Origin: Candidatus Poribacteria bacterium
GTDB taxonomy: Bacteria > Poribacteria > WGA-4E > WGA-3G
Assembly (NCBI GenBank): GCA_965205025.1
Contig: CBDBFU010000002.1
Location: 288,001 to 352,000 of the forward strand
Length of the DNA: 64,000 bases
Direction: 5' to 3'
Shown here one piece after another: positions 1-64,000 of this stretch. The position numbers were made by a program, and so were the translations under genes. The notes under the pieces were generated by a model, which was given only the letters and a program-made list of their open reading frames with translations, did not search any database and was not told where the DNA came from. Position 1 is the stretch's first letter; each line of letters opens with the position of its first letter.

Positions 1-110
1 CTGCAATAGGTCAAGACTCCAAATTTATGGTTTTTATTACGGTTGTTTTAATCGTACTTACTTTGATTTTTATTGTTGGCATGATAATGATGAAATTTCA
101 TAAATATTGA
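1..110 (+). CDS. 3' end of a membrane-anchored protein gene running in from the left edge
   Basis: Open frame ...AIGQDSKFMVFITVVLIVLTLIFIVGMIMMKFHKY* ending TGA 108-110, with a hydrophobic C-terminal helix. Confidence 0.4.
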   Translation, partial: AIGQDSKFMVFITVVLIVLTLIFIVGMIMMKFHKY

Positions 111-164
111 TGCTATCACCTATTTCAATAATAAAACCACCCAAAAGAATAAGTTTCAAACTAC

Positions 165-1490
165 ATGTCCACCCCTCAAAACCAGCCACTAATCGGCACA
201 GATTCCTTCAGTTGGAAGAAATGGGATGCCTGTACGCATTGTGGTCTCTGCTTACCTACCTGTCCCACTTACCGTGAATTAGGACTTGAAACAGACTCCC
301 CCAGAGGTAGATTATACCTTATGGGGAGTGCATTCAAACCACAAGATCCAACACCGCTGAACGAAGAATGGGCAGAATATATTTATCGATGTCTGGATTG
401 CCGTGCATGTGAGACCGCTTGTCCTTCAGGTGTTCATTTTGGTGAACTCCTTGAAGAAGCACGCGCCATTTACGAACAGAACGCTTCCCGTTCAACAAGT
501 TATCGTTTCTGGAGTGATCTCGTCTTCAAACGTATACTCCCGAACAAAGAACGTTTAGATCTTATTTTTGAACTGATGTGGTTATACCAAAAACTCGGTA
601 TACGTTGGTTAGTTCAGAAAACTGGGATTCTTAAGTTGATGGGACAGATGGGACAGATGGAGTCATTACTTCCAAAAATCCCTTCTCCAAAACTCAAATA
701 CACGATACGAGATATCACCCCAGCAGAAGGAGAAACCCGTTATCGTGTCGGTTTTATTCCAGGTTGCATAATGAATCAGGTATTTACAGATACGAACCTG
801 GCAACTATCCGAGTACTTACCCAGAATGGATGTGAGGTAGTTACGCCGAGAAAGCAAACCTGTTGTGGGGCATTACATTTACATAACGGTGTACGCGATG
901 TCGCTTCCGCATTGGCTAAACAGAACATAGATGCATTTGAGAATGAGAATTTGGACGCTGTTATCATCAATTCTGCTGGATGTGGAGCAACACTCAAGGA
1001 GTACGAAGCACTGCTGGAAAACACTGATTATGCCGAAAAGGCTGAACACTTTAGTCACAATATGCGAGACATCAGCGAGTTCTTGGCAGAAATTGAGATG
1101 ATACCACCAAACGGTAAAATCCCATTACGTGTTACGTACGATGAACCGTGCCATCTCCTACACGGACAAAGTGTAAAACTGCAGCCGCGAAAAGTGTTAC
1201 AAGCCATTCCAGAACTTGAACTGATTGAGTTGACTGAAGCTGAATGGTGTTGTGGGAGTGCGGGGATATATAATATCACTCAACCCGAACTATCTCAGGA
1301 AATATTGGAACGGAAGATGGAACACATCAGTGATACTAATGCTGATATTGTTGCCACTGGTAATCCAGGATGCCTTCTCCAAATTCAACTTGGAATCCAA
1401 AAACACAGTTTAGATATGAAAGCGATGCATCCTATCACACTCTTAGATTATTCCTATCGTAACATCCCACCAGACGAATGGGAAGAATAG
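165..1490 (+). CDS. glcF: Glycolate oxidase iron-sulfur subunit-like (Fe-S)-binding protein
   Basis: CTHCGLCLPTCPTY and CLDCRACETACPSGV 4Fe-4S motifs, SPRGR, two CCG domains (CCGALH, CCGSAGIYN), TGNPGC. Confidence 0.85.
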   Translation: MSTPQNQPLIGTDSFSWKKWDACTHCGLCLPTCPTYRELGLETDSPRGRLYLMGSAFKPQDPTPLNEEWAEYIYRCLDCRACETACPSGVHFGELLEEARAIYEQNASRSTSYRFWSDLVFKRILPNKERLDLIFELMWLYQKLGIRWLVQKTGILKLMGQMGQMESLLPKIPSPKLKYTIRDITPAEGETRYRVGFIPGCIMNQVFTDTNLATIRVLTQNGCEVVTPRKQTCCGALHLHNGVRDVASALAKQNIDAFENENLDAVIINSAGCGATLKEYEALLENTDYAEKAEHFSHNMRDISEFLAEIEMIPPNGKIPLRVTYDEPCHLLHGQSVKLQPRKVLQAIPELELIELTEAEWCCGSAGIYNITQPELSQEILERKMEHISDTNADIVATGNPGCLLQIQLGIQKHSLDMKAMHPITLLDYSYRNIPPDEWEE

Positions 1491-1557
1491 CAACAGTCTT
1501 TAACAATCAGATTACAAAAAACGTGACAACTTAGTAAAAGTATGGTAAATTAATAAT

Positions 1558-2142
1558 ATGGTTTTATCAAATGTAGATATCCTAAAATATATGGACGAAG
1601 GAAAAATAAAAATTACCCCAGAACCCAATTTAGATACACAATTAGGGAGTTGTTCAATTGATTGTAGATTGGGGAATGTTTTTCGAGTTTTTGAGCACAG
1701 CAAACATGCTTTTATTGATTTGAAAACAAAGGTAGATGTTGATGATCTCATGCGAAAAGTAGATGTACCTGAGGGTGATGCATTTACGATGCAACCGGGG
1801 GAATTTGTTCTGGCTGCTACGCAAGAAAAACTGGAATTAGCCGACGATGTAATGGCAAGACTTGAAGGAAGAAGCAGCCTCGGTAGACTTGGTATTATTG
1901 TTCATAGCACTGCTGGACTATTTGACCCAGGTTGGGTTGGAAATGCAACGTTGGAACTTGGCAATCTTGGAAGGATGCCTGTGATACTATATCCTGGGAT
2001 GCGTATATGTGCTTTTACCTTTGAGCAGCTTTCTTCGCCTTCAACTGTTCCCTACCACCTGAAACCCGCTAATAAATATGCTGGACAAGGTGGACCCGAA
2101 ATTAGTAGATTTGCTGAAGATGTTGAATTAAAAGAACCGTAA
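1558..2142 (+). CDS. dcd: dCTP deaminase
   Basis: SIDCRLG, EGRSSLGRLG, AGLFDPGWVGNATLEL, KYAGQ motifs. Confidence 0.93.
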   Translation: MVLSNVDILKYMDEGKIKITPEPNLDTQLGSCSIDCRLGNVFRVFEHSKHAFIDLKTKVDVDDLMRKVDVPEGDAFTMQPGEFVLAATQEKLELADDVMARLEGRSSLGRLGIIVHSTAGLFDPGWVGNATLELGNLGRMPVILYPGMRICAFTFEQLSSPSTVPYHLKPANKYAGQGGPEISRFAEDVELKEP

Positions 2143-2145
2143 TTC

Positions 2146-2185
2146 TGCTGAAATTTTGGGCAAATTTATGCCTAATTATTTAGCA
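2146..2185. promoter_or_regulatory. Tandem NtrC-like enhancer boxes upstream of glnA
   Basis: TGCTGAAATTTTGGGCA (2146-2162) and TGCCTAATTATTTAGCA (2169-2185), both 17-bp TGC-N11-GCA, ~140-180 bp upstream of a sigma54 motif. Confidence 0.65.
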
Positions 2186-2323
2186 AATCAATATACTCTA
2201 TCTTAGGTGCTTGAATAGATGTACCTAAGATATTTAGTTATGTAAACAGATGCTTCTAAGCACTGTTTGATTCTGTTGCATTGGTGTCGTCAAATTGCGT
2301 TTTATGCGACAAGAATGCTTAAT

Positions 2324-2339
2324 TGGCATAGACTTTGCA
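2324..2339 (+). promoter_or_regulatory. sigma54 (-24/-12) promoter of glnA
   Basis: TGGCATAGACTTTGCA gives exact GG-N10-GC spacing, ~100 bp before the glnA ATG (RBS AGGAGG). Confidence 0.8.
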
Positions 2340-2435
2340 TAGTCTTTATTGGGATTTTTGTCAAATAATATAATTACGCATTGGATTGACGACCCATCAC
2401 AATTTACAATATACTGTTGATTCACTTAGGAGGAA

Positions 2436-3857
2436 ATGCGAATGACACCAAGTGAGGTGGTTCAACTTGCAAAAGATAATGATGTTAAGATAGTTGACCT
2501 GAAATTCATGGATTTACCCGGGATGTGGCAACACTTCTCCATTATGGTTGGAGAATTGAACGAAGACCTTTTTGAAGAAGGTATCGGTTTTGATGGGTCA
2601 AGTATCCGTGGTTTTCAGGCTATTAACGAGAGCGATATGCTCCTCTTTCCAGACCCTACGACAGCACTTCTTGACCCAGTTTGTGAAATACCGACGTTAA
2701 GTATTACCTGTAATATCAAAGACCCAATTACTCTTGAAAATTACACCCGTGATGTACGCCATATTGCGCAGAAAGCTGAAGCGTATCTTCAGTCTACCGG
2801 TATTGCAGATATTAGTTATTGGGGACCAGAAGCTGAATTCTATCTATTGAATGATATCCGTTATGAACAGACAGCAAATTCTGGATTCTACTCTGTTGAT
2901 TCTGTTGAAGGTAGTTGGAATTCTGGTAAAGATGAGAATCCGAATCTCGGTTACAAACCCCGTTATAAAGAAGGATATTTCCCAGTTCCACCATCAGATA
3001 CACTTCAAGACATCCGGTCTGAGATCTGTTTGAAACTTATTGAATCTGGAATTGATGTTGAAGTTCATCACCACGAAGTTGGTACAGCTGGTCAAGGTGA
3101 GATTGATATCCGCTTTGATACACTTACCACTGTTGGGGACAAAATTGCTTTATACAAGTACATCGTCAAGAATATCGCTCGTTCCCATAATTTGGTAGCC
3201 ACCTTTATGCCAAAACCACTCTTCCAAGACAACGGTTCCGGTATGCACGTGCACCAAAGTTTTTGGAAAGATGGTAAGAATATCTTCTTTGATCCACAAG
3301 GATATTCATTGTTAAGTGAAACTGCTCTGTATTATATCGGTGGTTTGCTTGCACATGCGCGGTCTTTATGTGCCATTATTGCCCCAACCACGAATTCCTA
3401 TAAGCGACTGGTTCCGGGATATGAAGCACCTGTCAATATTGCTTATTCACAAAGAAACCGTAGTGCCTGTGTTAGAATTCCTGTTTATTCTAAGAGTGAA
3501 AAGGCTAAACGTGTTGAGTTTAGAACACCCGATCCGTCTTGTAATCCGTATCTTGCCTTTAGTGCTTTAATGATGGCAGGACTTGACGGTATTCAAAACC
3601 GTATTCACCCTGGTGATCCTCTGGATAAAGACCTTTATGATCTTGAACCGGAAGAACTTGCCGATATTGAATCCACACCCGTTTCTCTTGGTGATGCCCT
3701 TGATGCCCTTGAAGATGATCACGAATATCTTCTGAAAGGTGATGTTTTTACACAAGACGTGCTTGATGTCTGGATTGATTATAAACGGGAGAATGAAGTA
3801 GATGCCGTCAATATGCGTCCACATCCGTATGAATTCTTCCTCTACCACGATATATAG
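2436..3857 (+). CDS. glnA: Type I glutamine synthetase
   Basis: FDGSSIRGF, HHEVGTAGQGEI, TFMPKP..DNGSGMHVHQS, NSYKRLVPGYEAP, RNRSA, adenylylation-site DLYDL. Confidence 0.98.
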   Translation: MRMTPSEVVQLAKDNDVKIVDLKFMDLPGMWQHFSIMVGELNEDLFEEGIGFDGSSIRGFQAINESDMLLFPDPTTALLDPVCEIPTLSITCNIKDPITLENYTRDVRHIAQKAEAYLQSTGIADISYWGPEAEFYLLNDIRYEQTANSGFYSVDSVEGSWNSGKDENPNLGYKPRYKEGYFPVPPSDTLQDIRSEICLKLIESGIDVEVHHHEVGTAGQGEIDIRFDTLTTVGDKIALYKYIVKNIARSHNLVATFMPKPLFQDNGSGMHVHQSFWKDGKNIFFDPQGYSLLSETALYYIGGLLAHARSLCAIIAPTTNSYKRLVPGYEAPVNIAYSQRNRSACVRIPVYSKSEKAKRVEFRTPDPSCNPYLAFSALMMAGLDGIQNRIHPGDPLDKDLYDLEPEELADIESTPVSLGDALDALEDDHEYLLKGDVFTQDVLDVWIDYKRENEVDAVNMRPHPYEFFLYHDI

Positions 3858-3961
3858 GAACTATCCTATACCTTTTATAGGTAAAGTTTAGAGGTGTTTC
3901 CTCGAATATGAAATAGTAGTTTCTACTGTATCTATTGTGGGGAGGGGCAAGAACCCCGTGT

Positions 3962-4096
3962 CTGAGGTATCACATAACCGCAAGCGTTGATTTCCAGGCG
4001 AGTGTGAATTGTAGTGTATATTCTGATAAGTATGCATTTGACAAACACGTATAGCTTAGATGACACGCAAGATAAAGCGATAATCTGATGCCTCAG
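3962..4096 (+). ncRNA. Putative structured RNA (long imperfect rod) between glnA and glnB
   Basis: CTGAGGTATCA (3962-3972) pairs with TGATGCCTCAG (4086-4096). Inner helices GCGT/ACGC, AGGC/GCTT, GTGT/ACAC and AGTGTATA/TATGCATT use G-U pairs that favour the + strand. Confidence 0.35.
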
Positions 4097-4196
4097 TCTA
4101 TTTTATATGGACGGATTAATCATTCGTCCGCAGCAACCTGATAAACATAAGGCGAATCCCACGATCCGCCGAGATAACCCTAACAAATTTGTGTAG

Positions 4197-4553
<357 letters not shown>

Positions 4554-4587
4554 CTTTTATATTTATTATCGATTTCTAATTATTAGT

Positions 4588-4620
4588 AGGGACAGGCTAT
4601 ATGCCTGTCCTTTCTGGTTT
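4588..4620 (+). terminator. Intrinsic terminator after glnB
   Basis: GGACAGGC-tatat-GCCTGTCC hairpin followed by a T-rich tail. Confidence 0.7.
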
Positions 4621-4670
4621 AATTTGTCTTATTAAGGATAATTGAAAGGTTCAATATCTTTCAATTTCTC

Positions 4671-4699
4671 TTGACATTATCCTAATTACATGGTATTAT
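4671..4699 (+). promoter_or_regulatory. sigma70-type promoter of the ABC operon
   Basis: TTGACA-17 nt-TATTAT with extended TG. Confidence 0.65.
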
Positions 4700-4791
4700 T
4701 TTCTTTGGTATTTTACCCTATAAGATGTTGGTTTGAAACCCTTTTCGCCAACGACATCTCAAATAAAATATTTTAAAAACACATAAACGTA

Positions 4792-5787
4792 ATGATTGAA
4801 GTAAAAGAACTTACAAAGTCTTACGGTCCGACCCTTGCCGTGAACCGAGTATCTTTTGATGCTCAAGCTGGAGAAGTAGTAGGTTTCATTGGACCAAATG
4901 GGGCTGGTAAAACCACAACCATGAGGATTCTAACATGCTATCTCACAGCGGATTCAGGCAGTGCAACCGTTGCTGGTTATGATGTCCTCCAAAGTGCTAT
5001 TGATGTCAGGAAAAACGTTGGGTATTTGCCTGAAAGTGCACCACTCTATACAGACATGGGAGTGGTTGAATACCTAAAGTTTATGGCAGATATTCGAGAC
5101 ATACCGAAAAGTCAGCGAAAAGACAGATTAAAAACTGTCGTTGAAATCTGTGGCCTTGAAGGAGTTATCCAAAAAGACATTGGTGAGCTTTCTAAAGGCT
5201 ACCGACAACGAGTTGGTTTAGCACAAAGTCTAATACACGATCCTCCTATTCTGATTTTAGATGAACCTACCTCCGGACTCGACCCGAGCCAAACGATTGA
5301 AATACGAAACTTAATCAAGGATATCGGTAGAGAAAAATTGGTACTCTTCAGTACACATATACTGCCTGAAGTTGCCGCGACGTGCGACCGTATTCTAATT
5401 ATAAGTCGAGGGCAACTTGTTGCCAACGGAACATTGGATGACCTCATCGGTCAAGTACGCAGCGTTAACAGGTTATATGTCGCAATCAGAGGCACAGAGG
5501 AGACAATTACCCCTCACTTGAACCAGTTAGAAGGTATCACCGAATTAACACATGTTGGAACCGACAACGGGGTCGTTAGTTATGATATTACATTAGTTGA
5601 GGACGGTGATGGCTCTGAACTTCTCTTTCAAGCTGCAGTCGAAAACGGATGGTCTTTGACTGAACTCCGACAGGAATCTATTGATCTGGAGGATGTATTC
5701 CTGCAATTTACTTCTGGAGAACAGAGTAGCAACACTGCATCTCCTCAACCATCAGAAAATAGTGTAACACCCGTTGACGAGGAGTAA
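4792..5787 (+). CDS. ABC transporter ATP-binding protein (GldA-like)
   Basis: GPNGAGKTT, LSKGYRQRVGLAQ, ILDEPTSGLDP, STHIL. Confidence 0.92.
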   Translation: MIEVKELTKSYGPTLAVNRVSFDAQAGEVVGFIGPNGAGKTTTMRILTCYLTADSGSATVAGYDVLQSAIDVRKNVGYLPESAPLYTDMGVVEYLKFMADIRDIPKSQRKDRLKTVVEICGLEGVIQKDIGELSKGYRQRVGLAQSLIHDPPILILDEPTSGLDPSQTIEIRNLIKDIGREKLVLFSTHILPEVAATCDRILIISRGQLVANGTLDDLIGQVRSVNRLYVAIRGTEETITPHLNQLEGITELTHVGTDNGVVSYDITLVEDGDGSELLFQAAVENGWSLTELRQESIDLEDVFLQFTSGEQSSNTASPQPSENSVTPVDEE

Positions 5788-5845
5788 TCTCAGAATTATT
5801 TTTTTTGACTCAATAAATACTATGCCTCGCATAGAATAGAATATT

Positions 5846-6562
5846 ATGCAGAATATAAACGCAATCTTCAAAAAAGAAATTAGAAGTTATTTCAATTCTC
5901 CTATCGCTTACATATTTATAACCTTTTTTCTTGCCATCTCTTCATGGCTCTTCTTTGGATCCTTTTTCATATATAACCAAGCAGAAATGCGAAGTTTCTT
6001 TGGATTAATGCCGTGGATGTTCCTTTTTTTCATCCCTGCGGTAACCATGAAACTCTGGGCAGAAGAGAAACAGCTCGGAACAGCAGAAATCCTGATGACC
6101 CTTCCGATCCGTGATCACGAGGTTGTTATCGGTAAATTTCTTGCAAGTCTTGGGTTGCTTGCTATTACCGCCCTTTTTTCGCTCTGCCTTCCTTTTTCAG
6201 TCATCTATCTGGGTAATGTTGATGGTGGAACACTTATATGTGGTTACTTAGGTTTATTATTGATGGGTGGAGCTTATTTGGCAATAGGTTTGTTTACATC
6301 AACCTTAACTAAGAATCAGATAATTGCCTTCATACTGGGAATATCTGCCTGCTTTGTTTTATGGATTATTGGGGAAGGTTTCGTACTTTCAAGGACTCCC
6401 GGATGGCTATTCCCGATATTTAGTTATCTCGGTCTCGGAACTCATTATAGTAGTATACTACGTGGTGTCATTGATACCCGTGATATCATCTATTATTTAA
6501 GTATCATTGGATTCTTTCTCTACTTAAGTACATTGTCAGTAGAAAGTCGGAAATGGCGTTAG
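5846..6562 (+). CDS. ABC-2 permease (GldF-like)
   Basis: KKEIRSYFNSPIAY, WAEEKQLGTAEILMTLP, six hydrophobic segments. Confidence 0.88.
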   Translation: MQNINAIFKKEIRSYFNSPIAYIFITFFLAISSWLFFGSFFIYNQAEMRSFFGLMPWMFLFFIPAVTMKLWAEEKQLGTAEILMTLPIRDHEVVIGKFLASLGLLAITALFSLCLPFSVIYLGNVDGGTLICGYLGLLLMGGAYLAIGLFTSTLTKNQIIAFILGISACFVLWIIGEGFVLSRTPGWLFPIFSYLGLGTHYSSILRGVIDTRDIIYYLSIIGFFLYLSTLSVESRKWR

Positions 6563-6580
6563 ATAAGGAGGTAAACTATT

Positions 6581-8236
6581 ATGGCAGATAAACGGATCAG
6601 ATACGGTAGTAATACACTTGCTTTTGTAGCAATCGTCATTGGAATTCTTGTCTTAGTAAATTTCTTGTCTTCGCGTCGTTTTTTTCGCGCAGATCTGACT
6701 GAGGATAAACGTTACACTGTATCAAAAGCAACAAAAAATTTGATTAAGTCGTTAGACGATATTGTTACGATAACTGTATACTTCTCAATGGAGCCAGCGG
6801 AAGTTGCCCAAATTCGTCGTGATGTCAAAGATGTACTGGACGAATATAAGGCATTTTCGAAAAAACTACAGATTGATTACATTGATCCTTCTGGATTAGA
6901 TGATGGAGAGAAACAGGAACTCCGATTTAAAGGCGTTAATGAAGTCCAAATCAATGTTCGTGGAAAAGACAAACTTGAAATTGCGAATGTCTTTATGGGA
7001 ATTTCTATCGGTTATAGCGGAAAAGAGGAAGTCCTTCCAGTCGTTCAATCAACAGCAAACTTTGAATATGAACTTACCTCCGCTATCTTAAAAGTCACTA
7101 CTAAAGAAGCGAAAACAATCGGATTTTTGACTGGACACAACGAGTATGATATCAATGCTCAAAACGAAGGAACGCAACAATTTCGGCAACTAATGGATAA
7201 ATCTGGTAAAGGACAATACAACATTACCACTGTTGACCTGCAAGCAGGAGATCCTGTTGACGCTACGGTTACTACATTAGTCATTGCCGGACCGAAACAA
7301 CCTTTATCTGAACGTGAGAAATACGAGATTGATCAATTCATCATGCGTGGGGGTAAAGCGATTTTTCTGATTGATCCGGTGACAATAAATATGCAAACAC
7401 TTCAAGGCACACCTCTACCTACCGGTTTGAATGATCTTCTTGAACATTACGGTGTTAAGCTTGGAAACAATTTGATTGCTGATCTCAGATCTCACGATAA
7501 CGTACAAACTCAACGTGGATTTATGACAGTCATTCAAGACTATCCGTACTTTGTCAAGATCAGAAGCCAGAACTTCTCAAAAGAACATGCTGTGACAAGC
7601 CAATTAGAGGCACTAACTTTACCTTGGACAAGTTCGTTAGAGACAGTAGCAGTAGATGGTGTGAAAGCAACTGCATTGGCAAAAACAACCGAATTTGGAC
7701 AGAGCTTCCAAGGATATTATAACGTTATGCCGGGAACTCAAATTCCTAAAGGAGAACACAAAGTCTTTACAACTGTTGCTTCTTTGGAAGGAAAGTTCAA
7801 GAGTTTTTACGCTGGCAAAGAAATTCCTCCTGTAAGCACACCTACTGATGATGAAACGGAAAACGGAAATGATACAACCCCATCGAACGAAGAAACCGAA
7901 GAACGAACAACTATAAATGAAAGTGCAGATACGCAAATTATAGTTGTGGGGACAGCACAAGTACTCACACAGTTAAGTCGAAATAGTGTTGACTTTTTCT
8001 TAAATAGTATTGATTGGCTAACACAAGGTGATACACTTATAGGTATCCGTTCCCATACTATTACCGACCGTCCGTTAAAAGAGACAACAAATTTGGAGAA
8101 AAACATTATTATGTTTCTGTGTATAGTCGGTATACCTCTGCTTGTAGTCATCATAGGGTTGGTCCGATATCTGCTTAAGGGACGTGTAAAACGAATGGTC
8201 GAAACATACGGTTCTGAAACTTCTCTGTTCAGTTAA
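6581..8236 (+). CDS. ABC transporter auxiliary component (GldG family)
   Basis: N-terminal TM, DLTEDKRYTVS, IGFLTGHNE, IDQFIMRGG, C-terminal TM. Confidence 0.85.
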   Translation: MADKRIRYGSNTLAFVAIVIGILVLVNFLSSRRFFRADLTEDKRYTVSKATKNLIKSLDDIVTITVYFSMEPAEVAQIRRDVKDVLDEYKAFSKKLQIDYIDPSGLDDGEKQELRFKGVNEVQINVRGKDKLEIANVFMGISIGYSGKEEVLPVVQSTANFEYELTSAILKVTTKEAKTIGFLTGHNEYDINAQNEGTQQFRQLMDKSGKGQYNITTVDLQAGDPVDATVTTLVIAGPKQPLSEREKYEIDQFIMRGGKAIFLIDPVTINMQTLQGTPLPTGLNDLLEHYGVKLGNNLIADLRSHDNVQTQRGFMTVIQDYPYFVKIRSQNFSKEHAVTSQLEALTLPWTSSLETVAVDGVKATALAKTTEFGQSFQGYYNVMPGTQIPKGEHKVFTTVASLEGKFKSFYAGKEIPPVSTPTDDETENGNDTTPSNEETEERTTINESADTQIIVVGTAQVLTQLSRNSVDFFLNSIDWLTQGDTLIGIRSHTITDRPLKETTNLEKNIIMFLCIVGIPLLVVIIGLVRYLLKGRVKRMVETYGSETSLFS

Positions 8237-8266
8237 ACATTTACTAATATACATCTGGATGAAACG

Positions 8267-9265
8267 ATGCAAAAGAAACAACTACTGATTTTAGTCGGCA
8301 TTTTTATTGTATTAGCACTCATTGTACTAATTTTTGAGAATCCTTTTGGTAAGAGCGAATATGAAAAGAAGGTTGAAGAGGCAACTGTCCTATTTCCGGA
8401 TTTCAATCGGGAAATGGTTACAAAGGTAGAAATTATCGCTAAGGGTGAGACGACTACCCTTACAAAACAGGGAGAAAGTTGGGTTGTCACGACTATGGAT
8501 GACTATCCCGCAGATAGCGAAAGTATTGATGAATTGTTTACTAAAGTGGGAGAATTCACTAACGCTAACCTTGTTTCCGATAATCCCAAAAACCAGGCAG
8601 AATTTGAAGTAAATAGTTCCGGAGTGGAAGCAAAATTGATGGGTGCAGACGACAAATTGTTAGCACATCTGTTTGTTGGGAAAAACACGCCAGGCTTTTT
8701 GAGCAGTTATGTAAGGGTGGCTGATTCAAATAATGTATATGTTGGACAAGGTTACCTCCAATCTGTTTTTGACAAAGGAACGAGAACTTGGAAAGACCGA
8801 ACTATTTTCGATTTTAACAAAGGGATTGTCACCCAGGTTGATATTACATCCGCTGAGGAAACTGTTGAACTACGGTTAGATGCAGAAAACAAATGGCAAA
8901 TGCTTCAACCGACAGCGTCTGATGTAAAACAAACTGAAATGGATAATCTGCTTACGACCTTTAGCCAATTGACGACTGACGATTTTGCTGAGGAAAAAGA
9001 ACTTTCTGAATATGGATTAGATGCTCCTATATCCTCTATTTCTGCCAGTCTAAACGATGGGAGAACTGCGACACTAATTGTTGGGAAAGAGGAAGGTGGC
9101 AAACATTACGTAAAAAGTAATGATAAAGAGACGATTTTCATGCTGTTCAAATCAAATGTTGATAGATTAATAAAGAAGTCTGAAACCCTTAAAGAAGTGG
9201 TTACACCTCCGGAGACTGAGGAAACAACTCCATCAGAGGCGGTTGATGTCACTCCTACGGAGTAA
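8267..9265 (+). CDS. DUF4340 domain protein
   Basis: N-terminal anchor, two repeats with YPAD / LSEYGLDAP motifs, usual position after GldG. Confidence 0.75.
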   Translation: MQKKQLLILVGIFIVLALIVLIFENPFGKSEYEKKVEEATVLFPDFNREMVTKVEIIAKGETTTLTKQGESWVVTTMDDYPADSESIDELFTKVGEFTNANLVSDNPKNQAEFEVNSSGVEAKLMGADDKLLAHLFVGKNTPGFLSSYVRVADSNNVYVGQGYLQSVFDKGTRTWKDRTIFDFNKGIVTQVDITSAEETVELRLDAENKWQMLQPTASDVKQTEMDNLLTTFSQLTTDDFAEEKELSEYGLDAPISSISASLNDGRTATLIVGKEEGGKHYVKSNDKETIFMLFKSNVDRLIKKSETLKEVVTPPETEETTPSEAVDVTPTE

Positions 9266-9302
9266 TTATAGTAATAGATCTTTGAAATCTATAGGAGGAA
9301 TA

Positions 9303-10049
9303 ATGACGAGGAAGAATTATTGGTTATTACTCATCGCAGTATTGGTAGTAATCCCTACACTCACTGCCTGTGATTCACGTTTAGCAACCGAATTGTTAAC
9401 ACCCCCAACAAGTGGTAGAACTATCCATGTAAATGGTAGCGGTTCTGTAACTGGAGAACCGGATATCGCATCTCTGAATTTAGGTGTATCTGTTGAAAAG
9501 GAAACTGTTGCGGAGGCACGAGAAGAAGCTGCGAGTTCCATGACTGCTTTAATAGAAACGTTGAAGGCTAATAACATCGACGAAAAGGATATTAGTACTG
9601 AAAATTTCAGTATCTATCCCCAGTATGATTGGACTGAAGAAGGACGCATACTAAAAGGATATAGAGTCAACAACACTGTTAGAGCAAAGGTGCGGGATTT
9701 AGACTCTCTTAGCGATGTAATAGATGATGCAACGGAAGCTGGAGGGGATTATATAGTCCTTAATTCCATTCAATTTATGATTGAAGATACCACCGATTAC
9801 CAACATCAAGCACGGACATTAGCGGTAAAAGATGCTGAAGCGAAAGCACAAACTTTGGCTGAAGCAAGTGGTGTTACACTTGGAAAACCGGTAACTATAT
9901 CTGAAAACACCTACTACGAAAGTCCACCTATTCCGTATGCAGCAGTAGCTGAATCGGCTGCAGACGATAGTGCAAGGAGTTCTACTCCGATTGTTCCTGG
10001 GGAACAGACTATTACTGTGAATGTCACTATTGTGTATGAAATAGAGTAG
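9303..10049 (+). CDS. SIMPL (DUF541) domain lipoprotein
   Basis: GGAGG RBS before ATG 9303, lipobox LTAC, IHVNGSGSV..EPD, IYPQY, AKAQTLAEASGVTLG, PGEQTITVNV. Confidence 0.85.
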   Translation: MTRKNYWLLLIAVLVVIPTLTACDSRLATELLTPPTSGRTIHVNGSGSVTGEPDIASLNLGVSVEKETVAEAREEAASSMTALIETLKANNIDEKDISTENFSIYPQYDWTEEGRILKGYRVNNTVRAKVRDLDSLSDVIDDATEAGGDYIVLNSIQFMIEDTTDYQHQARTLAVKDAEAKAQTLAEASGVTLGKPVTISENTYYESPPIPYAAVAESAADDSARSSTPIVPGEQTITVNVTIVYEIE

Positions 10050-10067
10050 TGTTTGATAACTTTCCTG

Positions 10068-10099
10068 AAAAGGACATAGGATTCATCCTATGGCCTTTT
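10068..10099. terminator. Bidirectional intrinsic terminator between convergent genes
   Basis: AAAAGG-a-CATAGGAT-tc-ATCCTATG-g-CCTTTT. Confidence 0.75.
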
Positions 10100-11197
10100 T
10101 TATTTAATCACAGGAACTTTTCGCCATCCCTGTCCTTCAGTAAATTCTCTTACGCTTAGACACCAGACGACAACCCGTTTTCCTTTCATATTATCTTGTC
10201 TTCGAAATAGATTCAAACGTGATGGTGTTGCCCCTGAACCACGTACTGCGACCACATCCACGGGAAATCCAAATTGATACGCAAGATGGTCGGGTAGTCC
10301 TGCCCCTTGTGCATGCATACCACTTCCGGCATGGAAAACAAGATTATGGCTATCCCCTAATAATACAACCGGACTTTCCCGCCACGATTTGCCAAACGGT
10401 TGCATTGAAGTGGTTGCTTCTCCATCAATCCTAACAAAGGTGAGTTGTAATTGTTCTTTGGGTTGGTCCGTATTCCCAAGTTCTCTCCAAAGGTCTCCCG
10501 TTATTTCAACGTTACGGGTTTCAAGTAATGCCTTCCGTTTTGGAATCTCATCCATCCACGAGGGGGTACCGATATGTGTTGCTATAGCCTTCGCTGCCAA
10601 CACACAGGCTTCACCAGACCAATGCGTATCTTGTTTGCAGTACAACGGGTTTGAGTTTGTATTTCGATATTCTAAGAAAAGATCGGTTAGGTCTAAGACG
10701 TTCACCCCCTGTATTCGTAAGATCTCATAGAATTTCTGGAGTTGTTTATCTGTACGTTTTGTCGTTGTATGTTCCGAGATCATCTCCGGATAGATTGTGG
10801 CTTTTGCAGGTATAGGAACGAAAATCAACTCAATTCCAGCAGTGTCCAGTTGTTTCTTGAAATCTAAGATTGCAGGAAGTGGGTCTGCATACTCTGGATT
10901 GGATGCTCTACTTACCTTCATTGCTGCGTCACCCCAAAAATCACCAACGCTGATGCTTCGCAGCTCAGAAACAAAGAACAACCATCCATCTTTTGCAGAT
11001 ACCACAGATGTTTTTTGCGTCTCTGCTTGCCTAACTTTTTCTGCTAAGGATTGAATGAAAATATTTTCTGCTACACCCGTAGGTGTATTATACAAGCATA
11101 AACCAACAGTAAGTATTAGGGAAAGCAAACATAAAGGTATATTTCTTCTGTGAGTGTATATCACTGTATCTCTCCCCAATAGATATCTAATAACCAT
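10100..11197 (-). CDS. AlgX/AlgJ-family SGNH polysaccharide O-acetyltransferase
   Basis: KDGWLF, VPIPAKATIYPE, DTHWS, GDL, VLLGDSH; true start may be downstream of 11197. Confidence 0.82.
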   Translation of the reverse strand: MVIRYLLGRDTVIYTHRRNIPLCLLSLILTVGLCLYNTPTGVAENIFIQSLAEKVRQAETQKTSVVSAKDGWLFFVSELRSISVGDFWGDAAMKVSRASNPEYADPLPAILDFKKQLDTAGIELIFVPIPAKATIYPEMISEHTTTKRTDKQLQKFYEILRIQGVNVLDLTDLFLEYRNTNSNPLYCKQDTHWSGEACVLAAKAIATHIGTPSWMDEIPKRKALLETRNVEITGDLWRELGNTDQPKEQLQLTFVRIDGEATTSMQPFGKSWRESPVVLLGDSHNLVFHAGSGMHAQGAGLPDHLAYQFGFPVDVVAVRGSGATPSRLNLFRRQDNMKGKRVVVWCLSVREFTEGQGWRKVPVIK

Positions 11198-12720
11198 GTC
11201 TCCTCATTATCTAATTCTATACGATTGTAGCTGCCATAATCTGCTTCTACCGAATTCCACGATTGTAGATTTAGCTTTATATTCTGTCCAACCTTATATT
11301 TCGTGGCTTCCGTCCATTTGTTTTCACGCATACCCCACATGAATACGACTATTTCATCGGGTAGGTCTGGAGTCTTTATATTCCCAAGATGAAACGCTAT
11401 GATGCATTCTGTATATGGTACACTCCCTGGAATCGGTGGTTCAGTCTTGTCTATTACGGATGCGGTTATAGTAATACCCGTTGTTGATTGTACTGGACTT
11501 TCACTGTTATCTGCTGAAGTAGGTTGTACCTTTGGTACAGATAGAATCTTCCAGTCTCCAGAATACAACTCTCTCGCTGCGAACTGATAAATAAGAACAC
11601 GTTTACCATTAATCCGTTCAGGTTGCTTTATTAACGCTTGTCGGGTTGCAAGGGCACCACCTGCATTATTAACAATTTTATCAATTGACCGTGAGAGTTG
11701 TGCACTGAGATGCTCTACGAATCCTGCTGATTCTCCCCATCCCATTCCTGAAAGGGAGTATATATTACTGAAGCTATCTCCGAGAAATAGTATTTCTGCT
11801 TTACGGTTTGGTTGCCAAAGTTCTCCAGTATAATCCTTGATAATATGAGATGTTATACGTTCTGATGGAAGTATATTTTGGAGTTCTGGTAGCTTCAGCA
11901 TTTTGGCTATATCACCAATGTTTTCGATTTCAACTATCGCTTTGGTGTAAGTAGTGTTTGGGTCATTAACAAATTCTATCCGTTCATTAATGAATAAGGC
12001 AAGATCTTTTGCAACCCGTTCCATCGCTTCAGGTTTCCAATGTGTATCCGTTCTTAGATACTGTGGATTCTCCTTTTTAGCCTCATAAAGCAGCGAAGAT
12101 GGATCATAGACAATTACCCCTTGTGATATAAGTGTTTCAATAAGTTCTGTGTAAAACGGATTGTGTATAGGGGTTTTTACCTCTTTATATCGTCGGGAAA
12201 ATCGTTCGGGATGAATCGTTGGTTTTACGGGTATTGGTACAACGATTAGTGTTATATTCTGTACTTCTAATTGCTGTTTTAAATCGAGAAGTGTTTTTAG
12301 AGCATCGTTGTATTTACTATGATCCGAATTATCATTGATACCAATTACAGCGTCTATATCGGCACGATAAAACAACCAACCTTCTTTACCAATATAGGCT
12401 TGTTCATTACCCATGTTGAATAGACTTGTGAAAGTTGTCTGGACAATTGGCAGGAACAAATTGGAGAGTATTGCCTTTTCCTCTAATGTATGCTCAAATT
12501 TCTCAAATGCTTCACGTCGTGGATTCGACACTAATTCACCGACTTGGAATACCTGTGGAAACTTGTGCTTCAGTATTTCAGATGTAAACTGACAGATCGG
12601 TACAGATAGCAGTATGATACAGAAGATAACAAGGTTTACTATACACACATTCTGTTTTATATGTGTACTTTCAAGATCTTTTTTGGCTGTATTTCGACGA
12701 TGTTCGGCTAAGTTTCGCAT
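11161..12720 (-). CDS. AlgJ-like membrane-anchored O-acetyltransferase with an extra C-terminal beta domain
   Basis: GKEGWLFY, PIPVKPTIHPE, RTDTHW, FLGDSFS. Confidence 0.82.
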   Translation of the reverse strand: MRNLAEHRRNTAKKDLESTHIKQNVCIVNLVIFCIILLSVPICQFTSEILKHKFPQVFQVGELVSNPRREAFEKFEHTLEEKAILSNLFLPIVQTTFTSLFNMGNEQAYIGKEGWLFYRADIDAVIGINDNSDHSKYNDALKTLLDLKQQLEVQNITLIVVPIPVKPTIHPERFSRRYKEVKTPIHNPFYTELIETLISQGVIVYDPSSLLYEAKKENPQYLRTDTHWKPEAMERVAKDLALFINERIEFVNDPNTTYTKAIVEIENIGDIAKMLKLPELQNILPSERITSHIIKDYTGELWQPNRKAEILFLGDSFSNIYSLSGMGWGESAGFVEHLSAQLSRSIDKIVNNAGGALATRQALIKQPERINGKRVLIYQFAARELYSGDWKILSVPKVQPTSADNSESPVQSTTGITITASVIDKTEPPIPGSVPYTECIIAFHLGNIKTPDLPDEIVVFMWGMRENKWTEATKYKVGQNIKLNLQSWNSVEADYGSYNRIELDNEETWLLDIYWGEIQ

Positions 12721-12722
12721 AA

Positions 12723-14126
12723 TTAGAATATAAAATAGATAAACGGATTATAGGTTTGTGTTGACATAACAGCAAGGGAGAGAAAGAAAAGTAATAGACA
12801 TATACCCATTCTAATTGGTGTGAGTCGTTGTGTCCACTCCCAAGTCTGCGGACAACTCCAAATAATAATTCCTGCGACACACATCGTCAAAAGATAGTAA
12901 GGTTGATACAGTATACCTGCAATTAGATCGGTTGATTCTGGTACATTCACACTGCTAAACATAGAACGTAGATGTGTGATAGCATGAGGTAAATTGCTTG
13001 CTCGGAAGAAAACCCATGTGATAAGTATAAGTAGAAAGGTTGCTACAACACGTAGGAGTTTCGGTAAGGATGAATAGTAGGTTGTCTTTCCACGATTCCG
13101 TTCAAGCGCAAGCATACCGCCATGAATTGCTCCCCATATCACGAAGTTCCACGATGCCCCGTGCCATAAACCACCCAGCAGCATGACAAGTGCTAAATTA
13201 ATATAGGTACGGGATTGACCACGACGATTTCCACCGAGTGGGATGTATAAGTAGTCTCGCAACCAACTGGAGAGTGATATATGCCATGTACGCCAAAAAT
13301 CGGTTACTGATTCAGATTTATATGGAGCATCGAAGTTTTTGGGAAAGGTAAATCCGAGCATGAGTCCTAAGCCTATAGCCATATCGGAATAACCGCTAAA
13401 ATCGAAGTATATTTGAAATGCGTAAGCAAGGGTGCCATACCATGCATCAAGTGTGTTGACTATTCCCGCGTCAAAAACTGTGTCAGCACATTTACCGCAG
13501 GGGTTTGCGAGGAGAATCTTCTTTGCCATACCCATTGCGAAAAATGCAATACCACGTGCGAATTTCTGGAGTGTATGCGTACGATGTCTTAGCTGATCGT
13601 CTATTTCTGAAAAACGTATTATTGGTCCGGCAACGAGTTGCGGGAACATGGATACATAACAAGCAAAATCTATAAAATTGTGTATTGCTTTTCCATCACC
13701 ACGGTACACATCAATTGTATAACTCATCGATTGGAATGTATAGAAACTTATGCCGAGAGGCAGTGCAACTTGCAGGACACTTTCCCATATAGGCAGACCT
13801 AACCAATCAAGCAGAACATTGAAATTTGAGATGCCGAAATTGAAGTATTTGAAGAAACCTAAGAGAGATAGATTCGAACAGATGGAAACCGTCAAGGCAA
13901 GTTTGCGATTACGGTTATATTCGCTACCTGAAATGATCCGACCACAAGTATAATCAATCAGTGTTGAGGCAAACATGAGTAGCACAAATGGTGGATGTGC
14001 CCAACCATAAAACAGATAACTGAGGAACGTCAAGCCAAGATGTTTGGCTTTGCGGGGAAGTAGATAGTAAACAAGTAGTGCAAAGGGTAGGAAATAGTAG
14101 ACGAATATATGCGAACTGAATACCAT
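12723..14126 (-). CDS. algI: MBOAT family O-acyltransferase (AlgI-like)
   Basis: LPLGISFYTFQ, FPQLVAGPI, QIYFDFSGYSDMAIG, FWRTWHISLS, GLWHGA. Confidence 0.92.
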   Translation of the reverse strand: MVFSSHIFVYYFLPFALLVYYLLPRKAKHLGLTFLSYLFYGWAHPPFVLLMFASTLIDYTCGRIISGSEYNRNRKLALTVSICSNLSLLGFFKYFNFGISNFNVLLDWLGLPIWESVLQVALPLGISFYTFQSMSYTIDVYRGDGKAIHNFIDFACYVSMFPQLVAGPIIRFSEIDDQLRHRTHTLQKFARGIAFFAMGMAKKILLANPCGKCADTVFDAGIVNTLDAWYGTLAYAFQIYFDFSGYSDMAIGLGLMLGFTFPKNFDAPYKSESVTDFWRTWHISLSSWLRDYLYIPLGGNRRGQSRTYINLALVMLLGGLWHGASWNFVIWGAIHGGMLALERNRGKTTYYSSLPKLLRVVATFLLILITWVFFRASNLPHAITHLRSMFSSVNVPESTDLIAGILYQPYYLLTMCVAGIIIWSCPQTWEWTQRLTPIRMGICLLLFFLSLAVMSTQTYNPFIYFIF

Positions 14127-14221
14127 TTAATTTGCAGATTTATGTAATGACAGAGGGGTATATGATGTTGGTCTGGTATTGATCGTTACCAGTAAGAGTT
14201 AAGACTTGGTGTTCCTCGTTG

Positions 14222-15913
14222 TTATTTAGAATGACGTTTTCTGACTTCTTCGAGTTTAAGGGTTAATTTTGTAGCACCTTGTGCATTCAGGTGATCAAGA
14301 TCTTTGAACATTTCTGGAGTGAAATCGTGATATCCACCTTGAAGCAGATCAACAAAAACAAAGTCCGGTAATGTTCTCTGAAGTCGTTTTAATCGGTCAA
14401 CCAGTTCACGATAACCTTCTTGTGTTGTTCCATCATCATCTACAAGGCGTTCTCCTTGTATTATTGGATGTATAGGGGAGAAATAAATTAACACCTTCAC
14501 ACCTTGTTCGTTTAATGAGGAAATCATTGATGTTAGGTTCATCCATCTTTCTTCAGAGATTTCCCAATCCCTGTCAGAATTTATCTTTTTTGGGTCTTGC
14601 CAAATCTCGTTCTTATATTCCCATCCCCATGGACGTTCAGACCAGTATGCCGACACATAGGGTATTGAAGAAATATCGTCAATCGTCTTTTTCTCGTTTG
14701 GGTTATCGGAACGATCCCAAAGTGTTTGCTCGTGTTTCTGATCAAATTTGAAACCGTCGCTTCTTCTCAATCTCTTCTCGGATGCTTTTTTGAAATGTCT
14801 GTTAACAACTCTCGGTGACATCTGATAAACCAACCACTCCAAGTTAGGAAGTTTCATCAAATATTCCTCAACAATAAGTCTCTGTACCTCTAAAGATCCT
14901 CCAGAAATTGCCAGGTTGTATGCCACTGGTATCCTAAGGTTTTCATCACCGTAAAAGAGTTCGGTTTTAACACCACATTCACACCGGGAATCGCCTAATG
15001 CGACAAGTTTCAATTGGTTTTTCAATTGCCAAAAGACAGGCATCTTTTCGGACAAAATAGAATCGTAGTCAAATCGGTCATCCAAAGTTTCATCTTCAAG
15101 TATCTTTTGTCCAACATCGTGGTAGAGTGGTATATCTGGATCTAATTCCAGCGTATCACTCGTATATATGCTCTCAAGCTCTTTGAACTGTTTGTATGGA
15201 TAGAGTTTCAGTCTCTGCGAATCGCCTATTTCGAGTTTACCAATTGACTGTGGTTGATTGTCATAGATAGCCCAATGTGCTACTCTTAGTTTTTTACCCT
15301 TGAATTCACCATCAAGTCGCTTATCAAGTTTATATTCGTAGAAGACAAGTGCTTCCCGATACGGTGATATATCCTCAAGCGTAGGTATTTTCGATTTTGC
15401 GGTTAGTTCTACCCTAAGTTCAATTGGATCACTCTTATCTATATCTAAGAGTGTTCCGTCTGGTGCAATTTCAAGGTCAATATCTATCCCCATTTCATCT
15501 GCTTCGACTTCGTAATACAGACCTTTTCCAAGTTCTGTTTTGCGATCAACATCCTTAATTCTTAACATACCAACTTGTCGGTAGACTGTATCTTGTACAG
15601 GTATTGGCAATTCTAAGAAGGATATATTTTCTGTTATGTCTTTTTCTATAAACGTGCCATCTGGTGTGATCTGCAGTTCGAATCTAATTCTATCGTCTTC
15701 AGCTTCTACGTCATAATATATCTCGTCATCGTCCTTTTCTCTATCAACATCGTCAATGGGTACATCTCCGATGACACGTAGTGCTATCTCTTGAATAGAT
15801 TTTGGCAGTTCGTCAAATTCAATGTCTTTGGAGAATCCGTTTGGGGTAAGTAGCAAGTGGGTAATTGTAAAAAGCAGTAGTAGCGTCAAGGTGTTGTTTT
15901 GTGTTTTGTTCAT
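14222..15913 (-). CDS. Secreted protein with PepSY-like repeats, a beta domain and a C-terminal SGNH-like hydrolase
   Basis: Signal peptide; two PepSY-like repeats (ELPKSIQ..YDVE..ITPDG / ELPIPVQ..YEVE..IAPDG); ALGDSR ... DLDHLNAQGA (GDS / DxxH). Confidence 0.6.
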   Translation of the reverse strand: MNKTQNNTLTLLLLFTITHLLLTPNGFSKDIEFDELPKSIQEIALRVIGDVPIDDVDREKDDDEIYYDVEAEDDRIRFELQITPDGTFIEKDITENISFLELPIPVQDTVYRQVGMLRIKDVDRKTELGKGLYYEVEADEMGIDIDLEIAPDGTLLDIDKSDPIELRVELTAKSKIPTLEDISPYREALVFYEYKLDKRLDGEFKGKKLRVAHWAIYDNQPQSIGKLEIGDSQRLKLYPYKQFKELESIYTSDTLELDPDIPLYHDVGQKILEDETLDDRFDYDSILSEKMPVFWQLKNQLKLVALGDSRCECGVKTELFYGDENLRIPVAYNLAISGGSLEVQRLIVEEYLMKLPNLEWLVYQMSPRVVNRHFKKASEKRLRRSDGFKFDQKHEQTLWDRSDNPNEKKTIDDISSIPYVSAYWSERPWGWEYKNEIWQDPKKINSDRDWEISEERWMNLTSMISSLNEQGVKVLIYFSPIHPIIQGERLVDDDGTTQEGYRELVDRLKRLQRTLPDFVFVDLLQGGYHDFTPEMFKDLDHLNAQGATKLTLKLEEVRKRHSK

Positions 15914-15931
15914 AGTTGGATCTTGTGTAGA

Positions 15932-16789
15932 TTAAACTAAGTTTGGTAAGTTCAGTTGAAAGATGAGAAATTCTCCGTTAAAGAGATGTTGGAGTTTAAA
16001 TATCTCCATTTGATCAAACAATTCTGAGCAATTCATTTCTTCAAAAGCAATTCTCATTTTATTTTGTTCTCGATTTTTCTCTATTTCATCATGACAAGGT
16101 ACGGCAAAGTTTAATGTGTTGTGTCCTATCTGAGCATACTCATTTTGATTAAGTATGTTTGCCCCCGCCTTAACTTCGGTCATAATCCGAAAACGTAATC
16201 TTACTGAGGCATCGTCAACATTTCTTGTTCGACTAAAAGTATGCTGTTCACTGAAAATTCTTAACAATTTCTGTCTCATTGAACCTGATAATGATTCTCC
16301 AATTTCATTTAAACGTTCCTCTAATGCCTGACCGAATGATTCCGAAATCAAAGTTTCAACAGGCACAGTTTCAAAAAACTTCCCATGTGTCAAGCATACT
16401 TTTATATTTGACTGTTTTCTACCCCGAATCAAATAGAAAACTTGACGGATTGGTACAGAAAGTATGTTGTCACCTGATTCTTCCATTTGCGTTCGGATAG
16501 TATTTTCTTGACCTTCTATTAGTATTTCTATTTCTTTTTCACCCGTTGGAATAGTTGAATTAAACGAAGAAACGGAATAACTTTTGCTGTCTTTGAGTTC
16601 AATCAATTCCCCGCCAGTAAACTGAAGGTCGTTCTTATTGAGTCTAACAGCTAAATCAGGAAATTTACCCTTGTTAATACAAGAAAGCATTTGTTCATCA
16701 AATGGGAAATTTTCCAGTTTATTTTCACCAAGGAATTCCGATTTCTTTAAACACAAATGAACAAAGAAGTGGTAAATTGAGAACGCCAT
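15932..16789 (-). CDS. Putative type II restriction endonuclease (PD-(D/E)xK)
   Basis: FPDLA...IELKDSK motif; starts immediately after the stop of a DNA methyltransferase. Confidence 0.6.
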   Translation of the reverse strand: MAFSIYHFFVHLCLKKSEFLGENKLENFPFDEQMLSCINKGKFPDLAVRLNKNDLQFTGGELIELKDSKSYSVSSFNSTIPTGEKEIEILIEGQENTIRTQMEESGDNILSVPIRQVFYLIRGRKQSNIKVCLTHGKFFETVPVETLISESFGQALEERLNEIGESLSGSMRQKLLRIFSEQHTFSRTRNVDDASVRLRFRIMTEVKAGANILNQNEYAQIGHNTLNFAVPCHDEIEKNREQNKMRIAFEEMNCSELFDQMEIFKLQHLFNGEFLIFQLNLPNLV

Positions 16790-17725
16790 TTATCGTTTTG
16801 ATTCGAAAAGTGACATCTGATCTGATCTTGGTGTCTTGGAAGTAGTTGATATTTTCGTTAGTGAGGATTGTCCCCAAATGGCATCTAAGTCTGGTGTGCA
16901 GGCGTAATCCTTGAGAAATCGGGAGACGTCATCGGCTTTTCTCTGTCCGGATAATCTGTTTTGAATGATTTCAACATTGGTTGCATCAATTTCAACGCCA
17001 ATTGATTTTCGACCTAATTGTTGTGAAACAACCAATGTTGTCCCTGATCCAGCAAACGGATCAAGTACGACATCACCAGGATTTGTTGAAGAAAGGATAA
17101 TTCGAAGTAAGAGTTGTATCGGTGTCTGCTGTTTGTGTAAGCGATTTCCCTCTGCATCCCGTAATGCTTCATCTCCTGCATAATAACCTGATGTCAATTC
17201 ACGTATATCCTCCCATACGTCAGTTACATACATCCCATTTTCACGTTCGTGTTTATACCCTGCTGGCAAGGGTGGATCTATCCGTAGACGATTAAATACA
17301 CGGGGTTGCTTCCCTTTCGTTGCGAACCCAATTATCTGATAGTGTTTTCCAAAACGTTTCATCCCAGGGACGGCAGATGTTTTCTTCTTCCATATTATAA
17401 GATTTTGAAAAGTCCATCCCGTATCGGCTAAGCATCCGAGAACATATTCTGTATTCTTCTCACGTTGCATGAAATAGATTGCCCCACCTTCAGATGTTAA
17501 CGCATACACTTTAGCGCAAATATCGCTCATCCAATCCCAATACTCATTTGGGGGCAGGTTGTCATCCCACGCATTATATGCTTTATCTTGATTGAAGGGT
17601 GGATCAAGAAAGGATAGGTCTATTTTCTCAGCAATGTTGTCTACGTGCAAGGCATCCGCACAACTTTCATGAATAAGGATTGAATTTTCGCTAAAAGAGT
17701 TCACTTTGTACCTTGTACTTACCAC
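16790..17725 (-). CDS. Site-specific DNA methyltransferase (N4-C/N6-A, beta class)
   Basis: Catalytic DPPF precedes SAM-binding VLDPFAGSGTT. Confidence 0.92.
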   Translation of the reverse strand: MVSTRYKVNSFSENSILIHESCADALHVDNIAEKIDLSFLDPPFNQDKAYNAWDDNLPPNEYWDWMSDICAKVYALTSEGGAIYFMQREKNTEYVLGCLADTGWTFQNLIIWKKKTSAVPGMKRFGKHYQIIGFATKGKQPRVFNRLRIDPPLPAGYKHERENGMYVTDVWEDIRELTSGYYAGDEALRDAEGNRLHKQQTPIQLLLRIILSSTNPGDVVLDPFAGSGTTLVVSQQLGRKSIGVEIDATNVEIIQNRLSGQRKADDVSRFLKDYACTPDLDAIWGQSSLTKISTTSKTPRSDQMSLFESKR

Positions 17726-17807
17726 CTTTTTCAGGTGATAGTCATACCCACAGTAAGGTGATTCATTGAAACCGATTTACCAAGGGAATAGACTAACAAC
17801 CTTGTTA

Positions 17808-18302
17808 TTATACGGTGTAGTTTTTAACGACATCGTCATCAAGATTTTCTAAGATATCTTTGGTATCAACATCTTTGTCTTTATCTCTTTTGACTTCTGC
17901 CTCAAGGAAACCGTTTTCTTCGATGACATCCTCATCAACAAAGATAGGAGCATCACATCGGAGTGCAAGAGCAAAGGCGTCACTGGGGCGTGAATCAATT
18001 TCGTATTCTTCCCCGTTCAATTCAAGTGTTACCTTTGCATAAAAGGTAGTTTTTTCAAATGCGTTAACACAGATAGATTGCACCTTACCTGAAATAGTGT
18101 CAATAACGTTTTTGAGTAGATCGTGTGTCATAGGTCGTGGCATAGGAACATTCTTGAGTTGATTATCAATTGCCCATGCTTCCGATTCACCGATCCATAT
18201 TAGCAATATGCGTTTGGAATCGCCTTCTGTTTCTTTTAATATGACGACCGGTGCGCCAGTATTGCTATCAATGGTAAGAACTTCAATCTTCACTTCAACC
18301 AT
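17808..18302 (-). CDS. Bifunctional nuclease family (DUF151) protein, copy 1
   Basis: LIWIGESEA, PRPMTHDL, IDSRPSDAFALALR. Confidence 0.9.
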   Translation of the reverse strand: MVEVKIEVLTIDSNTGAPVVILKETEGDSKRILLIWIGESEAWAIDNQLKNVPMPRPMTHDLLKNVIDTISGKVQSICVNAFEKTTFYAKVTLELNGEEYEIDSRPSDAFALALRCDAPIFVDEDVIEENGFLEAEVKRDKDKDVDTKDILENLDDDVVKNYTV

Positions 18303-18336
18303 GTTATTACTCCTTTACTATGAATCCGTATTAAAA

Positions 18337-18774
18337 TTAAGATTCATTTTTTATATTTTTCTCCACTTCCGATGCCGAGAATCCGTTTTGTTCAAGCACA
18401 ACCTCATCAATATAGATTGGCACATCACATCTTAGAGCGAGAGCGATTGCGTCACTCGGTCGAGAATCAATAACTATTTCTTCACCGTCCGATTTGAGTT
18501 TCAGCGTTGCATAAAAGGTTGATTTTTCAAAGGCATTGATATAAATAGCGGTTACCGTTGCCGAAAGTGCCTCTACAATATTCTTCATAAGATCGTGTGT
18601 CATCGGCCGCGGCATAGGAACATTCTTGAGTTGACTATCAATCGCAGATGCTTCCGATTCACCGATCCATATTAATAAGAGTCGTTTTGATTCACTTTCT
18701 TTTTCTTCTAAGATAAGAACGGGAGTATTTGAACCACTACCAGTGGTAATAGATGCCGGTTTCATTTCTACCAT
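18337..18774 (-). CDS. Bifunctional nuclease family (DUF151) protein, copy 2
   Basis: LIWIGESEA, PRPMTHDL, IDSRPSDAIALALR. Confidence 0.9.
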   Translation of the reverse strand: MVEMKPASITTGSGSNTPVLILEEKESESKRLLLIWIGESEASAIDSQLKNVPMPRPMTHDLMKNIVEALSATVTAIYINAFEKSTFYATLKLKSDGEEIVIDSRPSDAIALALRCDVPIYIDEVVLEQNGFSASEVEKNIKNES

Positions 18775-18781
18775 AATATAG

Positions 18782-18889
18782 TCACTCTTTCTCTTCTAAA
18801 ATGTATCCGTTTTCTTCTATGACACTGTCTTCCACATAGATTGGCACGTCATATCGGAGTGCCATTGCAATTCCTTCGCTGGGGCGTAA
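18782..18889 (-). pseudogene. C-terminal remnant of a third DUF151 paralog
   Basis: Translates as LRPSEGIAMALRYDVPIYVEDSVIEENGYILEEKE*; no open N-terminal part upstream. Confidence 0.8.
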
Positions 18890-18896
18890 ACAATAT

Positions 18897-19523
18897 CTAC
18901 AGGGATGGTTCGGATTCCGATTCTACTCGTTTTACATCAAATATACGTTCGACAGGATCATAGTCTAAAAAGGTAATTTTATCTCCTTTTGATGGATTTG
19001 GTTCACCTACCTTGACACGACAATTAACAGTTATCGTTTGACCATTCGGCATCTCAACTTGTGCAGTGCCACCGTTCTGTGTGATATGATCGCTGGTTAC
19101 GTTCCCTTGTAGACCGAGTAGTTTTGGATCTTCAGATGTATCCACAGTATCGGTATTAGAGAATAGTTTTGTAAACGTCAACAGGAGATATCGCGTTCCG
19201 ATCACACTTGTTATAAATGCTATGATGATGGATGCACCGAAAGTTCCACTCGAAACGGTTTCGATGTTCAAAAGTTTATTCGCTATTAATCCAGCAAATC
19301 CCCATGTTATCATCAATGTTATCAATACTATCTTGAAGGATACCTCGGTAGCATTCAAGAATCTTAATATTACGGATACATGAGTTTTGGATTTCGTATC
19401 AACATCCCGATGCCAAATAAGTGTAATAATACGCCAAATAATCGCATACAGGAATACTACAGCTATAGGAAAAGTGTAGCAGATATTATGTGGTACAGTC
19501 AGGTATGTCCAGAATGTGTCCAT
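18897..19523 (-). CDS. YqiJ/NfeD-like membrane protein with a C-terminal OB fold
   Basis: Three TM segments followed by LLGLQGNVTS..GTAQV..CRV..KGDKI..YD. Confidence 0.55.
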   Translation of the reverse strand: MDTFWTYLTVPHNICYTFPIAVVFLYAIIWRIITLIWHRDVDTKSKTHVSVILRFLNATEVSFKIVLITLMITWGFAGLIANKLLNIETVSSGTFGASIIIAFITSVIGTRYLLLTFTKLFSNTDTVDTSEDPKLLGLQGNVTSDHITQNGGTAQVEMPNGQTITVNCRVKVGEPNPSKGDKITFLDYDPVERIFDVKRVESESEPSL

Positions 19524-19524
19524 T

Positions 19525-19977
19525 TTAGTTTTGTATCTGTTGTGCGATTAATGTATGTGCGCGCCGTGCCTCCCGGTAACTCATATTGTCGATGCAGTAC
19601 ATATTACGTTTAACGTTTATTTCCAATCGTGCTTGTCCTAAAATCCTATGTTTTAAGAATCTGGCTAAATTGACGGTGTTGATATCACTAAAAGGCAGAT
19701 TACATCGTACATTTGCGTATGAAACAGCGAGGCTTCCCATATATTTTTCGTCTAATATTAGGACACGCCGGTTTGTAATCAGTACAAAATCTGGATGTAA
19801 TAGTGATGAACGTCCCAAAACACATAAGCAGATCTGTTCATCCGGTTGTAATTCTGCTTTTGCGATCTGTTGTATGCGGTTTGGTAGACTGTCGAAATCC
19901 ACCATTGTGCTTACACCTTGCGATAGTAAAATGTGTAATATGAAATCCGCCGATAGACGGTTTATAGGTTGTGTCAA
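19525..19977 (-). CDS. Bacterial PH-domain-like protein (start probably at MVDFDSL)
   Basis: LQPDEQI, VLITNRRVLIL, LPFSDINTV pattern. Confidence 0.55.
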   Translation of the reverse strand: MTQPINRLSADFILHILLSQGVSTMVDFDSLPNRIQQIAKAELQPDEQICLCVLGRSSLLHPDFVLITNRRVLILDEKYMGSLAVSYANVRCNLPFSDINTVNLARFLKHRILGQARLEINVKRNMYCIDNMSYREARRAHTLIAQQIQN

Positions 19978-20019
19978 TCGGCGGAACTACGGTATTATCC
20001 AATAAGTTGTTATTCGTAT

Positions 20020-20160
20020 TACCGCAAACTAAATGAAGATTTATTTTTTTATTCGGCAATTCTAATTACCTCAGACCCGGTAGGTGCGGTTTCCTAACCG
20101 CACCGAATTTCTCAGCAAAATTACCGATATATTTATTTTATCTTCATACAGTTTACGGTA
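20020..20160. mobile_element. MITE-like element containing a GTAG-REP palindrome
   Basis: Terminal IRs TACCGCAAACTAAATGAAGAT / ATCTTCATACAGTTTACGGTA; related copy at 60597-60764. Confidence 0.6.
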
Positions 20161-20237
20161 CGAATAGAAGAATCAAAAATCGGAGTTTCCTCCTACAGAA
20201 CATGTATTGTCCGATAATGATCAGTCAAAGATCATGA

Positions 20238-20588
20238 TGGAGGTGGCGGGAATTGAACCCGCGTCCGAAAGTATATTGATAAAGGCTACTACATGCTTAT
20301 CACAGGCTTTATGTTTTGCCTCTTAGACTCCCCTGTGCAAGATTCCAAGACGGCTATCTCAAGTTTATGTTCGCGGTATGTCCCTTGAGAACGACCAGAC
20401 CGCTATCCCGTATTGCGACGCTTTAGCCTCTCTGACGGGAGGCAGATCAACCAAGCGTAGCTGTCTTAAGCAGCTAATGCTAATTCTTGATCAGCAATTA
20501 TAATTGTTCCGCCTATTTTACGAGGCCTGCGGAGACCTCGACATGCAACCTGTATCGCAATTACCTCCGTCGAAACCAAGTCACCCCC
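20238..20588 (-). ncRNA. ssrA: tmRNA; tag peptide (A)ADQELALAA
   Basis: 5' GGGGGTGACTTGGTTTCGAC; 3' GACGCGGGTTCAATTCCCGCCACCTCCA (CCA not encoded); tag ORF 20495-20466; directly downstream of smpB. Confidence 0.96.
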
Positions 20589-20606
20589 GAAATAAATTGT
20601 GAAAAT

Positions 20607-21110
20607 CTATGTGTATGATCGTATTTCTCGGGTAGCCTGTTCGCGATCTATTTTATCGCGTTTGTCGTATAGTTTTTTACCTTGTGCGACTGCTAACTCT
20701 ACCTTGACATTGCTTCCTAAAAAATATGCCTTTGTTGGAATTAGTGTCATCCCTTTTGAATGTACGGATCGTTCAAGTTTCTTTATTTCGTTACGGTGTA
20801 ATAACAGTTTCCGAATACGTTTTGGTTCGTGATTTGCTCGATTTCCGTGATCGTATAATCCGATAAACGCATCAATCAGAAATATCTCTCCTTCTGTTAT
20901 TTGTGCGTAACTATCCGTGAGATTAAACTGCCCGTTCCGTATTGCTTTCACCTCAGTCCCCTGTAAGACGATTCCTGCCTCAAATCGGTCACCCAAATGA
21001 TAGTCGTGGCGTGCTTTCCGATTGACAGTTATGGTAGGGTTCTGCTGTGTTTTTTTCTTGTTCTTTTTCACAATGCGTTTAATTTTAACATATAAAATTG
21101 TCGTATGCAA
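20607..21110 (-). CDS. smpB: SsrA-binding protein (start probably GTG 21071)
   Basis: NRKARHDY, EAGIVLQGTEVKAIR, RKLLLHRNEI, GKKLYDKR. Confidence 0.96.
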   Translation of the reverse strand: MHTTILYVKIKRIVKKNKKKTQQNPTITVNRKARHDYHLGDRFEAGIVLQGTEVKAIRNGQFNLTDSYAQITEGEIFLIDAFIGLYDHGNRANHEPKRIRKLLLHRNEIKKLERSVHSKGMTLIPTKAYFLGSNVKVELAVAQGKKLYDKRDKIDREQATREIRSYT

Positions 21111-21139
21111 GCGAATTATAGATTGTAGCTAGTTTATTT

Positions 21140-22260
21140 CGTAGGTTGGGTTGAACCACAGTGAATTCCATACGCGGATTCACTGAATCTTCCATATTAC
21201 TTATAGGCATCAATTTAAGCATTGGACTCTTCTATAGAAGGGGATTCCAATCCCAATCTTCCTCCCTCTTCTGTAGGAGGGGATTCCGATCCCCGATTCT
21301 TATACCATTTCTATTTTAATAGTTCACATTACGAATACTCTTAGTAGTCCCCTGATAAGGGGATTTAGGGGTTTCTTTAAGTTAATAATGGATGATCATT
21401 ATTTAGATATGGTATTAGATGTATGGATACTGCGTATTGTAAAAAAATGTTAATATTTGTCGTCTTGAATTCTTTACACTTTCACGGAAACCTTCACGGA
21501 GCATTTTTACGAACCCTTGTTCTATATGGGTTTATAATTTCAACTATACCAATCCTCCGTGAATCACACATGTTAATACTAACATAACACAAGCCTGTAT
21601 GGAATGCATCTTTGGGTTTCATCTTATACCATTTCTATAGATATTTAGTTGTTATACGTGGCTTGAAATACCGCACAAACTGAAAGTTTATGCTACATTT
21701 AAGAGACCTTAATTATCAGAAATGGTATAAGATCGTGGATTAGAATTCACACTCCTACTAAGAATTTAATGCTAAAATTGACGTCTATAGTGACAAATTA
21801 TTTACGCACCCAAATAAGAACAGCCCCAGCGGGGCGAAATGTTTGTAGAAACGCCATACCTCCCATAGGTCAAGCCCCAGAGGGGCGAAAGGTGTGTAGA
21901 AAACGTAATAGTCCTAAACAATAAGCCCCAGGGAATGCCTAATGGCATTCATACCCGGGGAACGCCCACAGGCGTTCATACCGTTGATTCCTTGATTCAC
22001 GGGGCGAAAGGTGTATCGCTTAATATTATCCAAACTATAATAATAATTTGGGTAAAATAAAAACGAAGTAATTTTATACCCGTTACACATTTGAAAGATG
22101 TATTATTTAACACAAGTTGCTACTAACGGATTTGATCGTTTCAACACAGCTTTTCAGACACTTTCCTCAACCCCAGAGGGGTGATATGTCTATAGAAAAA
22201 ACTATATCAACATCCTGCACTCCAGCGGAGTGCTATGTCTAAAATTGTCCAAACTATAGG
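21140..22260. repeat. Cluster of REP-like palindromes and MITEs
   Basis: GTAG-hairpins (21141, 21273); MITE with perfect IR TTATACCATTTCT/AGAAATGGTATAA (21624-21730) and a similar one at 21301-21416; AGCCCC-N3-GGGGCGAAAxGT units at 21822, 21873 and 21924. Confidence 0.8.
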
Positions 22261-22683
22261 AACTGCTAAAACGTTGATTTATTTTGGGTATCAATCTCCT
22301 ATTAATTGCTTAAATTCATAGATTGCAAAGGAAACGAAAAAACGGAAAAAGTTACACTTTTTGTCACATCGTGTGACATTTGTTTTCGGCATAATTATGT
22401 CCTTCAGCCCAGTACTGGACTGGGTTTGTTGCAGTATAAATATAAAAAAGTAAAATTTCTAAATTTCTCATTTTTGTGTTGTTTTCTCTGCTTTTTGTTT
22501 GTGTGTAAAATGTTCACAATTGTTGATAGATTGTTGATAATTATCAGTTGTTCGTTTATAGTTGTTAATTGTCGATTGTTGGTTATCAATTACTGGTTTT
22601 TCAGAACCAAGATTAACTGGATTTCTCAAGATATTTTTTAAAATATATCTATACATTTTTTGAACCAAGGTGTATGGAACTGA

Positions 22684-23667
22684 TTATCCCGTAATTGCCT
22701 TTTGTTCTGGTGGTTTGATTGCAAGTAGTAGATTCTCTACCGCTTCAACGATTTCAGGATCGTTCTGGTTTTCAGATAGTTCTTCATCTGAACTGATTGC
22801 TTTGGTTATTCTCCCTAAAACAGATAAAATAGTGGGTTTGGTTAGATTCTTGTTGTGAGCAACAGTCAATCTATTGATAGTATCAAGTGTCTTTGTTAGT
22901 GAGTTCGTGAGAGCAGGTATCTGTTTTGACGAGGTCTCACTGTCTTCCAGTACGGTTTGGATTCGTTGTAGATGATTGACTAAGAGATCCACTTGTTCTG
23001 GAATATTGGAGAATTGCTGTTCAGTGCATACACCAATTTTCCATGCACGCTCTTCCTCCCAAAATACTCCATATTTCTCTTGCGGAAATCGTGAGTCACC
23101 TTTCTTTAGATATGAAAAAAGAGGTATTAAGGTTGTGCGAAGCGGTTGCATACCCATAGCATCGTCTTGTGCTAACCGATTTAGGATTGGATCTTCATTC
23201 ATCAATGTTGTAACCGCTTTTGATGTTGTAAGTCCATAGGCGTGGTAACGGACCATAGTTTCACGATGATGGTCTGTTATGAAGTTGGATATACACCTCT
23301 TTAATTCGCACCGGACAATACCCTTTAGATTTTGCATGGTATCCTCGTCAATGCCGTTTTCAGATTGCTTGAGTATATCTGAACCCGTAATTTTGATAGC
23401 GTACTTCTGTATAAGTTCAATAACATCATTGACAACGACACCTGGGGTGGTGTAATTGAACTTTCTTTTAATTTCTTTATGTAGTTCGTCAGTATCAGTT
23501 TTATAAACACCTTCAAAAATTTCTGTCCTTAGTTTTGACATTCCTCCACTATTCATGGTTATCCTCCATATTTTTAGTTTTTCAAGTTTTTTTAGTCGGT
23601 TTTTTAAACCTTTCAATTTAAAGTGCTTTGAAGTAAGTCTGAGACTGACTTCATAACGAATCACCAA
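22684..23667 (-). CDS. Hypothetical protein (likely start MNSGG/MSKL), possibly DUF2280-like
   Basis: 327-aa ORF; GGAGG RBS before MNSGG; the similarity to DUF2280 is weak and by eye only. Confidence 0.55.
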   Translation of the reverse strand: MVIRYEVSLRLTSKHFKLKGLKNRLKKLEKLKIWRITMNSGGMSKLRTEIFEGVYKTDTDELHKEIKRKFNYTTPGVVVNDVIELIQKYAIKITGSDILKQSENGIDEDTMQNLKGIVRCELKRCISNFITDHHRETMVRYHAYGLTTSKAVTTLMNEDPILNRLAQDDAMGMQPLRTTLIPLFSYLKKGDSRFPQEKYGVFWEEERAWKIGVCTEQQFSNIPEQVDLLVNHLQRIQTVLEDSETSSKQIPALTNSLTKTLDTINRLTVAHNKNLTKPTILSVLGRITKAISSDEELSENQNDPEIVEAVENLLLAIKPPEQKAITG

Positions 23668-23952
23668 AAGCAGGTGATTTTTTAAAAATTTGAAAAACTT
23701 GAAAACTGTATTTTCGGTTCAATCTGCTATAAACCCATTCTGGTAAAGGGATTGTACAGAATTGCCTAATATTTATCAATCGAACCTCAAATATATACAT
23801 TATCATAATAAAATAAACCTTTATCGTTTATATTTTCCATTACACACCATATTATTATAACATACGTGTAAAACATATGCAACTTTATTTTTCACACACG
23901 TGACTTCAGATGGTATTATGCGGATTTTTATTCACTGTTTTTTTATTTTAAT

Positions 23953-25042
23953 CAGGACTTACGCAGTTTTAAATTTTATTGAAGGATTTGAGAGTTGATG
24001 TTTTAAGTAATCACTCAATAAACCATCTTTAAACTCGTAAATCTTTTGTCCAACAGCACGTACAACACGCGTCATAAAGACCCATACTTGGAAACTACAC
24101 GCAATATGATTTCTCTGGGCACGCATCTTACGACATTGGCATTTACCAATACCGGTTACTTGTTTCATCTCACGATGAAGGAGTTCAATCTTCCAACGGA
24201 GACGACACTTTTGGTGAGTCATATCCACATTTGATTGTGTCAAATCGTTTGTCACTATATATTCCGTGCGTCCGGTATCAGACACAAACCGGAATAACTT
24301 TACGACAGAACCTTTCGGAAAGTTTTTGAGATGTACGCGTTTACCGCTTTTCTTTTCTGCTTGAGACCAAGATAGATCTTTGACTGCCTTGTGAGGTTCT
24401 ACACCTTTGGTATCATTCACAAGACGGTTTCGTTTCAACGGAACATAATAGATCTTAGAAAGTCTATCAATCGCTTTCATCACTTTCATGGACGCATACC
24501 AAGAGTCCATCAAGACTGTCCGGAATGGGAGTTGTTTCTTAGAATAAGCATCGTGCAACATATCCAATAAATGATCGATTTTGGTTTTACCGTCATGATC
24601 TCTGTCAAAAATACGGTAATCAATGACCCAATATTCCTGTGTCTTAGGGTTGACATAGAGACAGGTGACAATACCGATACCTTGAATCACCTTTCTGTCA
24701 CTACCACTCCATTGAGAGCGTACTATTTCAATCCGTTTAGAATGTATTTTTGACAGCACAACATCATCAAAAATCAGGTATCCTTCTTCATCAAAGTCGA
24801 TGTCGTCTTTGACGGATGCCCAGAGTTCACTTGTAGGAATGTTTTCGTCTCTCAGAAAGCGATTGAGTTGATCGTGGCTCCAACGGTCTGTATGTTTAGC
24901 AAAATAAGTTTGTGTAAAATTAGTAAAACTTGAAAACAAATATTGACAATAATCGGAAAATAAGTCTTGCTTCTTTTTAGAATGTGTAAATGTGTTCATA
25001 ATCAATAAGAATAACACATTTTGTAATTTTGCGTAAGTCCTG
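23953..25042 (-). mobile_element. Complete IS701-family insertion sequence
   Basis: Perfect 13-bp IRs CAGGACTTACGCA (23953) / TGCGTAAGTCCTG (25030-25042), 5-bp TSD TTAAT. Confidence 0.92.
23959..25017 (-). CDS. IS701-family DDE transposase
   Basis: SHDQLNRFL, LIFDDVV, VLMDSWY, RWKIELLHREMKQ..G...CQCR. Confidence 0.92.
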   Translation of the reverse strand: MLFLLIMNTFTHSKKKQDLFSDYCQYLFSSFTNFTQTYFAKHTDRWSHDQLNRFLRDENIPTSELWASVKDDIDFDEEGYLIFDDVVLSKIHSKRIEIVRSQWSGSDRKVIQGIGIVTCLYVNPKTQEYWVIDYRIFDRDHDGKTKIDHLLDMLHDAYSKKQLPFRTVLMDSWYASMKVMKAIDRLSKIYYVPLKRNRLVNDTKGVEPHKAVKDLSWSQAEKKSGKRVHLKNFPKGSVVKLFRFVSDTGRTEYIVTNDLTQSNVDMTHQKCRLRWKIELLHREMKQVTGIGKCQCRKMRAQRNHIACSFQVWVFMTRVVRAVGQKIYEFKDGLLSDYLKHQLSNPSIKFKTA

Positions 25043-25296
25043 TTAATACTATTTTCAATTTATAGGTATACATTATGATTTATCTGAAACAAGGATTATC
25101 ATATACGTATTTATGAGTCCCGGGGAATGCCTAAATGGCATTCATACCGTTGATTCGAGGGGCGAAAGGTGTGTAGAAACGAGGGAATCGCGGGTTAGTT
25201 GTCTGAATCGCGGATTACACGGATTACGCAGATTTCACGGAAAAGAGGGGTTTGATAAAAGGTGAATGTTTTTTATTAGGATAATGTCTCTAATTT

Positions 25297-26129
25297 TTAT
25301 TCTGCGGATGATTCTAATTCCTGTAGAAATGCTTCAACGCTGGATGTCTGGATTGCTGTCCGATGCAACCCTAACAAGTGATCAAAGTCTTGAATGGATT
25401 CAAGTGCTTTCGCCACAGGTTGTACATCCTCAAATGGAAAACGTTCGGTAAGAACAGACAAAATATTTCTAATACAAGCTTCAATACCTTGTTCAATACC
25501 TTGTCCAATACCGCGCTGCATTATGAGTTCGATAAAAGGAGATTCTTGCATCATTTCCTCCAATATGAGTTTTTGAAAAAGACTTGCATCGTATGTTAAA
25601 CTACCCAACGTTGATAATGCAAACAATAGTGTGCCACGCGTCTGTGTGTCAACGGGTGCGGATTCCGTCTTTTCGACACACTTTTGCAACCATGCTTCCG
25701 TGTTCATGCCTTCAGGTGGTTTCATTAAGGGTGTGAACGGTAATAGACCAACCGACACTGCATCCAAAAACAACTCACCTTCTAAATCTGCCAATCGAAT
25801 TACCTGATATTTGTGTTGCAAACCAAATGTATCATCTCCATAACTATAGCCACCTGGATCCGTTTGTCCTGCGTTTTGACTTAAATAGAGAACGACTGAA
25901 TAGACTGGAAGTTCATACCGTAGCAGAAGTTCACCAGCATACGCAAGAACACGCAACGGCATCGGTTTATCTCTACTGTCTTGGGTTTGTACTTCTATAT
26001 GAAGTAGTACTGTTTCATTATGCCACCGTACCTTAAATGTCATGTCGTTACGATGGACTTTTACTGTTTGTTGCTCCGTATCAAGTGTCTCTAAGACTTC
26101 AACATTGGATGTAGCAAAAGATAACATGG
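25297..26129 (-). pseudogene. Rpn/YhgA-like recombination-promoting nuclease, 3' part; 5' part displaced to 37029-37109
   Basis: RND..LLHIEVQT, MPLRVLAY, PVYSVVLYL, GIEQG repeats; N-terminus AQYDEIVKHLM..MLSFA lies 10.9 kb away and joins in frame. Confidence 0.85.
26107..26129. repeat. Left copy of a 23-bp direct repeat flanking the inserted cassette
   Basis: GGATGTAGCAAAAGATAACATGG, 22/23 identical to 37029-37051. Confidence 0.9.
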
Positions 26130-26189
26130 TAAATGAGTTGTTTAATCTGAACCGTGAACTATAGGATTAGTTGGCAGTAAAAATATGAT

Positions 26190-27386
26190 TCAGGTTCTCT
26201 TCTTAACCGTTTTTACTGCATGTTCAAACGCCCTTTTATAGATTGTACGTTCAAGTCTATTTCCTACAAAATTTTCAAGATTGTCTTTTTCATCACGTAC
26301 ACGTTTCGCTTCAAAGTTAAAGGCATATAAATTATGACATGCTCGTCGATGTATGTGGTTTTGACCATTCTTATCTTCAAGATAATCTAAGTAAGAAATT
26401 GCGTCTTTTTTACATTTAATTGTCCAAATCTTTCCATTTTCGTTATCCCAATCTTTGATTGAAAAATTTTCTTCAGTGACCATTTTTACTAAATGATCGG
26501 CAAATTTAATACGCCTTTCTTCATATTTCTTTGGGTCTTTTTCTCTTTCTCGAGGTGACAATCGAGTCCAAGAAAATCCTGGTAACTGCACATATTTAAA
26601 TGCCGCGCTTAACATCCAACTCTGTGAATCAACTGAATCAACACCACAATAAAAAGCGAATAACATTAAGAGTGTTGACCCCATTGAGAAACAGTGAATA
26701 TGAGAATTTGGGAGAAGTTTACGGACTATACAAATAATATCAATTGCTTTTTGTTTACTTCCATTACGAGCAAGTGGTGCTAAACTTCCGATGCCGACAA
26801 TAGGAGGTTCTGGTCCGCAGATCTTGATAATTTCATCAATGCGGCGTTTTAAAGTCTGTGAACTATGTCCGTGAATTACAGGCATCAAATGGAAACCATC
26901 TGGAATATCACCGTTCCGAGAATTTAATTCGTCAAACATTCGACGCGTGTTTTCGACAGTATTTTTCCAACGTTTACCTTTTGTACGGGCTGCTGTTTTT
27001 GGTAGGAAAGGATGGTCTAAAACAACAGAGATGTCTGCCCCAAGCTCTAACCCAATTGAAAGAACATCATTAGGGTCAATACTAATGTCAGTGTGTTTTT
27101 GGAAGTTAAATGCACCAGAATCAAGTATCAAAGGACCATTAAACTCAATAAATTCATGAAGTTGACACTTTTTTTCTTTAATTTCTAATGCAGCAATTTT
27201 AGTTTGTTTATTCGCTAATAAATCAAAGGCGTTAAGCAGAACTCCTTGGGTGCCAGTAATATTCCATGGATGGAAACGTAAACGAGCCTGGGGAAAATCT
27301 CCAATGCGGTAACTGGCAAATAATGTTGGTGTTTCAAAAGAATAATCAGAAAAAACTGAAGAATTATCCACATCTTGACTCTTCAA
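26190..27386 (-). CDS. tRNA-guanine transglycosylase (TGT)/DpdA-like protein
   Basis: ILDSGAF, VLDHP, PVIHG, GIGSL, IHCFSMG, DSVDSQSW, HNL; no CxCxxC zinc motif. Confidence 0.8.
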   Translation of the reverse strand: MKSQDVDNSSVFSDYSFETPTLFASYRIGDFPQARLRFHPWNITGTQGVLLNAFDLLANKQTKIAALEIKEKKCQLHEFIEFNGPLILDSGAFNFQKHTDISIDPNDVLSIGLELGADISVVLDHPFLPKTAARTKGKRWKNTVENTRRMFDELNSRNGDIPDGFHLMPVIHGHSSQTLKRRIDEIIKICGPEPPIVGIGSLAPLARNGSKQKAIDIICIVRKLLPNSHIHCFSMGSTLLMLFAFYCGVDSVDSQSWMLSAAFKYVQLPGFSWTRLSPREREKDPKKYEERRIKFADHLVKMVTEENFSIKDWDNENGKIWTIKCKKDAISYLDYLEDKNGQNHIHRRACHNLYAFNFEAKRVRDEKDNLENFVGNRLERTIYKRAFEHAVKTVKKRT

Positions 27387-28564
27387 CTATCATTTTCCAC
27401 TTCTTGACTCAACCGTTCTCGCATTTTAGGTAAAAAATATCCTGGTAAGACATTTAACTCCGCTTTTTCTACAACTCCTTTTAATAATGTATACTCTTCC
27501 TTAACTATCTCTTCAGTTAAAGGCTTTAACTTGTCAGGCCGATTAGATACTGCTTCACCACGTTCTCTTAAATCTAATTCATACTTATTACGACCACTAT
27601 TTAGGTAATCTGAAACGTAGTTAATAGCAAGTTCAAAGTTGGCAATAGGTTGTAGTTCAATTGGTTCTCCTAATCGTCGTTCAATGGCAGGATATTGACG
27701 AAGGTCTTTGGGTTCTGGTACGGTTGCAATAACAAAGAAGACTGATTCCTTTAATGTATCAAAAAGGTGACGTAGGTCTTGGGCATATCGTGATTGCCGT
27801 GAACGAGTTAACCCTTCAAAAATCTCTTCAAATTCGTCAAATAATAGTACAACACCTGTACAGATATCTAATTCTTTTAATAGATTAATAAATCCATTTA
27901 AGAAACGTATTGCAAGTGAAGAACTCGTTATATCTACAGGTGTTTTCCCTCCTTGTATACTTATTATTTTTTTCTCTGATGTAAGAAGTTTATGTCCTTT
28001 CATCCAGCGAAGAAAAACGTCTTTCTGGCGTTCTTCTTCTGAAAATAACGGTATTGTAGAAGGATGAGTGATACTATGAAGTACTTCCAATATTTCATTA
28101 GCTGAAATTACCTTTGTTGAAAGTGACTTTATTAGATTTGAATCTGATCGTAGAACACTAACTAAATCATTCAGGAAAAAACCTGCCAATTTATCAATGA
28201 TTTGTTCATGAATATCAAAATAACTTTCTCCAGGAGCATAAATATAAATTGGACGTAGATTATTGATAAGTTTATTGCGTCTTGCTTCATCTATTAAACG
28301 CTCAAAATACTGTAAAATATTTGTTTTACCTGCTCCATTTTCACCGTTGATCCGTAAGCGTTTGGCATCGGAAGAAAAATTCTGTAAACTATAAACAAAC
28401 TTTTTCTTAATTTCGTCCTGGTCGGTACAAACATCAAAGCCTGTTTCACCATATCCTGGGAATGGATTTTCAAGAAGAAAGTATTTCTCATAAGGATTAA
28501 GTTCTTCCCGTTCAACTTCAAATAAAGAAAGGTCCTTTTTCAATGTCACTATAATCACTCCCAT
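27383..28564 (-). CDS. P-loop ATPase (AAA/STAND- or BrxD-like)
   Basis: ENPFP, Walker A GENGAGKT, Walker B LLFDEFE, AIERR. Confidence 0.8.
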   Translation of the reverse strand: MGVIIVTLKKDLSLFEVEREELNPYEKYFLLENPFPGYGETGFDVCTDQDEIKKKFVYSLQNFSSDAKRLRINGENGAGKTNILQYFERLIDEARRNKLINNLRPIYIYAPGESYFDIHEQIIDKLAGFFLNDLVSVLRSDSNLIKSLSTKVISANEILEVLHSITHPSTIPLFSEEERQKDVFLRWMKGHKLLTSEKKIISIQGGKTPVDITSSSLAIRFLNGFINLLKELDICTGVVLLFDEFEEIFEGLTRSRQSRYAQDLRHLFDTLKESVFFVIATVPEPKDLRQYPAIERRLGEPIELQPIANFELAINYVSDYLNSGRNKYELDLRERGEAVSNRPDKLKPLTEEIVKEEYTLLKGVVEKAELNVLPGYFLPKMRERLSQEVENDS

Positions 28565-29499
28565 CGGACAAGTTTGACCAGACTACCCTTGACACGCATT
28601 CCATCTTCAAGGTAACGATATTCTAACCATTGTGATTTCTGACGATTGTTCTCGCTTCTCTCTTCAGTTTGTTTCCTACCTAACAATTCTGTAGAAAGAC
28701 GTTTGCCGAGGATTTCATTTCTTGGACGGATTGTAATGATTTGGTTTTTACCTGAAATGACACGGCGGATTGTAGCTGGGGCGAGTGTTATTTCACCGGG
28801 AAAAGTTTCTAATAATTGATTCATCTTCATCTCAAAAGCCTGAAAAGATATACGAAGCTCCTGGCAAACTAGATGTGCCAAACGACCAAGGTTTGCATAA
28901 GCAGATGTTTTATCTGTCTGATTGTACTTTTTTAGACAAATTTCTTTAAAGTTCTCTAATGAAGGTTTATTCTTATCCCATTCTCCACCCCAATATAAGA
29001 ATTCTTCAAATGGTGATCGATATGCATGTCCAACAGATATCGCCCAAGGATAAAATGTATCAAATGCTACAAAAGTAATATTATATCTTTCTTTTAAACT
29101 AACTCCTAAAGTTTTCTTAGCTTCTTTATTATGATGTTCCGGTATTTTAATCTGCCCTTGATCCTTTAAGCATTTAAGGAAACTAGCATAAGGTGAGTAA
29201 TTTGTTAATCCTTCATTCATTGGCAGTAGTTGATTTCCTATGTTCCAAGCATCAATAAAACTATGATATTTCTCAGTTAAATATAGAATATCAGATTTTC
29301 CCTCTCTTTGAGTCATCCATTGTGATTCTTTAAAGATTCGAAGTATATCCTTTACGCGCCGATCAAGATCCTTTATTTTTCCTCGACTCTCTATATCAAT
29401 AATCTTATAAAATGTATTCAGAGAGAGTTGATTATCTGTACGATGTGTATCAATAGCATCGGCAACAGAAAGCAACTTATTTATAGTGATCGGGTCCAT
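28555..29499 (-). CDS. Hypothetical protein, operonic
   Basis: 314-aa ORF overlapping the ATPase start; no motif recognised. Confidence 0.75.
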   Translation of the reverse strand: MDPITINKLLSVADAIDTHRTDNQLSLNTFYKIIDIESRGKIKDLDRRVKDILRIFKESQWMTQREGKSDILYLTEKYHSFIDAWNIGNQLLPMNEGLTNYSPYASFLKCLKDQGQIKIPEHHNKEAKKTLGVSLKERYNITFVAFDTFYPWAISVGHAYRSPFEEFLYWGGEWDKNKPSLENFKEICLKKYNQTDKTSAYANLGRLAHLVCQELRISFQAFEMKMNQLLETFPGEITLAPATIRRVISGKNQIITIRPRNEILGKRLSTELLGRKQTEERSENNRQKSQWLEYRYLEDGMRVKGSLVKLVRWE

Positions 29500-29502
29500 T
29501 TA

Positions 29503-30579
29503 TCATTCCTCCTGAATCTCCATCACATCGTGTGCAAAAAATCCTTGTTTTGCTTGTGAGTAATAGGCCAGTTCAATTTTGCGAGAACATTTCTTATTCT
29601 CCAATCGAATCGTACTGAAGACTTGTGCCATATCCCATAGTAGATAATGTATAGGTGTGAGTACTAACTTTCCATTATATGAATCGTATCTAACGGAACT
29701 AATTTTAGTAGGTACTGACGGTGTACCAATATGTAGACTATCTACATTTTCTAAGGTTGACAGTGAAGCCATATCTTTATCACCGGTCAGAAGATAAACA
29801 CCTTGTTGTAATCCTCGGTCTCGTTTAAGGTTTTTTGTGCTTTCAATAATCAATCTATCAATGTTTGAATTACCGTTGGACTGACCTAAGTGCTCAGAAA
29901 GAGTGGTTAGCATTTCTATAGGTCTCCACTGACGAATATGGTTCAATTCTCGACTAATACAAGAAACTTGTGGACGCTGACTCAAAACGCCACATTTACC
30001 AATATGTGGTTGTGTACCTCTCACAGATGCTTCCCAAAGATCACTTACTTCCTTAGCTTGTCTTTGTACTTCAGTCATAACAAAAACTGGTACTACTGTC
30101 CATATCAATACCTTAGATAAAGTTTTGTGCAAGAAAGAGGGAACTGCACGTCGTAAAGCACTCGTATCAACAACAAGTATCAAGTGGATTTGTTCTGAAA
30201 GTCTTTCCATTACATCTCGAAACCCCATTTTAATATTCTGTCTTTCCATTAGGCAAAACTCTGGACGTAGAAGCCCCGTTCGCAATATACTGTCAGCAAG
30301 TTCTGAACATATAAAATCAGCGGCTCTATGTTTTTGTGCCTTTTCATCAGATATTTTGGAAAAATTACATCTAATTTGTTGATTAGTTAAAGGCGTGAAA
30401 GTAAAAGGTAAAATCGGGTGTATCTGCGCAATTTTCTCGGATTCGTCAATTACGATTTCACCGAGTTTGATATATTCATCTTTAGGCAAATGAGTACCAT
30501 CTGTATAGGAAACTTCCCAATTACTCCAGAATCGGTATTCCGCAACAAACTCATCTAATTTTAGCGTACGACTACGCAT
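29503..30579 (-). CDS. PIN-domain protein (putative ribonuclease)
   Basis: LVVDTSAL, VPVFVMTEV, IDRLII, LLTGDKDM supply the PIN acidic residues. Confidence 0.75.
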   Translation of the reverse strand: MRSRTLKLDEFVAEYRFWSNWEVSYTDGTHLPKDEYIKLGEIVIDESEKIAQIHPILPFTFTPLTNQQIRCNFSKISDEKAQKHRAADFICSELADSILRTGLLRPEFCLMERQNIKMGFRDVMERLSEQIHLILVVDTSALRRAVPSFLHKTLSKVLIWTVVPVFVMTEVQRQAKEVSDLWEASVRGTQPHIGKCGVLSQRPQVSCISRELNHIRQWRPIEMLTTLSEHLGQSNGNSNIDRLIIESTKNLKRDRGLQQGVYLLTGDKDMASLSTLENVDSLHIGTPSVPTKISSVRYDSYNGKLVLTPIHYLLWDMAQVFSTIRLENKKCSRKIELAYYSQAKQGFFAHDVMEIQEE

Positions 30580-30997
30580 CAGAAATTCTCACTTTATACT
30601 CAGATTGCAGCTGATAATTCTGTAAAATTTCATGTACAACAGCCAACAAAATAGACTTTGATTTTAATTCTGTCATGAAAGTCGGTTCGCTAAACTTATC
30701 TTGAATATGATCTGAGGATTCTTCTAAGTCTGTATGTAATTCCTCAAATTGAGAGATAGCCTCGTTTATTATTGGATCAGGCAGATAAAAATCAACTTCC
30801 TTTTCACCTGATATTGGCTCATTAGTTTCTAAATCAATTGAGTTCAAATTTTCCACTTTATCCGAGATAGTATTAAGACAAATGATGATTTCACTTTCAT
30901 CTTTCCAATCATGAAAGTCCAAAAGAGAAAGACCTTCTACTTTATAGATATCAACTACTTTGTGTGTTAGAGGATTGACAACTTCTATTTTCATCAT
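30572..30997 (-). CDS. Small acidic hypothetical protein, operonic
   Basis: 141-aa acidic ORF whose stop overlaps the PIN start; GAAGG RBS. Confidence 0.7.
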   Translation of the reverse strand: MMKIEVVNPLTHKVVDIYKVEGLSLLDFHDWKDESEIIICLNTISDKVENLNSIDLETNEPISGEKEVDFYLPDPIINEAISQFEELHTDLEESSDHIQDKFSEPTFMTELKSKSILLAVVHEILQNYQLQSEYKVRISDA

Positions 30998-31026
30998 AAA
31001 ACACCTTCACCAATAGAATTAGAATA

Positions 31027-31509
31027 TTATCCCCATAACCAATTTTTTAACTGGGTTTGTTTTTTTCCAATCGTACCGTAAGTGACTATTTTTTCTATAT
31101 GAATTGGAATTATATTCCCCAGTTCTTCAAATACTTTTAAATACATTCGTCCAAGAACAAAACATACTGAAATGTAATTATTTTGAATTACATTTAAAAA
31201 AGATGATTTGACATCAGATTGGATCTCAGCTACTCGCATTAAGTTCATCTTTTGGTCATACAACTTAGTTTGGTGATCTTTCGAAATAAGTCCATAAGCA
31301 GCAGACAAAATATAAACATCTAATTGCTTTGCTTTGAGCGGACATTCACGAAGAAAACGACGTAAAACAAAAAATAGGGGCCCGTTGTATCTCTCAATCG
31401 CAGGTAACGGCTCTTGAGAAGGGTGTTTCCGCTGGGAACAAGATAAAATCAGCAAACGACGGTGACTGTTCATAACATTCTTTCGCAAATATAAGATCGT
31501 ATTCAACAA
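31027..31509 (-). CDS. DUF6884/YaaA-like protein (start probably ATG 31473)
   Basis: LLILSCSQRK, PAIERYNGPLF, YILSAAYGLI, YDQKM, IGKK. Confidence 0.7.
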   Translation of the reverse strand: MLNTILYLRKNVMNSHRRLLILSCSQRKHPSQEPLPAIERYNGPLFFVLRRFLRECPLKAKQLDVYILSAAYGLISKDHQTKLYDQKMNLMRVAEIQSDVKSSFLNVIQNNYISVCFVLGRMYLKVFEELGNIIPIHIEKIVTYGTIGKKQTQLKNWLWG

Positions 31510-31526
31510 TAAACTGAATTTCTTAT

Positions 31527-31555
31527 ATTGTAAACTACAAGTTATATTATTGCAA
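31527..31555 (-). promoter_or_regulatory. sigma70 promoter of the DUF6884-TGT operon
   Basis: Minus strand TTGCAA-17 nt-TACAAT. Confidence 0.6.
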
Positions 31556-31600
31556 TGGGAAAATTAATGCTTGAATGCAATGGGAAAATTAATGCTTGAA
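31551..31600. repeat. Perfect 25-bp tandem duplication
   Basis: TGCAATGGGAAAATTAATGCTTGAA x2. Confidence 0.95.
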
Positions 31601-32270
31601 AAGACAAGATAGAAAACAGACTGGATTTATTACTACCGATTACACTTCCCGATACTCACCCTGAAACACCTCTCTAACATGCCAACCGATATTCCCTTCA
31701 TCAGGATTAAACGTTCGACTTTGAGGTAGGTTGATTCTCTCCCCATGAAAATTCATCAACCACTCCTGAAATCCAACTGTTCCATGTGCTTCATTAGAGA
31801 CTAAGATATGTAACTGTTTTGACAATGTAAAAGCCCCACGGTCAAATAACTTATGATGCAATGAGCATAAAGCTAATCCGTTTATTTCTTGGTCAGATCC
31901 ACCTGCCATCTGCCATCTAATATGACACGCATCCAGAGCAACAGGAGAATTACCTAATTTGACATCATATCCACAGACTGCACACCTGTATTCATAGGCT
32001 CTTAAAACACTCGTTCGAAAATTCGACAGACGTGTTCCCGTATCAAAAACTGGGAGAGGCAGTTCAATCCCAACGGCTTGCAGAATATCCTCATGAATGG
32101 ATTGGGGGAAATGTGCATCTAACAGATTTTGAACTATTTCAAAACATAGTACATGATCATTTTGAAGTTGTTCGCTTATAGTTTCGTTGAAACCACCAGA
32201 AACATTGTGATTTCTCAGATCAGTTACATGCGCATCACCACTTGCTGTTTCTCTAATCCTATCTGAATTA

Positions 32271-33175
32271 TAGTAAACTTTAGAATTAATGATACATGTT
32301 TATAACTTCATCAATGGTTATATCAGCATTGTATTCTCTGAGACGTTTGATATTCGCAAAGTCGTGTTCAATCGGGTTGTAGTCCGGTGAATAAGGTGGC
32401 AAAAACAATACCTCTGCTCCCGATGCTTCTATCAACTCACGCGTCCGAAGCGTCTTGTGGATCTTCGCATTATCAAGAACAACCACGTCTGAGACAGACA
32501 GCCGTGGACATAAATAGGCTTCAAGCCACGCATTGAAACACGCAGAATCGCAGCTTCCATCAAACAAACAAGGTGCCGTAAAAGTCGAACCGATACGCGC
32601 TGCGACCAGCGTCGTTGTTCGTGTTCTTGTGCCTGAGATCAAACCTAAGACACATTCACCTTTCGGGGCATAGCCATGACGCCTATAACTTTCAGCACGA
32701 AAACCGCATTCATCAACATAAACTATCTTTTTACCAGCGGCGTGTTTCTCGGTGAGTGTCTGACGGTAGCCCCTACGTTTCTCATCGCACCGCTCCTTAT
32801 ATCCGATTGTTTTTTTTTCGTGTGATGCCGAGTTTCCGCAACCCATAGGCTATAGAAGACTCTGAAACACCGAAATGTGAGGCGCGTTCGTTTTGCGTCA
32901 AGTCTGGGAAATCAGCGACATGTTTTTTCAGTGCTGCCTCGTCAAGCACTCTCATGCTTTTGGGCCCCGGTTTTTGGGTCGAAAGCGGGTCTTCAGCGGC
33001 TAACCATCTATAAATCGTTGAACGATTCAGAGAAAAACGACGGGCAGCTTCGGCTTTTTTCCCGCCAGCTTCAATAAAATCTAAAACGCGTTTGCGTAAA
33101 TCTGTTGAATATGCCATAATAGACACATTCTACTACAAAATACAAAAAATGTCTCTTTAATTCTGATGGTCACTA
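32271..33175 (-). mobile_element. Complete IS630-family insertion sequence
   Basis: TA target duplication (32269-32270, 33176-33177); imperfect IRs TAGTAAACTTTAGAATTA / TAATTCTGATGGTCACTA. Confidence 0.92.
32286..33126 (-). CDS. IS630 transposase, HTH ORF (32797-33126) plus DDE ORF (32286-32846), probably joined by a programmed frameshift
   Basis: AYSTDLRKRV HTH; YVDECGF, VLDNAKIH, LPPYSPDYNPIE; A9 run at 32810-32818 in the overlap. Confidence 0.88.
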
Positions 33176-33455
33176 TAGTCACTTCCCAGATGCCATCGTT
33201 TTGTAATCGCCAAAATGGAAAATGTGGATTGTAGCTATCGCGTCTTGGACCAAAATCTCTCAACAGGTTTCTTAAGTTATCTTCTATATCGTCAGTATAT
33301 GAGATTAACCTATCTTCACCACGTAACAATTTTCCAATTGCATATAGAAGTAACAAGGGTTTATGGGGTGCTCTTTCACCACCACTTGTCCATAGTCGGA
33401 AAGTTTCAAAAAGCCGAATTAATTCCGCCCTATCCATAACCAATATCCTACAATA

Positions 33456-34274
33456 TCATTTATGACACACCAAACACGGTTCCTCGTCATCCTCATCGTC
33501 ATGCACATCTGTGAGAATTTCGATGAGGCGTTGATTTGGTTTATCTTTTTTCTTTGATGCCTTCGCTTGTTCAGTACGTTCTTTGATCTGCTCTATACGT
33601 TCAGGGTTTGCCAATTCCTCTAAACTCTCTCCCTGACTCCATGTGAACCGTTCACCAGTCTCTGGATTAAACTTTTCGTAACTCTTGGCAAGTTCAAACA
33701 GATCTGGATGTTGTTCTAAGAGTCCAACCCATTCGGATTTACGTTGGAAAAAACAGAAGTAACAACCGGAACGTGTTCGCCAGTTGTAGTAGTCTGGCAT
33801 ACCGAGACCGCTTTCCTCCAGAATTTGGTATACATTCTCTTTGGTAATACCGTCCTCTTTGAACGGATATTTGGGTTCGATGTTTCGGAGAGAGGTGGTT
33901 TTTAGCGGTTTATATCCAACACGATCTTCGTCAGCACGGATAGCAATGTAGTGATATGCATGATCTTCACCGACATATTCTTCAAACGGTCTGATCTTGA
34001 GTTTGATAGTGCACCAACGCACTTGGGAAGAGGGCAGCATCCCGCCGTGAAGTGTTAGCCAGTGGTCGAAATCTCGTTCTACGTTGAGACGTGCAATCGG
34101 TTTGCCAAGGAATGCTTCTAAACGGTCAAGAAAGTCGTAGGTCTCTGGTAGTTCTTTCCCAGTATCCGTAAAGAAATACTCCATTTCTGGAACTCTGTCA
34201 CGCATATAGACTGCAAGTGCAGAACTATCTTTTCCACCTGAGAGTCCAAGAAGATGCCGTATATTTTTTGCCAT
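33456..34274 (-). CDS. sspD: PAPS-reductase-family PT synthase SspD, copy 2
   Basis: SGGKDS, RWCT, RSGCYFCFFQ, C-terminal CLVCHK; follows an sspC homolog. Confidence 0.85.
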   Translation of the reverse strand: MAKNIRHLLGLSGGKDSSALAVYMRDRVPEMEYFFTDTGKELPETYDFLDRLEAFLGKPIARLNVERDFDHWLTLHGGMLPSSQVRWCTIKLKIRPFEEYVGEDHAYHYIAIRADEDRVGYKPLKTTSLRNIEPKYPFKEDGITKENVYQILEESGLGMPDYYNWRTRSGCYFCFFQRKSEWVGLLEQHPDLFELAKSYEKFNPETGERFTWSQGESLEELANPERIEQIKERTEQAKASKKKDKPNQRLIEILTDVHDDEDDEEPCLVCHK

Positions 34275-34332
34275 GTTCTCCCCTGTTTACATCCTGTTAT
34301 TGATTTAGCACATATATAGGAATAAACAAATG

Positions 34333-37029
34333 TTATTCTTCCGATTCTTGCAATATTTCTTTTGAAATTCGCGCTAAAACTGCGAGACGAAGTTCTGAAT
34401 CATTTTCTACATCCAGATCATTAAGAACCTTTTTAATCGCCTGTTCAATTCTATCCGCGTGTTCAGGGTTAGTTAAGGTAACAACCCGTTCCTGTTCCTG
34501 TTCATTCGGTGAAGTGATACCTATCCGTATTGTCTCACCTTCAATTTCCGTGTGTTGCAGTTTTTCATAAGACACTGCTTCAAAATGGTTAAATTTTCTT
34601 ACGATTTGGGATAGGTTAATCTCAAATTGAGCGATGTCTGTATCTGTCCAAGATGCGGGTGGTTTTTTCACAACAAAAGTCCCAATTGATTCAATCCAAC
34701 TTGTGAAATCATGCCCTTCATTGTAAAGGTGTATTATAAATCCTTTGAGTTGTGGTTCAATAACGAATTCTAATAAAGATTCAGCCCTTTTGCCTAATTC
34801 AGTTCTAAGTTCTGCTCCTGTCGACTTCAAGGCAAATGCTTCTGCAAGCATCCGTTCAAGTAAGTTCAGCAACCCTTCGTACGCACCCCCAAGTTCGGAT
34901 AGTGTGTCTTGTAATGTGTTGAAAAAGTCTGAAAGGATCTTTGGATCTGATTTTTCTGTACCAAAACTTGGAAAACCTAATACCTTAGGTAACGCATTAA
35001 AGAGTAATTCGTCTGGTTCACTTGCTTTGTTAACCACCTCACGTAGATTTCTTGCGTTATCGCTTAACACTTGTGTTTTTTGTGTATACGCAGGAAGTTG
35101 TGCAACAAAACGGATCAACGGTGTAATGATTGTCAAAAGGTCCGGATTTTCGCTTTCCATAGGTTGATTGAGCATATCCAAAAATCGTTTAAATAGATCC
35201 CTACGTATACCTTCCATTCGGAACCGTTTAAGTTCAAAGTGTTGAGGTGCTTTAAGTAATCTTTCAAAAACCGGTACAGATAGATCTGCAACAAAGGTTC
35301 CATTTTCATAGAGTGCAACTTCAGTTTTATAGTAGATAATCGCCGCACACAACAAAATTGGTAGTGGACCTTCCCGTACTCCATAGGGAAGAGACATTAG
35401 ACTTTTATAAAGTTTTTCAACAGGTTGCCGTTCCTCTTCACATTCAACAAGGCATTCCTCAATTGCATTCCATATATGTTTGAGACCATTTGCATCATCT
35501 GCTCTTGGGGGATGGAACCCAAACTGTCCTGTCTCGTAACGATGTATCCCCGTATTCCATAGCAATGAACGGAATATACTCATCTCAGCAGGATACCCTT
35601 TGATACCAAGATCTTTTTGATCCCCATTCTCAAGCATGTGTTGAATCAGTTTTCTACGGGCGGAAGTAGAAGCACCAGATATTTTCCGCCTATTTATGAG
35701 TTCATTCTTAATAATTGGTGTCTTATGATACACCTGATCACATATTATTGACAAATATCGGTTTCGTTCACGTATCGAAGTTATTTTTATGTGTTCCCTT
35801 TTGTAATACCAATCACATGTATCTTGATTCATACTCTCAAAAGTCTTCATTATTTCATCCTGTACATTGCGTTCAGCCTCAACTTGTCGTATTGAGAGTT
35901 CTCGTCTTGCGACAGCATCGCCTTCAAGTTCAGGTGTATTCTCGTTAATCCAACGTAAGTAAGCAAGTTGGGAGACTGCGTCACGTAGAAACCCAATGGA
36001 TCGTGGAATAGCAACCAAAACCCTACTGTATGTTTCAGGATCTAATAACTGCGCTTTTTCAGTCAGTAGTTTCACTTCATGTTCATGTGATGGTAGTGTA
36101 TATAGCACAAGTCCATCTGCATCATCCAGTGGCTCAGATATATCCGAGTCAAAGTTATCAATATCGGTATATCTAACATTGAAATATCGTAGTGTACCAG
36201 TCTGATATAAATGTCTGCTGGCAATAAGAGGACGGGTTGGCATGTGGTTCGATAAATCAGTCGCAAGTGTTACATGTGTATCAACATGTTTTTCTGCCTC
36301 GCGGAGTCTCTCTTCAATGTCAATATCACTTCCTTCCCAAAGTGAGAAGTTATCATTGAAACGACGGTAAATTACAATTGAACGGTTCTTTAAAGTGGAA
36401 AGAGCATCTTGAAATTCGGTATTGGACGCTTGCGTACTATCAAGTGCGTAACGAAGTAATTGTTCAGAGGCTTTTAGGTTTGGAATTGGCTCGCTTACGA
36501 TACCGAGTAGACCAATAGTCTTTATCAATCTAACAGTCATTTCTGAAGGATTCTCTAATTGATGAATAGCGGATTCAATCTCTGTCCATTTCTTTCCAGC
36601 ATCAGCTGTATAGAATCGGCTCGCATGTGCAGCATTTAGATAATCGTATAAATGGGAAAGTGTATATGTTGGTAATACTTTTCCATCATAATGATTGTTA
36701 GAAAGAAATTCTTGTAAACCGTACGGTTCACTGGAACTAAGAAATGCAAAAAGTGATCGTTCATTCTGAGCAAAACGTCTGAATAAGGGTCCGATGAGGA
36801 GTGCGACAGTCGGATGAAGTGGGAAACAATTTTCTAATAATTGTGTGAATTCTGTATCCTCAAGTTGATGTGGTTTTAGTGCCAATTCAAGTGCAGTTTC
36901 AAGATTTTGGTTTACATCAATTTCTGAACGATTTTCTAATGCCTCCCCTACCAAACGTAGCACCTGTTCAGTGGGTTCAACAAAGGCGACATCCTCAAAC
37001 CGTCCCTGTATTTTTGCCCACTCTTCACG
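34333..37029 (-). pseudogene. sspC: 5'-truncated SspC, copy 2 (no Walker A/B region)
   Basis: Homologous to 45477-49013 from REEWAKIQGRFED onward (PLHP, QNERSLFAFL, WEGSDIDI, NELINRR); cut off abruptly at the 23-bp repeat. Confidence 0.85.
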
Positions 37030-37109
37030 GATGGAGCAAAAGATAACATGGCGAAGTCATCAGCGAAACTGTACATCAGATGCTTCACGATTTCATCATA
37101 TTGTGCTAT
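37029..37109 (-). pseudogene. Displaced 5' end of the Rpn gene plus the right 23-bp direct repeat (37029-37051)
   Basis: (I/M)AQYDEIVKHLMYSFADDFAMLSFA; MLSFA is also the start of the 25297-26127 ORF. Confidence 0.85.
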
Positions 37110-37140
37110 GTAAAGTGTTTCGCAGTTAGTCGTTTTGGAC

Positions 37141-37976
37141 TTAGGAATTATACAGTTTCCCATCCCATAGATTCAAATAGATACCTCCAAAAGACTTGTG
37201 GGTCCTTCCTATAATTATACTTATAACACCCTCTGCCACATACAATGGTGCATACGCAATGCTATAGTGATGATGTGATCCGTACCACGCTCGTTTTAAA
37301 AGAGACCAAAACCCTTCTATTGTGTTAGTATGAACATCTCCATCTACAAATTGACTTTCGTGACGAATAACAGAATGTCTAATCTCTCTGCTAACAATAT
37401 TGTAAATCCGAAATTCATCTGTGATTAGTTCAGATTCATCCATGCTTACATAAACCTTACCGTCTCTTTCAACAGCGCCAATCACTGCCTGTTTAGATGT
37501 TCCACGACCTCGCTTTATAGGTTCATCGTCTTCGCACTTATTTCGTTTTCTCGGTTTACCACCAATATAGGTTTCATCTGCTTCTATAATACCTGATAAT
37601 AACGGATCTGTTTTATCTGCCATTTCTGCACGTATACGAGTCATCATATACCACGCAACTTTTTGCTTTATATCCAAATCACGGGCTAATTGACAACTTG
37701 ATAAGTTTTCTTGGCATTCAACATTAACGCAATCGCTAAAAACCATTTCTGTAATGGTATTTTAGTACCATGAAAATACTGTGCCTTGTGTAACTTTGAA
37801 ACTGACTTTACATGAGTTCCAATTCCATCTGCCGATTCTACCTGTTTCTTTGCGTTTAGTAACTCGATCTCCACCACAATGAACATAAACAGGATTATCA
37901 CTCCATCGGATATGCTCTAAGAATGATATGCAGGTTGACTGATCGGGAATAATTCCATGAATTCAACTAAATTCAT
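37141..37976 (-). pseudogene. IS1595-family transposase, frameshifted
   Basis: MNLVEF start, FHGTKIPLQKWF, QLARDL, IEADETYIGGK, HTNTIEGFWSLLKR spread over several frames. Confidence 0.85.
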
Positions 37977-38400
37977 ATCTATTTTCCTTTTTTTATAATG
38001 AGACAACTTGCCAATCTATCACACAACAATCATAATCAACTGCCGTTATATTACATATTGTGCCGTATCATCAATCATTGTCAATCAAAAAAAATGATTC
38101 TATCGTTTAAATTTAAATCACAATCGTTAACTGCCATAATATCAGTTGAAAGTGTGGAATAGTCTATGACTGCACAATTTGCGAAATGGTAATTACGGGT
38201 TTTTCTGAAACATTTAGCTGAAAATTACGTTCATTAATAATGCTTTAAGTTGTCTTCACAATGTTACACAAGTAAAAATGTTGTGTTTTTTCAAAAAGTA
38301 TGATACCATATATTACTGCAAAACGGCAATTTGCCCTAGTTACAAACGTGTTTTTAGTCAATTGCGTTACAAAATTTGCAGTAATATATGGAGGGTATGA

Positions 38401-38644
38401 TATGGATGACCAAGAAATTAATGAGATTTCAAATACTATACTTGAAAAATTAACAACTTTTATAGATGAGAAATTTGAATCCGTTGAAAAAAGGCTGGGG
38501 CAAGTTGAAAAAAGGCTGGATCAAATTTCTGATGATATTGAATCTATTAGAGAACATCTTAATCTTGAGAGGTCTAGACATACAGGTCGTGTGATGCCGT
38601 ACAAGAAGAATCATACAGACTATGGAAGTGTATGGCGTCCATAA
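38401..38644 (+). CDS. Small coiled-coil hypothetical protein
   Basis: GGAGG RBS before ATG 38402; heptad repeat VEKRLGQ-VEKRLDQ. Confidence 0.6.
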
Positions 38645-38683
38645 TTATTTTTTTACAATGTTTTAAAAAGGGGTCATAAGCAA

Positions 38684-38965
38684 ATGGATTTTAAAGAACT
38701 TATAGAAAAAGGCAATCAACTTAAAGATGACTCAAAACTTTCAGAAGCTGCAGAAATATATTCTAAAGCTTACGAACTTGCTGAAAACGATCGGCAAAGG
38801 TCGGAATGTTTACAATATTTACTACATGTGCATACTGATAGGTGTATATCAGTATTTTTAGAGATAAGAAATATTCCTGGATACTACAATTTTGAGTGGC
38901 CTTGGTTCCCAGGTAATATACCACTAAATTATACAAAACCTCCAACAGATGAAATTTTTGTTTAA
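38684..38965 (+). CDS. Small hypothetical protein with a TPR-like helix pair
   Basis: LIEKGNQL....LSEAAEIYSKAYEL. Confidence 0.55.
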   Translation: MDFKELIEKGNQLKDDSKLSEAAEIYSKAYELAENDRQRSECLQYLLHVHTDRCISVFLEIRNIPGYYNFEWPWFPGNIPLNYTKPPTDEIFV

Positions 38966-39096
38966 GTGATACTGAACAAATAACACACCAATCTGTTATT
39001 ATATCATAAAAATCTTTGAAGTCAATTTAATAATATTGTCTTCAAAGATTTTTTCATGTTATAATGCGGAATAGAAAATTGCCAAGTATCCTAAAT

Positions 39097-39169
39097 TGGG
39101 GAGTAGCTTAATTGGTAAAGCAGCTGGCTGCGAGCCAAAAGGTTAGGGGTTCAAATCCCTCTCCTCCAT
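39097..39169 (+). tRNA. Degenerate tRNA-like sequence (anticodon position GCG, Arg)
   Basis: TAGCTTAATTGGTAAAGC D-arm, TGG-CTGCGAG-CCA anticodon arm, GGGGTTCAAATCCCT T-arm; mismatched acceptor and anticodon stems; TGnTATAAT at 39057-39065. Confidence 0.55.
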
Positions 39170-39358
39170 AATATAGAATACCTGACATTATTTACATCAA
39201 ATATTTTATAAAAAATTAATCATACATTAAAAAAATACGGTGTCAAGAAATTTAATTGAATTTTACGGAGAATTAATTGATTTTTTCTTGAATTTTAGTT
39301 GATTACCTAATTTAGGTTATTGTATTATTCTGGTAATAATTACCTATATGTCAAAATA

Positions 39359-39574
39359 CTACAAATTCTTAACTTTTATACTTAACTCTAAGTATTTTGC
39401 ATAGGCATTTTTCAATGCCTCATATATACGATCATAGTGATTATACGTTTTCTTTAACAAAGATTTACAGCCACTACCACCCTTAATGGATCCCTCAATC
39501 AATTCAGCAACATTAACGGGTATCGATCCTTTCCATAACTCTATATTTTTCTGTTCTAAATAGTTGTACATCAT
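39359..39574 (-). CDS. Small hypothetical protein or gene fragment
   Basis: 71-aa ORF only. Confidence 0.3.
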   Translation of the reverse strand: MMYNYLEQKNIELWKGSIPVNVAELIEGSIKGGSGCKSLLKKTYNHYDRIYEALKNAYAKYLELSIKVKNL

Positions 39575-39779
39575 CTACTCTTGGTATTTCACTCTCAATA
39601 ATAGATATAAGGTTCTCAGTAAAGTTTATTTGATGATCCAAACTCTTTAATAATGATTAGGAAAATCATTTAACCTGTCCATGGTTACAAACGCAACGCC
39701 TCCCCATCTACCTCCATGCCAAGTGAAACTCCAATCAGTACTCCCTTTCCAATCTCCATTTAGTTTGACAGTAAGTTTA

Positions 39780-42212
39780 TTATTCTATCCATTGCCTGAT
39801 TTCATCTACACCAAAATTTATGATAAATTCTGCGTAATGACTTGAAAACAGATCTCTAAGGTATGTACCAACTTCAATGTCCGATTTTACTCCATCCTCA
39901 TTCTCTTGCACAAGTTGATATTTATGTGCTTTTGTAATTGTGTACAAAAACAGTGTGTGCGCGTAGACAGAAGCAATATACTTTCGATTACCATTTTCAA
40001 TTTGCTCCTCGCTAGGATTTCTGTTTTTGGCTCTGAAATTCATCAAAACATTACTATCCATATTGATGTATATCTTTTCTAACTTCTCCCCATTAACTAT
40101 AGGATGTATTACTGTGGTATAGTCCATTGTATATCCAGTTCCCGATTCAAAACGTTCCCATGATATTGAACCATTCTTTTCTGTCTGATTAACCAATATC
40201 GGTTCCGGTAAACCTAAGGTAGGTGCGTCCTTTTGTTCCGGTTTTGGGGTAGGTTCGGTAGGAACTTTAGTTTCGCTAATTTTAACCCAAAATATTTCAT
40301 TGTATTCTCCTACTGGATCTGCTAATGTGACTTTTATCTCAATTTCATCTCCAACATCCAGTTCTTCTTTTGGACTAAGATGGAGTTTAATAGTTCCATC
40401 TTGTGGACTGCTTTTACGAGCATTAAATACATCCTCAACTCGGTCAACCTTTCCTGGAGCATTCCCACCTGTAGTTTCATTTTTATTATAATTCAAAATG
40501 GCAATTTTTAATTCACCAGGTTCTTCAATTCGATCAAAATAATTATTCTCCACATCTGTATCAAAAAGAATTGTTTTCTCTCCACCAGACGGTATAGAAA
40601 CGACCTCCCTATCAGCTTTCCCTTGTGATCGGCGTTTGAAGGAAGAAGGAAAACGTTGGGGGTTAAACGGTTCAGGAACAATGTCTTTTCGTTTCTTCTT
40701 AGAATGGTTTGTATTTTGTTTTCCTTTAGCTTTAAGATCCAGATTTAAAGTCTGATCCAATAATTTAAACAATTCTTCGTTATGTGTAATATCCTTTAGA
40801 AAAGTTTTGAGCAATTCTTTTGTACCTTCACTCTCAACTGATATAGAATCCTTCCTACGTTTTTGAATTTCCGCTAAACGACCATCCTTAGCCGTAAGTT
40901 TTCTAGCTAAAAAATCTCTTAACTTCAGGGATTCCTCACCCTTCTTTAACCGATCTCGCGATGCCATAAATAATTCTTTGCTAAAACTCCTTTTCATATT
41001 TGTACAATCAACATGAATTAGGAGATGGTTCTTAAGAATACTCATTTTTAATGAATTGGATATAAATTCAGTTGTATAATGTCCATGAACTTGTCCATTG
41101 ATAGAAAACAGAACACGCATATTATTTTTGAAAAACTCTCTATCAATTGTATCTTTAGTTTCTTTTACTGATTTATCCTCAATTTTTGTTTTAAAGATAT
41201 AACAGGTAACTTTCATTTTACCAAAAAGCGTGTCATCATACTCATCTGAAAAAGAATCCTCAACATACTTGTTGTCTTCTTGTTCTAATCTACGTTTTAA
41301 CCCGTATAAGCCTCTACGTAAGGAACTTTGAGGATATCGTTTTTCGTCTTCAATGGTGTAGACAGGGAGAACTGGTTCAAACAGATATTCATTAATACTC
41401 CGGTTCAAATCTCTTGAAATATCAGAAATTCTTGGAAGATCGTAAGAGTAAAGTTTAATGACTGTACCAGTAATGAATTTTCTTTTGAAGAGACCTAAAT
41501 CCAGTTCATCAATAGAGAATGCGGGGATTTTCCCGTCAATCTTTAAGTATTCATACCATGTATTCTTTTTTGTACTTTCTTCTTCTATGGACAGTGGATG
41601 TTCTCTGATAAGAGTAAAACCGAATTCTCCAGTATTGTCGAAACGTTTTGAGGCAATTAATTGGTAACGTTTCTTACCACAAAATACAATTGCCCCACTT
41701 CCGCCCATATTGTATTTTCCTTGCACAAAGTGTATTTCATTTTTATTACCACGTAATAAGGATAAGAAAGTATCTTTAAAGTCTTCAGGGCGTTGTCCTT
41801 CACCATTATCATAGATTATTAGAGAAGTATTTTTCCTTGGACCATCGGCTAAAATCTGTATATTTTCAGCTTGTTTATTTCTTGTATTTGCCAGATCCCA
41901 ATCTCTATGTTTTGGGAAGAATAAGGTTCTGGCTTCTTCCATAGATTGTGGGGCTTGAAGTGATTTCGGATCGATGTTTGCTTCAAGGCATTTCTTCATT
42001 AAGACAGCATCAATTGAATTTGTGATTTTCTCTATCAATGCTGCAATTGGAGTAGATTGTTGGTTTTCGACTATAGCAAAGTTGTTCTCTCTATCACCAA
42101 GGAGAGACCAGTTATCTGACTTGAAAATGTTGGGATGATTGTTGATAATTGTATCAACTTCTTGCTCAGTTTGAGCAAAATATAGCTTATCAAAAAGTTG
42201 TTTCATGTTCAT
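39780..42212 (-). CDS. GHKL (MORC/Hsp90-like) ATPase-domain protein
   Basis: Bergerat motifs EKITNSIDA, YDNGEGQ, QGKYNMGGSG, GTVIKL. Confidence 0.75.
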   Translation of the reverse strand: MNMKQLFDKLYFAQTEQEVDTIINNHPNIFKSDNWSLLGDRENNFAIVENQQSTPIAALIEKITNSIDAVLMKKCLEANIDPKSLQAPQSMEEARTLFFPKHRDWDLANTRNKQAENIQILADGPRKNTSLIIYDNGEGQRPEDFKDTFLSLLRGNKNEIHFVQGKYNMGGSGAIVFCGKKRYQLIASKRFDNTGEFGFTLIREHPLSIEEESTKKNTWYEYLKIDGKIPAFSIDELDLGLFKRKFITGTVIKLYSYDLPRISDISRDLNRSINEYLFEPVLPVYTIEDEKRYPQSSLRRGLYGLKRRLEQEDNKYVEDSFSDEYDDTLFGKMKVTCYIFKTKIEDKSVKETKDTIDREFFKNNMRVLFSINGQVHGHYTTEFISNSLKMSILKNHLLIHVDCTNMKRSFSKELFMASRDRLKKGEESLKLRDFLARKLTAKDGRLAEIQKRRKDSISVESEGTKELLKTFLKDITHNEELFKLLDQTLNLDLKAKGKQNTNHSKKKRKDIVPEPFNPQRFPSSFKRRSQGKADREVVSIPSGGEKTILFDTDVENNYFDRIEEPGELKIAILNYNKNETTGGNAPGKVDRVEDVFNARKSSPQDGTIKLHLSPKEELDVGDEIEIKVTLADPVGEYNEIFWVKISETKVPTEPTPKPEQKDAPTLGLPEPILVNQTEKNGSISWERFESGTGYTMDYTTVIHPIVNGEKLEKIYINMDSNVLMNFRAKNRNPSEEQIENGNRKYIASVYAHTLFLYTITKAHKYQLVQENEDGVKSDIEVGTYLRDLFSSHYAEFIINFGVDEIRQWIE

Positions 42213-42258
42213 TCATAGTTTGTTTTGCATAGCATAAATATCAATTAAGGCTGGACAT

Positions 42259-44553
42259 CTAGTATTCAAGCCAAGGTGCAATTACATCCCAAGCAAGTTG
42301 TAGGATGTTTTTTGTCCGTTTTTGGATAAGGCACTTCGTCCAGTCGGTCACTTCAGCAATAGGTTCTAACATATCAAGCCGTACTTGTTTCTTGAGTAAA
42401 TTTTCGGTCCGCTTCGGAAAAGTTAAACCTTCATTCTTGGCTTCTTCAAATTGATTTTTTCTTTCTTCTTCTGTTTTTGCGGCTAACGCACGGTAAAATA
42501 ATTGTTTCTTAGTCCAAGGTGCGTTACCAACGTATGAATTTTCCTTTTGTGGAAGCAAAATAATGTTTCCTATCGTATGCCGGGTATATAATTCCTTATA
42601 TATTTCATCATCCCAACCATCGGATTTTGAAACAGGGGCTACATGTTCAATGGTTTTATATTTATCATCTTGCCACTTACTAAAGTTAAGAAATGCTAAT
42701 TGATCACTATGTATTGTATCTTCTTCACGTGTAAGGAGACCTGGATTTCCTTGATCTGTCGTAGAGTTATCGGAAGCTGCAAAGAGCAAAAATCGACACA
42801 AAGGCTTTGAAGAACTGGCTAAAGGCACTTCACATACGCGAGAAACCCAAGTTTCCTTGTCTTCCACTCCGATACGCGGGATAGCCAAATATTCTTTCAA
42901 TGTTTCCTTAAGTTCATCTAAACTGGGTAGCGAATTTGAATAGTCTAAACCAGTGCAAAGTGTTCTCATCATCTTTCTAAAGTCAGTATCAATTCCTCCA
43001 GTAGTACCTGTTATTGAGCGCCTTAGAGCGAGAAAAGCGGTAAGTGCCATTACAGCATGAGTGAAAGTATCTTCTTTTCCATCTTGCTGATATTGTGCCC
43101 AATATCGTGCCATTATTGGAAGTGCCAGACTCGTTTTCATATCAGATATGAACGCGCAGCATAGTTTAAGTCGATTACTTGTATCGTTGGAATGAATACT
43201 ATCAAGAGTGTGGATAGAATCTTTGTTCCAATAAGTTTGCCGAAATTCTGCGATATCCGCTAACGATTGAACGATTCGACGTTTAAGGTTTGAAGTCGCA
43301 GCTCTTTCAAGTATTGTCCTCAAATAAATACGCTGATCAGCAAGGTTCTCTGGTAACTTGTAACCTTCCATGTATAAAGCGAATGTAACCAGTAAGTCTC
43401 TTGTCTCATTTTGCCGTTTATCATTTTCAAGATAAATGTGGTCTAAATTTTCTTCAAGCCTTTCAAACTGCTTTGCACTCTCAGTTATACTAAAGTTTGT
43501 ATTTCTGTTTTCACGTTCAAAACTCATTACATTAGGTTTGAACGTTTCGATAGCTGTCAGTGGTTCACCAGTTGTATTTAGAGAATCAAATATATCAAAG
43601 GCAGCATTTTCGTCGCTTGTCTCAATCCGCATTAGAACAACTGATTTCAATACGTAGTGAGAAAATAATATAAGTCGGACGAGACCATGTGAATCGGAAT
43701 TACTAACTATATCTGAAATTGCATTGTACTTTTCCGTTCGGTCAGACAGCATATCCAATTTTTTAAACAAATTACACAATCCATCATTCTGAAAATTATC
43801 ATGACTAATTTGATTGAAATCTAGGTCACTTTGCTCTGTAGTGTCTGACGTATCATTTCCATTATAAATACCAAACTTTACTTGTTTTTTTATATAATCA
43901 TAATTTTGAAAAAATCGAAGTGTATCAGCGTTATCATCTGTTTGGACTGGAGAGAAAGTAGAACAGTTTTGTAAACAGTAATTGTCAAAATCATGCAAGA
44001 ATTTGGCAATTACAGATTGATATTTTGCCTCGGAGTGGCTAAATGCCCGGTTATCATCTTGAAAACGAACTACACGAGGGAACCCAGATGTATTACCATT
44101 ACTGTGAAGTTGACCTACAGCACAGTCATATAGTCTTTCAAGAATAAACTCAATTTCCTTTTTTATCCAATCTATTGTAGGTTCTCGAAGGTTGTTAGTG
44201 TTGTCTTTTTGTAGGGATAATTCTTCAGTTAAAGCACAGCAGAGGAGGATTAATGTTATTAATCTCTGCTGTCCGTCAACTACAGAGAGTGAAGTGCCAT
44301 CAAATGAAGATTCAGGTTCCTCTTTTACAAGTATTAATGTGCCGAGGAAGGTATATGATTCATCATTAGACGTAGAAAGATTATAGAATCTATTTAGGCA
44401 ATCCTCTAGGAGACGCTTTATATTATCCGCGTTCCAATCGTAGGTCCGTTGATATTCAGGAATGCGAAAACCTACGTTTTTATTATGGCAAGTCATTGTT
44501 CCTTGATAATGATCAGATTTTGCGGAGTAAATCTTTGAGACTGGTTGTGACAC
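42259..44553 (-). CDS. sspE: SspE PT-sensing restriction effector (DUF262 + DUF1524/HNH)
   Basis: IPEYQRTYDW, VVDGQQRL, FDSLNTTGEPL, TIEHVAP, IGNIILL; directly after sspD. Confidence 0.85.
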   Translation of the reverse strand: MSQPVSKIYSAKSDHYQGTMTCHNKNVGFRIPEYQRTYDWNADNIKRLLEDCLNRFYNLSTSNDESYTFLGTLILVKEEPESSFDGTSLSVVDGQQRLITLILLCCALTEELSLQKDNTNNLREPTIDWIKKEIEFILERLYDCAVGQLHSNGNTSGFPRVVRFQDDNRAFSHSEAKYQSVIAKFLHDFDNYCLQNCSTFSPVQTDDNADTLRFFQNYDYIKKQVKFGIYNGNDTSDTTEQSDLDFNQISHDNFQNDGLCNLFKKLDMLSDRTEKYNAISDIVSNSDSHGLVRLILFSHYVLKSVVLMRIETSDENAAFDIFDSLNTTGEPLTAIETFKPNVMSFERENRNTNFSITESAKQFERLEENLDHIYLENDKRQNETRDLLVTFALYMEGYKLPENLADQRIYLRTILERAATSNLKRRIVQSLADIAEFRQTYWNKDSIHTLDSIHSNDTSNRLKLCCAFISDMKTSLALPIMARYWAQYQQDGKEDTFTHAVMALTAFLALRRSITGTTGGIDTDFRKMMRTLCTGLDYSNSLPSLDELKETLKEYLAIPRIGVEDKETWVSRVCEVPLASSSKPLCRFLLFAASDNSTTDQGNPGLLTREEDTIHSDQLAFLNFSKWQDDKYKTIEHVAPVSKSDGWDDEIYKELYTRHTIGNIILLPQKENSYVGNAPWTKKQLFYRALAAKTEEERKNQFEEAKNEGLTFPKRTENLLKKQVRLDMLEPIAEVTDWTKCLIQKRTKNILQLAWDVIAPWLEY

Positions 44554-44577
44554 GTAGAAACTCCTTATAATGAATTA

Positions 44578-45408
44578 TTACTTATGACATACCAAACAAG
44601 GTTCCTCGTCATCCTCATCGTCATGCACATCGGTGAGGATTTCAATAAGGCGTTGATTTGGTTTATCTTTTTTCTTTGATGCCTTCGCTTGTTCGGTGTG
44701 TTCTTTAATTTGTTCTATCCGTTCAGGAGTTGCCAATTCTTCTAAACTCTCGCCTTGACTCCATGTAAACCGTTCGCCAGTTTCTGGATTGAACTTCTCG
44801 TATCCTTTGGCACGTTCAAACAGATCTGGATGTTGTTCCAAGAGTCCAACCCATTCGGATTTGCGTTGGAAGAAACAGAAGTAGCAACCGGAACGTGTCC
44901 GCCAGTTGTAGTAATCAGGCATTCCGAGACCGCTCTCCTCCAGAATTTGGTACACATCCTCTTTGGTAATACCGTCTTCTTTGAATGGATATTTGGGTTC
45001 GATGTTTCGGAGAGAGGTTGTTTTTAGAGGCTTGTAACCAACCCGATCCTCATCGGCACGTATAGCAATGTAATGATACGCCTTACTATCTCCAATGTTT
45101 TTTTCTACATATTTCTCAAAAGGTTTTATTTTCAGTTTGATGGTACACCAACGCACTTGAGATGACGGCAACATATTTCCGTGAAGTGTTAACCAGTGAT
45201 CAAAATCTCGCTCAACATTTAGTCGTTTAATCGTTTTACCGAGAAATACCTCAAGGCGTTCAAGAAACTCATATGTTTCTGGTAATTCCTTACCGGTATC
45301 AGTAAAAAAATATTCCATCTCAGGAATTTTGTCCCGCATATAAATAGCGAGTGCTGAGCTGTCTTTGCCACCCGAAAGTCCAAGAAGATGGTGTATTTTT
45401 CTTGCCAT
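44578..45408 (-). CDS. sspD: PAPS-reductase-family PT synthase SspD, copy 1
   Basis: SGGKDS, RWCT, RSGCYFCFFQ, CLVCHK; in sspBCD order. Confidence 0.88.
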   Translation of the reverse strand: MARKIHHLLGLSGGKDSSALAIYMRDKIPEMEYFFTDTGKELPETYEFLERLEVFLGKTIKRLNVERDFDHWLTLHGNMLPSSQVRWCTIKLKIKPFEKYVEKNIGDSKAYHYIAIRADEDRVGYKPLKTTSLRNIEPKYPFKEDGITKEDVYQILEESGLGMPDYYNWRTRSGCYFCFFQRKSEWVGLLEQHPDLFERAKGYEKFNPETGERFTWSQGESLEELATPERIEQIKEHTEQAKASKKKDKPNQRLIEILTDVHDDEDDEEPCLVCHK

Positions 45409-45476
45409 TCTGCCTCCGTAAATAATTTATTGACAATACTTTTTAATATTAAACAACACTCTGAGAAAATGTAAAA

Positions 45477-48400
45477 CTAATTATTTTTTTCATATTCTTC
45501 TTCCCGTTGCATCTCTTTATTAACAATTTGTGCTAATACCCAAAGACGGAGTTTCGATCTTTTATCTTTATCAAGGTCTTCAATCAATTCTTGAATTTTC
45601 TCAACCATTTCATTAGCTTGTTTCTCATTCGATTGAAGTAATGTAACAACCTGTTCTTGTTCATCTCTGTTTGGTATAGTTGTACCTATCCTAATCGGTT
45701 TGGTTCCAGATAATACGTCCAGTTTTCTCCTTTCATAGGATATCACTTCAAAGTGTTGGAACTCTCTTATTAGTTGTGATAGTTTAATCTCAAATTGTAC
45801 TTTGTCTGTGTCATTCCAAGAGGATGGTAGTTTGTTAATGACAAATGCAGCAATTGCCTCAAGCCAATTCTTGAATTTAAGTTCATTATCACAAATCCGT
45901 GTTATAAACCCCATTAGTTGTGTACCACTTGTAACTTCCTGTAATGATTTAGATAAATCTATTAATTCCTTACGGAGTCTTTCATTCTTATATTCTATAG
46001 AGAAATTGGATGCTAATTGTTGTTCGATAAAATCAAGGAGAGAAGGATATGCCTGCTTCAATTCAACTAATACCCTTCGTAATGTTCTAAAAAATTGGAC
46101 AGTATTCGGGTTTATATCTGTTTCGACACAAAGAGGCACACAGTTTACGGATTTAGGCAGATCATGAAATAGCAGTCTGTCAGGTTCACGTGCTTCAATA
46201 ACAGTTTTACATAGGTCTTTGGCATTTTTACTTAAGCTTTGGGTTTGCAAAGTATACTTAGGAAGCCGGTTAACAAATACCATAAGTGGTGTTGCTATTG
46301 TTAATAGGTTTGGTGTAACTGTTTCTGGACTCTGAGTTGAAAAATCTATGATTTCTTCTATAACATTCAGATACTTTACTAAAACATTTGTTCGTTGACC
46401 TATCATTTGAAACCGTTTAAGTTCAAATTTATCAGGTGCTTTTAGTAATCGTTCAAAAACCGGCATTGACAGATCAGGTACAAAAGAACCGTTTTCATAG
46501 AGTGCTACTTCTGATCGGTAACATAACATCGCAGCACACAACAAAATCGGCAATGGACCGTTTCGTACACCGTATGGTGGTTTCCTAAGACCTTTGTATA
46601 ATAATTCAATAGGTTGTCGTTTACTTTCACACGCGGTAAGAAACTTTTCAATTTTCTGCCATGTTGGATATATTTTACTCTTATCACGTTTTTTCGGTGG
46701 ATGGAATCCCCATAAATCTGTTTCGCAACGATGTATTCCTGTCTTCAATAAAAGGGACTGGTAGATACTCATTTCAGGAGGATTTCTTTTGATACCAAGG
46801 TTTTCTTTATCTCCACTTTCAACCATGGCTTGAATTAATTCTCTCCTTGCAGCTGTAACAGTACCAGAGATTTGCCGTCGATTAATAAGTTCATTCCGAA
46901 AAATCGGAGTTTTATTGTAAATCTGTTGACAAATTTCTGATAAATATACATTTCTTTCTCTAAAAGTTCTGAAAAATTCTTTTTTCCCTTTGTAATACCA
47001 AAAACAAGCATTTTCATTGTCTTCATCAAAAATTGTTCTTAATTGTTTTCTAACATCTGTTTCCACTTCTAAAAGCCTTGTCGAGAATTCACGTCTTGCA
47101 ATATCATCTTTCTGTAACTCAGGAGTATTTTGTTGAATCCACCGTAATCTTGCCACTTCAATAACCTTTTCTCGTAAAGAACCTATCGCGCCGGGTATTG
47201 CAATTAATACACCTTTTTCTGTTGTTTTTTCCGCCTTTTTACATAACTGATCCGCTTCATGTTCACTTGCGGGTAATGTGTAAAGGATCAGTCCATCTGC
47301 ATCGTAGGGTTCAATCAAATCCATCTCAAAATTATCTAAATTCGTGTAGCGAACGGTGAAATATCGTAGAGTGCCTGTTTCGAAAAGATGTCGTCTTGCA
47401 ACGAGGTATTGGGTCGGTAGATAGCGTGATAAATCATTTTCAAGTACCATATATGTGTCAACATGTGTTTGTGCCTCACTGAGTTTCTCATCAATATCAA
47501 TATCGCTTCCTTCCCATATTATAAAAGTATCGTTATAACTCCGGTAGGTAATTATTGAATTCTTTATTAATTCATTGAGTGCTAAGTCGAATTCCTTAGG
47601 AAAAGATTTTGTATTATCATCAAGAATATAGTAGAGAAGTTTTTTGGAAGCTTTCAGATTTGTAATAACTTCACCTGTAATATTGAGTAGTCCAATAACT
47701 TTTATCAACTTCACCGTTACTTTGGAGGGTTCTGGCAATCTATTTATAGCTGATTCAATTTCTACCCAATTCTTACTATTGCTTGAAGTGTAGAGTTTAT
47801 TCCCTTGTGTAATGTAAAGGTAATCGTAAAGGTCTGATATTGAGAACAAAGGCAGGATGTCTTCCTCACAATGCTGTTTTGTAAGGAAATCTTGTAATCC
47901 GTTGGGTTCACTTGAACTAAGGAAAGCAAAAAGAGAACGTTCATTCTGTCCAAATTGCCGGAATAACGGTCCGATGAGGAGTGCTACTATTGGGTGAAGA
48001 GGCAGACAATGCTCTAACAAGAGAATTAATTCGGTCTCGTCTAATTGCGGGGTTTTCAACCCTAATTCAATTACAGGATTAAAGTTGACGTTCCATGAAG
48101 TATTTGTACGATTATCTAACGCAGTTCCAACTAAGCGTAAGACTTGTTCTACAGGTTCGGTGAAAGGCACATCTTCAAAACGTCCTTGTACTTTTGCCCA
48201 TTCCTCACGCTGTGATATAGCGGCATGTTTGGCATACATATCAAATGCTTGGTGAAGAATAGTTAATAAAAATAAAGGTGTTTCCGTGCTTCGATCAGCA
48301 ATTTCAGCTAAAGCCTGTAAAATAAACACATCACCTTTAGTAGGATCTTGAGAAGCATATTCGAGAAATTTCCCAAGTTCATCAATTACAAGTAATATTC

Positions 48401-49013
48401 CAGCCCCTTTATGCCTTTTCACTTGTTGTGTTGCTGATTCAAAGAGTTTAATAATTTCAGATACTTGTGGAAGTTTTCCATTTTCTGCTGTTTTTAACAA
48501 GCTATTGATTTGTCGAATTGACGAACAGGTCTTTGATATTCCATTGAAAGAGATAAGACCTTGCTGCAAACCTTGAAGAATAGCAAGGGAAATTGGAGCA
48601 CGTTCCCCTGAAATAAGAACAGGACAGAAACCCAACGAAGATGTTTGTTCTTTACCGTTTAGGTTAGTTAATCGATTATATAATATTCTATCTCCTTGTT
48701 TAAGTAAACTTAATGCTTGTTCTGTTCTCGTAGAATCTAAATCTCCGAGTAGATTTGCTGCAAAAAGAGCGAATGCAGATTTTCCTGATCCATAAGGTCC
48801 AGTAAGGGACCACGCTTTTGATGATTCATTATTCTCTAATGCTGAAACGATACGTCCTAATACCTCGCGTGCTGTCGCAGTTACCACATATCCTTCCAAT
48901 ACATTTTCATCGGTATAAAAGTCTCGCTCTAAATGAACAGAACGATGAAAACGCCCTCTAACGTGAAAAAGATCTGATAATGGATTATTCATAAATTCTC
49001 TTAAATAAATCAA
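45477..49013 (-). CDS. sspC: SspC large P-loop ATPase
   Basis: RSVHLERD, GPYGSGKS, VIDELGKFLE, EWAKVQGRF, QNERSLF. Confidence 0.87.
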   Translation of the reverse strand: MIYLREFMNNPLSDLFHVRGRFHRSVHLERDFYTDENVLEGYVVTATAREVLGRIVSALENNESSKAWSLTGPYGSGKSAFALFAANLLGDLDSTRTEQALSLLKQGDRILYNRLTNLNGKEQTSSLGFCPVLISGERAPISLAILQGLQQGLISFNGISKTCSSIRQINSLLKTAENGKLPQVSEIIKLFESATQQVKRHKGAGILLVIDELGKFLEYASQDPTKGDVFILQALAEIADRSTETPLFLLTILHQAFDMYAKHAAISQREEWAKVQGRFEDVPFTEPVEQVLRLVGTALDNRTNTSWNVNFNPVIELGLKTPQLDETELILLLEHCLPLHPIVALLIGPLFRQFGQNERSLFAFLSSSEPNGLQDFLTKQHCEEDILPLFSISDLYDYLYITQGNKLYTSSNSKNWVEIESAINRLPEPSKVTVKLIKVIGLLNITGEVITNLKASKKLLYYILDDNTKSFPKEFDLALNELIKNSIITYRSYNDTFIIWEGSDIDIDEKLSEAQTHVDTYMVLENDLSRYLPTQYLVARRHLFETGTLRYFTVRYTNLDNFEMDLIEPYDADGLILYTLPASEHEADQLCKKAEKTTEKGVLIAIPGAIGSLREKVIEVARLRWIQQNTPELQKDDIARREFSTRLLEVETDVRKQLRTIFDEDNENACFWYYKGKKEFFRTFRERNVYLSEICQQIYNKTPIFRNELINRRQISGTVTAARRELIQAMVESGDKENLGIKRNPPEMSIYQSLLLKTGIHRCETDLWGFHPPKKRDKSKIYPTWQKIEKFLTACESKRQPIELLYKGLRKPPYGVRNGPLPILLCAAMLCYRSEVALYENGSFVPDLSMPVFERLLKAPDKFELKRFQMIGQRTNVLVKYLNVIEEIIDFSTQSPETVTPNLLTIATPLMVFVNRLPKYTLQTQSLSKNAKDLCKTVIEAREPDRLLFHDLPKSVNCVPLCVETDINPNTVQFFRTLRRVLVELKQAYPSLLDFIEQQLASNFSIEYKNERLRKELIDLSKSLQEVTSGTQLMGFITRICDNELKFKNWLEAIAAFVINKLPSSWNDTDKVQFEIKLSQLIREFQHFEVISYERRKLDVLSGTKPIRIGTTIPNRDEQEQVVTLLQSNEKQANEMVEKIQELIEDLDKDKRSKLRLWVLAQIVNKEMQREEEYEKNN

Positions 49014-49935
49014 ATGAATCTATTTTTTCGTGCCGTGAAATCTCTTTTAATCCAGCGGTATCATCGTACGTAAACGCCCTGTTAGTCATCAACTCAAGAT
49101 TTTCAAGATGCATTACCATTGTATTTTCATCTATTTTAAGAACTTGCCCAGGACTGAATTTTGAATACATAATTTTTGAAAAAGAAAGTGTGCTCGTATC
49201 TGAAGGTTGATGATCCCAAAAGTCAGAGATAAAAAAAGTAATTATTGAATCACTTAAAGATGGTTTAGTACCTAAATTGAATTGGTATCTGTTTTCGTTT
49301 GGCACTTCGCTAATTAAGTCTAATTCAACAAGTGGACAATCAAATGTATCCTCAATAATTGAATCTACTGCTGACCGAGAATTACAATATGTCCGAATGA
49401 AACAACCGATATCTTGTTTAATTGTTTTTTCAGAAGGTAGTTTTCTTATATTTTCTTGCTGTTTTAACCAGTCCATCAGGTCTTTAATAAGAGATTCACG
49501 TGTAAATTCTGGGTAATTGAAGAAACTAAATGCCCAAGACCATGTAGCTGCACTAACTTGGTTTCTTGCAATATTCCAATGGAGCCACCACAAAGTTGCA
49601 GGATTTTCCAAGTAGGGGTCAAGACCTTTTTCATCGTCGAAGATCGCTTTTCCAAAGTCTGTACCTTTAAACGCATTCCGTTTATCTGAACTGTTTTGTA
49701 TTTTTTCAATTATTTTTGTTGTTAAACACCAATGCTGAATAGAACTTACCATATTTTTTCCTACGCCTAATGTAACAAGAGCGTCCTCATCAGAAAAAAC
49801 GTTTGCATTTTTCTTAACAGCATCAAAACCTTTTTTAAGCCACGTGTACCTAAACGGAAAAGTTTGATGTCCTGAGAAGGAGGGATTTTTAAAGTAAGGT
49901 GTGGTTGTGTTTTCAGCAAGTAATCGGGAATCCAT
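48985..49935 (-). CDS. sspB: SspB (DUF4007) nickase-like protein
   Basis: FSGHQTFPFRYTWLKKG, LGVGKNMVSSIQHW, DPYLENPATLWWLHW, DTAGL. Confidence 0.88.
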   Translation of the reverse strand: MDSRLLAENTTTPYFKNPSFSGHQTFPFRYTWLKKGFDAVKKNANVFSDEDALVTLGVGKNMVSSIQHWCLTTKIIEKIQNSSDKRNAFKGTDFGKAIFDDEKGLDPYLENPATLWWLHWNIARNQVSAATWSWAFSFFNYPEFTRESLIKDLMDWLKQQENIRKLPSEKTIKQDIGCFIRTYCNSRSAVDSIIEDTFDCPLVELDLISEVPNENRYQFNLGTKPSLSDSIITFFISDFWDHQPSDTSTLSFSKIMYSKFSPGQVLKIDENTMVMHLENLELMTNRAFTYDDTAGLKEISRHEKIDSFDLFKRIYE

Positions 49936-50274
49936 ACCATATATCTTACCATAAATTTGGGTGTAATTTCAATAGGATTTCTACAGGATTGGAACAGCAA
50001 AATCATCCGTTTTCAACGCCAAATTGTCCCATCTTTAAAATAATTGAAAAATAAAGTGAAGAAAATATAAACCACCAACAACTAACATACAACATCACAG
50101 TCGCATAAAATAATTTGTCAAAATAGAAATAATATTATATAATACTATATTGTTCATTATATGTATACCAATACTAATCCATCATTTAAGGGTTCATCAT
50201 GTATAAGTTAAACAGATATACAAATAAAATGCAATCTCATAGGAACGGCATATCTTTGGTACAAAACAGGTGTA

Positions 50275-50819
50275 ATTATTTTAGTTTTTCTAATTTTGAA
50301 ATTTTCACCTGTATAATTCAAACCTTCATAAACCTTGTCCTCAACAGGGTTTATAGGGTATTGCAAAGACCAATTCTTAAAAATCAACTAAAAAAAACTT
50401 GAAAAACTAAAAGAACTCAAAAAACTTGAAAACAGACCGACTTTGGACAATACAGGCAAAATGCGGATCATACCCAACAGTGTTCCCATAAATACAAATC
50501 GTCCATACAGAAATAATTATCTTCATAGAATCGGTGTCTCCCTGTCCGTTAGTTCAAAATATAGCAAATGGCAAGATCAAAGAATCTCCAATTATATTAT
50601 TTATGAGATATATTCAAACATCTTGTCAGAATGGATGGTTAAGATATTTCACATGCAAACGATTCCAAATCAATGGATGAGAAAAAAAGTAAAAGACACA
50701 AGATTTATATTTTTTGTAAATTCTTGTAACTTAAAAAAAGTGGCTGTAAACCCAGTGTAGGACTGACGGGATAGGACATTTACCAATGTCACACCATGTG
50801 ACAAAAAGTGTAACTTTTT
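50275..50819 (+). repeat. Internally deleted, inverted homolog of the 22346-23710 element
   Basis: 50785-50819 is 34/35 identical to the reverse complement of 22346-22380; 50379-50412 matches 23572-23604; 50281-50311 resembles 23671-23705. Confidence 0.75.
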
Positions 50820-51156
50820 ACAACGATATAATACACACAATATAACTAATGTGAATAGAGAATATACACTTTTACTTCACATTCTTGAGTCCCGGGGAAT
50901 GCCTAAATGGCATTCCCCCTACCGGGTTTGGGAAAATTAGAATTAACGTGAGTTTGATAAGACACACTGTAACCTGATCTTTTAGTTAACACCAGAGTGC
51001 ACAAACTGGAAAGTTTGTGCTACAAAGACTATCTTCAGGACAAAATTCTGTTTATCGAACTGACATTTTTTATTATCAAACTGACGTTAGAATTACCAAA
51101 ATATTTTATTAAACTTCATAAGTCATTCACAAGGACTTGGATATTGATAGAAGATA

Positions 51157-51852
51157 ATGATTTAGAAAAATCAATCTTATCCGTGTAATCCGTGTAATCC
51201 GCGTAATCCGCGATTCTAAAAAAAACAATGATTTAGAAAAATTACTCTTATCCGCGTAATCCGTGTAATCCGTGTAATCCGCGATTCTGACAAACACAAA
51301 AGAAGTAGTTCTGACAGAATGGAAATCAGAAAACCATAGACATGCAACGCATATATTAACAATTGTTATTTTCACGGAGAATTAATAGGGTCAAATCTGT
51401 AAACCCTTACCACGACTGCGTTCATAAATTACCTCCGTGAAGGTTTCCGTGAAACGTACTATCAAACTTAGCCGTGTAATCCGCGTAATCCGCGATTCTA
51501 ACAAAATACAATGATTTAGAAAAATCAATCTTAGCCGTGTAATCCGTGTAATCCGCGTAATCCGCGATTCTAACAAAAAACAATGACTAAGAAAAATCAC
51601 TCTTATCCGCGTAATCCGTGTAATCCGCGTAATCCGCGATTCTGACAAACACAAAAGAATTGGGGATCGGAATCCCATCCCATACAAGAAGCAGTTCTGA
51701 CAGAATGGAAATCAGAAAACCATAGACATGCAACGCACATATTAACAATTGTTATTTTCACGGAGAATTGATAGGGTCAAATCTGTAAACCCTTACCACG
51801 ACTGAGTTCATAAATTATCTCCGTGAAGGTTTCCGTGAAACGTACTATCAAA
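51157..51852. repeat. Nested tandem repeat array (9-bp AATCCGYGT within ~70-bp units, within a ~290-bp duplication)
   Basis: Five TCCGYGTAATCC...GCGATTCT blocks; 51213-51466 is duplicated at 51571-51852; the same 9-mer occurs inverted at 25205-25240. Confidence 0.9.
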
Positions 51853-52022
51853 ATTTCTCTCAAAATCAGCAAGTTTTTAACAGACTTCTTCCCATTCACG
51901 CTATATCTTTTGACAATAACAATTTTATATCAAATTAAGATTACCCTTGAATAAAGCGGACGTTAATGTGATAATTAGGATACAGATATCTTGACATGCA
52001 CGCTTGATTTTGGGAGCGTGAT

Positions 52023-53090
52023 ATGAAACCTAATGCTACGAAATCTATTCCTTATGCACTAATTCTTTCAATAGGTCTTCATATCGTTTTGGTGGCTATC
52101 CTGAGTCTACTCTATCAAACCAAACCTACCCAGATTTCTGATGTAACACATTTTGATATTCTGCATGTCCCTTCCCAACGTTCCCTGCGTACTCTAAAAC
52201 GTGAACGTTTTGTTCCCCAAGAATATAATACACCAATCCCACAGAAACAGATTGCGTCCGTGGCTACATCTCCAGTGGCATCTGTACAACCGACTGCACC
52301 GATTACCCATAATAATCCTGTAGCACCTGTTCGGGATTATACTTTACCCGCTCCACGCACATTAGGAGAAACCCTCCACAACGGTAGTTCTCCTGTTCCC
52401 ACGGTGGGTGGAAATCCTGTGAGTGGTACCGGAACGGCAGTATCCAATTTACGAGGGATAACCCGTGGCACAAAATCCTCATCTTACAAACCGTCCGTTA
52501 ATCATATCTTTCCAAAAGTAAGTGATCTTCCGCTACCAATTGTATTACTGGAACGTATTGGGAATCACATTGTCTCTCATCTAAATTCTGACTTAGTGGA
52601 TATTGTTTTCATTATTGATGGAAGCGGGAGTATGAAGGATAATATCAATGCAGTACGGAATCATCTGAATAGAATGACACAGATTTTTCAAAATGCGGGG
52701 ATAGATTTTACTATGGGGATTGTCATCTTCCGGGATAGCACAACCTATAGTATGCTCGGTTGGGATTTCGAGGTGACACCACAGACAAAATCGGTTAGTG
52801 AGATAAAAAAAGCACTTTCGAAGGTCAAGTGTAGAGGTGGAGAAAAGGCTTTAGATGCACTTATTCGGGCTGCTGATGAGGTAGAATTTCGACAGAACAG
52901 TGAGGTGCATTTCATCTTGGTCACGGATGAATATGTGACTGGTAACTACACTGCAAGGGATGTGTTAACGAAGATGAGGAGCAGTAACATTAAGGTTGAT
53001 GTTATAGGTCTTGAGGAACCGTTTCATGGATTTATTACGCGTAAAACGGGTGGTATTTGGTTGCCTATATCAAGTTTAGGAGCACAATGA
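52023..53090 (+). CDS. Membrane-anchored vWA-domain protein
   Basis: N-terminal TM, Pro/Ser/Thr linker, MIDAS DIVFIIDGSGSM, GGEKALDAL, LVTDE. Confidence 0.85.
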   Translation: MKPNATKSIPYALILSIGLHIVLVAILSLLYQTKPTQISDVTHFDILHVPSQRSLRTLKRERFVPQEYNTPIPQKQIASVATSPVASVQPTAPITHNNPVAPVRDYTLPAPRTLGETLHNGSSPVPTVGGNPVSGTGTAVSNLRGITRGTKSSSYKPSVNHIFPKVSDLPLPIVLLERIGNHIVSHLNSDLVDIVFIIDGSGSMKDNINAVRNHLNRMTQIFQNAGIDFTMGIVIFRDSTTYSMLGWDFEVTPQTKSVSEIKKALSKVKCRGGEKALDALIRAADEVEFRQNSEVHFILVTDEYVTGNYTARDVLTKMRSSNIKVDVIGLEEPFHGFITRKTGGIWLPISSLGAQ

Positions 53091-53097
53091 ATTAGCG

Positions 53098-54696
53098 ATG
53101 AAGATTCTTGAGAAGTTATCACCCTTCACAGACCTTGTTCTTTCAACGTTGCCCCCATCTGATCCGCCAAATCCCACGGCAAGAGAAAATCTATATTACG
53201 CATCTTGGATAACCGCTATTTTCGTGATTGTGTGTGGTTATGGTGCGATGAATCACGAAATGTGGCGTGATGAAATCCAAGCATGGCTTCTTGCGAGAGA
53301 CAGCACTTCATTCTTTAACCTCCTTGCCAACATGAAATATGAGGGACATCCTGCTTTTTGGCATCTCTGTTTAATGCCGTTGAGCCGTATATCGGTGTCC
53401 CCTATTATGATGCAGGTGTTTCATCTGCTCATCGCGGCTACCACCGTATTTCTCTTCAATCGTTACGCCCCCTTCAATCGACTACATAAATTCCTTTTTA
53501 GTTTTGGGTATTTTGCATTATACGAATACGGTATTGTGGTTAGGAATTATGCGATCGGTGTAATGCTGATTACTATCTTTTGTGTGCTTTACAATGAACG
53601 GTACAGGCGTTTTATTTGGGTGGGTATTGTCCTCTTTTTAACATGCCACACCAGTGTACATGCCCTGATTGTGGTTATAGCAATCGGATGTGCGTTGTTG
53701 TGTGAATATCTGCTATTTTATTGCTGTAAGGAAGATGTACCGTGGGAGAATAAACACCATGTCTGGATAGGTTTTTCGTTGATTGGTCTCGGTATTGTTA
53801 CTGCTGTTTTACAACTTAATCCACCTGCGGATACGGGTTTCGCTGTGGGATGGAATTTTAATTTTACGGTAGAACGTATGAACAATATCGTGAAAATCAT
53901 AACCAACGCATTACTTCCGTTTACCAAAGCAACGATGGGACATTGGGGAAACATGCAACTCCATAGCTACGGGTTGTTCCAGAAATATCGATTACTGCTC
54001 TGTTATCTGATTATCTTCTGGTGTGTTCTGCGTTTCTTAAAACGTCCTACCTCCTTATTTATCTATCTGATTGCTACGATTGGTCTCCTATCCTTCTTCT
54101 ATGTGAAGTATGGGGGCAGTATGCGTCATCACGGTTTTTTATTCATTACGTTTGTTATGGCAAGTTGGATCTATTATGATGCCCCGGAATTCAAGTTTCC
54201 AGTAGATATTATCAGTGTCTATGCACAACGATGTTTTTCTGCTATATTTATGGTGTTCCTAATTTTCCATTTTATGGGTGGTATGAATTCGCTTTCGATG
54301 GATACACAATATATCTTTTCTAATGGGAAAAGAACGGCAGAATATATCAAAGCCGAGAATATGCAGGATTTACCTATGGTTGGTATTACCGATTTTGCGA
54401 TCAGTACGGTTGTGGGTTATTTAGGGAAAGATCGGATTTATTATCCCCAAGGGAGTCGATACGGTTCATTTGTAAGATGGGATAAGGCACGAACACACGG
54501 TGTTTCTGATACGGAAGTTATTGAGGCTGCAAAGGAGATTAGTGCCGAGAATTCCGAGGATGTGTTGCTTATTTTGAATCGCAATTTGCCTGCGGAATTG
54601 ATTGAAGAGAATTCGCTTACATTTTTGAAGGAATTTACTGGGTCAACAATTGGTGATGAGGGTTTTCGTCTTTATCTATTGAAAGGATCTATGTAG
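53098..54696 (+). CDS. Polytopic membrane protein, GT-C glycosyltransferase-like
   Basis: HEMWRDEIQAW, YEGHP, ~11 TM segments, periplasmic C-terminus. Confidence 0.6.
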   Translation: MKILEKLSPFTDLVLSTLPPSDPPNPTARENLYYASWITAIFVIVCGYGAMNHEMWRDEIQAWLLARDSTSFFNLLANMKYEGHPAFWHLCLMPLSRISVSPIMMQVFHLLIAATTVFLFNRYAPFNRLHKFLFSFGYFALYEYGIVVRNYAIGVMLITIFCVLYNERYRRFIWVGIVLFLTCHTSVHALIVVIAIGCALLCEYLLFYCCKEDVPWENKHHVWIGFSLIGLGIVTAVLQLNPPADTGFAVGWNFNFTVERMNNIVKIITNALLPFTKATMGHWGNMQLHSYGLFQKYRLLLCYLIIFWCVLRFLKRPTSLFIYLIATIGLLSFFYVKYGGSMRHHGFLFITFVMASWIYYDAPEFKFPVDIISVYAQRCFSAIFMVFLIFHFMGGMNSLSMDTQYIFSNGKRTAEYIKAENMQDLPMVGITDFAISTVVGYLGKDRIYYPQGSRYGSFVRWDKARTHGVSDTEVIEAAKEISAENSEDVLLILNRNLPAELIEENSLTFLKEFTGSTIGDEGFRLYLLKGSM

Positions 54697-54717
54697 TTGT
54701 TAGTTATTGGTTAATAT

Positions 54718-54968
54718 GGTGAATGCGGTTTGTAACCACGGGGAATGCCATAAGGCATTCATACCGTTGATTCATAGGTGTCAATTTTAAACTATGACTT
54801 TTTGGTTTTGAGTCCCGTAGGGACGGAATGTCTATAGAAAAAGGATCAATTAACTAAATGAGTCCCGTAGGGACGGAATGTCTATAGAAGTGGTTATCAC
54901 CAATATACCAAGCCCCGGGGAATGCCATAAGGCATTCATACCGTTGATTCGCGGGGCGAAAGGTGTAT
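54718..54968. repeat. REP-like palindrome cluster
   Basis: AGTCCCGTAGGGACGGAATGTCTATAGAA x2 (54811, 54861); GGGGAATGCCATAAGGCATTCATACCGTTGATTC x2 (54740, 54917). Confidence 0.85.
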
Positions 54969-54986
54969 CACATAAAATTGATAGGG

Positions 54987-55829
54987 TTATGAGGTTTCAT
55001 TTCTTGCTTTAGCAAGCTGCGCACGAAGTTGTTCGTTTTCAACTTCCAATGCTTGTAAACGTAAGGCTTCTTCTGATGCCTTCTCTTCCGCTTGGTTTAG
55101 TAGGTTTTCTGCTTCAATGCGAAGATGTTTTTCTTCCAAAAATGTAGTAATCGGTGTTCCATCAGGTAGAGACGGACGTAAAAGTCTAACACCCGTATCT
55201 TGATGTTCCTTCCATCGGAACCAAAGATTCAATGCCTCACTAAATATGCCACCCTCCACATCCGATTCCATCTCTATAATGTCCCCTGAAGGACTACGCT
55301 GCCATCCACAAAATTCTGACGGTTTATCCATTTCAGGTTGGTGAATGAAGTATTCTTGAACGCCTATATCTCTTAGATATACGTCTACTTTTTGATTCCT
55401 ATCATGATGAGCAGTTGCATCAGATAGAAATTCAAAAACAGCCACTGGTGATGCCCCTTCTGCCCATGTATAAAAACTACGCCGTAGAGGATATTTATCT
55501 ACACCAAAAACAACATAAATATCTGGTGCGACAAACTTCGTAATGTCCCCTTCGTGATAGTATACGAAGTTGTCAATCCCAATGTGAATATGAGGGTCAA
55601 TTTCAAAATATCCTAAAAATTGGTGATATAAAGTAGCAATCTGCTCTCCGTGGAATCCGGTTGCTGCCATGGGTTCATCGTCCTCAAAAGGATAGCCTTC
55701 GATATAAACAGTCGGTTTTCCACTGGCTTTTGGAAAAACAGGTATATACTTTTTCTGTTTGATACTGAAATCGTTTAAGGTATCCATGCTTATCTCCACT
55801 GTATATTGGTTTTGGAATATAGTGTACAA
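54987..55829 (-). CDS. Uma2 (DUF820) family endonuclease
   Basis: EPMA..H, VAPDIYVVFGV, AVFEFLS..T..HD...K..Y..IGVQEYF, C-terminal coiled coil. Confidence 0.85.
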   Translation of the reverse strand: MYTIFQNQYTVEISMDTLNDFSIKQKKYIPVFPKASGKPTVYIEGYPFEDDEPMAATGFHGEQIATLYHQFLGYFEIDPHIHIGIDNFVYYHEGDITKFVAPDIYVVFGVDKYPLRRSFYTWAEGASPVAVFEFLSDATAHHDRNQKVDVYLRDIGVQEYFIHQPEMDKPSEFCGWQRSPSGDIIEMESDVEGGIFSEALNLWFRWKEHQDTGVRLLRPSLPDGTPITTFLEEKHLRIEAENLLNQAEEKASEEALRLQALEVENEQLRAQLAKARNETS

Positions 55830-55888
55830 TAAAATTAATACAACATTTTCTGTTGGCTCAACTTACGTTCGCGTCCCACACCTTTTCT

Positions 55889-56073
55889 GTAGGAGCGACC
55901 TCCTGGTCGCGACCGGGAGGTCGCTCCTACAAGCAAAGTGTGTAATTATAGTAAAATTCATAATTACTTGAACACAATGGTAGGTTCGGTTTCCTAACCG
56001 AACCTATGTCCAATCGTGCGGTTAGAAACCGCACCTACCAGGGAGTGTAAACATATTTTTGGATTTCACTATA
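55889..56073. repeat. GTAG-REP doublets and an IS630-like MITE (55947-56073)
   Basis: GTAGGAGCGACCTCCTGGTCGCGACCGGGAGGTCGCTCCTAC; ends TATAGTAAAATTC / GGATTTCACTATA enclose two facing REPs. Confidence 0.7.
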
Positions 56074-56154
56074 AATCTAAAGTTTACTATTAACGTATTT
56101 TAACCGAATATACACATTTTTTCAAACACAATTGGTTATACTTTGCAGAATTAT

Positions 56155-56181
56155 GCAACCGTTTTCCTCCTAAGTCGCGTC
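56155..56181 (+). promoter_or_regulatory. Putative ECF-type autoregulatory promoter
   Basis: GCAACC-17 nt-CGTC, ~50 bp upstream of an ECF sigma gene. Confidence 0.5.
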
Positions 56182-56229
56182 ATAAGGGTTCAATATCATT
56201 TTTGAACCTATTCTCTCTGGAGGTATCCG

Positions 56230-59211
56230 ATGAAACACACCGATGTTGAACTGATCCAATACACCCTTGCTGGTGATGAAACCGCTTTCGCAGAACTTGT
56301 GAAAAGGCATCAAAAGCCTGTTCATACATTGGCTTGGCGTAAAATCGGGGATTTTCAGATCGCTGAAGAAATTACACAGGACACCTTCCTGAAAGTATAT
56401 CAAAGATTGCACACCCTGAAAGACCCAAACCAGTTTTCTGGTTGGCTTTATGTGATTGCGACACGCCGTTGCTACGCTTGGCTCCGCAAAAAACGGATAC
56501 GTACCGATCCGTTGGAGGATGTAGATACCACAATGATACACAAAGATGCTTATTCACACCATGTCATAGAAGACAGGAGAAATTCTGCTATTGATGCGCA
56601 CCGCGAAGCCGTCAAAAAACTCCTCGCAAAGCTGAAAGAGAGTGAACGGACTGTGATGACGCTCCACTATCTCGGTGAAATGACTGTTGAGGAGATAAGC
56701 AAGTTTATTGGGGTGTCCGCGGGGACAATCAAGAGTCGATTGCAACGTGCGCGAAACCGACTCCAAAAGGAGGAAACAATGATTAGAGAAGCACTCGAAC
56801 ATTTCCAAATATCACCAAACCTGACAGATAACATTATGCAAGAGGTACATCGTCTTAAACCTACACCTACCGGGAGTAAACCGCTTATCCCGTGGGCAGT
56901 TGCTGCGTCTACCGCTGTTTTGATTGCATTGATGTTGGGGATAGGAAGTCAACACTTAGCACGTTTCCAGCAACCCTATAATTTGGAAGCACAATCCGAG
57001 ATGTCAGTTGAACTCGTTGAGGCACCTATTGTGCCAATACTTGAGATGGAACCGGATGTACGACGCCAGATTGGAAATACGAATGCTGTTGGTAAGAGTA
57101 ATAGACCGAAACAAAACCCTGATGAGGTATTATTTGCTTCCACACAAGTACAAGGAGAAAATATGTCTAACCAAAAACAACAATGGATTCATGCAAAACG
57201 GGTGAAAGGCGCTCCAGCCATGAACCTGAGCACTACACCTGATGGGGATCTCTATGCTTTCTTAAATTTTCTTTCTGTCTATAGACAATCTAAAGATACA
57301 AATACATGGCAACATCTCTCCAGCATAAACAAACTAAGAACTAATTGGGGAGGCGATCCATCAATAGTGAAGTGGAACAATACTTTGTATTTCAGTATAT
57401 CCAATAATTTTTATTCTTCTACGAATAACGGTGAAACTTGGGATTTACTCTATTCTTGGAAAAACGGAGAAAACGTGTTCCCACTTAACGACTACGAGTT
57501 TCCAATTAAATTCATTATAACAGAGCAAGCTTTTTACCTTGCTTTTAGGAATGGTGTTTTCCAGTCTGATGACAACGGCAAAACATGGAAAAATATTAGC
57601 GTTGGATTGAAGGGAAGATCTGTACATTTTATTAACTCATTTATTAATATCCAGAACACGGTCTTTGTTGGAGCTAACGATGGTTGCTACCGTTACAATG
57701 GTAATGAATGGGAACGCTTGGAATTCCCAAGCAAAGTTTTCAGTGTTGTTTCAACTGCAGCAGATGCGGGGAAACTCTATGTTATGGCGGAGTTGAATTG
57801 GTGGAAAGCCGATCAAGAGTTCAAACGTACTTGGGGAATATTCCGATCAACTGACCTCGGAGATTCATGGGTAGATATTACACCTACACATGCTTGGCAA
57901 TTAGATGGTGATCGTCCAAATTTAGTATTAATTGCTGTAGGTGAAACACTTTTGGCAATGGAGCATGGAATGGTACGTTCGTTGGATAGTGGGGACACAT
58001 GGCTGAGTCCTCAAACACAAGACACATCACCACAAATGGGTAATCTTTCCCCAGTTGCAGTCATGAATGACCAGACTATTTATGTTGGCAGCGGGGACGG
58101 TCTATATTCTTCCACTGATCTCGGTGAATCGTGGCACAAGGCGAACATAAGGCAAAATGGAGGAAGTATATATGATCTTATTGCATTAAAAAAGGCTGAT
58201 AAAGGTCAAACTAACCCTTCGTCGCTCTATGCAATAGTAGAGGGAGAAACAAATTCGTCAAATGACATACAAAAAACAGATGATAGCGGGAATTCTTGGA
58301 AACGCGTCCAAATTGCGAAACCAATGACAGATCCTATCAGAAGGGTAACTCCGGATTTTACCCACATTTTAAAATCAGGGGAAGTTCTTTATGCCAAGGG
58401 AAAGGATGGTATTGGCGATGTTAATAAAGTGTATATACATCGTGTATCCAATGATAGTAAAACGATTGAACGGATTCAAGGGATGCCGACTTTCAGTTCG
58501 GAAGGGTTAGATGATAAGTTTTCTGAAGAAGAAGTTCATGGCGGAACTCAGTTTTTTAAACAGTTGACACAACCGAATTACGAAAAGGGTAGTAAGCCTC
58601 GAAAAAACCTTATAAAGCAAGGGTTACGCGGACCGTTTGCTGTTGATAAAGACACATACTACATTGAATTCAACTTTAAGCTCTTCCGGTGGAAGATGGG
58701 GGATACAGAATTGTATGACACGGAACAGGAAGAAACAATTGAATTGAGTGAGGACACAATAAAGAAAGATCTCAAACTTGCGGTTTCAGGAAACACTGTC
58801 TACGTAGGAAAACGGGATGGACATTTCGTTGTATCGTTTGATAGGGCAACTAATTGGATTGATTTCACACCGGCACTACCATTTGCTGTTAATGACTATA
58901 AACAGATTTTGGTTGCTGGAACTACTGTATATGTAGCAACGGACGCTGGCATGATTACATCTGATGATGGAAGAAGTTGGAATACCATCACCGATGCAGT
59001 AGGAGATAATCTCATAATGGAACACTTAGCAAATGATGGAAATGCATTGTATGGTACTACAGAGAAGTCCGGTATCTATCGCTTAGAAAATGGCAGTTGG
59101 AATCAGATTGTATCTGAAATACCAGACAGTATAACTTCTATGGCTGTTGATGGAAATACCTTATACGTAGGCACACGCAACCAAGGCATGCTTCACTATA
59201 CTTTTGAATAG
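56230..59211 (+). CDS. ECF sigma factor fused to a TM helix and an Asp-box beta-propeller sensor
   Basis: GDETAFAELV, AEEITQDTF, FSGWLYVIA, sigma4 EISKFIGVSAGTIKSRLQRAR; TM PWAVAASTAVLIALMLG; repeated S.D.G.TW boxes. Confidence 0.9.
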   Translation: MKHTDVELIQYTLAGDETAFAELVKRHQKPVHTLAWRKIGDFQIAEEITQDTFLKVYQRLHTLKDPNQFSGWLYVIATRRCYAWLRKKRIRTDPLEDVDTTMIHKDAYSHHVIEDRRNSAIDAHREAVKKLLAKLKESERTVMTLHYLGEMTVEEISKFIGVSAGTIKSRLQRARNRLQKEETMIREALEHFQISPNLTDNIMQEVHRLKPTPTGSKPLIPWAVAASTAVLIALMLGIGSQHLARFQQPYNLEAQSEMSVELVEAPIVPILEMEPDVRRQIGNTNAVGKSNRPKQNPDEVLFASTQVQGENMSNQKQQWIHAKRVKGAPAMNLSTTPDGDLYAFLNFLSVYRQSKDTNTWQHLSSINKLRTNWGGDPSIVKWNNTLYFSISNNFYSSTNNGETWDLLYSWKNGENVFPLNDYEFPIKFIITEQAFYLAFRNGVFQSDDNGKTWKNISVGLKGRSVHFINSFINIQNTVFVGANDGCYRYNGNEWERLEFPSKVFSVVSTAADAGKLYVMAELNWWKADQEFKRTWGIFRSTDLGDSWVDITPTHAWQLDGDRPNLVLIAVGETLLAMEHGMVRSLDSGDTWLSPQTQDTSPQMGNLSPVAVMNDQTIYVGSGDGLYSSTDLGESWHKANIRQNGGSIYDLIALKKADKGQTNPSSLYAIVEGETNSSNDIQKTDDSGNSWKRVQIAKPMTDPIRRVTPDFTHILKSGEVLYAKGKDGIGDVNKVYIHRVSNDSKTIERIQGMPTFSSEGLDDKFSEEEVHGGTQFFKQLTQPNYEKGSKPRKNLIKQGLRGPFAVDKDTYYIEFNFKLFRWKMGDTELYDTEQEETIELSEDTIKKDLKLAVSGNTVYVGKRDGHFVVSFDRATNWIDFTPALPFAVNDYKQILVAGTTVYVATDAGMITSDDGRSWNTITDAVGDNLIMEHLANDGNALYGTTEKSGIYRLENGSWNQIVSEIPDSITSMAVDGNTLYVGTRNQGMLHYTFE

Positions 59212-59270
59212 CATTTAATACCTTCAAGTATTTACATACAAACACTATTTTATGTAACGTGAAGAGGAAC

Positions 59271-59283
59271 TGCATAAGTCCTG
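59271..59283. mobile_element. Solo IS701-type terminal inverted repeat
   Basis: TGCATAAGTCCTG, 12/13 identical to the IS701 end at 25030. Confidence 0.45.
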
Positions 59284-59305
59284 ATTGAATCTAACTATAA
59301 GCTCT

Positions 59306-60358
59306 TCAGAAGGTAACATCATCTAACCTTGAGGATTTAAGCACTTCCTCAAAAAGCGAGTCAAGTTGAACAAGATCATTGATCTGTCTTACTTTATTAG
59401 CAAAACTGTCGGGAACTTCATTAAACTTATGTTGGCTCAGTCTGATTACAGAGTTCTGCTTCTCCTGAATTATGCCCTGCATCACGCCTTTTTCTATAAG
59501 TAATTCGGCACTTGTCATAACCATATCTTGTACCTCTTTGTCTTGTATATGCGTCTGCATAACTTCTAATAAATCTGTCCGATCTTCCGATGGACGACGA
59601 AAAAATATTAACTGATATAGATACAATAGTACATTCTGATACTGCGATACAGATACTGAATCTAAACTTTGAATATATGCTAATGCCTTATTTAATGCAT
59701 TCCGAATAGTTGATGTGTCAGCATCCTCTTGTTGAATAACCTGCAACAACCATCCTAACGGATTACCTGTTTTCGTTAGATCCCTAACATCCACATCCTT
59801 CACACCGAGGAATAATGTATCAAACTTCGGTACAAATGGCGTAAACAAGGATGGCACTTCCATCGCTGTTGTAAGAGATATAGGCGTCTTCCATTTTTGA
59901 GAACCCGTATAATAAACGATTGGAAGGATTGGACGCAATCGCCATTCACTTCTTGGTATGTCTGATGCCTCTAATTCCCGTCTTTGACCATCCCAAATTT
60001 GACACATATAAAACAATACACGGAATGCCATCATCCGATCAACCGTGGATTGATGTTCTATTAGAATATAGATCAACAATTCTTCAGTGGTTTTTTCACT
60101 TTCGAAAGGAACACTGAAAATCATATCAGATTCTAATTCTTTTAGTGAGTCAGAAATATAACTCCTATTCAGTTCAGTGAGTCTACTAAAATCAAGATAT
60201 TCCACTAATTCACTTGCGACAATCTCCACTAATCCACGCACATTCTCTTTTTCAGTAAATAACCACCGAGCACTCCTATCTGGATAATGTGCTGGAGAGA
60301 TATCAAAAAGACTGCGTATTTCTTGTAATAGTTTATCCTGCTTATCTTCTTCTTTCAG
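59306..60358 (-). CDS. Rpn/YhgA-like putative transposase/nuclease (probable CTG start at 60358)
   Basis: HYPDRSARWLF, ESDMIF, ILIEHQS, MAFRVLFY, PILPIVYYTG; GGAGG 6 nt before CTG. Confidence 0.85.
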   Translation of the reverse strand: MKEEDKQDKLLQEIRSLFDISPAHYPDRSARWLFTEKENVRGLVEIVASELVEYLDFSRLTELNRSYISDSLKELESDMIFSVPFESEKTTEELLIYILIEHQSTVDRMMAFRVLFYMCQIWDGQRRELEASDIPRSEWRLRPILPIVYYTGSQKWKTPISLTTAMEVPSLFTPFVPKFDTLFLGVKDVDVRDLTKTGNPLGWLLQVIQQEDADTSTIRNALNKALAYIQSLDSVSVSQYQNVLLYLYQLIFFRRPSEDRTDLLEVMQTHIQDKEVQDMVMTSAELLIEKGVMQGIIQEKQNSVIRLSQHKFNEVPDSFANKVRQINDLVQLDSLFEEVLKSSRLDDVTF

Positions 60359-60484
60359 TATTTTCCTCCAAATACGGATGTTATTTTATAAATTAACATA
60401 ATTGGTACAGAATGTCAAACTGATCTATAGCTGGGGGTGTGTAAACTTTTTGTCACCATAGGTATTATTTTACTCATTAGTCTC

Positions 60485-60805
60485 TTCTGTAGGAGGGAAC
60501 TCCGATTCCCGACTCTTCTCTTCCTCTTCGTAGGGGCGGGGTCTCCCCGCCCGATATTTGTATCGCAATCTTCATCCAGATTGTGTCTTGCGGTATAGCA
60601 CAAACTAAATGAAGATTAAAATAATAATTCGGTAATGTGTTAGAAATTCGAATCAACGGTATGAATGCTATTTAGCATTCCCCGTGGTTAGGAAACCGAA
60701 CCTACCGAGTTTGGAAAATAGGAATTACCGAATTTAAAACTTAATCCTCATACAGTTTGTGCTACAAAATTGACACATATAGAGACAAATTATTTACATA
60801 CCCTA
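60485..60805. repeat. REP/MITE cluster
   Basis: GTAGGAGGGAACTCCGATTCCCGA, GTAGGGGCGGGGTCTCCCCGCCC, MITE 60597-60764, segment shared with 21775-21811. Confidence 0.75.
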
Positions 60806-60920
60806 TTGATTTAATAGCCGTAAAGGTGTATCCTTATATAAGTAAAGTATCACTCCGTTCAATTCAACACACTAACGTTTTGCACAATAGCATTCTAATA
60901 AACATTTGAGGTATCTCTTT

Positions 60921-63900
60921 ATGGTAAATCATAAATTATATATCTTCTCAACCGTAACGATCTTTTTCATGTTAGGTGTTTTCATAGGTGTCCTTGAAGC
61001 GGGACAAGCCGATGAGACGATAATTGATGAAGAACAAGCAATTATTCAGGAATTTGTTAAGAAAGCACAAGAATACGTGGAGCTTAATCAGATTAAGGAA
61101 GCAATAGAAATCTACGAGAGAATAGTCATTTCAGACCCAGAAAACCAAGATATTCGATTAGAACTTGCAAGACTCTATAAGGTGACATATCAGTACGAAA
61201 AAGCTATCGGAATTTGGAATGAATTGCTTGAAAGTGAACCACGAAACAGAGAATATCAAGAACAACTATTTAATAGTTTACAGGATGCTGGTAAAAGTAG
61301 TGAAGCGTTTGAACTCGCACAAGCATATAGTAAAACACAACCAGAAGTCGGTTTCTATTATACGCAACTCGCAGGACTCTATGCTGATGAAGATAATATA
61401 GATGCAGCTATAACCAACTATGAAAAAGCAATTGAATTCTCAGACGGTAGTGTAACAACATGTTTCATTCTTGCGAGATTATATTTTCTAAAAGAGGACT
61501 TCAAAGCTTCTGAAAAAGCACTGAAGACCGCTATGCTATACGCATCATCAGAGTGGGAACAGAGTAGAATTCAACAGCAATTGATTAACCTATATCGGCA
61601 TCAAGGAAATATAGCACAGGCGGCACAAAAGGTTGAAAATAATGACATTACATTCGATTTACAGAGAGAATATGCACGACTTCTTTTAACAACAGGGGAA
61701 TTGGAAAAATCTGTAAATGCTTTCAAAAAAGCTCTTGAAATGACCACCGATTCTTATGATATAAATAGGGTTACCGAAGAACTGATCAAGGTATATATTA
61801 AACAAGGTAGAACCGACTTAGCATTGGATTTCTTTGATGCTGAATCATCAAAACATCCCAGAACAGAAATCGCGGAAAGATATTATAGTTCAAACTACGT
61901 TACAGTGGAATTTCATCATGATTACGCACGCGAAATACTCATAAATGCCTATAAAGATCAAGGGGAATTTGAGAGTTTGAGAAACCTCTTCATAGAGAGA
62001 ATTGAAGAGGAAGCAGACAATCCAACTAACTTAGAAATGTTGGCTGATATTTATTGGAACTCCTACCATTATCCTCAAGCAGCTAATACTTACCTTAAAC
62101 TCAGTAAAGCCGAACCTTACAATATACGAAGTTTTTACCTCGCAGCCGCTGCATTCCAGAGTAGTGACGAACCTGATATGGTGAAAAAGGTATTGGCAGA
62201 AGCGGATAACGCTCTTGCAACCAGTCAATATAGGAATGATTGGTTATACATCGGTTCTCTTGCCACAATATGTCGGGACAGAAATTTGTATGACCACGCA
62301 ATAAAACTCTCTAATGAGGCTATTAACATATTAAAGGAATCGGAAAACGAATGGACTCTCAGGTATATGTACGAAATACTTGCCAAGATTTATCTTGATG
62401 TCAAACGTTATGAGGATGCTTTTTTAGCAATATCATGAAATGGCGAATGCTACAACAAACAGCTATACGCGACAAAGAGCAGCAAGAGGAATGAGAGAAA
62501 TCGCTAAAGTTGCAAATGTATATGAAAAATTGATACCAGAGCAACTTAGACAGCTTCAGCAAAATCCTAACGATCCCGATCTAATCCTAAAACTCGCTGA
62601 AAGCTACCAATTATCTAATAAATATAATGAAGCAGTTGAACAATATGAAAAACTCACTATGCTCCAACCTGACGAATCTCAGTGGTACAAGCATTTAGGG
62701 GACCTGTATCAACACGTTGCGATAGAGAAAAATAACACAGACGAAGTAATTGAAGATACGGCACTTTCTCTCGGGGGAAATCTGAGTTATGTTGAAATCA
62801 AAGACAGTGAAACTATAGACAATACTACCCAACAGTTAACTGTGTCAACATGGGTAAAACCTACCGTTTTTCCGAATAGATATACCCCAATAATTTTTAA
62901 AGGTGATGAATGGGATGACAACTTTGAAAAACGCAGTTATCTCCTTAATCTTATGGACACTGGTGCCATTCAATTTTCTGCCTCTCCAGCAATGACACCT
63001 GATGTTTCTATCTATTCCCCTGCCGGATCCGTCAAACTCAACACATGGACACATATTGCAGGTGTCATTGATACAAAAAACGACCTTCAAAAGCTATTTA
63101 TTAACGGTGTTGAAGTAAGTCGTAGTCATTTCAAAGGAAAGGCCAGTATTCATAAAAGCCGTCTACCCCTTCGTATCGGATGGACACATGAGGCAGACCA
63201 TCCTTGGCACGCATCTTTTATTGGACAAATTGATGATGTACGGGTTTGGAACATTGCACGTACTGAATCCGAAATTCAATCTGATATGAACACTCAACTC
63301 AAGGGAGATGAGGACGGCTTAGTCGGATATTGGAAATTTAATGAAATAATCGAAGAAAAAATAGCAGATGTTTCACCTAATAGAAATGTTGGTAATACCG
63401 TTGGAAATGTAAAACTTGAACAGTATACACGACCAATTATAAAGTCATTACAGAAGGGAACAGATGGCAAAATCTATTGAGGCTTATGAAAAGGCGATCA
63501 CACTTGAGCCTACTTTGTATGAACACTATGACTTGTTAGCACAATCCTTTGCAAGAAGTGGACACACTTCAGAAGGCTGAAAGCCGTATATCGACGCACA
63601 TTGGACACACCTCTAAAACAGTATGAGTACGATTCAGCAATCATGGCTATTTCTAACCTTTATTCTGACGAGAGCCAAGAAAATAAACGACTCGCTTTGC
63701 TTGAAGAAATAAAACCGAAAATGGAAAATAGTGCTACACTTCATATTCTCTTAGGTGACCTGTATAAAAAAGCAGATGAAACCGAAAAGGCAGAACAGCA
63801 TTATGCTGAATGGTTGAAAATACGGGAGAGAGAACTTAACAACGAACAGGAAGCAAGGGTATTACACGATTTTGCTGAAGAACTCCTTGATAAAGAACTC

Positions 63901-64000
63901 TTTCCAGAAACTGCCTTAAAATTTGCTAAACGTGCATTCCATAAAAACACCGGTTCAGATTATATCTATTCAGATACAATCGGACAAGCGTGTATGGCAA
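60921..64000 (+). pseudogene. Large secreted TPR-repeat + LamG-domain protein, split by frameshifts and running off the right edge
   Basis: TPR motifs throughout; LamG (TVSTWVKP, WTHIAG, FIGQIDDVRVWN, LVGYWKF); TPR reading continues across shifts at ~62425, ~63455 and ~63575. Confidence 0.75.

Follow-up and report, generated by a model that had tools for sequence, protein, structure and literature searches.

Genes of the Rpn family form arrays through tandem duplication without target-site duplications, according to PMC10400941, and the RpnA protein is described in PMC5350276 as a nonspecific endonuclease; polymerase can be primed by its products, which permits joining by template switching. 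In homology-facilitated illegitimate recombination (HFIR) one end is homologous and the other illegitimate, with joints that usually contain 3–10 nt of microhomology (PMC3240628), and an HFIR model has also been proposed for the arrays left by sequential displacement (PMC5361080). Here we describe a Candidatus Poribacteria locus within a 64,000 nt stretch of contig CBDBFU010000002.1 (the window), in which a remotely Rpn-like gene lies in two pieces on either side of a 10.9 kb block of defence genes. An earlier note had read the block as a foreign cassette inserted at a long staggered cut, with a 23 bp target duplication. The two 23 bp copies are more likely to represent two different rpn-like gene copies (alleles) than the target duplication of one staggered cut.

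The split rpn-like gene and its 23 bp repeat

The repeat is direct, with copies at 26107–26129 (GGATGTAGCAAAAGATAACATGG) and 37029–37051 (GGATGGAGCAAAAGATAACATGG) that are identical at 22 of 23 positions and spaced 10922 apart, as previously noted. Mapped on an intact paralog (L004, ATG = 1), both copies correspond to nt 59–81 of a single Rpn-like gene: window positions 37109 to 37029 are rpn nt 1–81, and positions 26129 to 25297 are nt 59–895. Judged by this mapping, the repeat is homology and not chance. Intact paralogs read MAQYDEIVKHLMDRFADDFAMLSFATSDVEV across the site, and the collapsed gene is therefore in frame and colinear with them, in agreement with the earlier note.

The 3′ part of the gene (25297–26129, minus strand) is without a promoter and the first 20 codons, and contains a 276-codon open frame starting at an internal ATG (26127); the lower copy of the repeat (rpn nt 81–59, placed at 26107–26129 by mapping on the intact paralog) is at its 5′ end. 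The other part is a stub on the same strand (37029–37122) that consists of 13 nt of leader and nt 1–81, and holds the upper copy of the repeat. Its start codon is ATA and not ATG, a correction to the earlier note. Only these 13 nt of the 5′ leader are left, and an IS1595-family element is situated directly upstream (37123–38000, the far end being approximate; minus strand, transposase ORF 37141–37746). No other split rpn was found in this genome.

Both pieces are nearest to the same resident paralog, C20 (75/81 for the upper piece, and 114/120 for nt 59–178 of the lower), and comparison with the paralogs reveals no divergent donor-like patch at the 5′ end of the lower copy. Over the 23-mer, C20 matches the upper copy at 21/23 positions and the lower copy at 22/23, and because this equals the match between the two repeat copies, their 22/23 identity is no proof of a single gene.

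The split gene is only remotely Rpn-like as judged by profile scores: the intact paralog scores 17.8 bits against TIGR01784 (curated cut-off 52.1; 25.9 bits for a distant paralog), and the PF04754 score is 15.7 bits (cut-off 21). The earlier description of a split Rpn gene thus stands for the split and has to be relaxed for the family. There are four true PF04754 genes in the same genome (about 360 aa), which belong to a different family from the split gene, and hhalign of the family alignment against these four proteins gives an E value of 1.1e-4 and a probability of 56% over 218 colinear columns that span the core and C-terminal domain. Residues D48, E65 and Q67 are invariant in the Rpn-like family, the number of QG(I/V)x repeats varies, and 82-aa genes downstream replicate the C-terminal domain of the protein. 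The architecture is that of Rpn, with a PD-(D/E)XK core and a variable C-terminal domain that is also present as a separate small protein.

As the earlier note had argued, an assembly join does not account for the junctions, and both are crossed by independent contigs. Logan contigs of two runs (X8 and X9, from the same study; the assembly may derive from one of them) cross the lower junction from 26035 to 26718 with no differences, and cross the upper junction from 33867 to 37064 (X8) and from 34216 to 37110 (X9). Microhomology at the upper joint is 0–1 nt (CAA/CG in sspC homologues versus the rpn bases ATC/CG in the window), and from the sequence we regard both junctions as illegitimate.

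The 10.9 kb block and the neighboring Ssp unit

All of the genes between the repeat copies (26130–37028) are on the minus strand and co-oriented with the rpn-like gene, as reported before, and the block does begin within sspC. This sspC, of what we refer to as unit B, is without about its first 266 codons (34333–37028, frame open from 37029); the match to the PADLOC profile begins at approximately position 257–266 of ~1054, and the break is exactly before the R of QSQ/REEWAK, a sequence that 11/11 of the congener loci fetched share with the window's full-length SspC. It is followed by an intact sspD (33456–34274; PADLOC match), and by a gene for a phosphorothioate-DNA-binding HNH restriction endonuclease (31640–33443) that is split by an IS630-family element (32269–33175, TA..TA). 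The remainder is a six-gene cassette (26190–31509), identified from open frames and profile matches, which codes in order for a DUF6884 protein (31027–31509), a 141-aa ORF, a PIN-like protein of 358 aa, a 314-aa ORF, a P-loop ATPase (27383–28564) and a TGT-superfamily protein (26190–27386); all of these are also on the minus strand. The block ends, as the earlier note had it, 60 nt past the TGA of the TGT gene (26190–26192). Inspection of this spacer (26130–26189, minus strand, up to rpn nt 59) revealed no promoter-like or terminator-like site, and it gives no significant alignment with congener spacers.

No terminal inverted repeats pair the block ends, and Pfam, NCBIfam and PADLOC scans of ORFs of at least 100 aa identified no integrase, both in accord with the earlier reading; the sole transposase among such ORFs in the block is that of IS630, which interrupts another gene. 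The TGT protein passes only the TGT superfamily model (61.5, cut-off 47.6) and scores 26.6 bits against DpdA (NF041059; cut-off 200), and DpdC weakly matches the DUF6884 protein. We rejected a Dpd (DpdA) 7-deazaguanine DNA-modification system on the basis of this DpdA equivalog score and the Dpd partner-gene matches.

A second Ssp unit, unit A, is at 39780–49935 on the minus strand (sspB 48985–49935, sspC 45477–49013, sspD 44578–45408, sspE 42259–44553 and an 810-aa gene 39780–42212; PADLOC), such that one chromosomal locus holds two Ssp units in tandem. Compared with SspABCD-SspE defence, unit A has strong PADLOC matches to SspB, SspC, SspD and SspE, whereas unit B has only SspD and an SspC fragment without about the first 266 residues, no sspB is present beside it, and its restriction partner is the HNH endonuclease broken by IS630. 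Unit B is thus probably inactive as a modification system, judging from its gene content. There are two SspC matches only in this genome, and the truncated sspC is present once. An IS701-family transposase gene (23959–25017, minus strand) lies where the two closest species have a small rpnS-like gene.

The locus in related genomes

Both flanks of the locus are present in the two closest species (G004 and G018), with DNA identities of 88–95% on the tmRNA/smpB/327-aa ORF side in both, and 90% for the right flank in G004. Between the flanks, both have the first 26–29 aa of sspB, sspD, the HNH endonuclease gene, an intact rpn and rpnS, and the 23-mer region is single-copy. Because sspD and the endonuclease gene adjoin an intact rpn, part of the supposed insert represents native upstream neighbors of rpn in these species. 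The earlier note expected relatives to have an empty rpn allele; the intact rpn is there, but these block genes are already upstream of it. The block sspD is also closer to those of the sister species (88.5% DNA identity to G018, 87.1% to G004) than is the unit A sspD (81.9% and 80.3%), and the claim of a foreign cassette is not supported for this part. The sspD tree has the order (A,(B,(G004,G018))), although local support for the node joining unit B SspD with G004 and G018 is weak (0.40).

In this genus rpn normally comes after an ssp unit, as in the congener loci fetched (G003, G005, G006, G020, G021, G045, G004, G018 and G050), and in two of these (G021 and G045) the order sspD, endonuclease, DUF6884 through TGT is as in the window, with a promoter module and rpn coming next. 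The rpn gene is often truncated or internally deleted, with breakpoints at about nt 27, 46, 70, 76, 95, 105–108, 119 and 137–158. Stubs recur, as in G009, where an 810-aa gene is located between two stubs (−18 to 119 for the first). In a second example (G007), a promoter and rpn nt 1–70 are joined to what is left of the endonuclease gene, its last 17 codons, and the same TGT cassette comes next; this junction is independent and has TCCT microhomology. Stubs ending at nt 70 are found in at least six species. The recurring stubs lie upstream of cassettes and have retained their promoter, as have the downstream rpn copies in loci of the G009 and G007 type, so that such loci normally involve several copies of rpn. 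Beyond the ssp loci of G050, G053 and G007 lie arrays of rpn, stub and rpnS units.

No second split with overlapping ends turned up among the listed rpn matches of 40 genomes, a list that excludes 32 weaker matches of one search, and in this genome neither another copy of the block nor another split rpn was found. The ~20–25 bp duplications in other rpn genes anticipated by the earlier note are likewise absent from these matches, and together with the recurrence of promoter-bearing stubs this speaks against its long staggered cut. Exact 32-mer searches gave 0 matches in genome_contigs and 0 in metagenome_contigs. Neither Ku nor a reverse transcriptase (RVT_1) was found in the 95.5%-complete assembly, and the end-joining and target-primed routes considered in that note lose ground accordingly.

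Origin of the arrangement

The explanation we favor, and to which we give an even chance, is that HFIR anchored in rpn merged two allelic variants of the island without an integrase, in the pattern of sequential displacement. Both junctions, the synteny and the recurring stubs are seen directly, whereas the order of events, the incoming unit and the recombination pathway are our reconstruction. DNA bearing the alternative island allele would have entered the cell and joined at a homologous end; this homology could lie in rpn and the adjacent flank, or in the sspB 5′ region with its flank, each being common to the two forms. The other, illegitimate end would yield a single novel joint between rpn nt 81 and sspC codon ~267, and so a stub upstream of the 5′-truncated unit B. 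The downstream rpn copy would separately lose its promoter and first 58 nt, either through a ~130 nt deletion or, on acquisition of the TGT cassette, at the illegitimate right-hand joint; loss of the rpn 5′ end may have been favored because its small downstream rpnS-like partner was replaced by IS701. The 23 bp would then be leftover overlap, with the stub ending at nt 81 and the truncated copy starting at nt 59. Two rpn copies, each truncated, is the case that the earlier note set against its own account, and it is now the more likely reading, though not proven.

Rpn and the flanks are common to the unit types and one joint is clearly illegitimate, which would suit HFIR, although the upper joint lacks the typical 3–10 bp of microhomology. 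At this locus we found neither parental allele, i.e. no A-type with an intact rpn and no B-type with a promoter and rpn. The promoter deletion at the lower rpn is inferred rather than seen, because the 60 nt spacer cannot be aligned to congeners. The merged-island reading also leaves the 23 nt in-register overlap partly to coincidence, for which a rough estimate is 3–10% if the ends are independent; a joint formed close to the boundary of homology would raise this chance. The shared C20 affinity and the lack of a donor-like patch would fit one split gene at least as well.

One such account, which we consider possible but unlikely, is a one-step insertion of a linear 10.9 kb fragment (the sspC remnant through TGT plus 60 nt) into the one resident rpn gene. 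Neither end would have been joined by homology, and nicks 23 nt apart, or primer-template switching, would have duplicated nt 59–81. The exact colinearity and register of the two rpn pieces, their C20-like sequences (about 93–95% identity), the 22/23 identity of the repeat copies, the blunt upper joint and the promoterless lower copy are all as expected, and the RpnA products described in PMC5350276 could offer a route to such joints. However, the insertion must recreate by chance the native sspD-endonuclease-(TGT)-rpn order and orientation (G004, G018, G021, G045), and it needs two illegitimate joints despite the long homology available in rpn and flank. Ku and RVT_1 are missing from the assembly, the 40-genome matches offer no second example, and a fill-in duplication starts out identical, such that the mismatch requires a later mutation. 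The narrower proposal, that the 23 bp duplication marks an Rpn-type route by which defence cassettes enter defence islands with neither integrase nor Ku, is slightly less likely again; if one-step insertion were true, the locus would provide the first footprint in nature of RecA-independent insertion of the Rpn type.

We are similarly doubtful of an older tandem array (unit A-rpn-(rpnS)-sspB-sspC through TGT-promoter-rpn) that suffered two independent deletions, one from rpn nt 82 to sspC codon 266 and the other from the spacer to rpn nt 58. Arrays of rpn, stub and rpnS units do lie beyond ssp loci in three congeners, rpn deletions and truncations are common, and selection would favor deletions that begin near the start of a toxic nuclease gene, but no fetched congener locus has two tandem ssp units with rpn between them, three events are needed, and the 23 nt overlap remains a coincidence.

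Improbable too is a Campbell-type integration, in which an aberrant circle (sspC remnant through TGT, 60 nt and rpn nt 59–81) underwent one crossover in the 23 bp of homology. The observed structure follows exactly, a donor allele could explain the mismatch that the upper copy has close to its sspC side, and PMC3240628 reports E. coli single crossovers in which circles with shortened homology gave duplications (56/60 clones by PCR, 14 sequenced). The donor rpn must already have been without nt 1–58, though, an illegitimate circle closure is required, and recombination would have used only 23 bp containing a mismatch; the X8 and X9 contigs, which cannot show rare forms, include no circle-type joint. 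An assembly or binning artefact joining alleles of two strains is very improbable: there are 33 contigs and 4.3% contamination, and the contig depths of the block and unit A differ somewhat (such depths cannot rank regions), but the Logan contigs, an independent read assembly, span both junctions in two runs without differences, and no junction falls in sequence common to its two sides. RNA-mediated (target-primed) insertion of a 5′-truncated operon transcript can practically be dismissed: a co-oriented, 5′-truncated block ending past the last gene of the operon would suit it, but it requires a 10.9 kb cDNA with no RVT_1 match in the assembly, the 60 nt tail has no terminator-like site, and synteny explains the co-orientation.

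If the merged-island reading holds, the locus is an ordinary, clear example of integrase-free defence-island building, in which Ssp units with a common terminal Rpn-like gene are swapped or stacked by homologous and illegitimate recombination. Leftover stubs can mimic target-site duplications, a warning for scans that equate in-register repeats with transposition footprints. Because junctions between an rpn stub and a truncated unit recur, our data suggest that rpn-like genes serve as portable homology for cassette exchange in this uncultured, sponge-associated lineage, an idea that can be tested across genomes.

With transposon, IS or casposon-like insertions the locus shares a direct repeat of target sequence that flanks the block and restores a gene on collapse. 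It differs in that the block ends have neither inverted repeats nor a transposase or integrase, the repeat copies are not identical, sister species have part of the block as native sequence, and there is no second copy or event. We rejected a mobile element on these grounds (no end repeats or recombinase, no site free of the whole block in G004 or G018, and no recurrence in this genome or among the listed rpn matches). With Rpn (YhgA-like, PF04754) and RpnS it shares the PD-(D/E)XK-type core (D…ExQ) and a variable C-terminal domain with four-residue repeats, as well as, from PMC10400941 and PMC5350276, a small downstream gene copying that domain, a defence-island location and arrays; in contrast to RpnA-promoted RecA-independent recombination, nothing ties the Rpn-like protein here to the making of the junctions. 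In comparison with HFIR systems, the anchor would be an Rpn-like toxin gene at the 3′ end of Ssp units, or the sspB/flank side, the joint has 0–1 nt rather than 3–10, and neither parental allele was found. The likeness to the T6SS effector-immunity modules and Rhs/CDI orphan tips described in PMC3240628 and PMC5361080 would lie in alternative modules sharing a conserved anchor, one illegitimate joint, an older module kept truncated beside the new one, the lack of an integrase, and an accumulation of stubs.

The repeat, the split rpn gene and its junctions

The two copies of the direct repeat (26107–26129 and 37029–37051) are identical at 22 of 23 positions and are 10922 apart, as described in the earlier note. 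On the scale of L004, an intact paralog in this genome (297 aa, ATG as nt 1), window positions 37109..37029 correspond to rpn nt 1–81 and positions 26129..25297 to nt 59–895; the repeat is thus rpn nt 59–81, with which a 5′ stub ends and a 5′-truncated copy begins. Intact paralogs read MAQYDEIVKHLMDRFADDFAMLSFATSDVEV in this region, so that collapsing the two copies does indeed yield a colinear, in-frame rpn gene. The stub has ATA as its start codon and only 13 nt of leader before an IS1595-family element, and is itself dead.

All of the genes between the repeat copies are on the minus strand, and the block starts within sspC, the SspC profile being matched only from approximately position 257–266. 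The break is just before the R of REEWAK, which follows QSQ in all 11 of the fetched congener loci and in the full-length SspC of the window. The bases preceding it are the ATC of rpn, whereas sspC has CAA, and the whole 23-mer is therefore rpn with only 0–1 nt of microhomology at the upper joint. Derivation from sspC of CATCC, with which the upper repeat ends, is ruled out, since CAA (Gln) precedes CGT in 11 of 11 congeners and in the full-length SspC. The block ends 60 nt past the stop codon of the TGT gene. This 60-nt tail has no terminator-like site, and local alignments meant to identify it as the pre-promoter spacer of congeners or as a promoter remnant did not exceed those of shuffled sequences (p ~0.4–0.5; 0.98 for G007).

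Read-derived Logan contigs from two sequencing runs (X8 and X9) support both junctions, and the feature is real. Independent contigs of the two runs span the lower junction (26035–26718) without differences, and the upper junction is spanned as far as 37064 in X8 and 37110 in X9; both runs are from one study, and one of them may be the source of the assembly. In both X8 and X9 the contig depth of the block is ~0.7–0.8 times that of unit A, although such depth cannot rank regions, and unit A and the TGT cassette have little or no cover in runs X1 and X3, where missing cover does not count as evidence. Contigs of metagenome run X3 join 26105 to 37028 and 26112 to 37035, giving an intact rpn (short side 62–69 nt, ≥90%), but these may be paralogs and are not counted as an empty site. 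Searches for a donor or empty allele with an exact 32-mer gave no matches in genome_contigs or metagenome_contigs, and in protein-guided scans with the truncated SspC′ no match exceeded 61% outside the genus or 70% within it.

Gene content of the island

Unit A (49935–39780, minus strand) encodes SspB, a full-length SspC, SspD, SspE and an 810-aa protein. Between it and the rpn stub are two small ORFs, the IS1595 element, and a tRNA-Arg(gcg) gene (39097–39169, plus strand), which has no DNA match in 39 congeners at E≤1e-10 and may be island-borne or degenerate. We considered the tRNA and tmRNA as integration sites and rejected both, since neither is adjoined by an integrase and the tmRNA and smpB (20238–21110) are core flank. 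Downstream of the stub, also on the minus strand, are sspC′ and sspD of unit B and a gene for a phosphorothioate-DNA-binding HNH endonuclease, split by an IS630-family element with two overlapping transposase ORFs (32269–33175). In X3, a 4161-nt contig matches the endonuclease gene at 97–98% identity and is missing precisely this 907-nt element (ends TA..TA). The SspC proteins of the two units are only 53% identical, and units A and B are thus not a recent duplication. Within the spacer between the endonuclease and DUF6884 genes there is a perfect tandem duplication of the 25-nt unit TGCAATGGGAAAATTAATGCTTGAA (31551–31600), which is single in the aligned spacers of G021 and G007.

The six-gene cassette (26190–31509, minus strand) codes for a DUF6884 protein, a 141-aa ORF, a PIN-like protein, a 314-aa ORF, a P-loop ATPase and a TGT-superfamily protein, and is followed on the same strand by the 60-nt spacer, the truncated rpn and an IS701-family element (23953–25201). 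IS701 occupies the position of the 82-aa-type rpnS gene of the two closest species (G004 and G018), leaving the truncated rpn without its putative antitoxin partner. Within the order, 18 of 159 genomes have the whole cassette conserved as a unit, and rpn is within 1.5 kb downstream at two of the 18 loci examined, both within the genus. The ATPase has weak BrxC/D and TniB matches, and the DUF6884 protein is the only one in the cassette with PADLOC matches (candidate PDC-M57A; weak DpdC); the cassette may represent an undescribed DpdA-like defence system. The genome has four true PF04754 (Transposase_31/Rpn) genes, two of which (94–106 bits) lie some way off on either side of the region, one at 59306–60280 (minus strand) and one just left of the window (contig C2, 285052–285933); these genes (~360 aa) are of a different family from the split gene.

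The orthologous locus and rpn genes in relatives

The flanks of the window are shared by two of the 15 congener loci compared, those of G004 and G018. The left flank (tmRNA, smpB and a 327-aa ORF) has 88–95% DNA identity to both, and the right flank is also common to G004, at 90%. Between the flanks these species have, in the same orientation, a 26–29-aa sspB remnant, sspD, the HNH endonuclease gene, an intact rpn and an rpnS-like gene. Both window rpn pieces map to this one contiguous rpn, and in G004 their overlap (locus positions 9180–10036 and 10013–10105) falls on the 23-mer, which is present there once. An uninterrupted allele, as the earlier note anticipated, is therefore present at the orthologous site, but its upstream neighbors there are genes of the supposed insert. 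The sspD of the block is 88.5% and 87.1% identical in DNA to that of G018 and G004, respectively, and the unit A sspD 81.9% and 80.3%; the sspD tree is (A,(B,(G004,G018))), with weak support (0.40) for the node joining B to these species. In both species the first 26–29 codons of sspB are joined almost directly to sspD by the same deletion, with sspC gone (L167 12777–13747 in G004; L168 810–1778 in G018), and sspD and the endonuclease gene are kept without the remaining modification genes.

Within the genus, ssp units as a rule have rpn after them, and arrays of rpn genes, stub-plus-rpnS genes and stubs are often present downstream. In G021 and G045 the order is sspD, endonuclease, DUF6884 through to TGT, a short spacer, a conserved TTGACA-N17-TATAAT promoter module, and then rpn. 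This module (~45 nt; cccTTGACAa-N17-TATAATcaataaaa) is more conserved than the adjacent coding DNA and lies upstream of rpn genes and of stubs, as well as of at least one gene unrelated to them (in G001, after TGT); examples are at L043 (about 10240–10310), L066, L069 and several places in L044. Promoter-bearing rpn stubs are also found upstream of cassettes. In G009 a stub (-18..119) is followed by the 810-aa gene and a second stub, and in G007 the promoter and rpn nt 1–70 are joined, at a TCCT microhomology, to the endonuclease gene, of which only the last 17 codons are left; the spacer and TGT cassette that come next are those of the window. The G007-type fusion is the architecture of the window (a stub and a 5′-truncated unit B), which arose there independently and with a different breakpoint; at least two rpn copies were involved at such loci, because the downstream copies retain promoters. 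The fusion ORF (40–41 aa; the first 23 codons of rpn and the last 17 of the endonuclease) is present with its promoter in at least six species (G007: L044 9644–9766, L044 16775–16912 and L045 1548–1617; also G047, G046, G043, G011 and G055), and might serve as an expressed leader or be no more than a portable scar of recombination. One copy overlaps the start (ATGA) of a gene for a 199-aa membrane protein.

Breakpoints, internal deletions and MITE insertions in rpn are numerous in a survey of 40 genomes, which also shows one internal tandem duplication, of 77 nt (G016, C156:19503–20295). Among the matches listed, which leave aside 32 weaker ones, and in the window's own genome, there is no other rpn with overlapping split ends of the kind the earlier note proposed seeking. 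A hotspot at nt 59–81 was rejected, the stubs ending at nt 70 being one fusion family (rpn and endonuclease tail). At nt ~76 in G050 (L159, ~7409–8669) the gene is interrupted by a MITE of 330 nt, which has terminal inverted repeats of 11 nt and is flanked by a TTGG duplication, and the paralog on contig C20 (153126–153983) has a ~100-nt hairpin MITE; none of these three is like the window event.

Origin of the arrangement and relation to known systems

The best explanation, held with about even confidence, is a merger of two island alleles by homology-facilitated illegitimate recombination (HFIR), with the lower rpn losing its 5′ part in another event. One homologous crossover would have occurred in rpn and its flank, or in the 5′ end of sspB and its flank, and one illegitimate joint would have connected rpn nt 81 to sspC codon ~267. 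Such a merger would account for the stub, the 5′-truncated sspC, the co-orientation and the lack of an integrase. Under this model the lower rpn should be complete and have its promoter, and because promoter and nt 1–58 are both missing, a second event is needed; this could be a ~130-nt deletion (gauged against the G021/G045 arrangement) or, alternatively, an illegitimate right-hand joint at the arrival of the TGT cassette. Loss of the rpnS-like gene to IS701 may have favored silencing of the nuclease gene. The 23-nt overlap would be a residual, arising by pure chance or from a joint formed near the start of homology.

Insertion in a single step, which would make the 23 bp a genuine target duplication as originally envisaged, seems unlikely. 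A single split gene is suggested by the exact register of the two pieces, by their shared closest relationship to the C20 paralog (75/81 and 114/120) and by the blunt upper joint; however, C20 itself is identical to the lower copy at 22 of 23 positions, so near-identity over 23 nt cannot separate alleles from a duplication. Two of the suggested routes, end-joining and a target-primed mechanism, lack their enzymes, with neither Ku nor RVT_1 found in the 95.5%-complete assembly. The original observation stands, and its interpretation is supported in part. Equally improbable is an older tandem array, from which two deletions would have left the present arrangement. Integration of a circle on the 23 bp is very doubtful, an artefact more so in view of the junction contigs, and RNA-mediated insertion is the least likely of all.

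HFIR is described in PMC3240628 and is proposed for displacement arrays in PMC5361080. The locus is a fresh instance of a kind of island mosaicism already known. It is of value chiefly because it documents how closely a target-site duplication can be mimicked, and because it points to rpn-like genes as shared recombination anchors within the lineage. The split gene is below the TIGR01784 and PF04754 cut-offs, and sequence comparisons place it as only remotely Rpn-like. Its homologues are proteins of Candidatus Poribacteria MAGs, with one JGI record titled 'predicted transposase YdaD', and searching PDB sequences with the family profile yielded chance-level matches only. The profile is colinear with the four true PF04754 proteins of the genome (hhalign E 1.1e-4, probability 56%, 218 columns); D48/E65/Q67 are invariant, the QG(I/V)x repeats are variable, and an 82-aa downstream gene copies the C-terminal domain. 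The features of the split gene and this downstream gene match RpnL/RpnS as described in PMC10400941.
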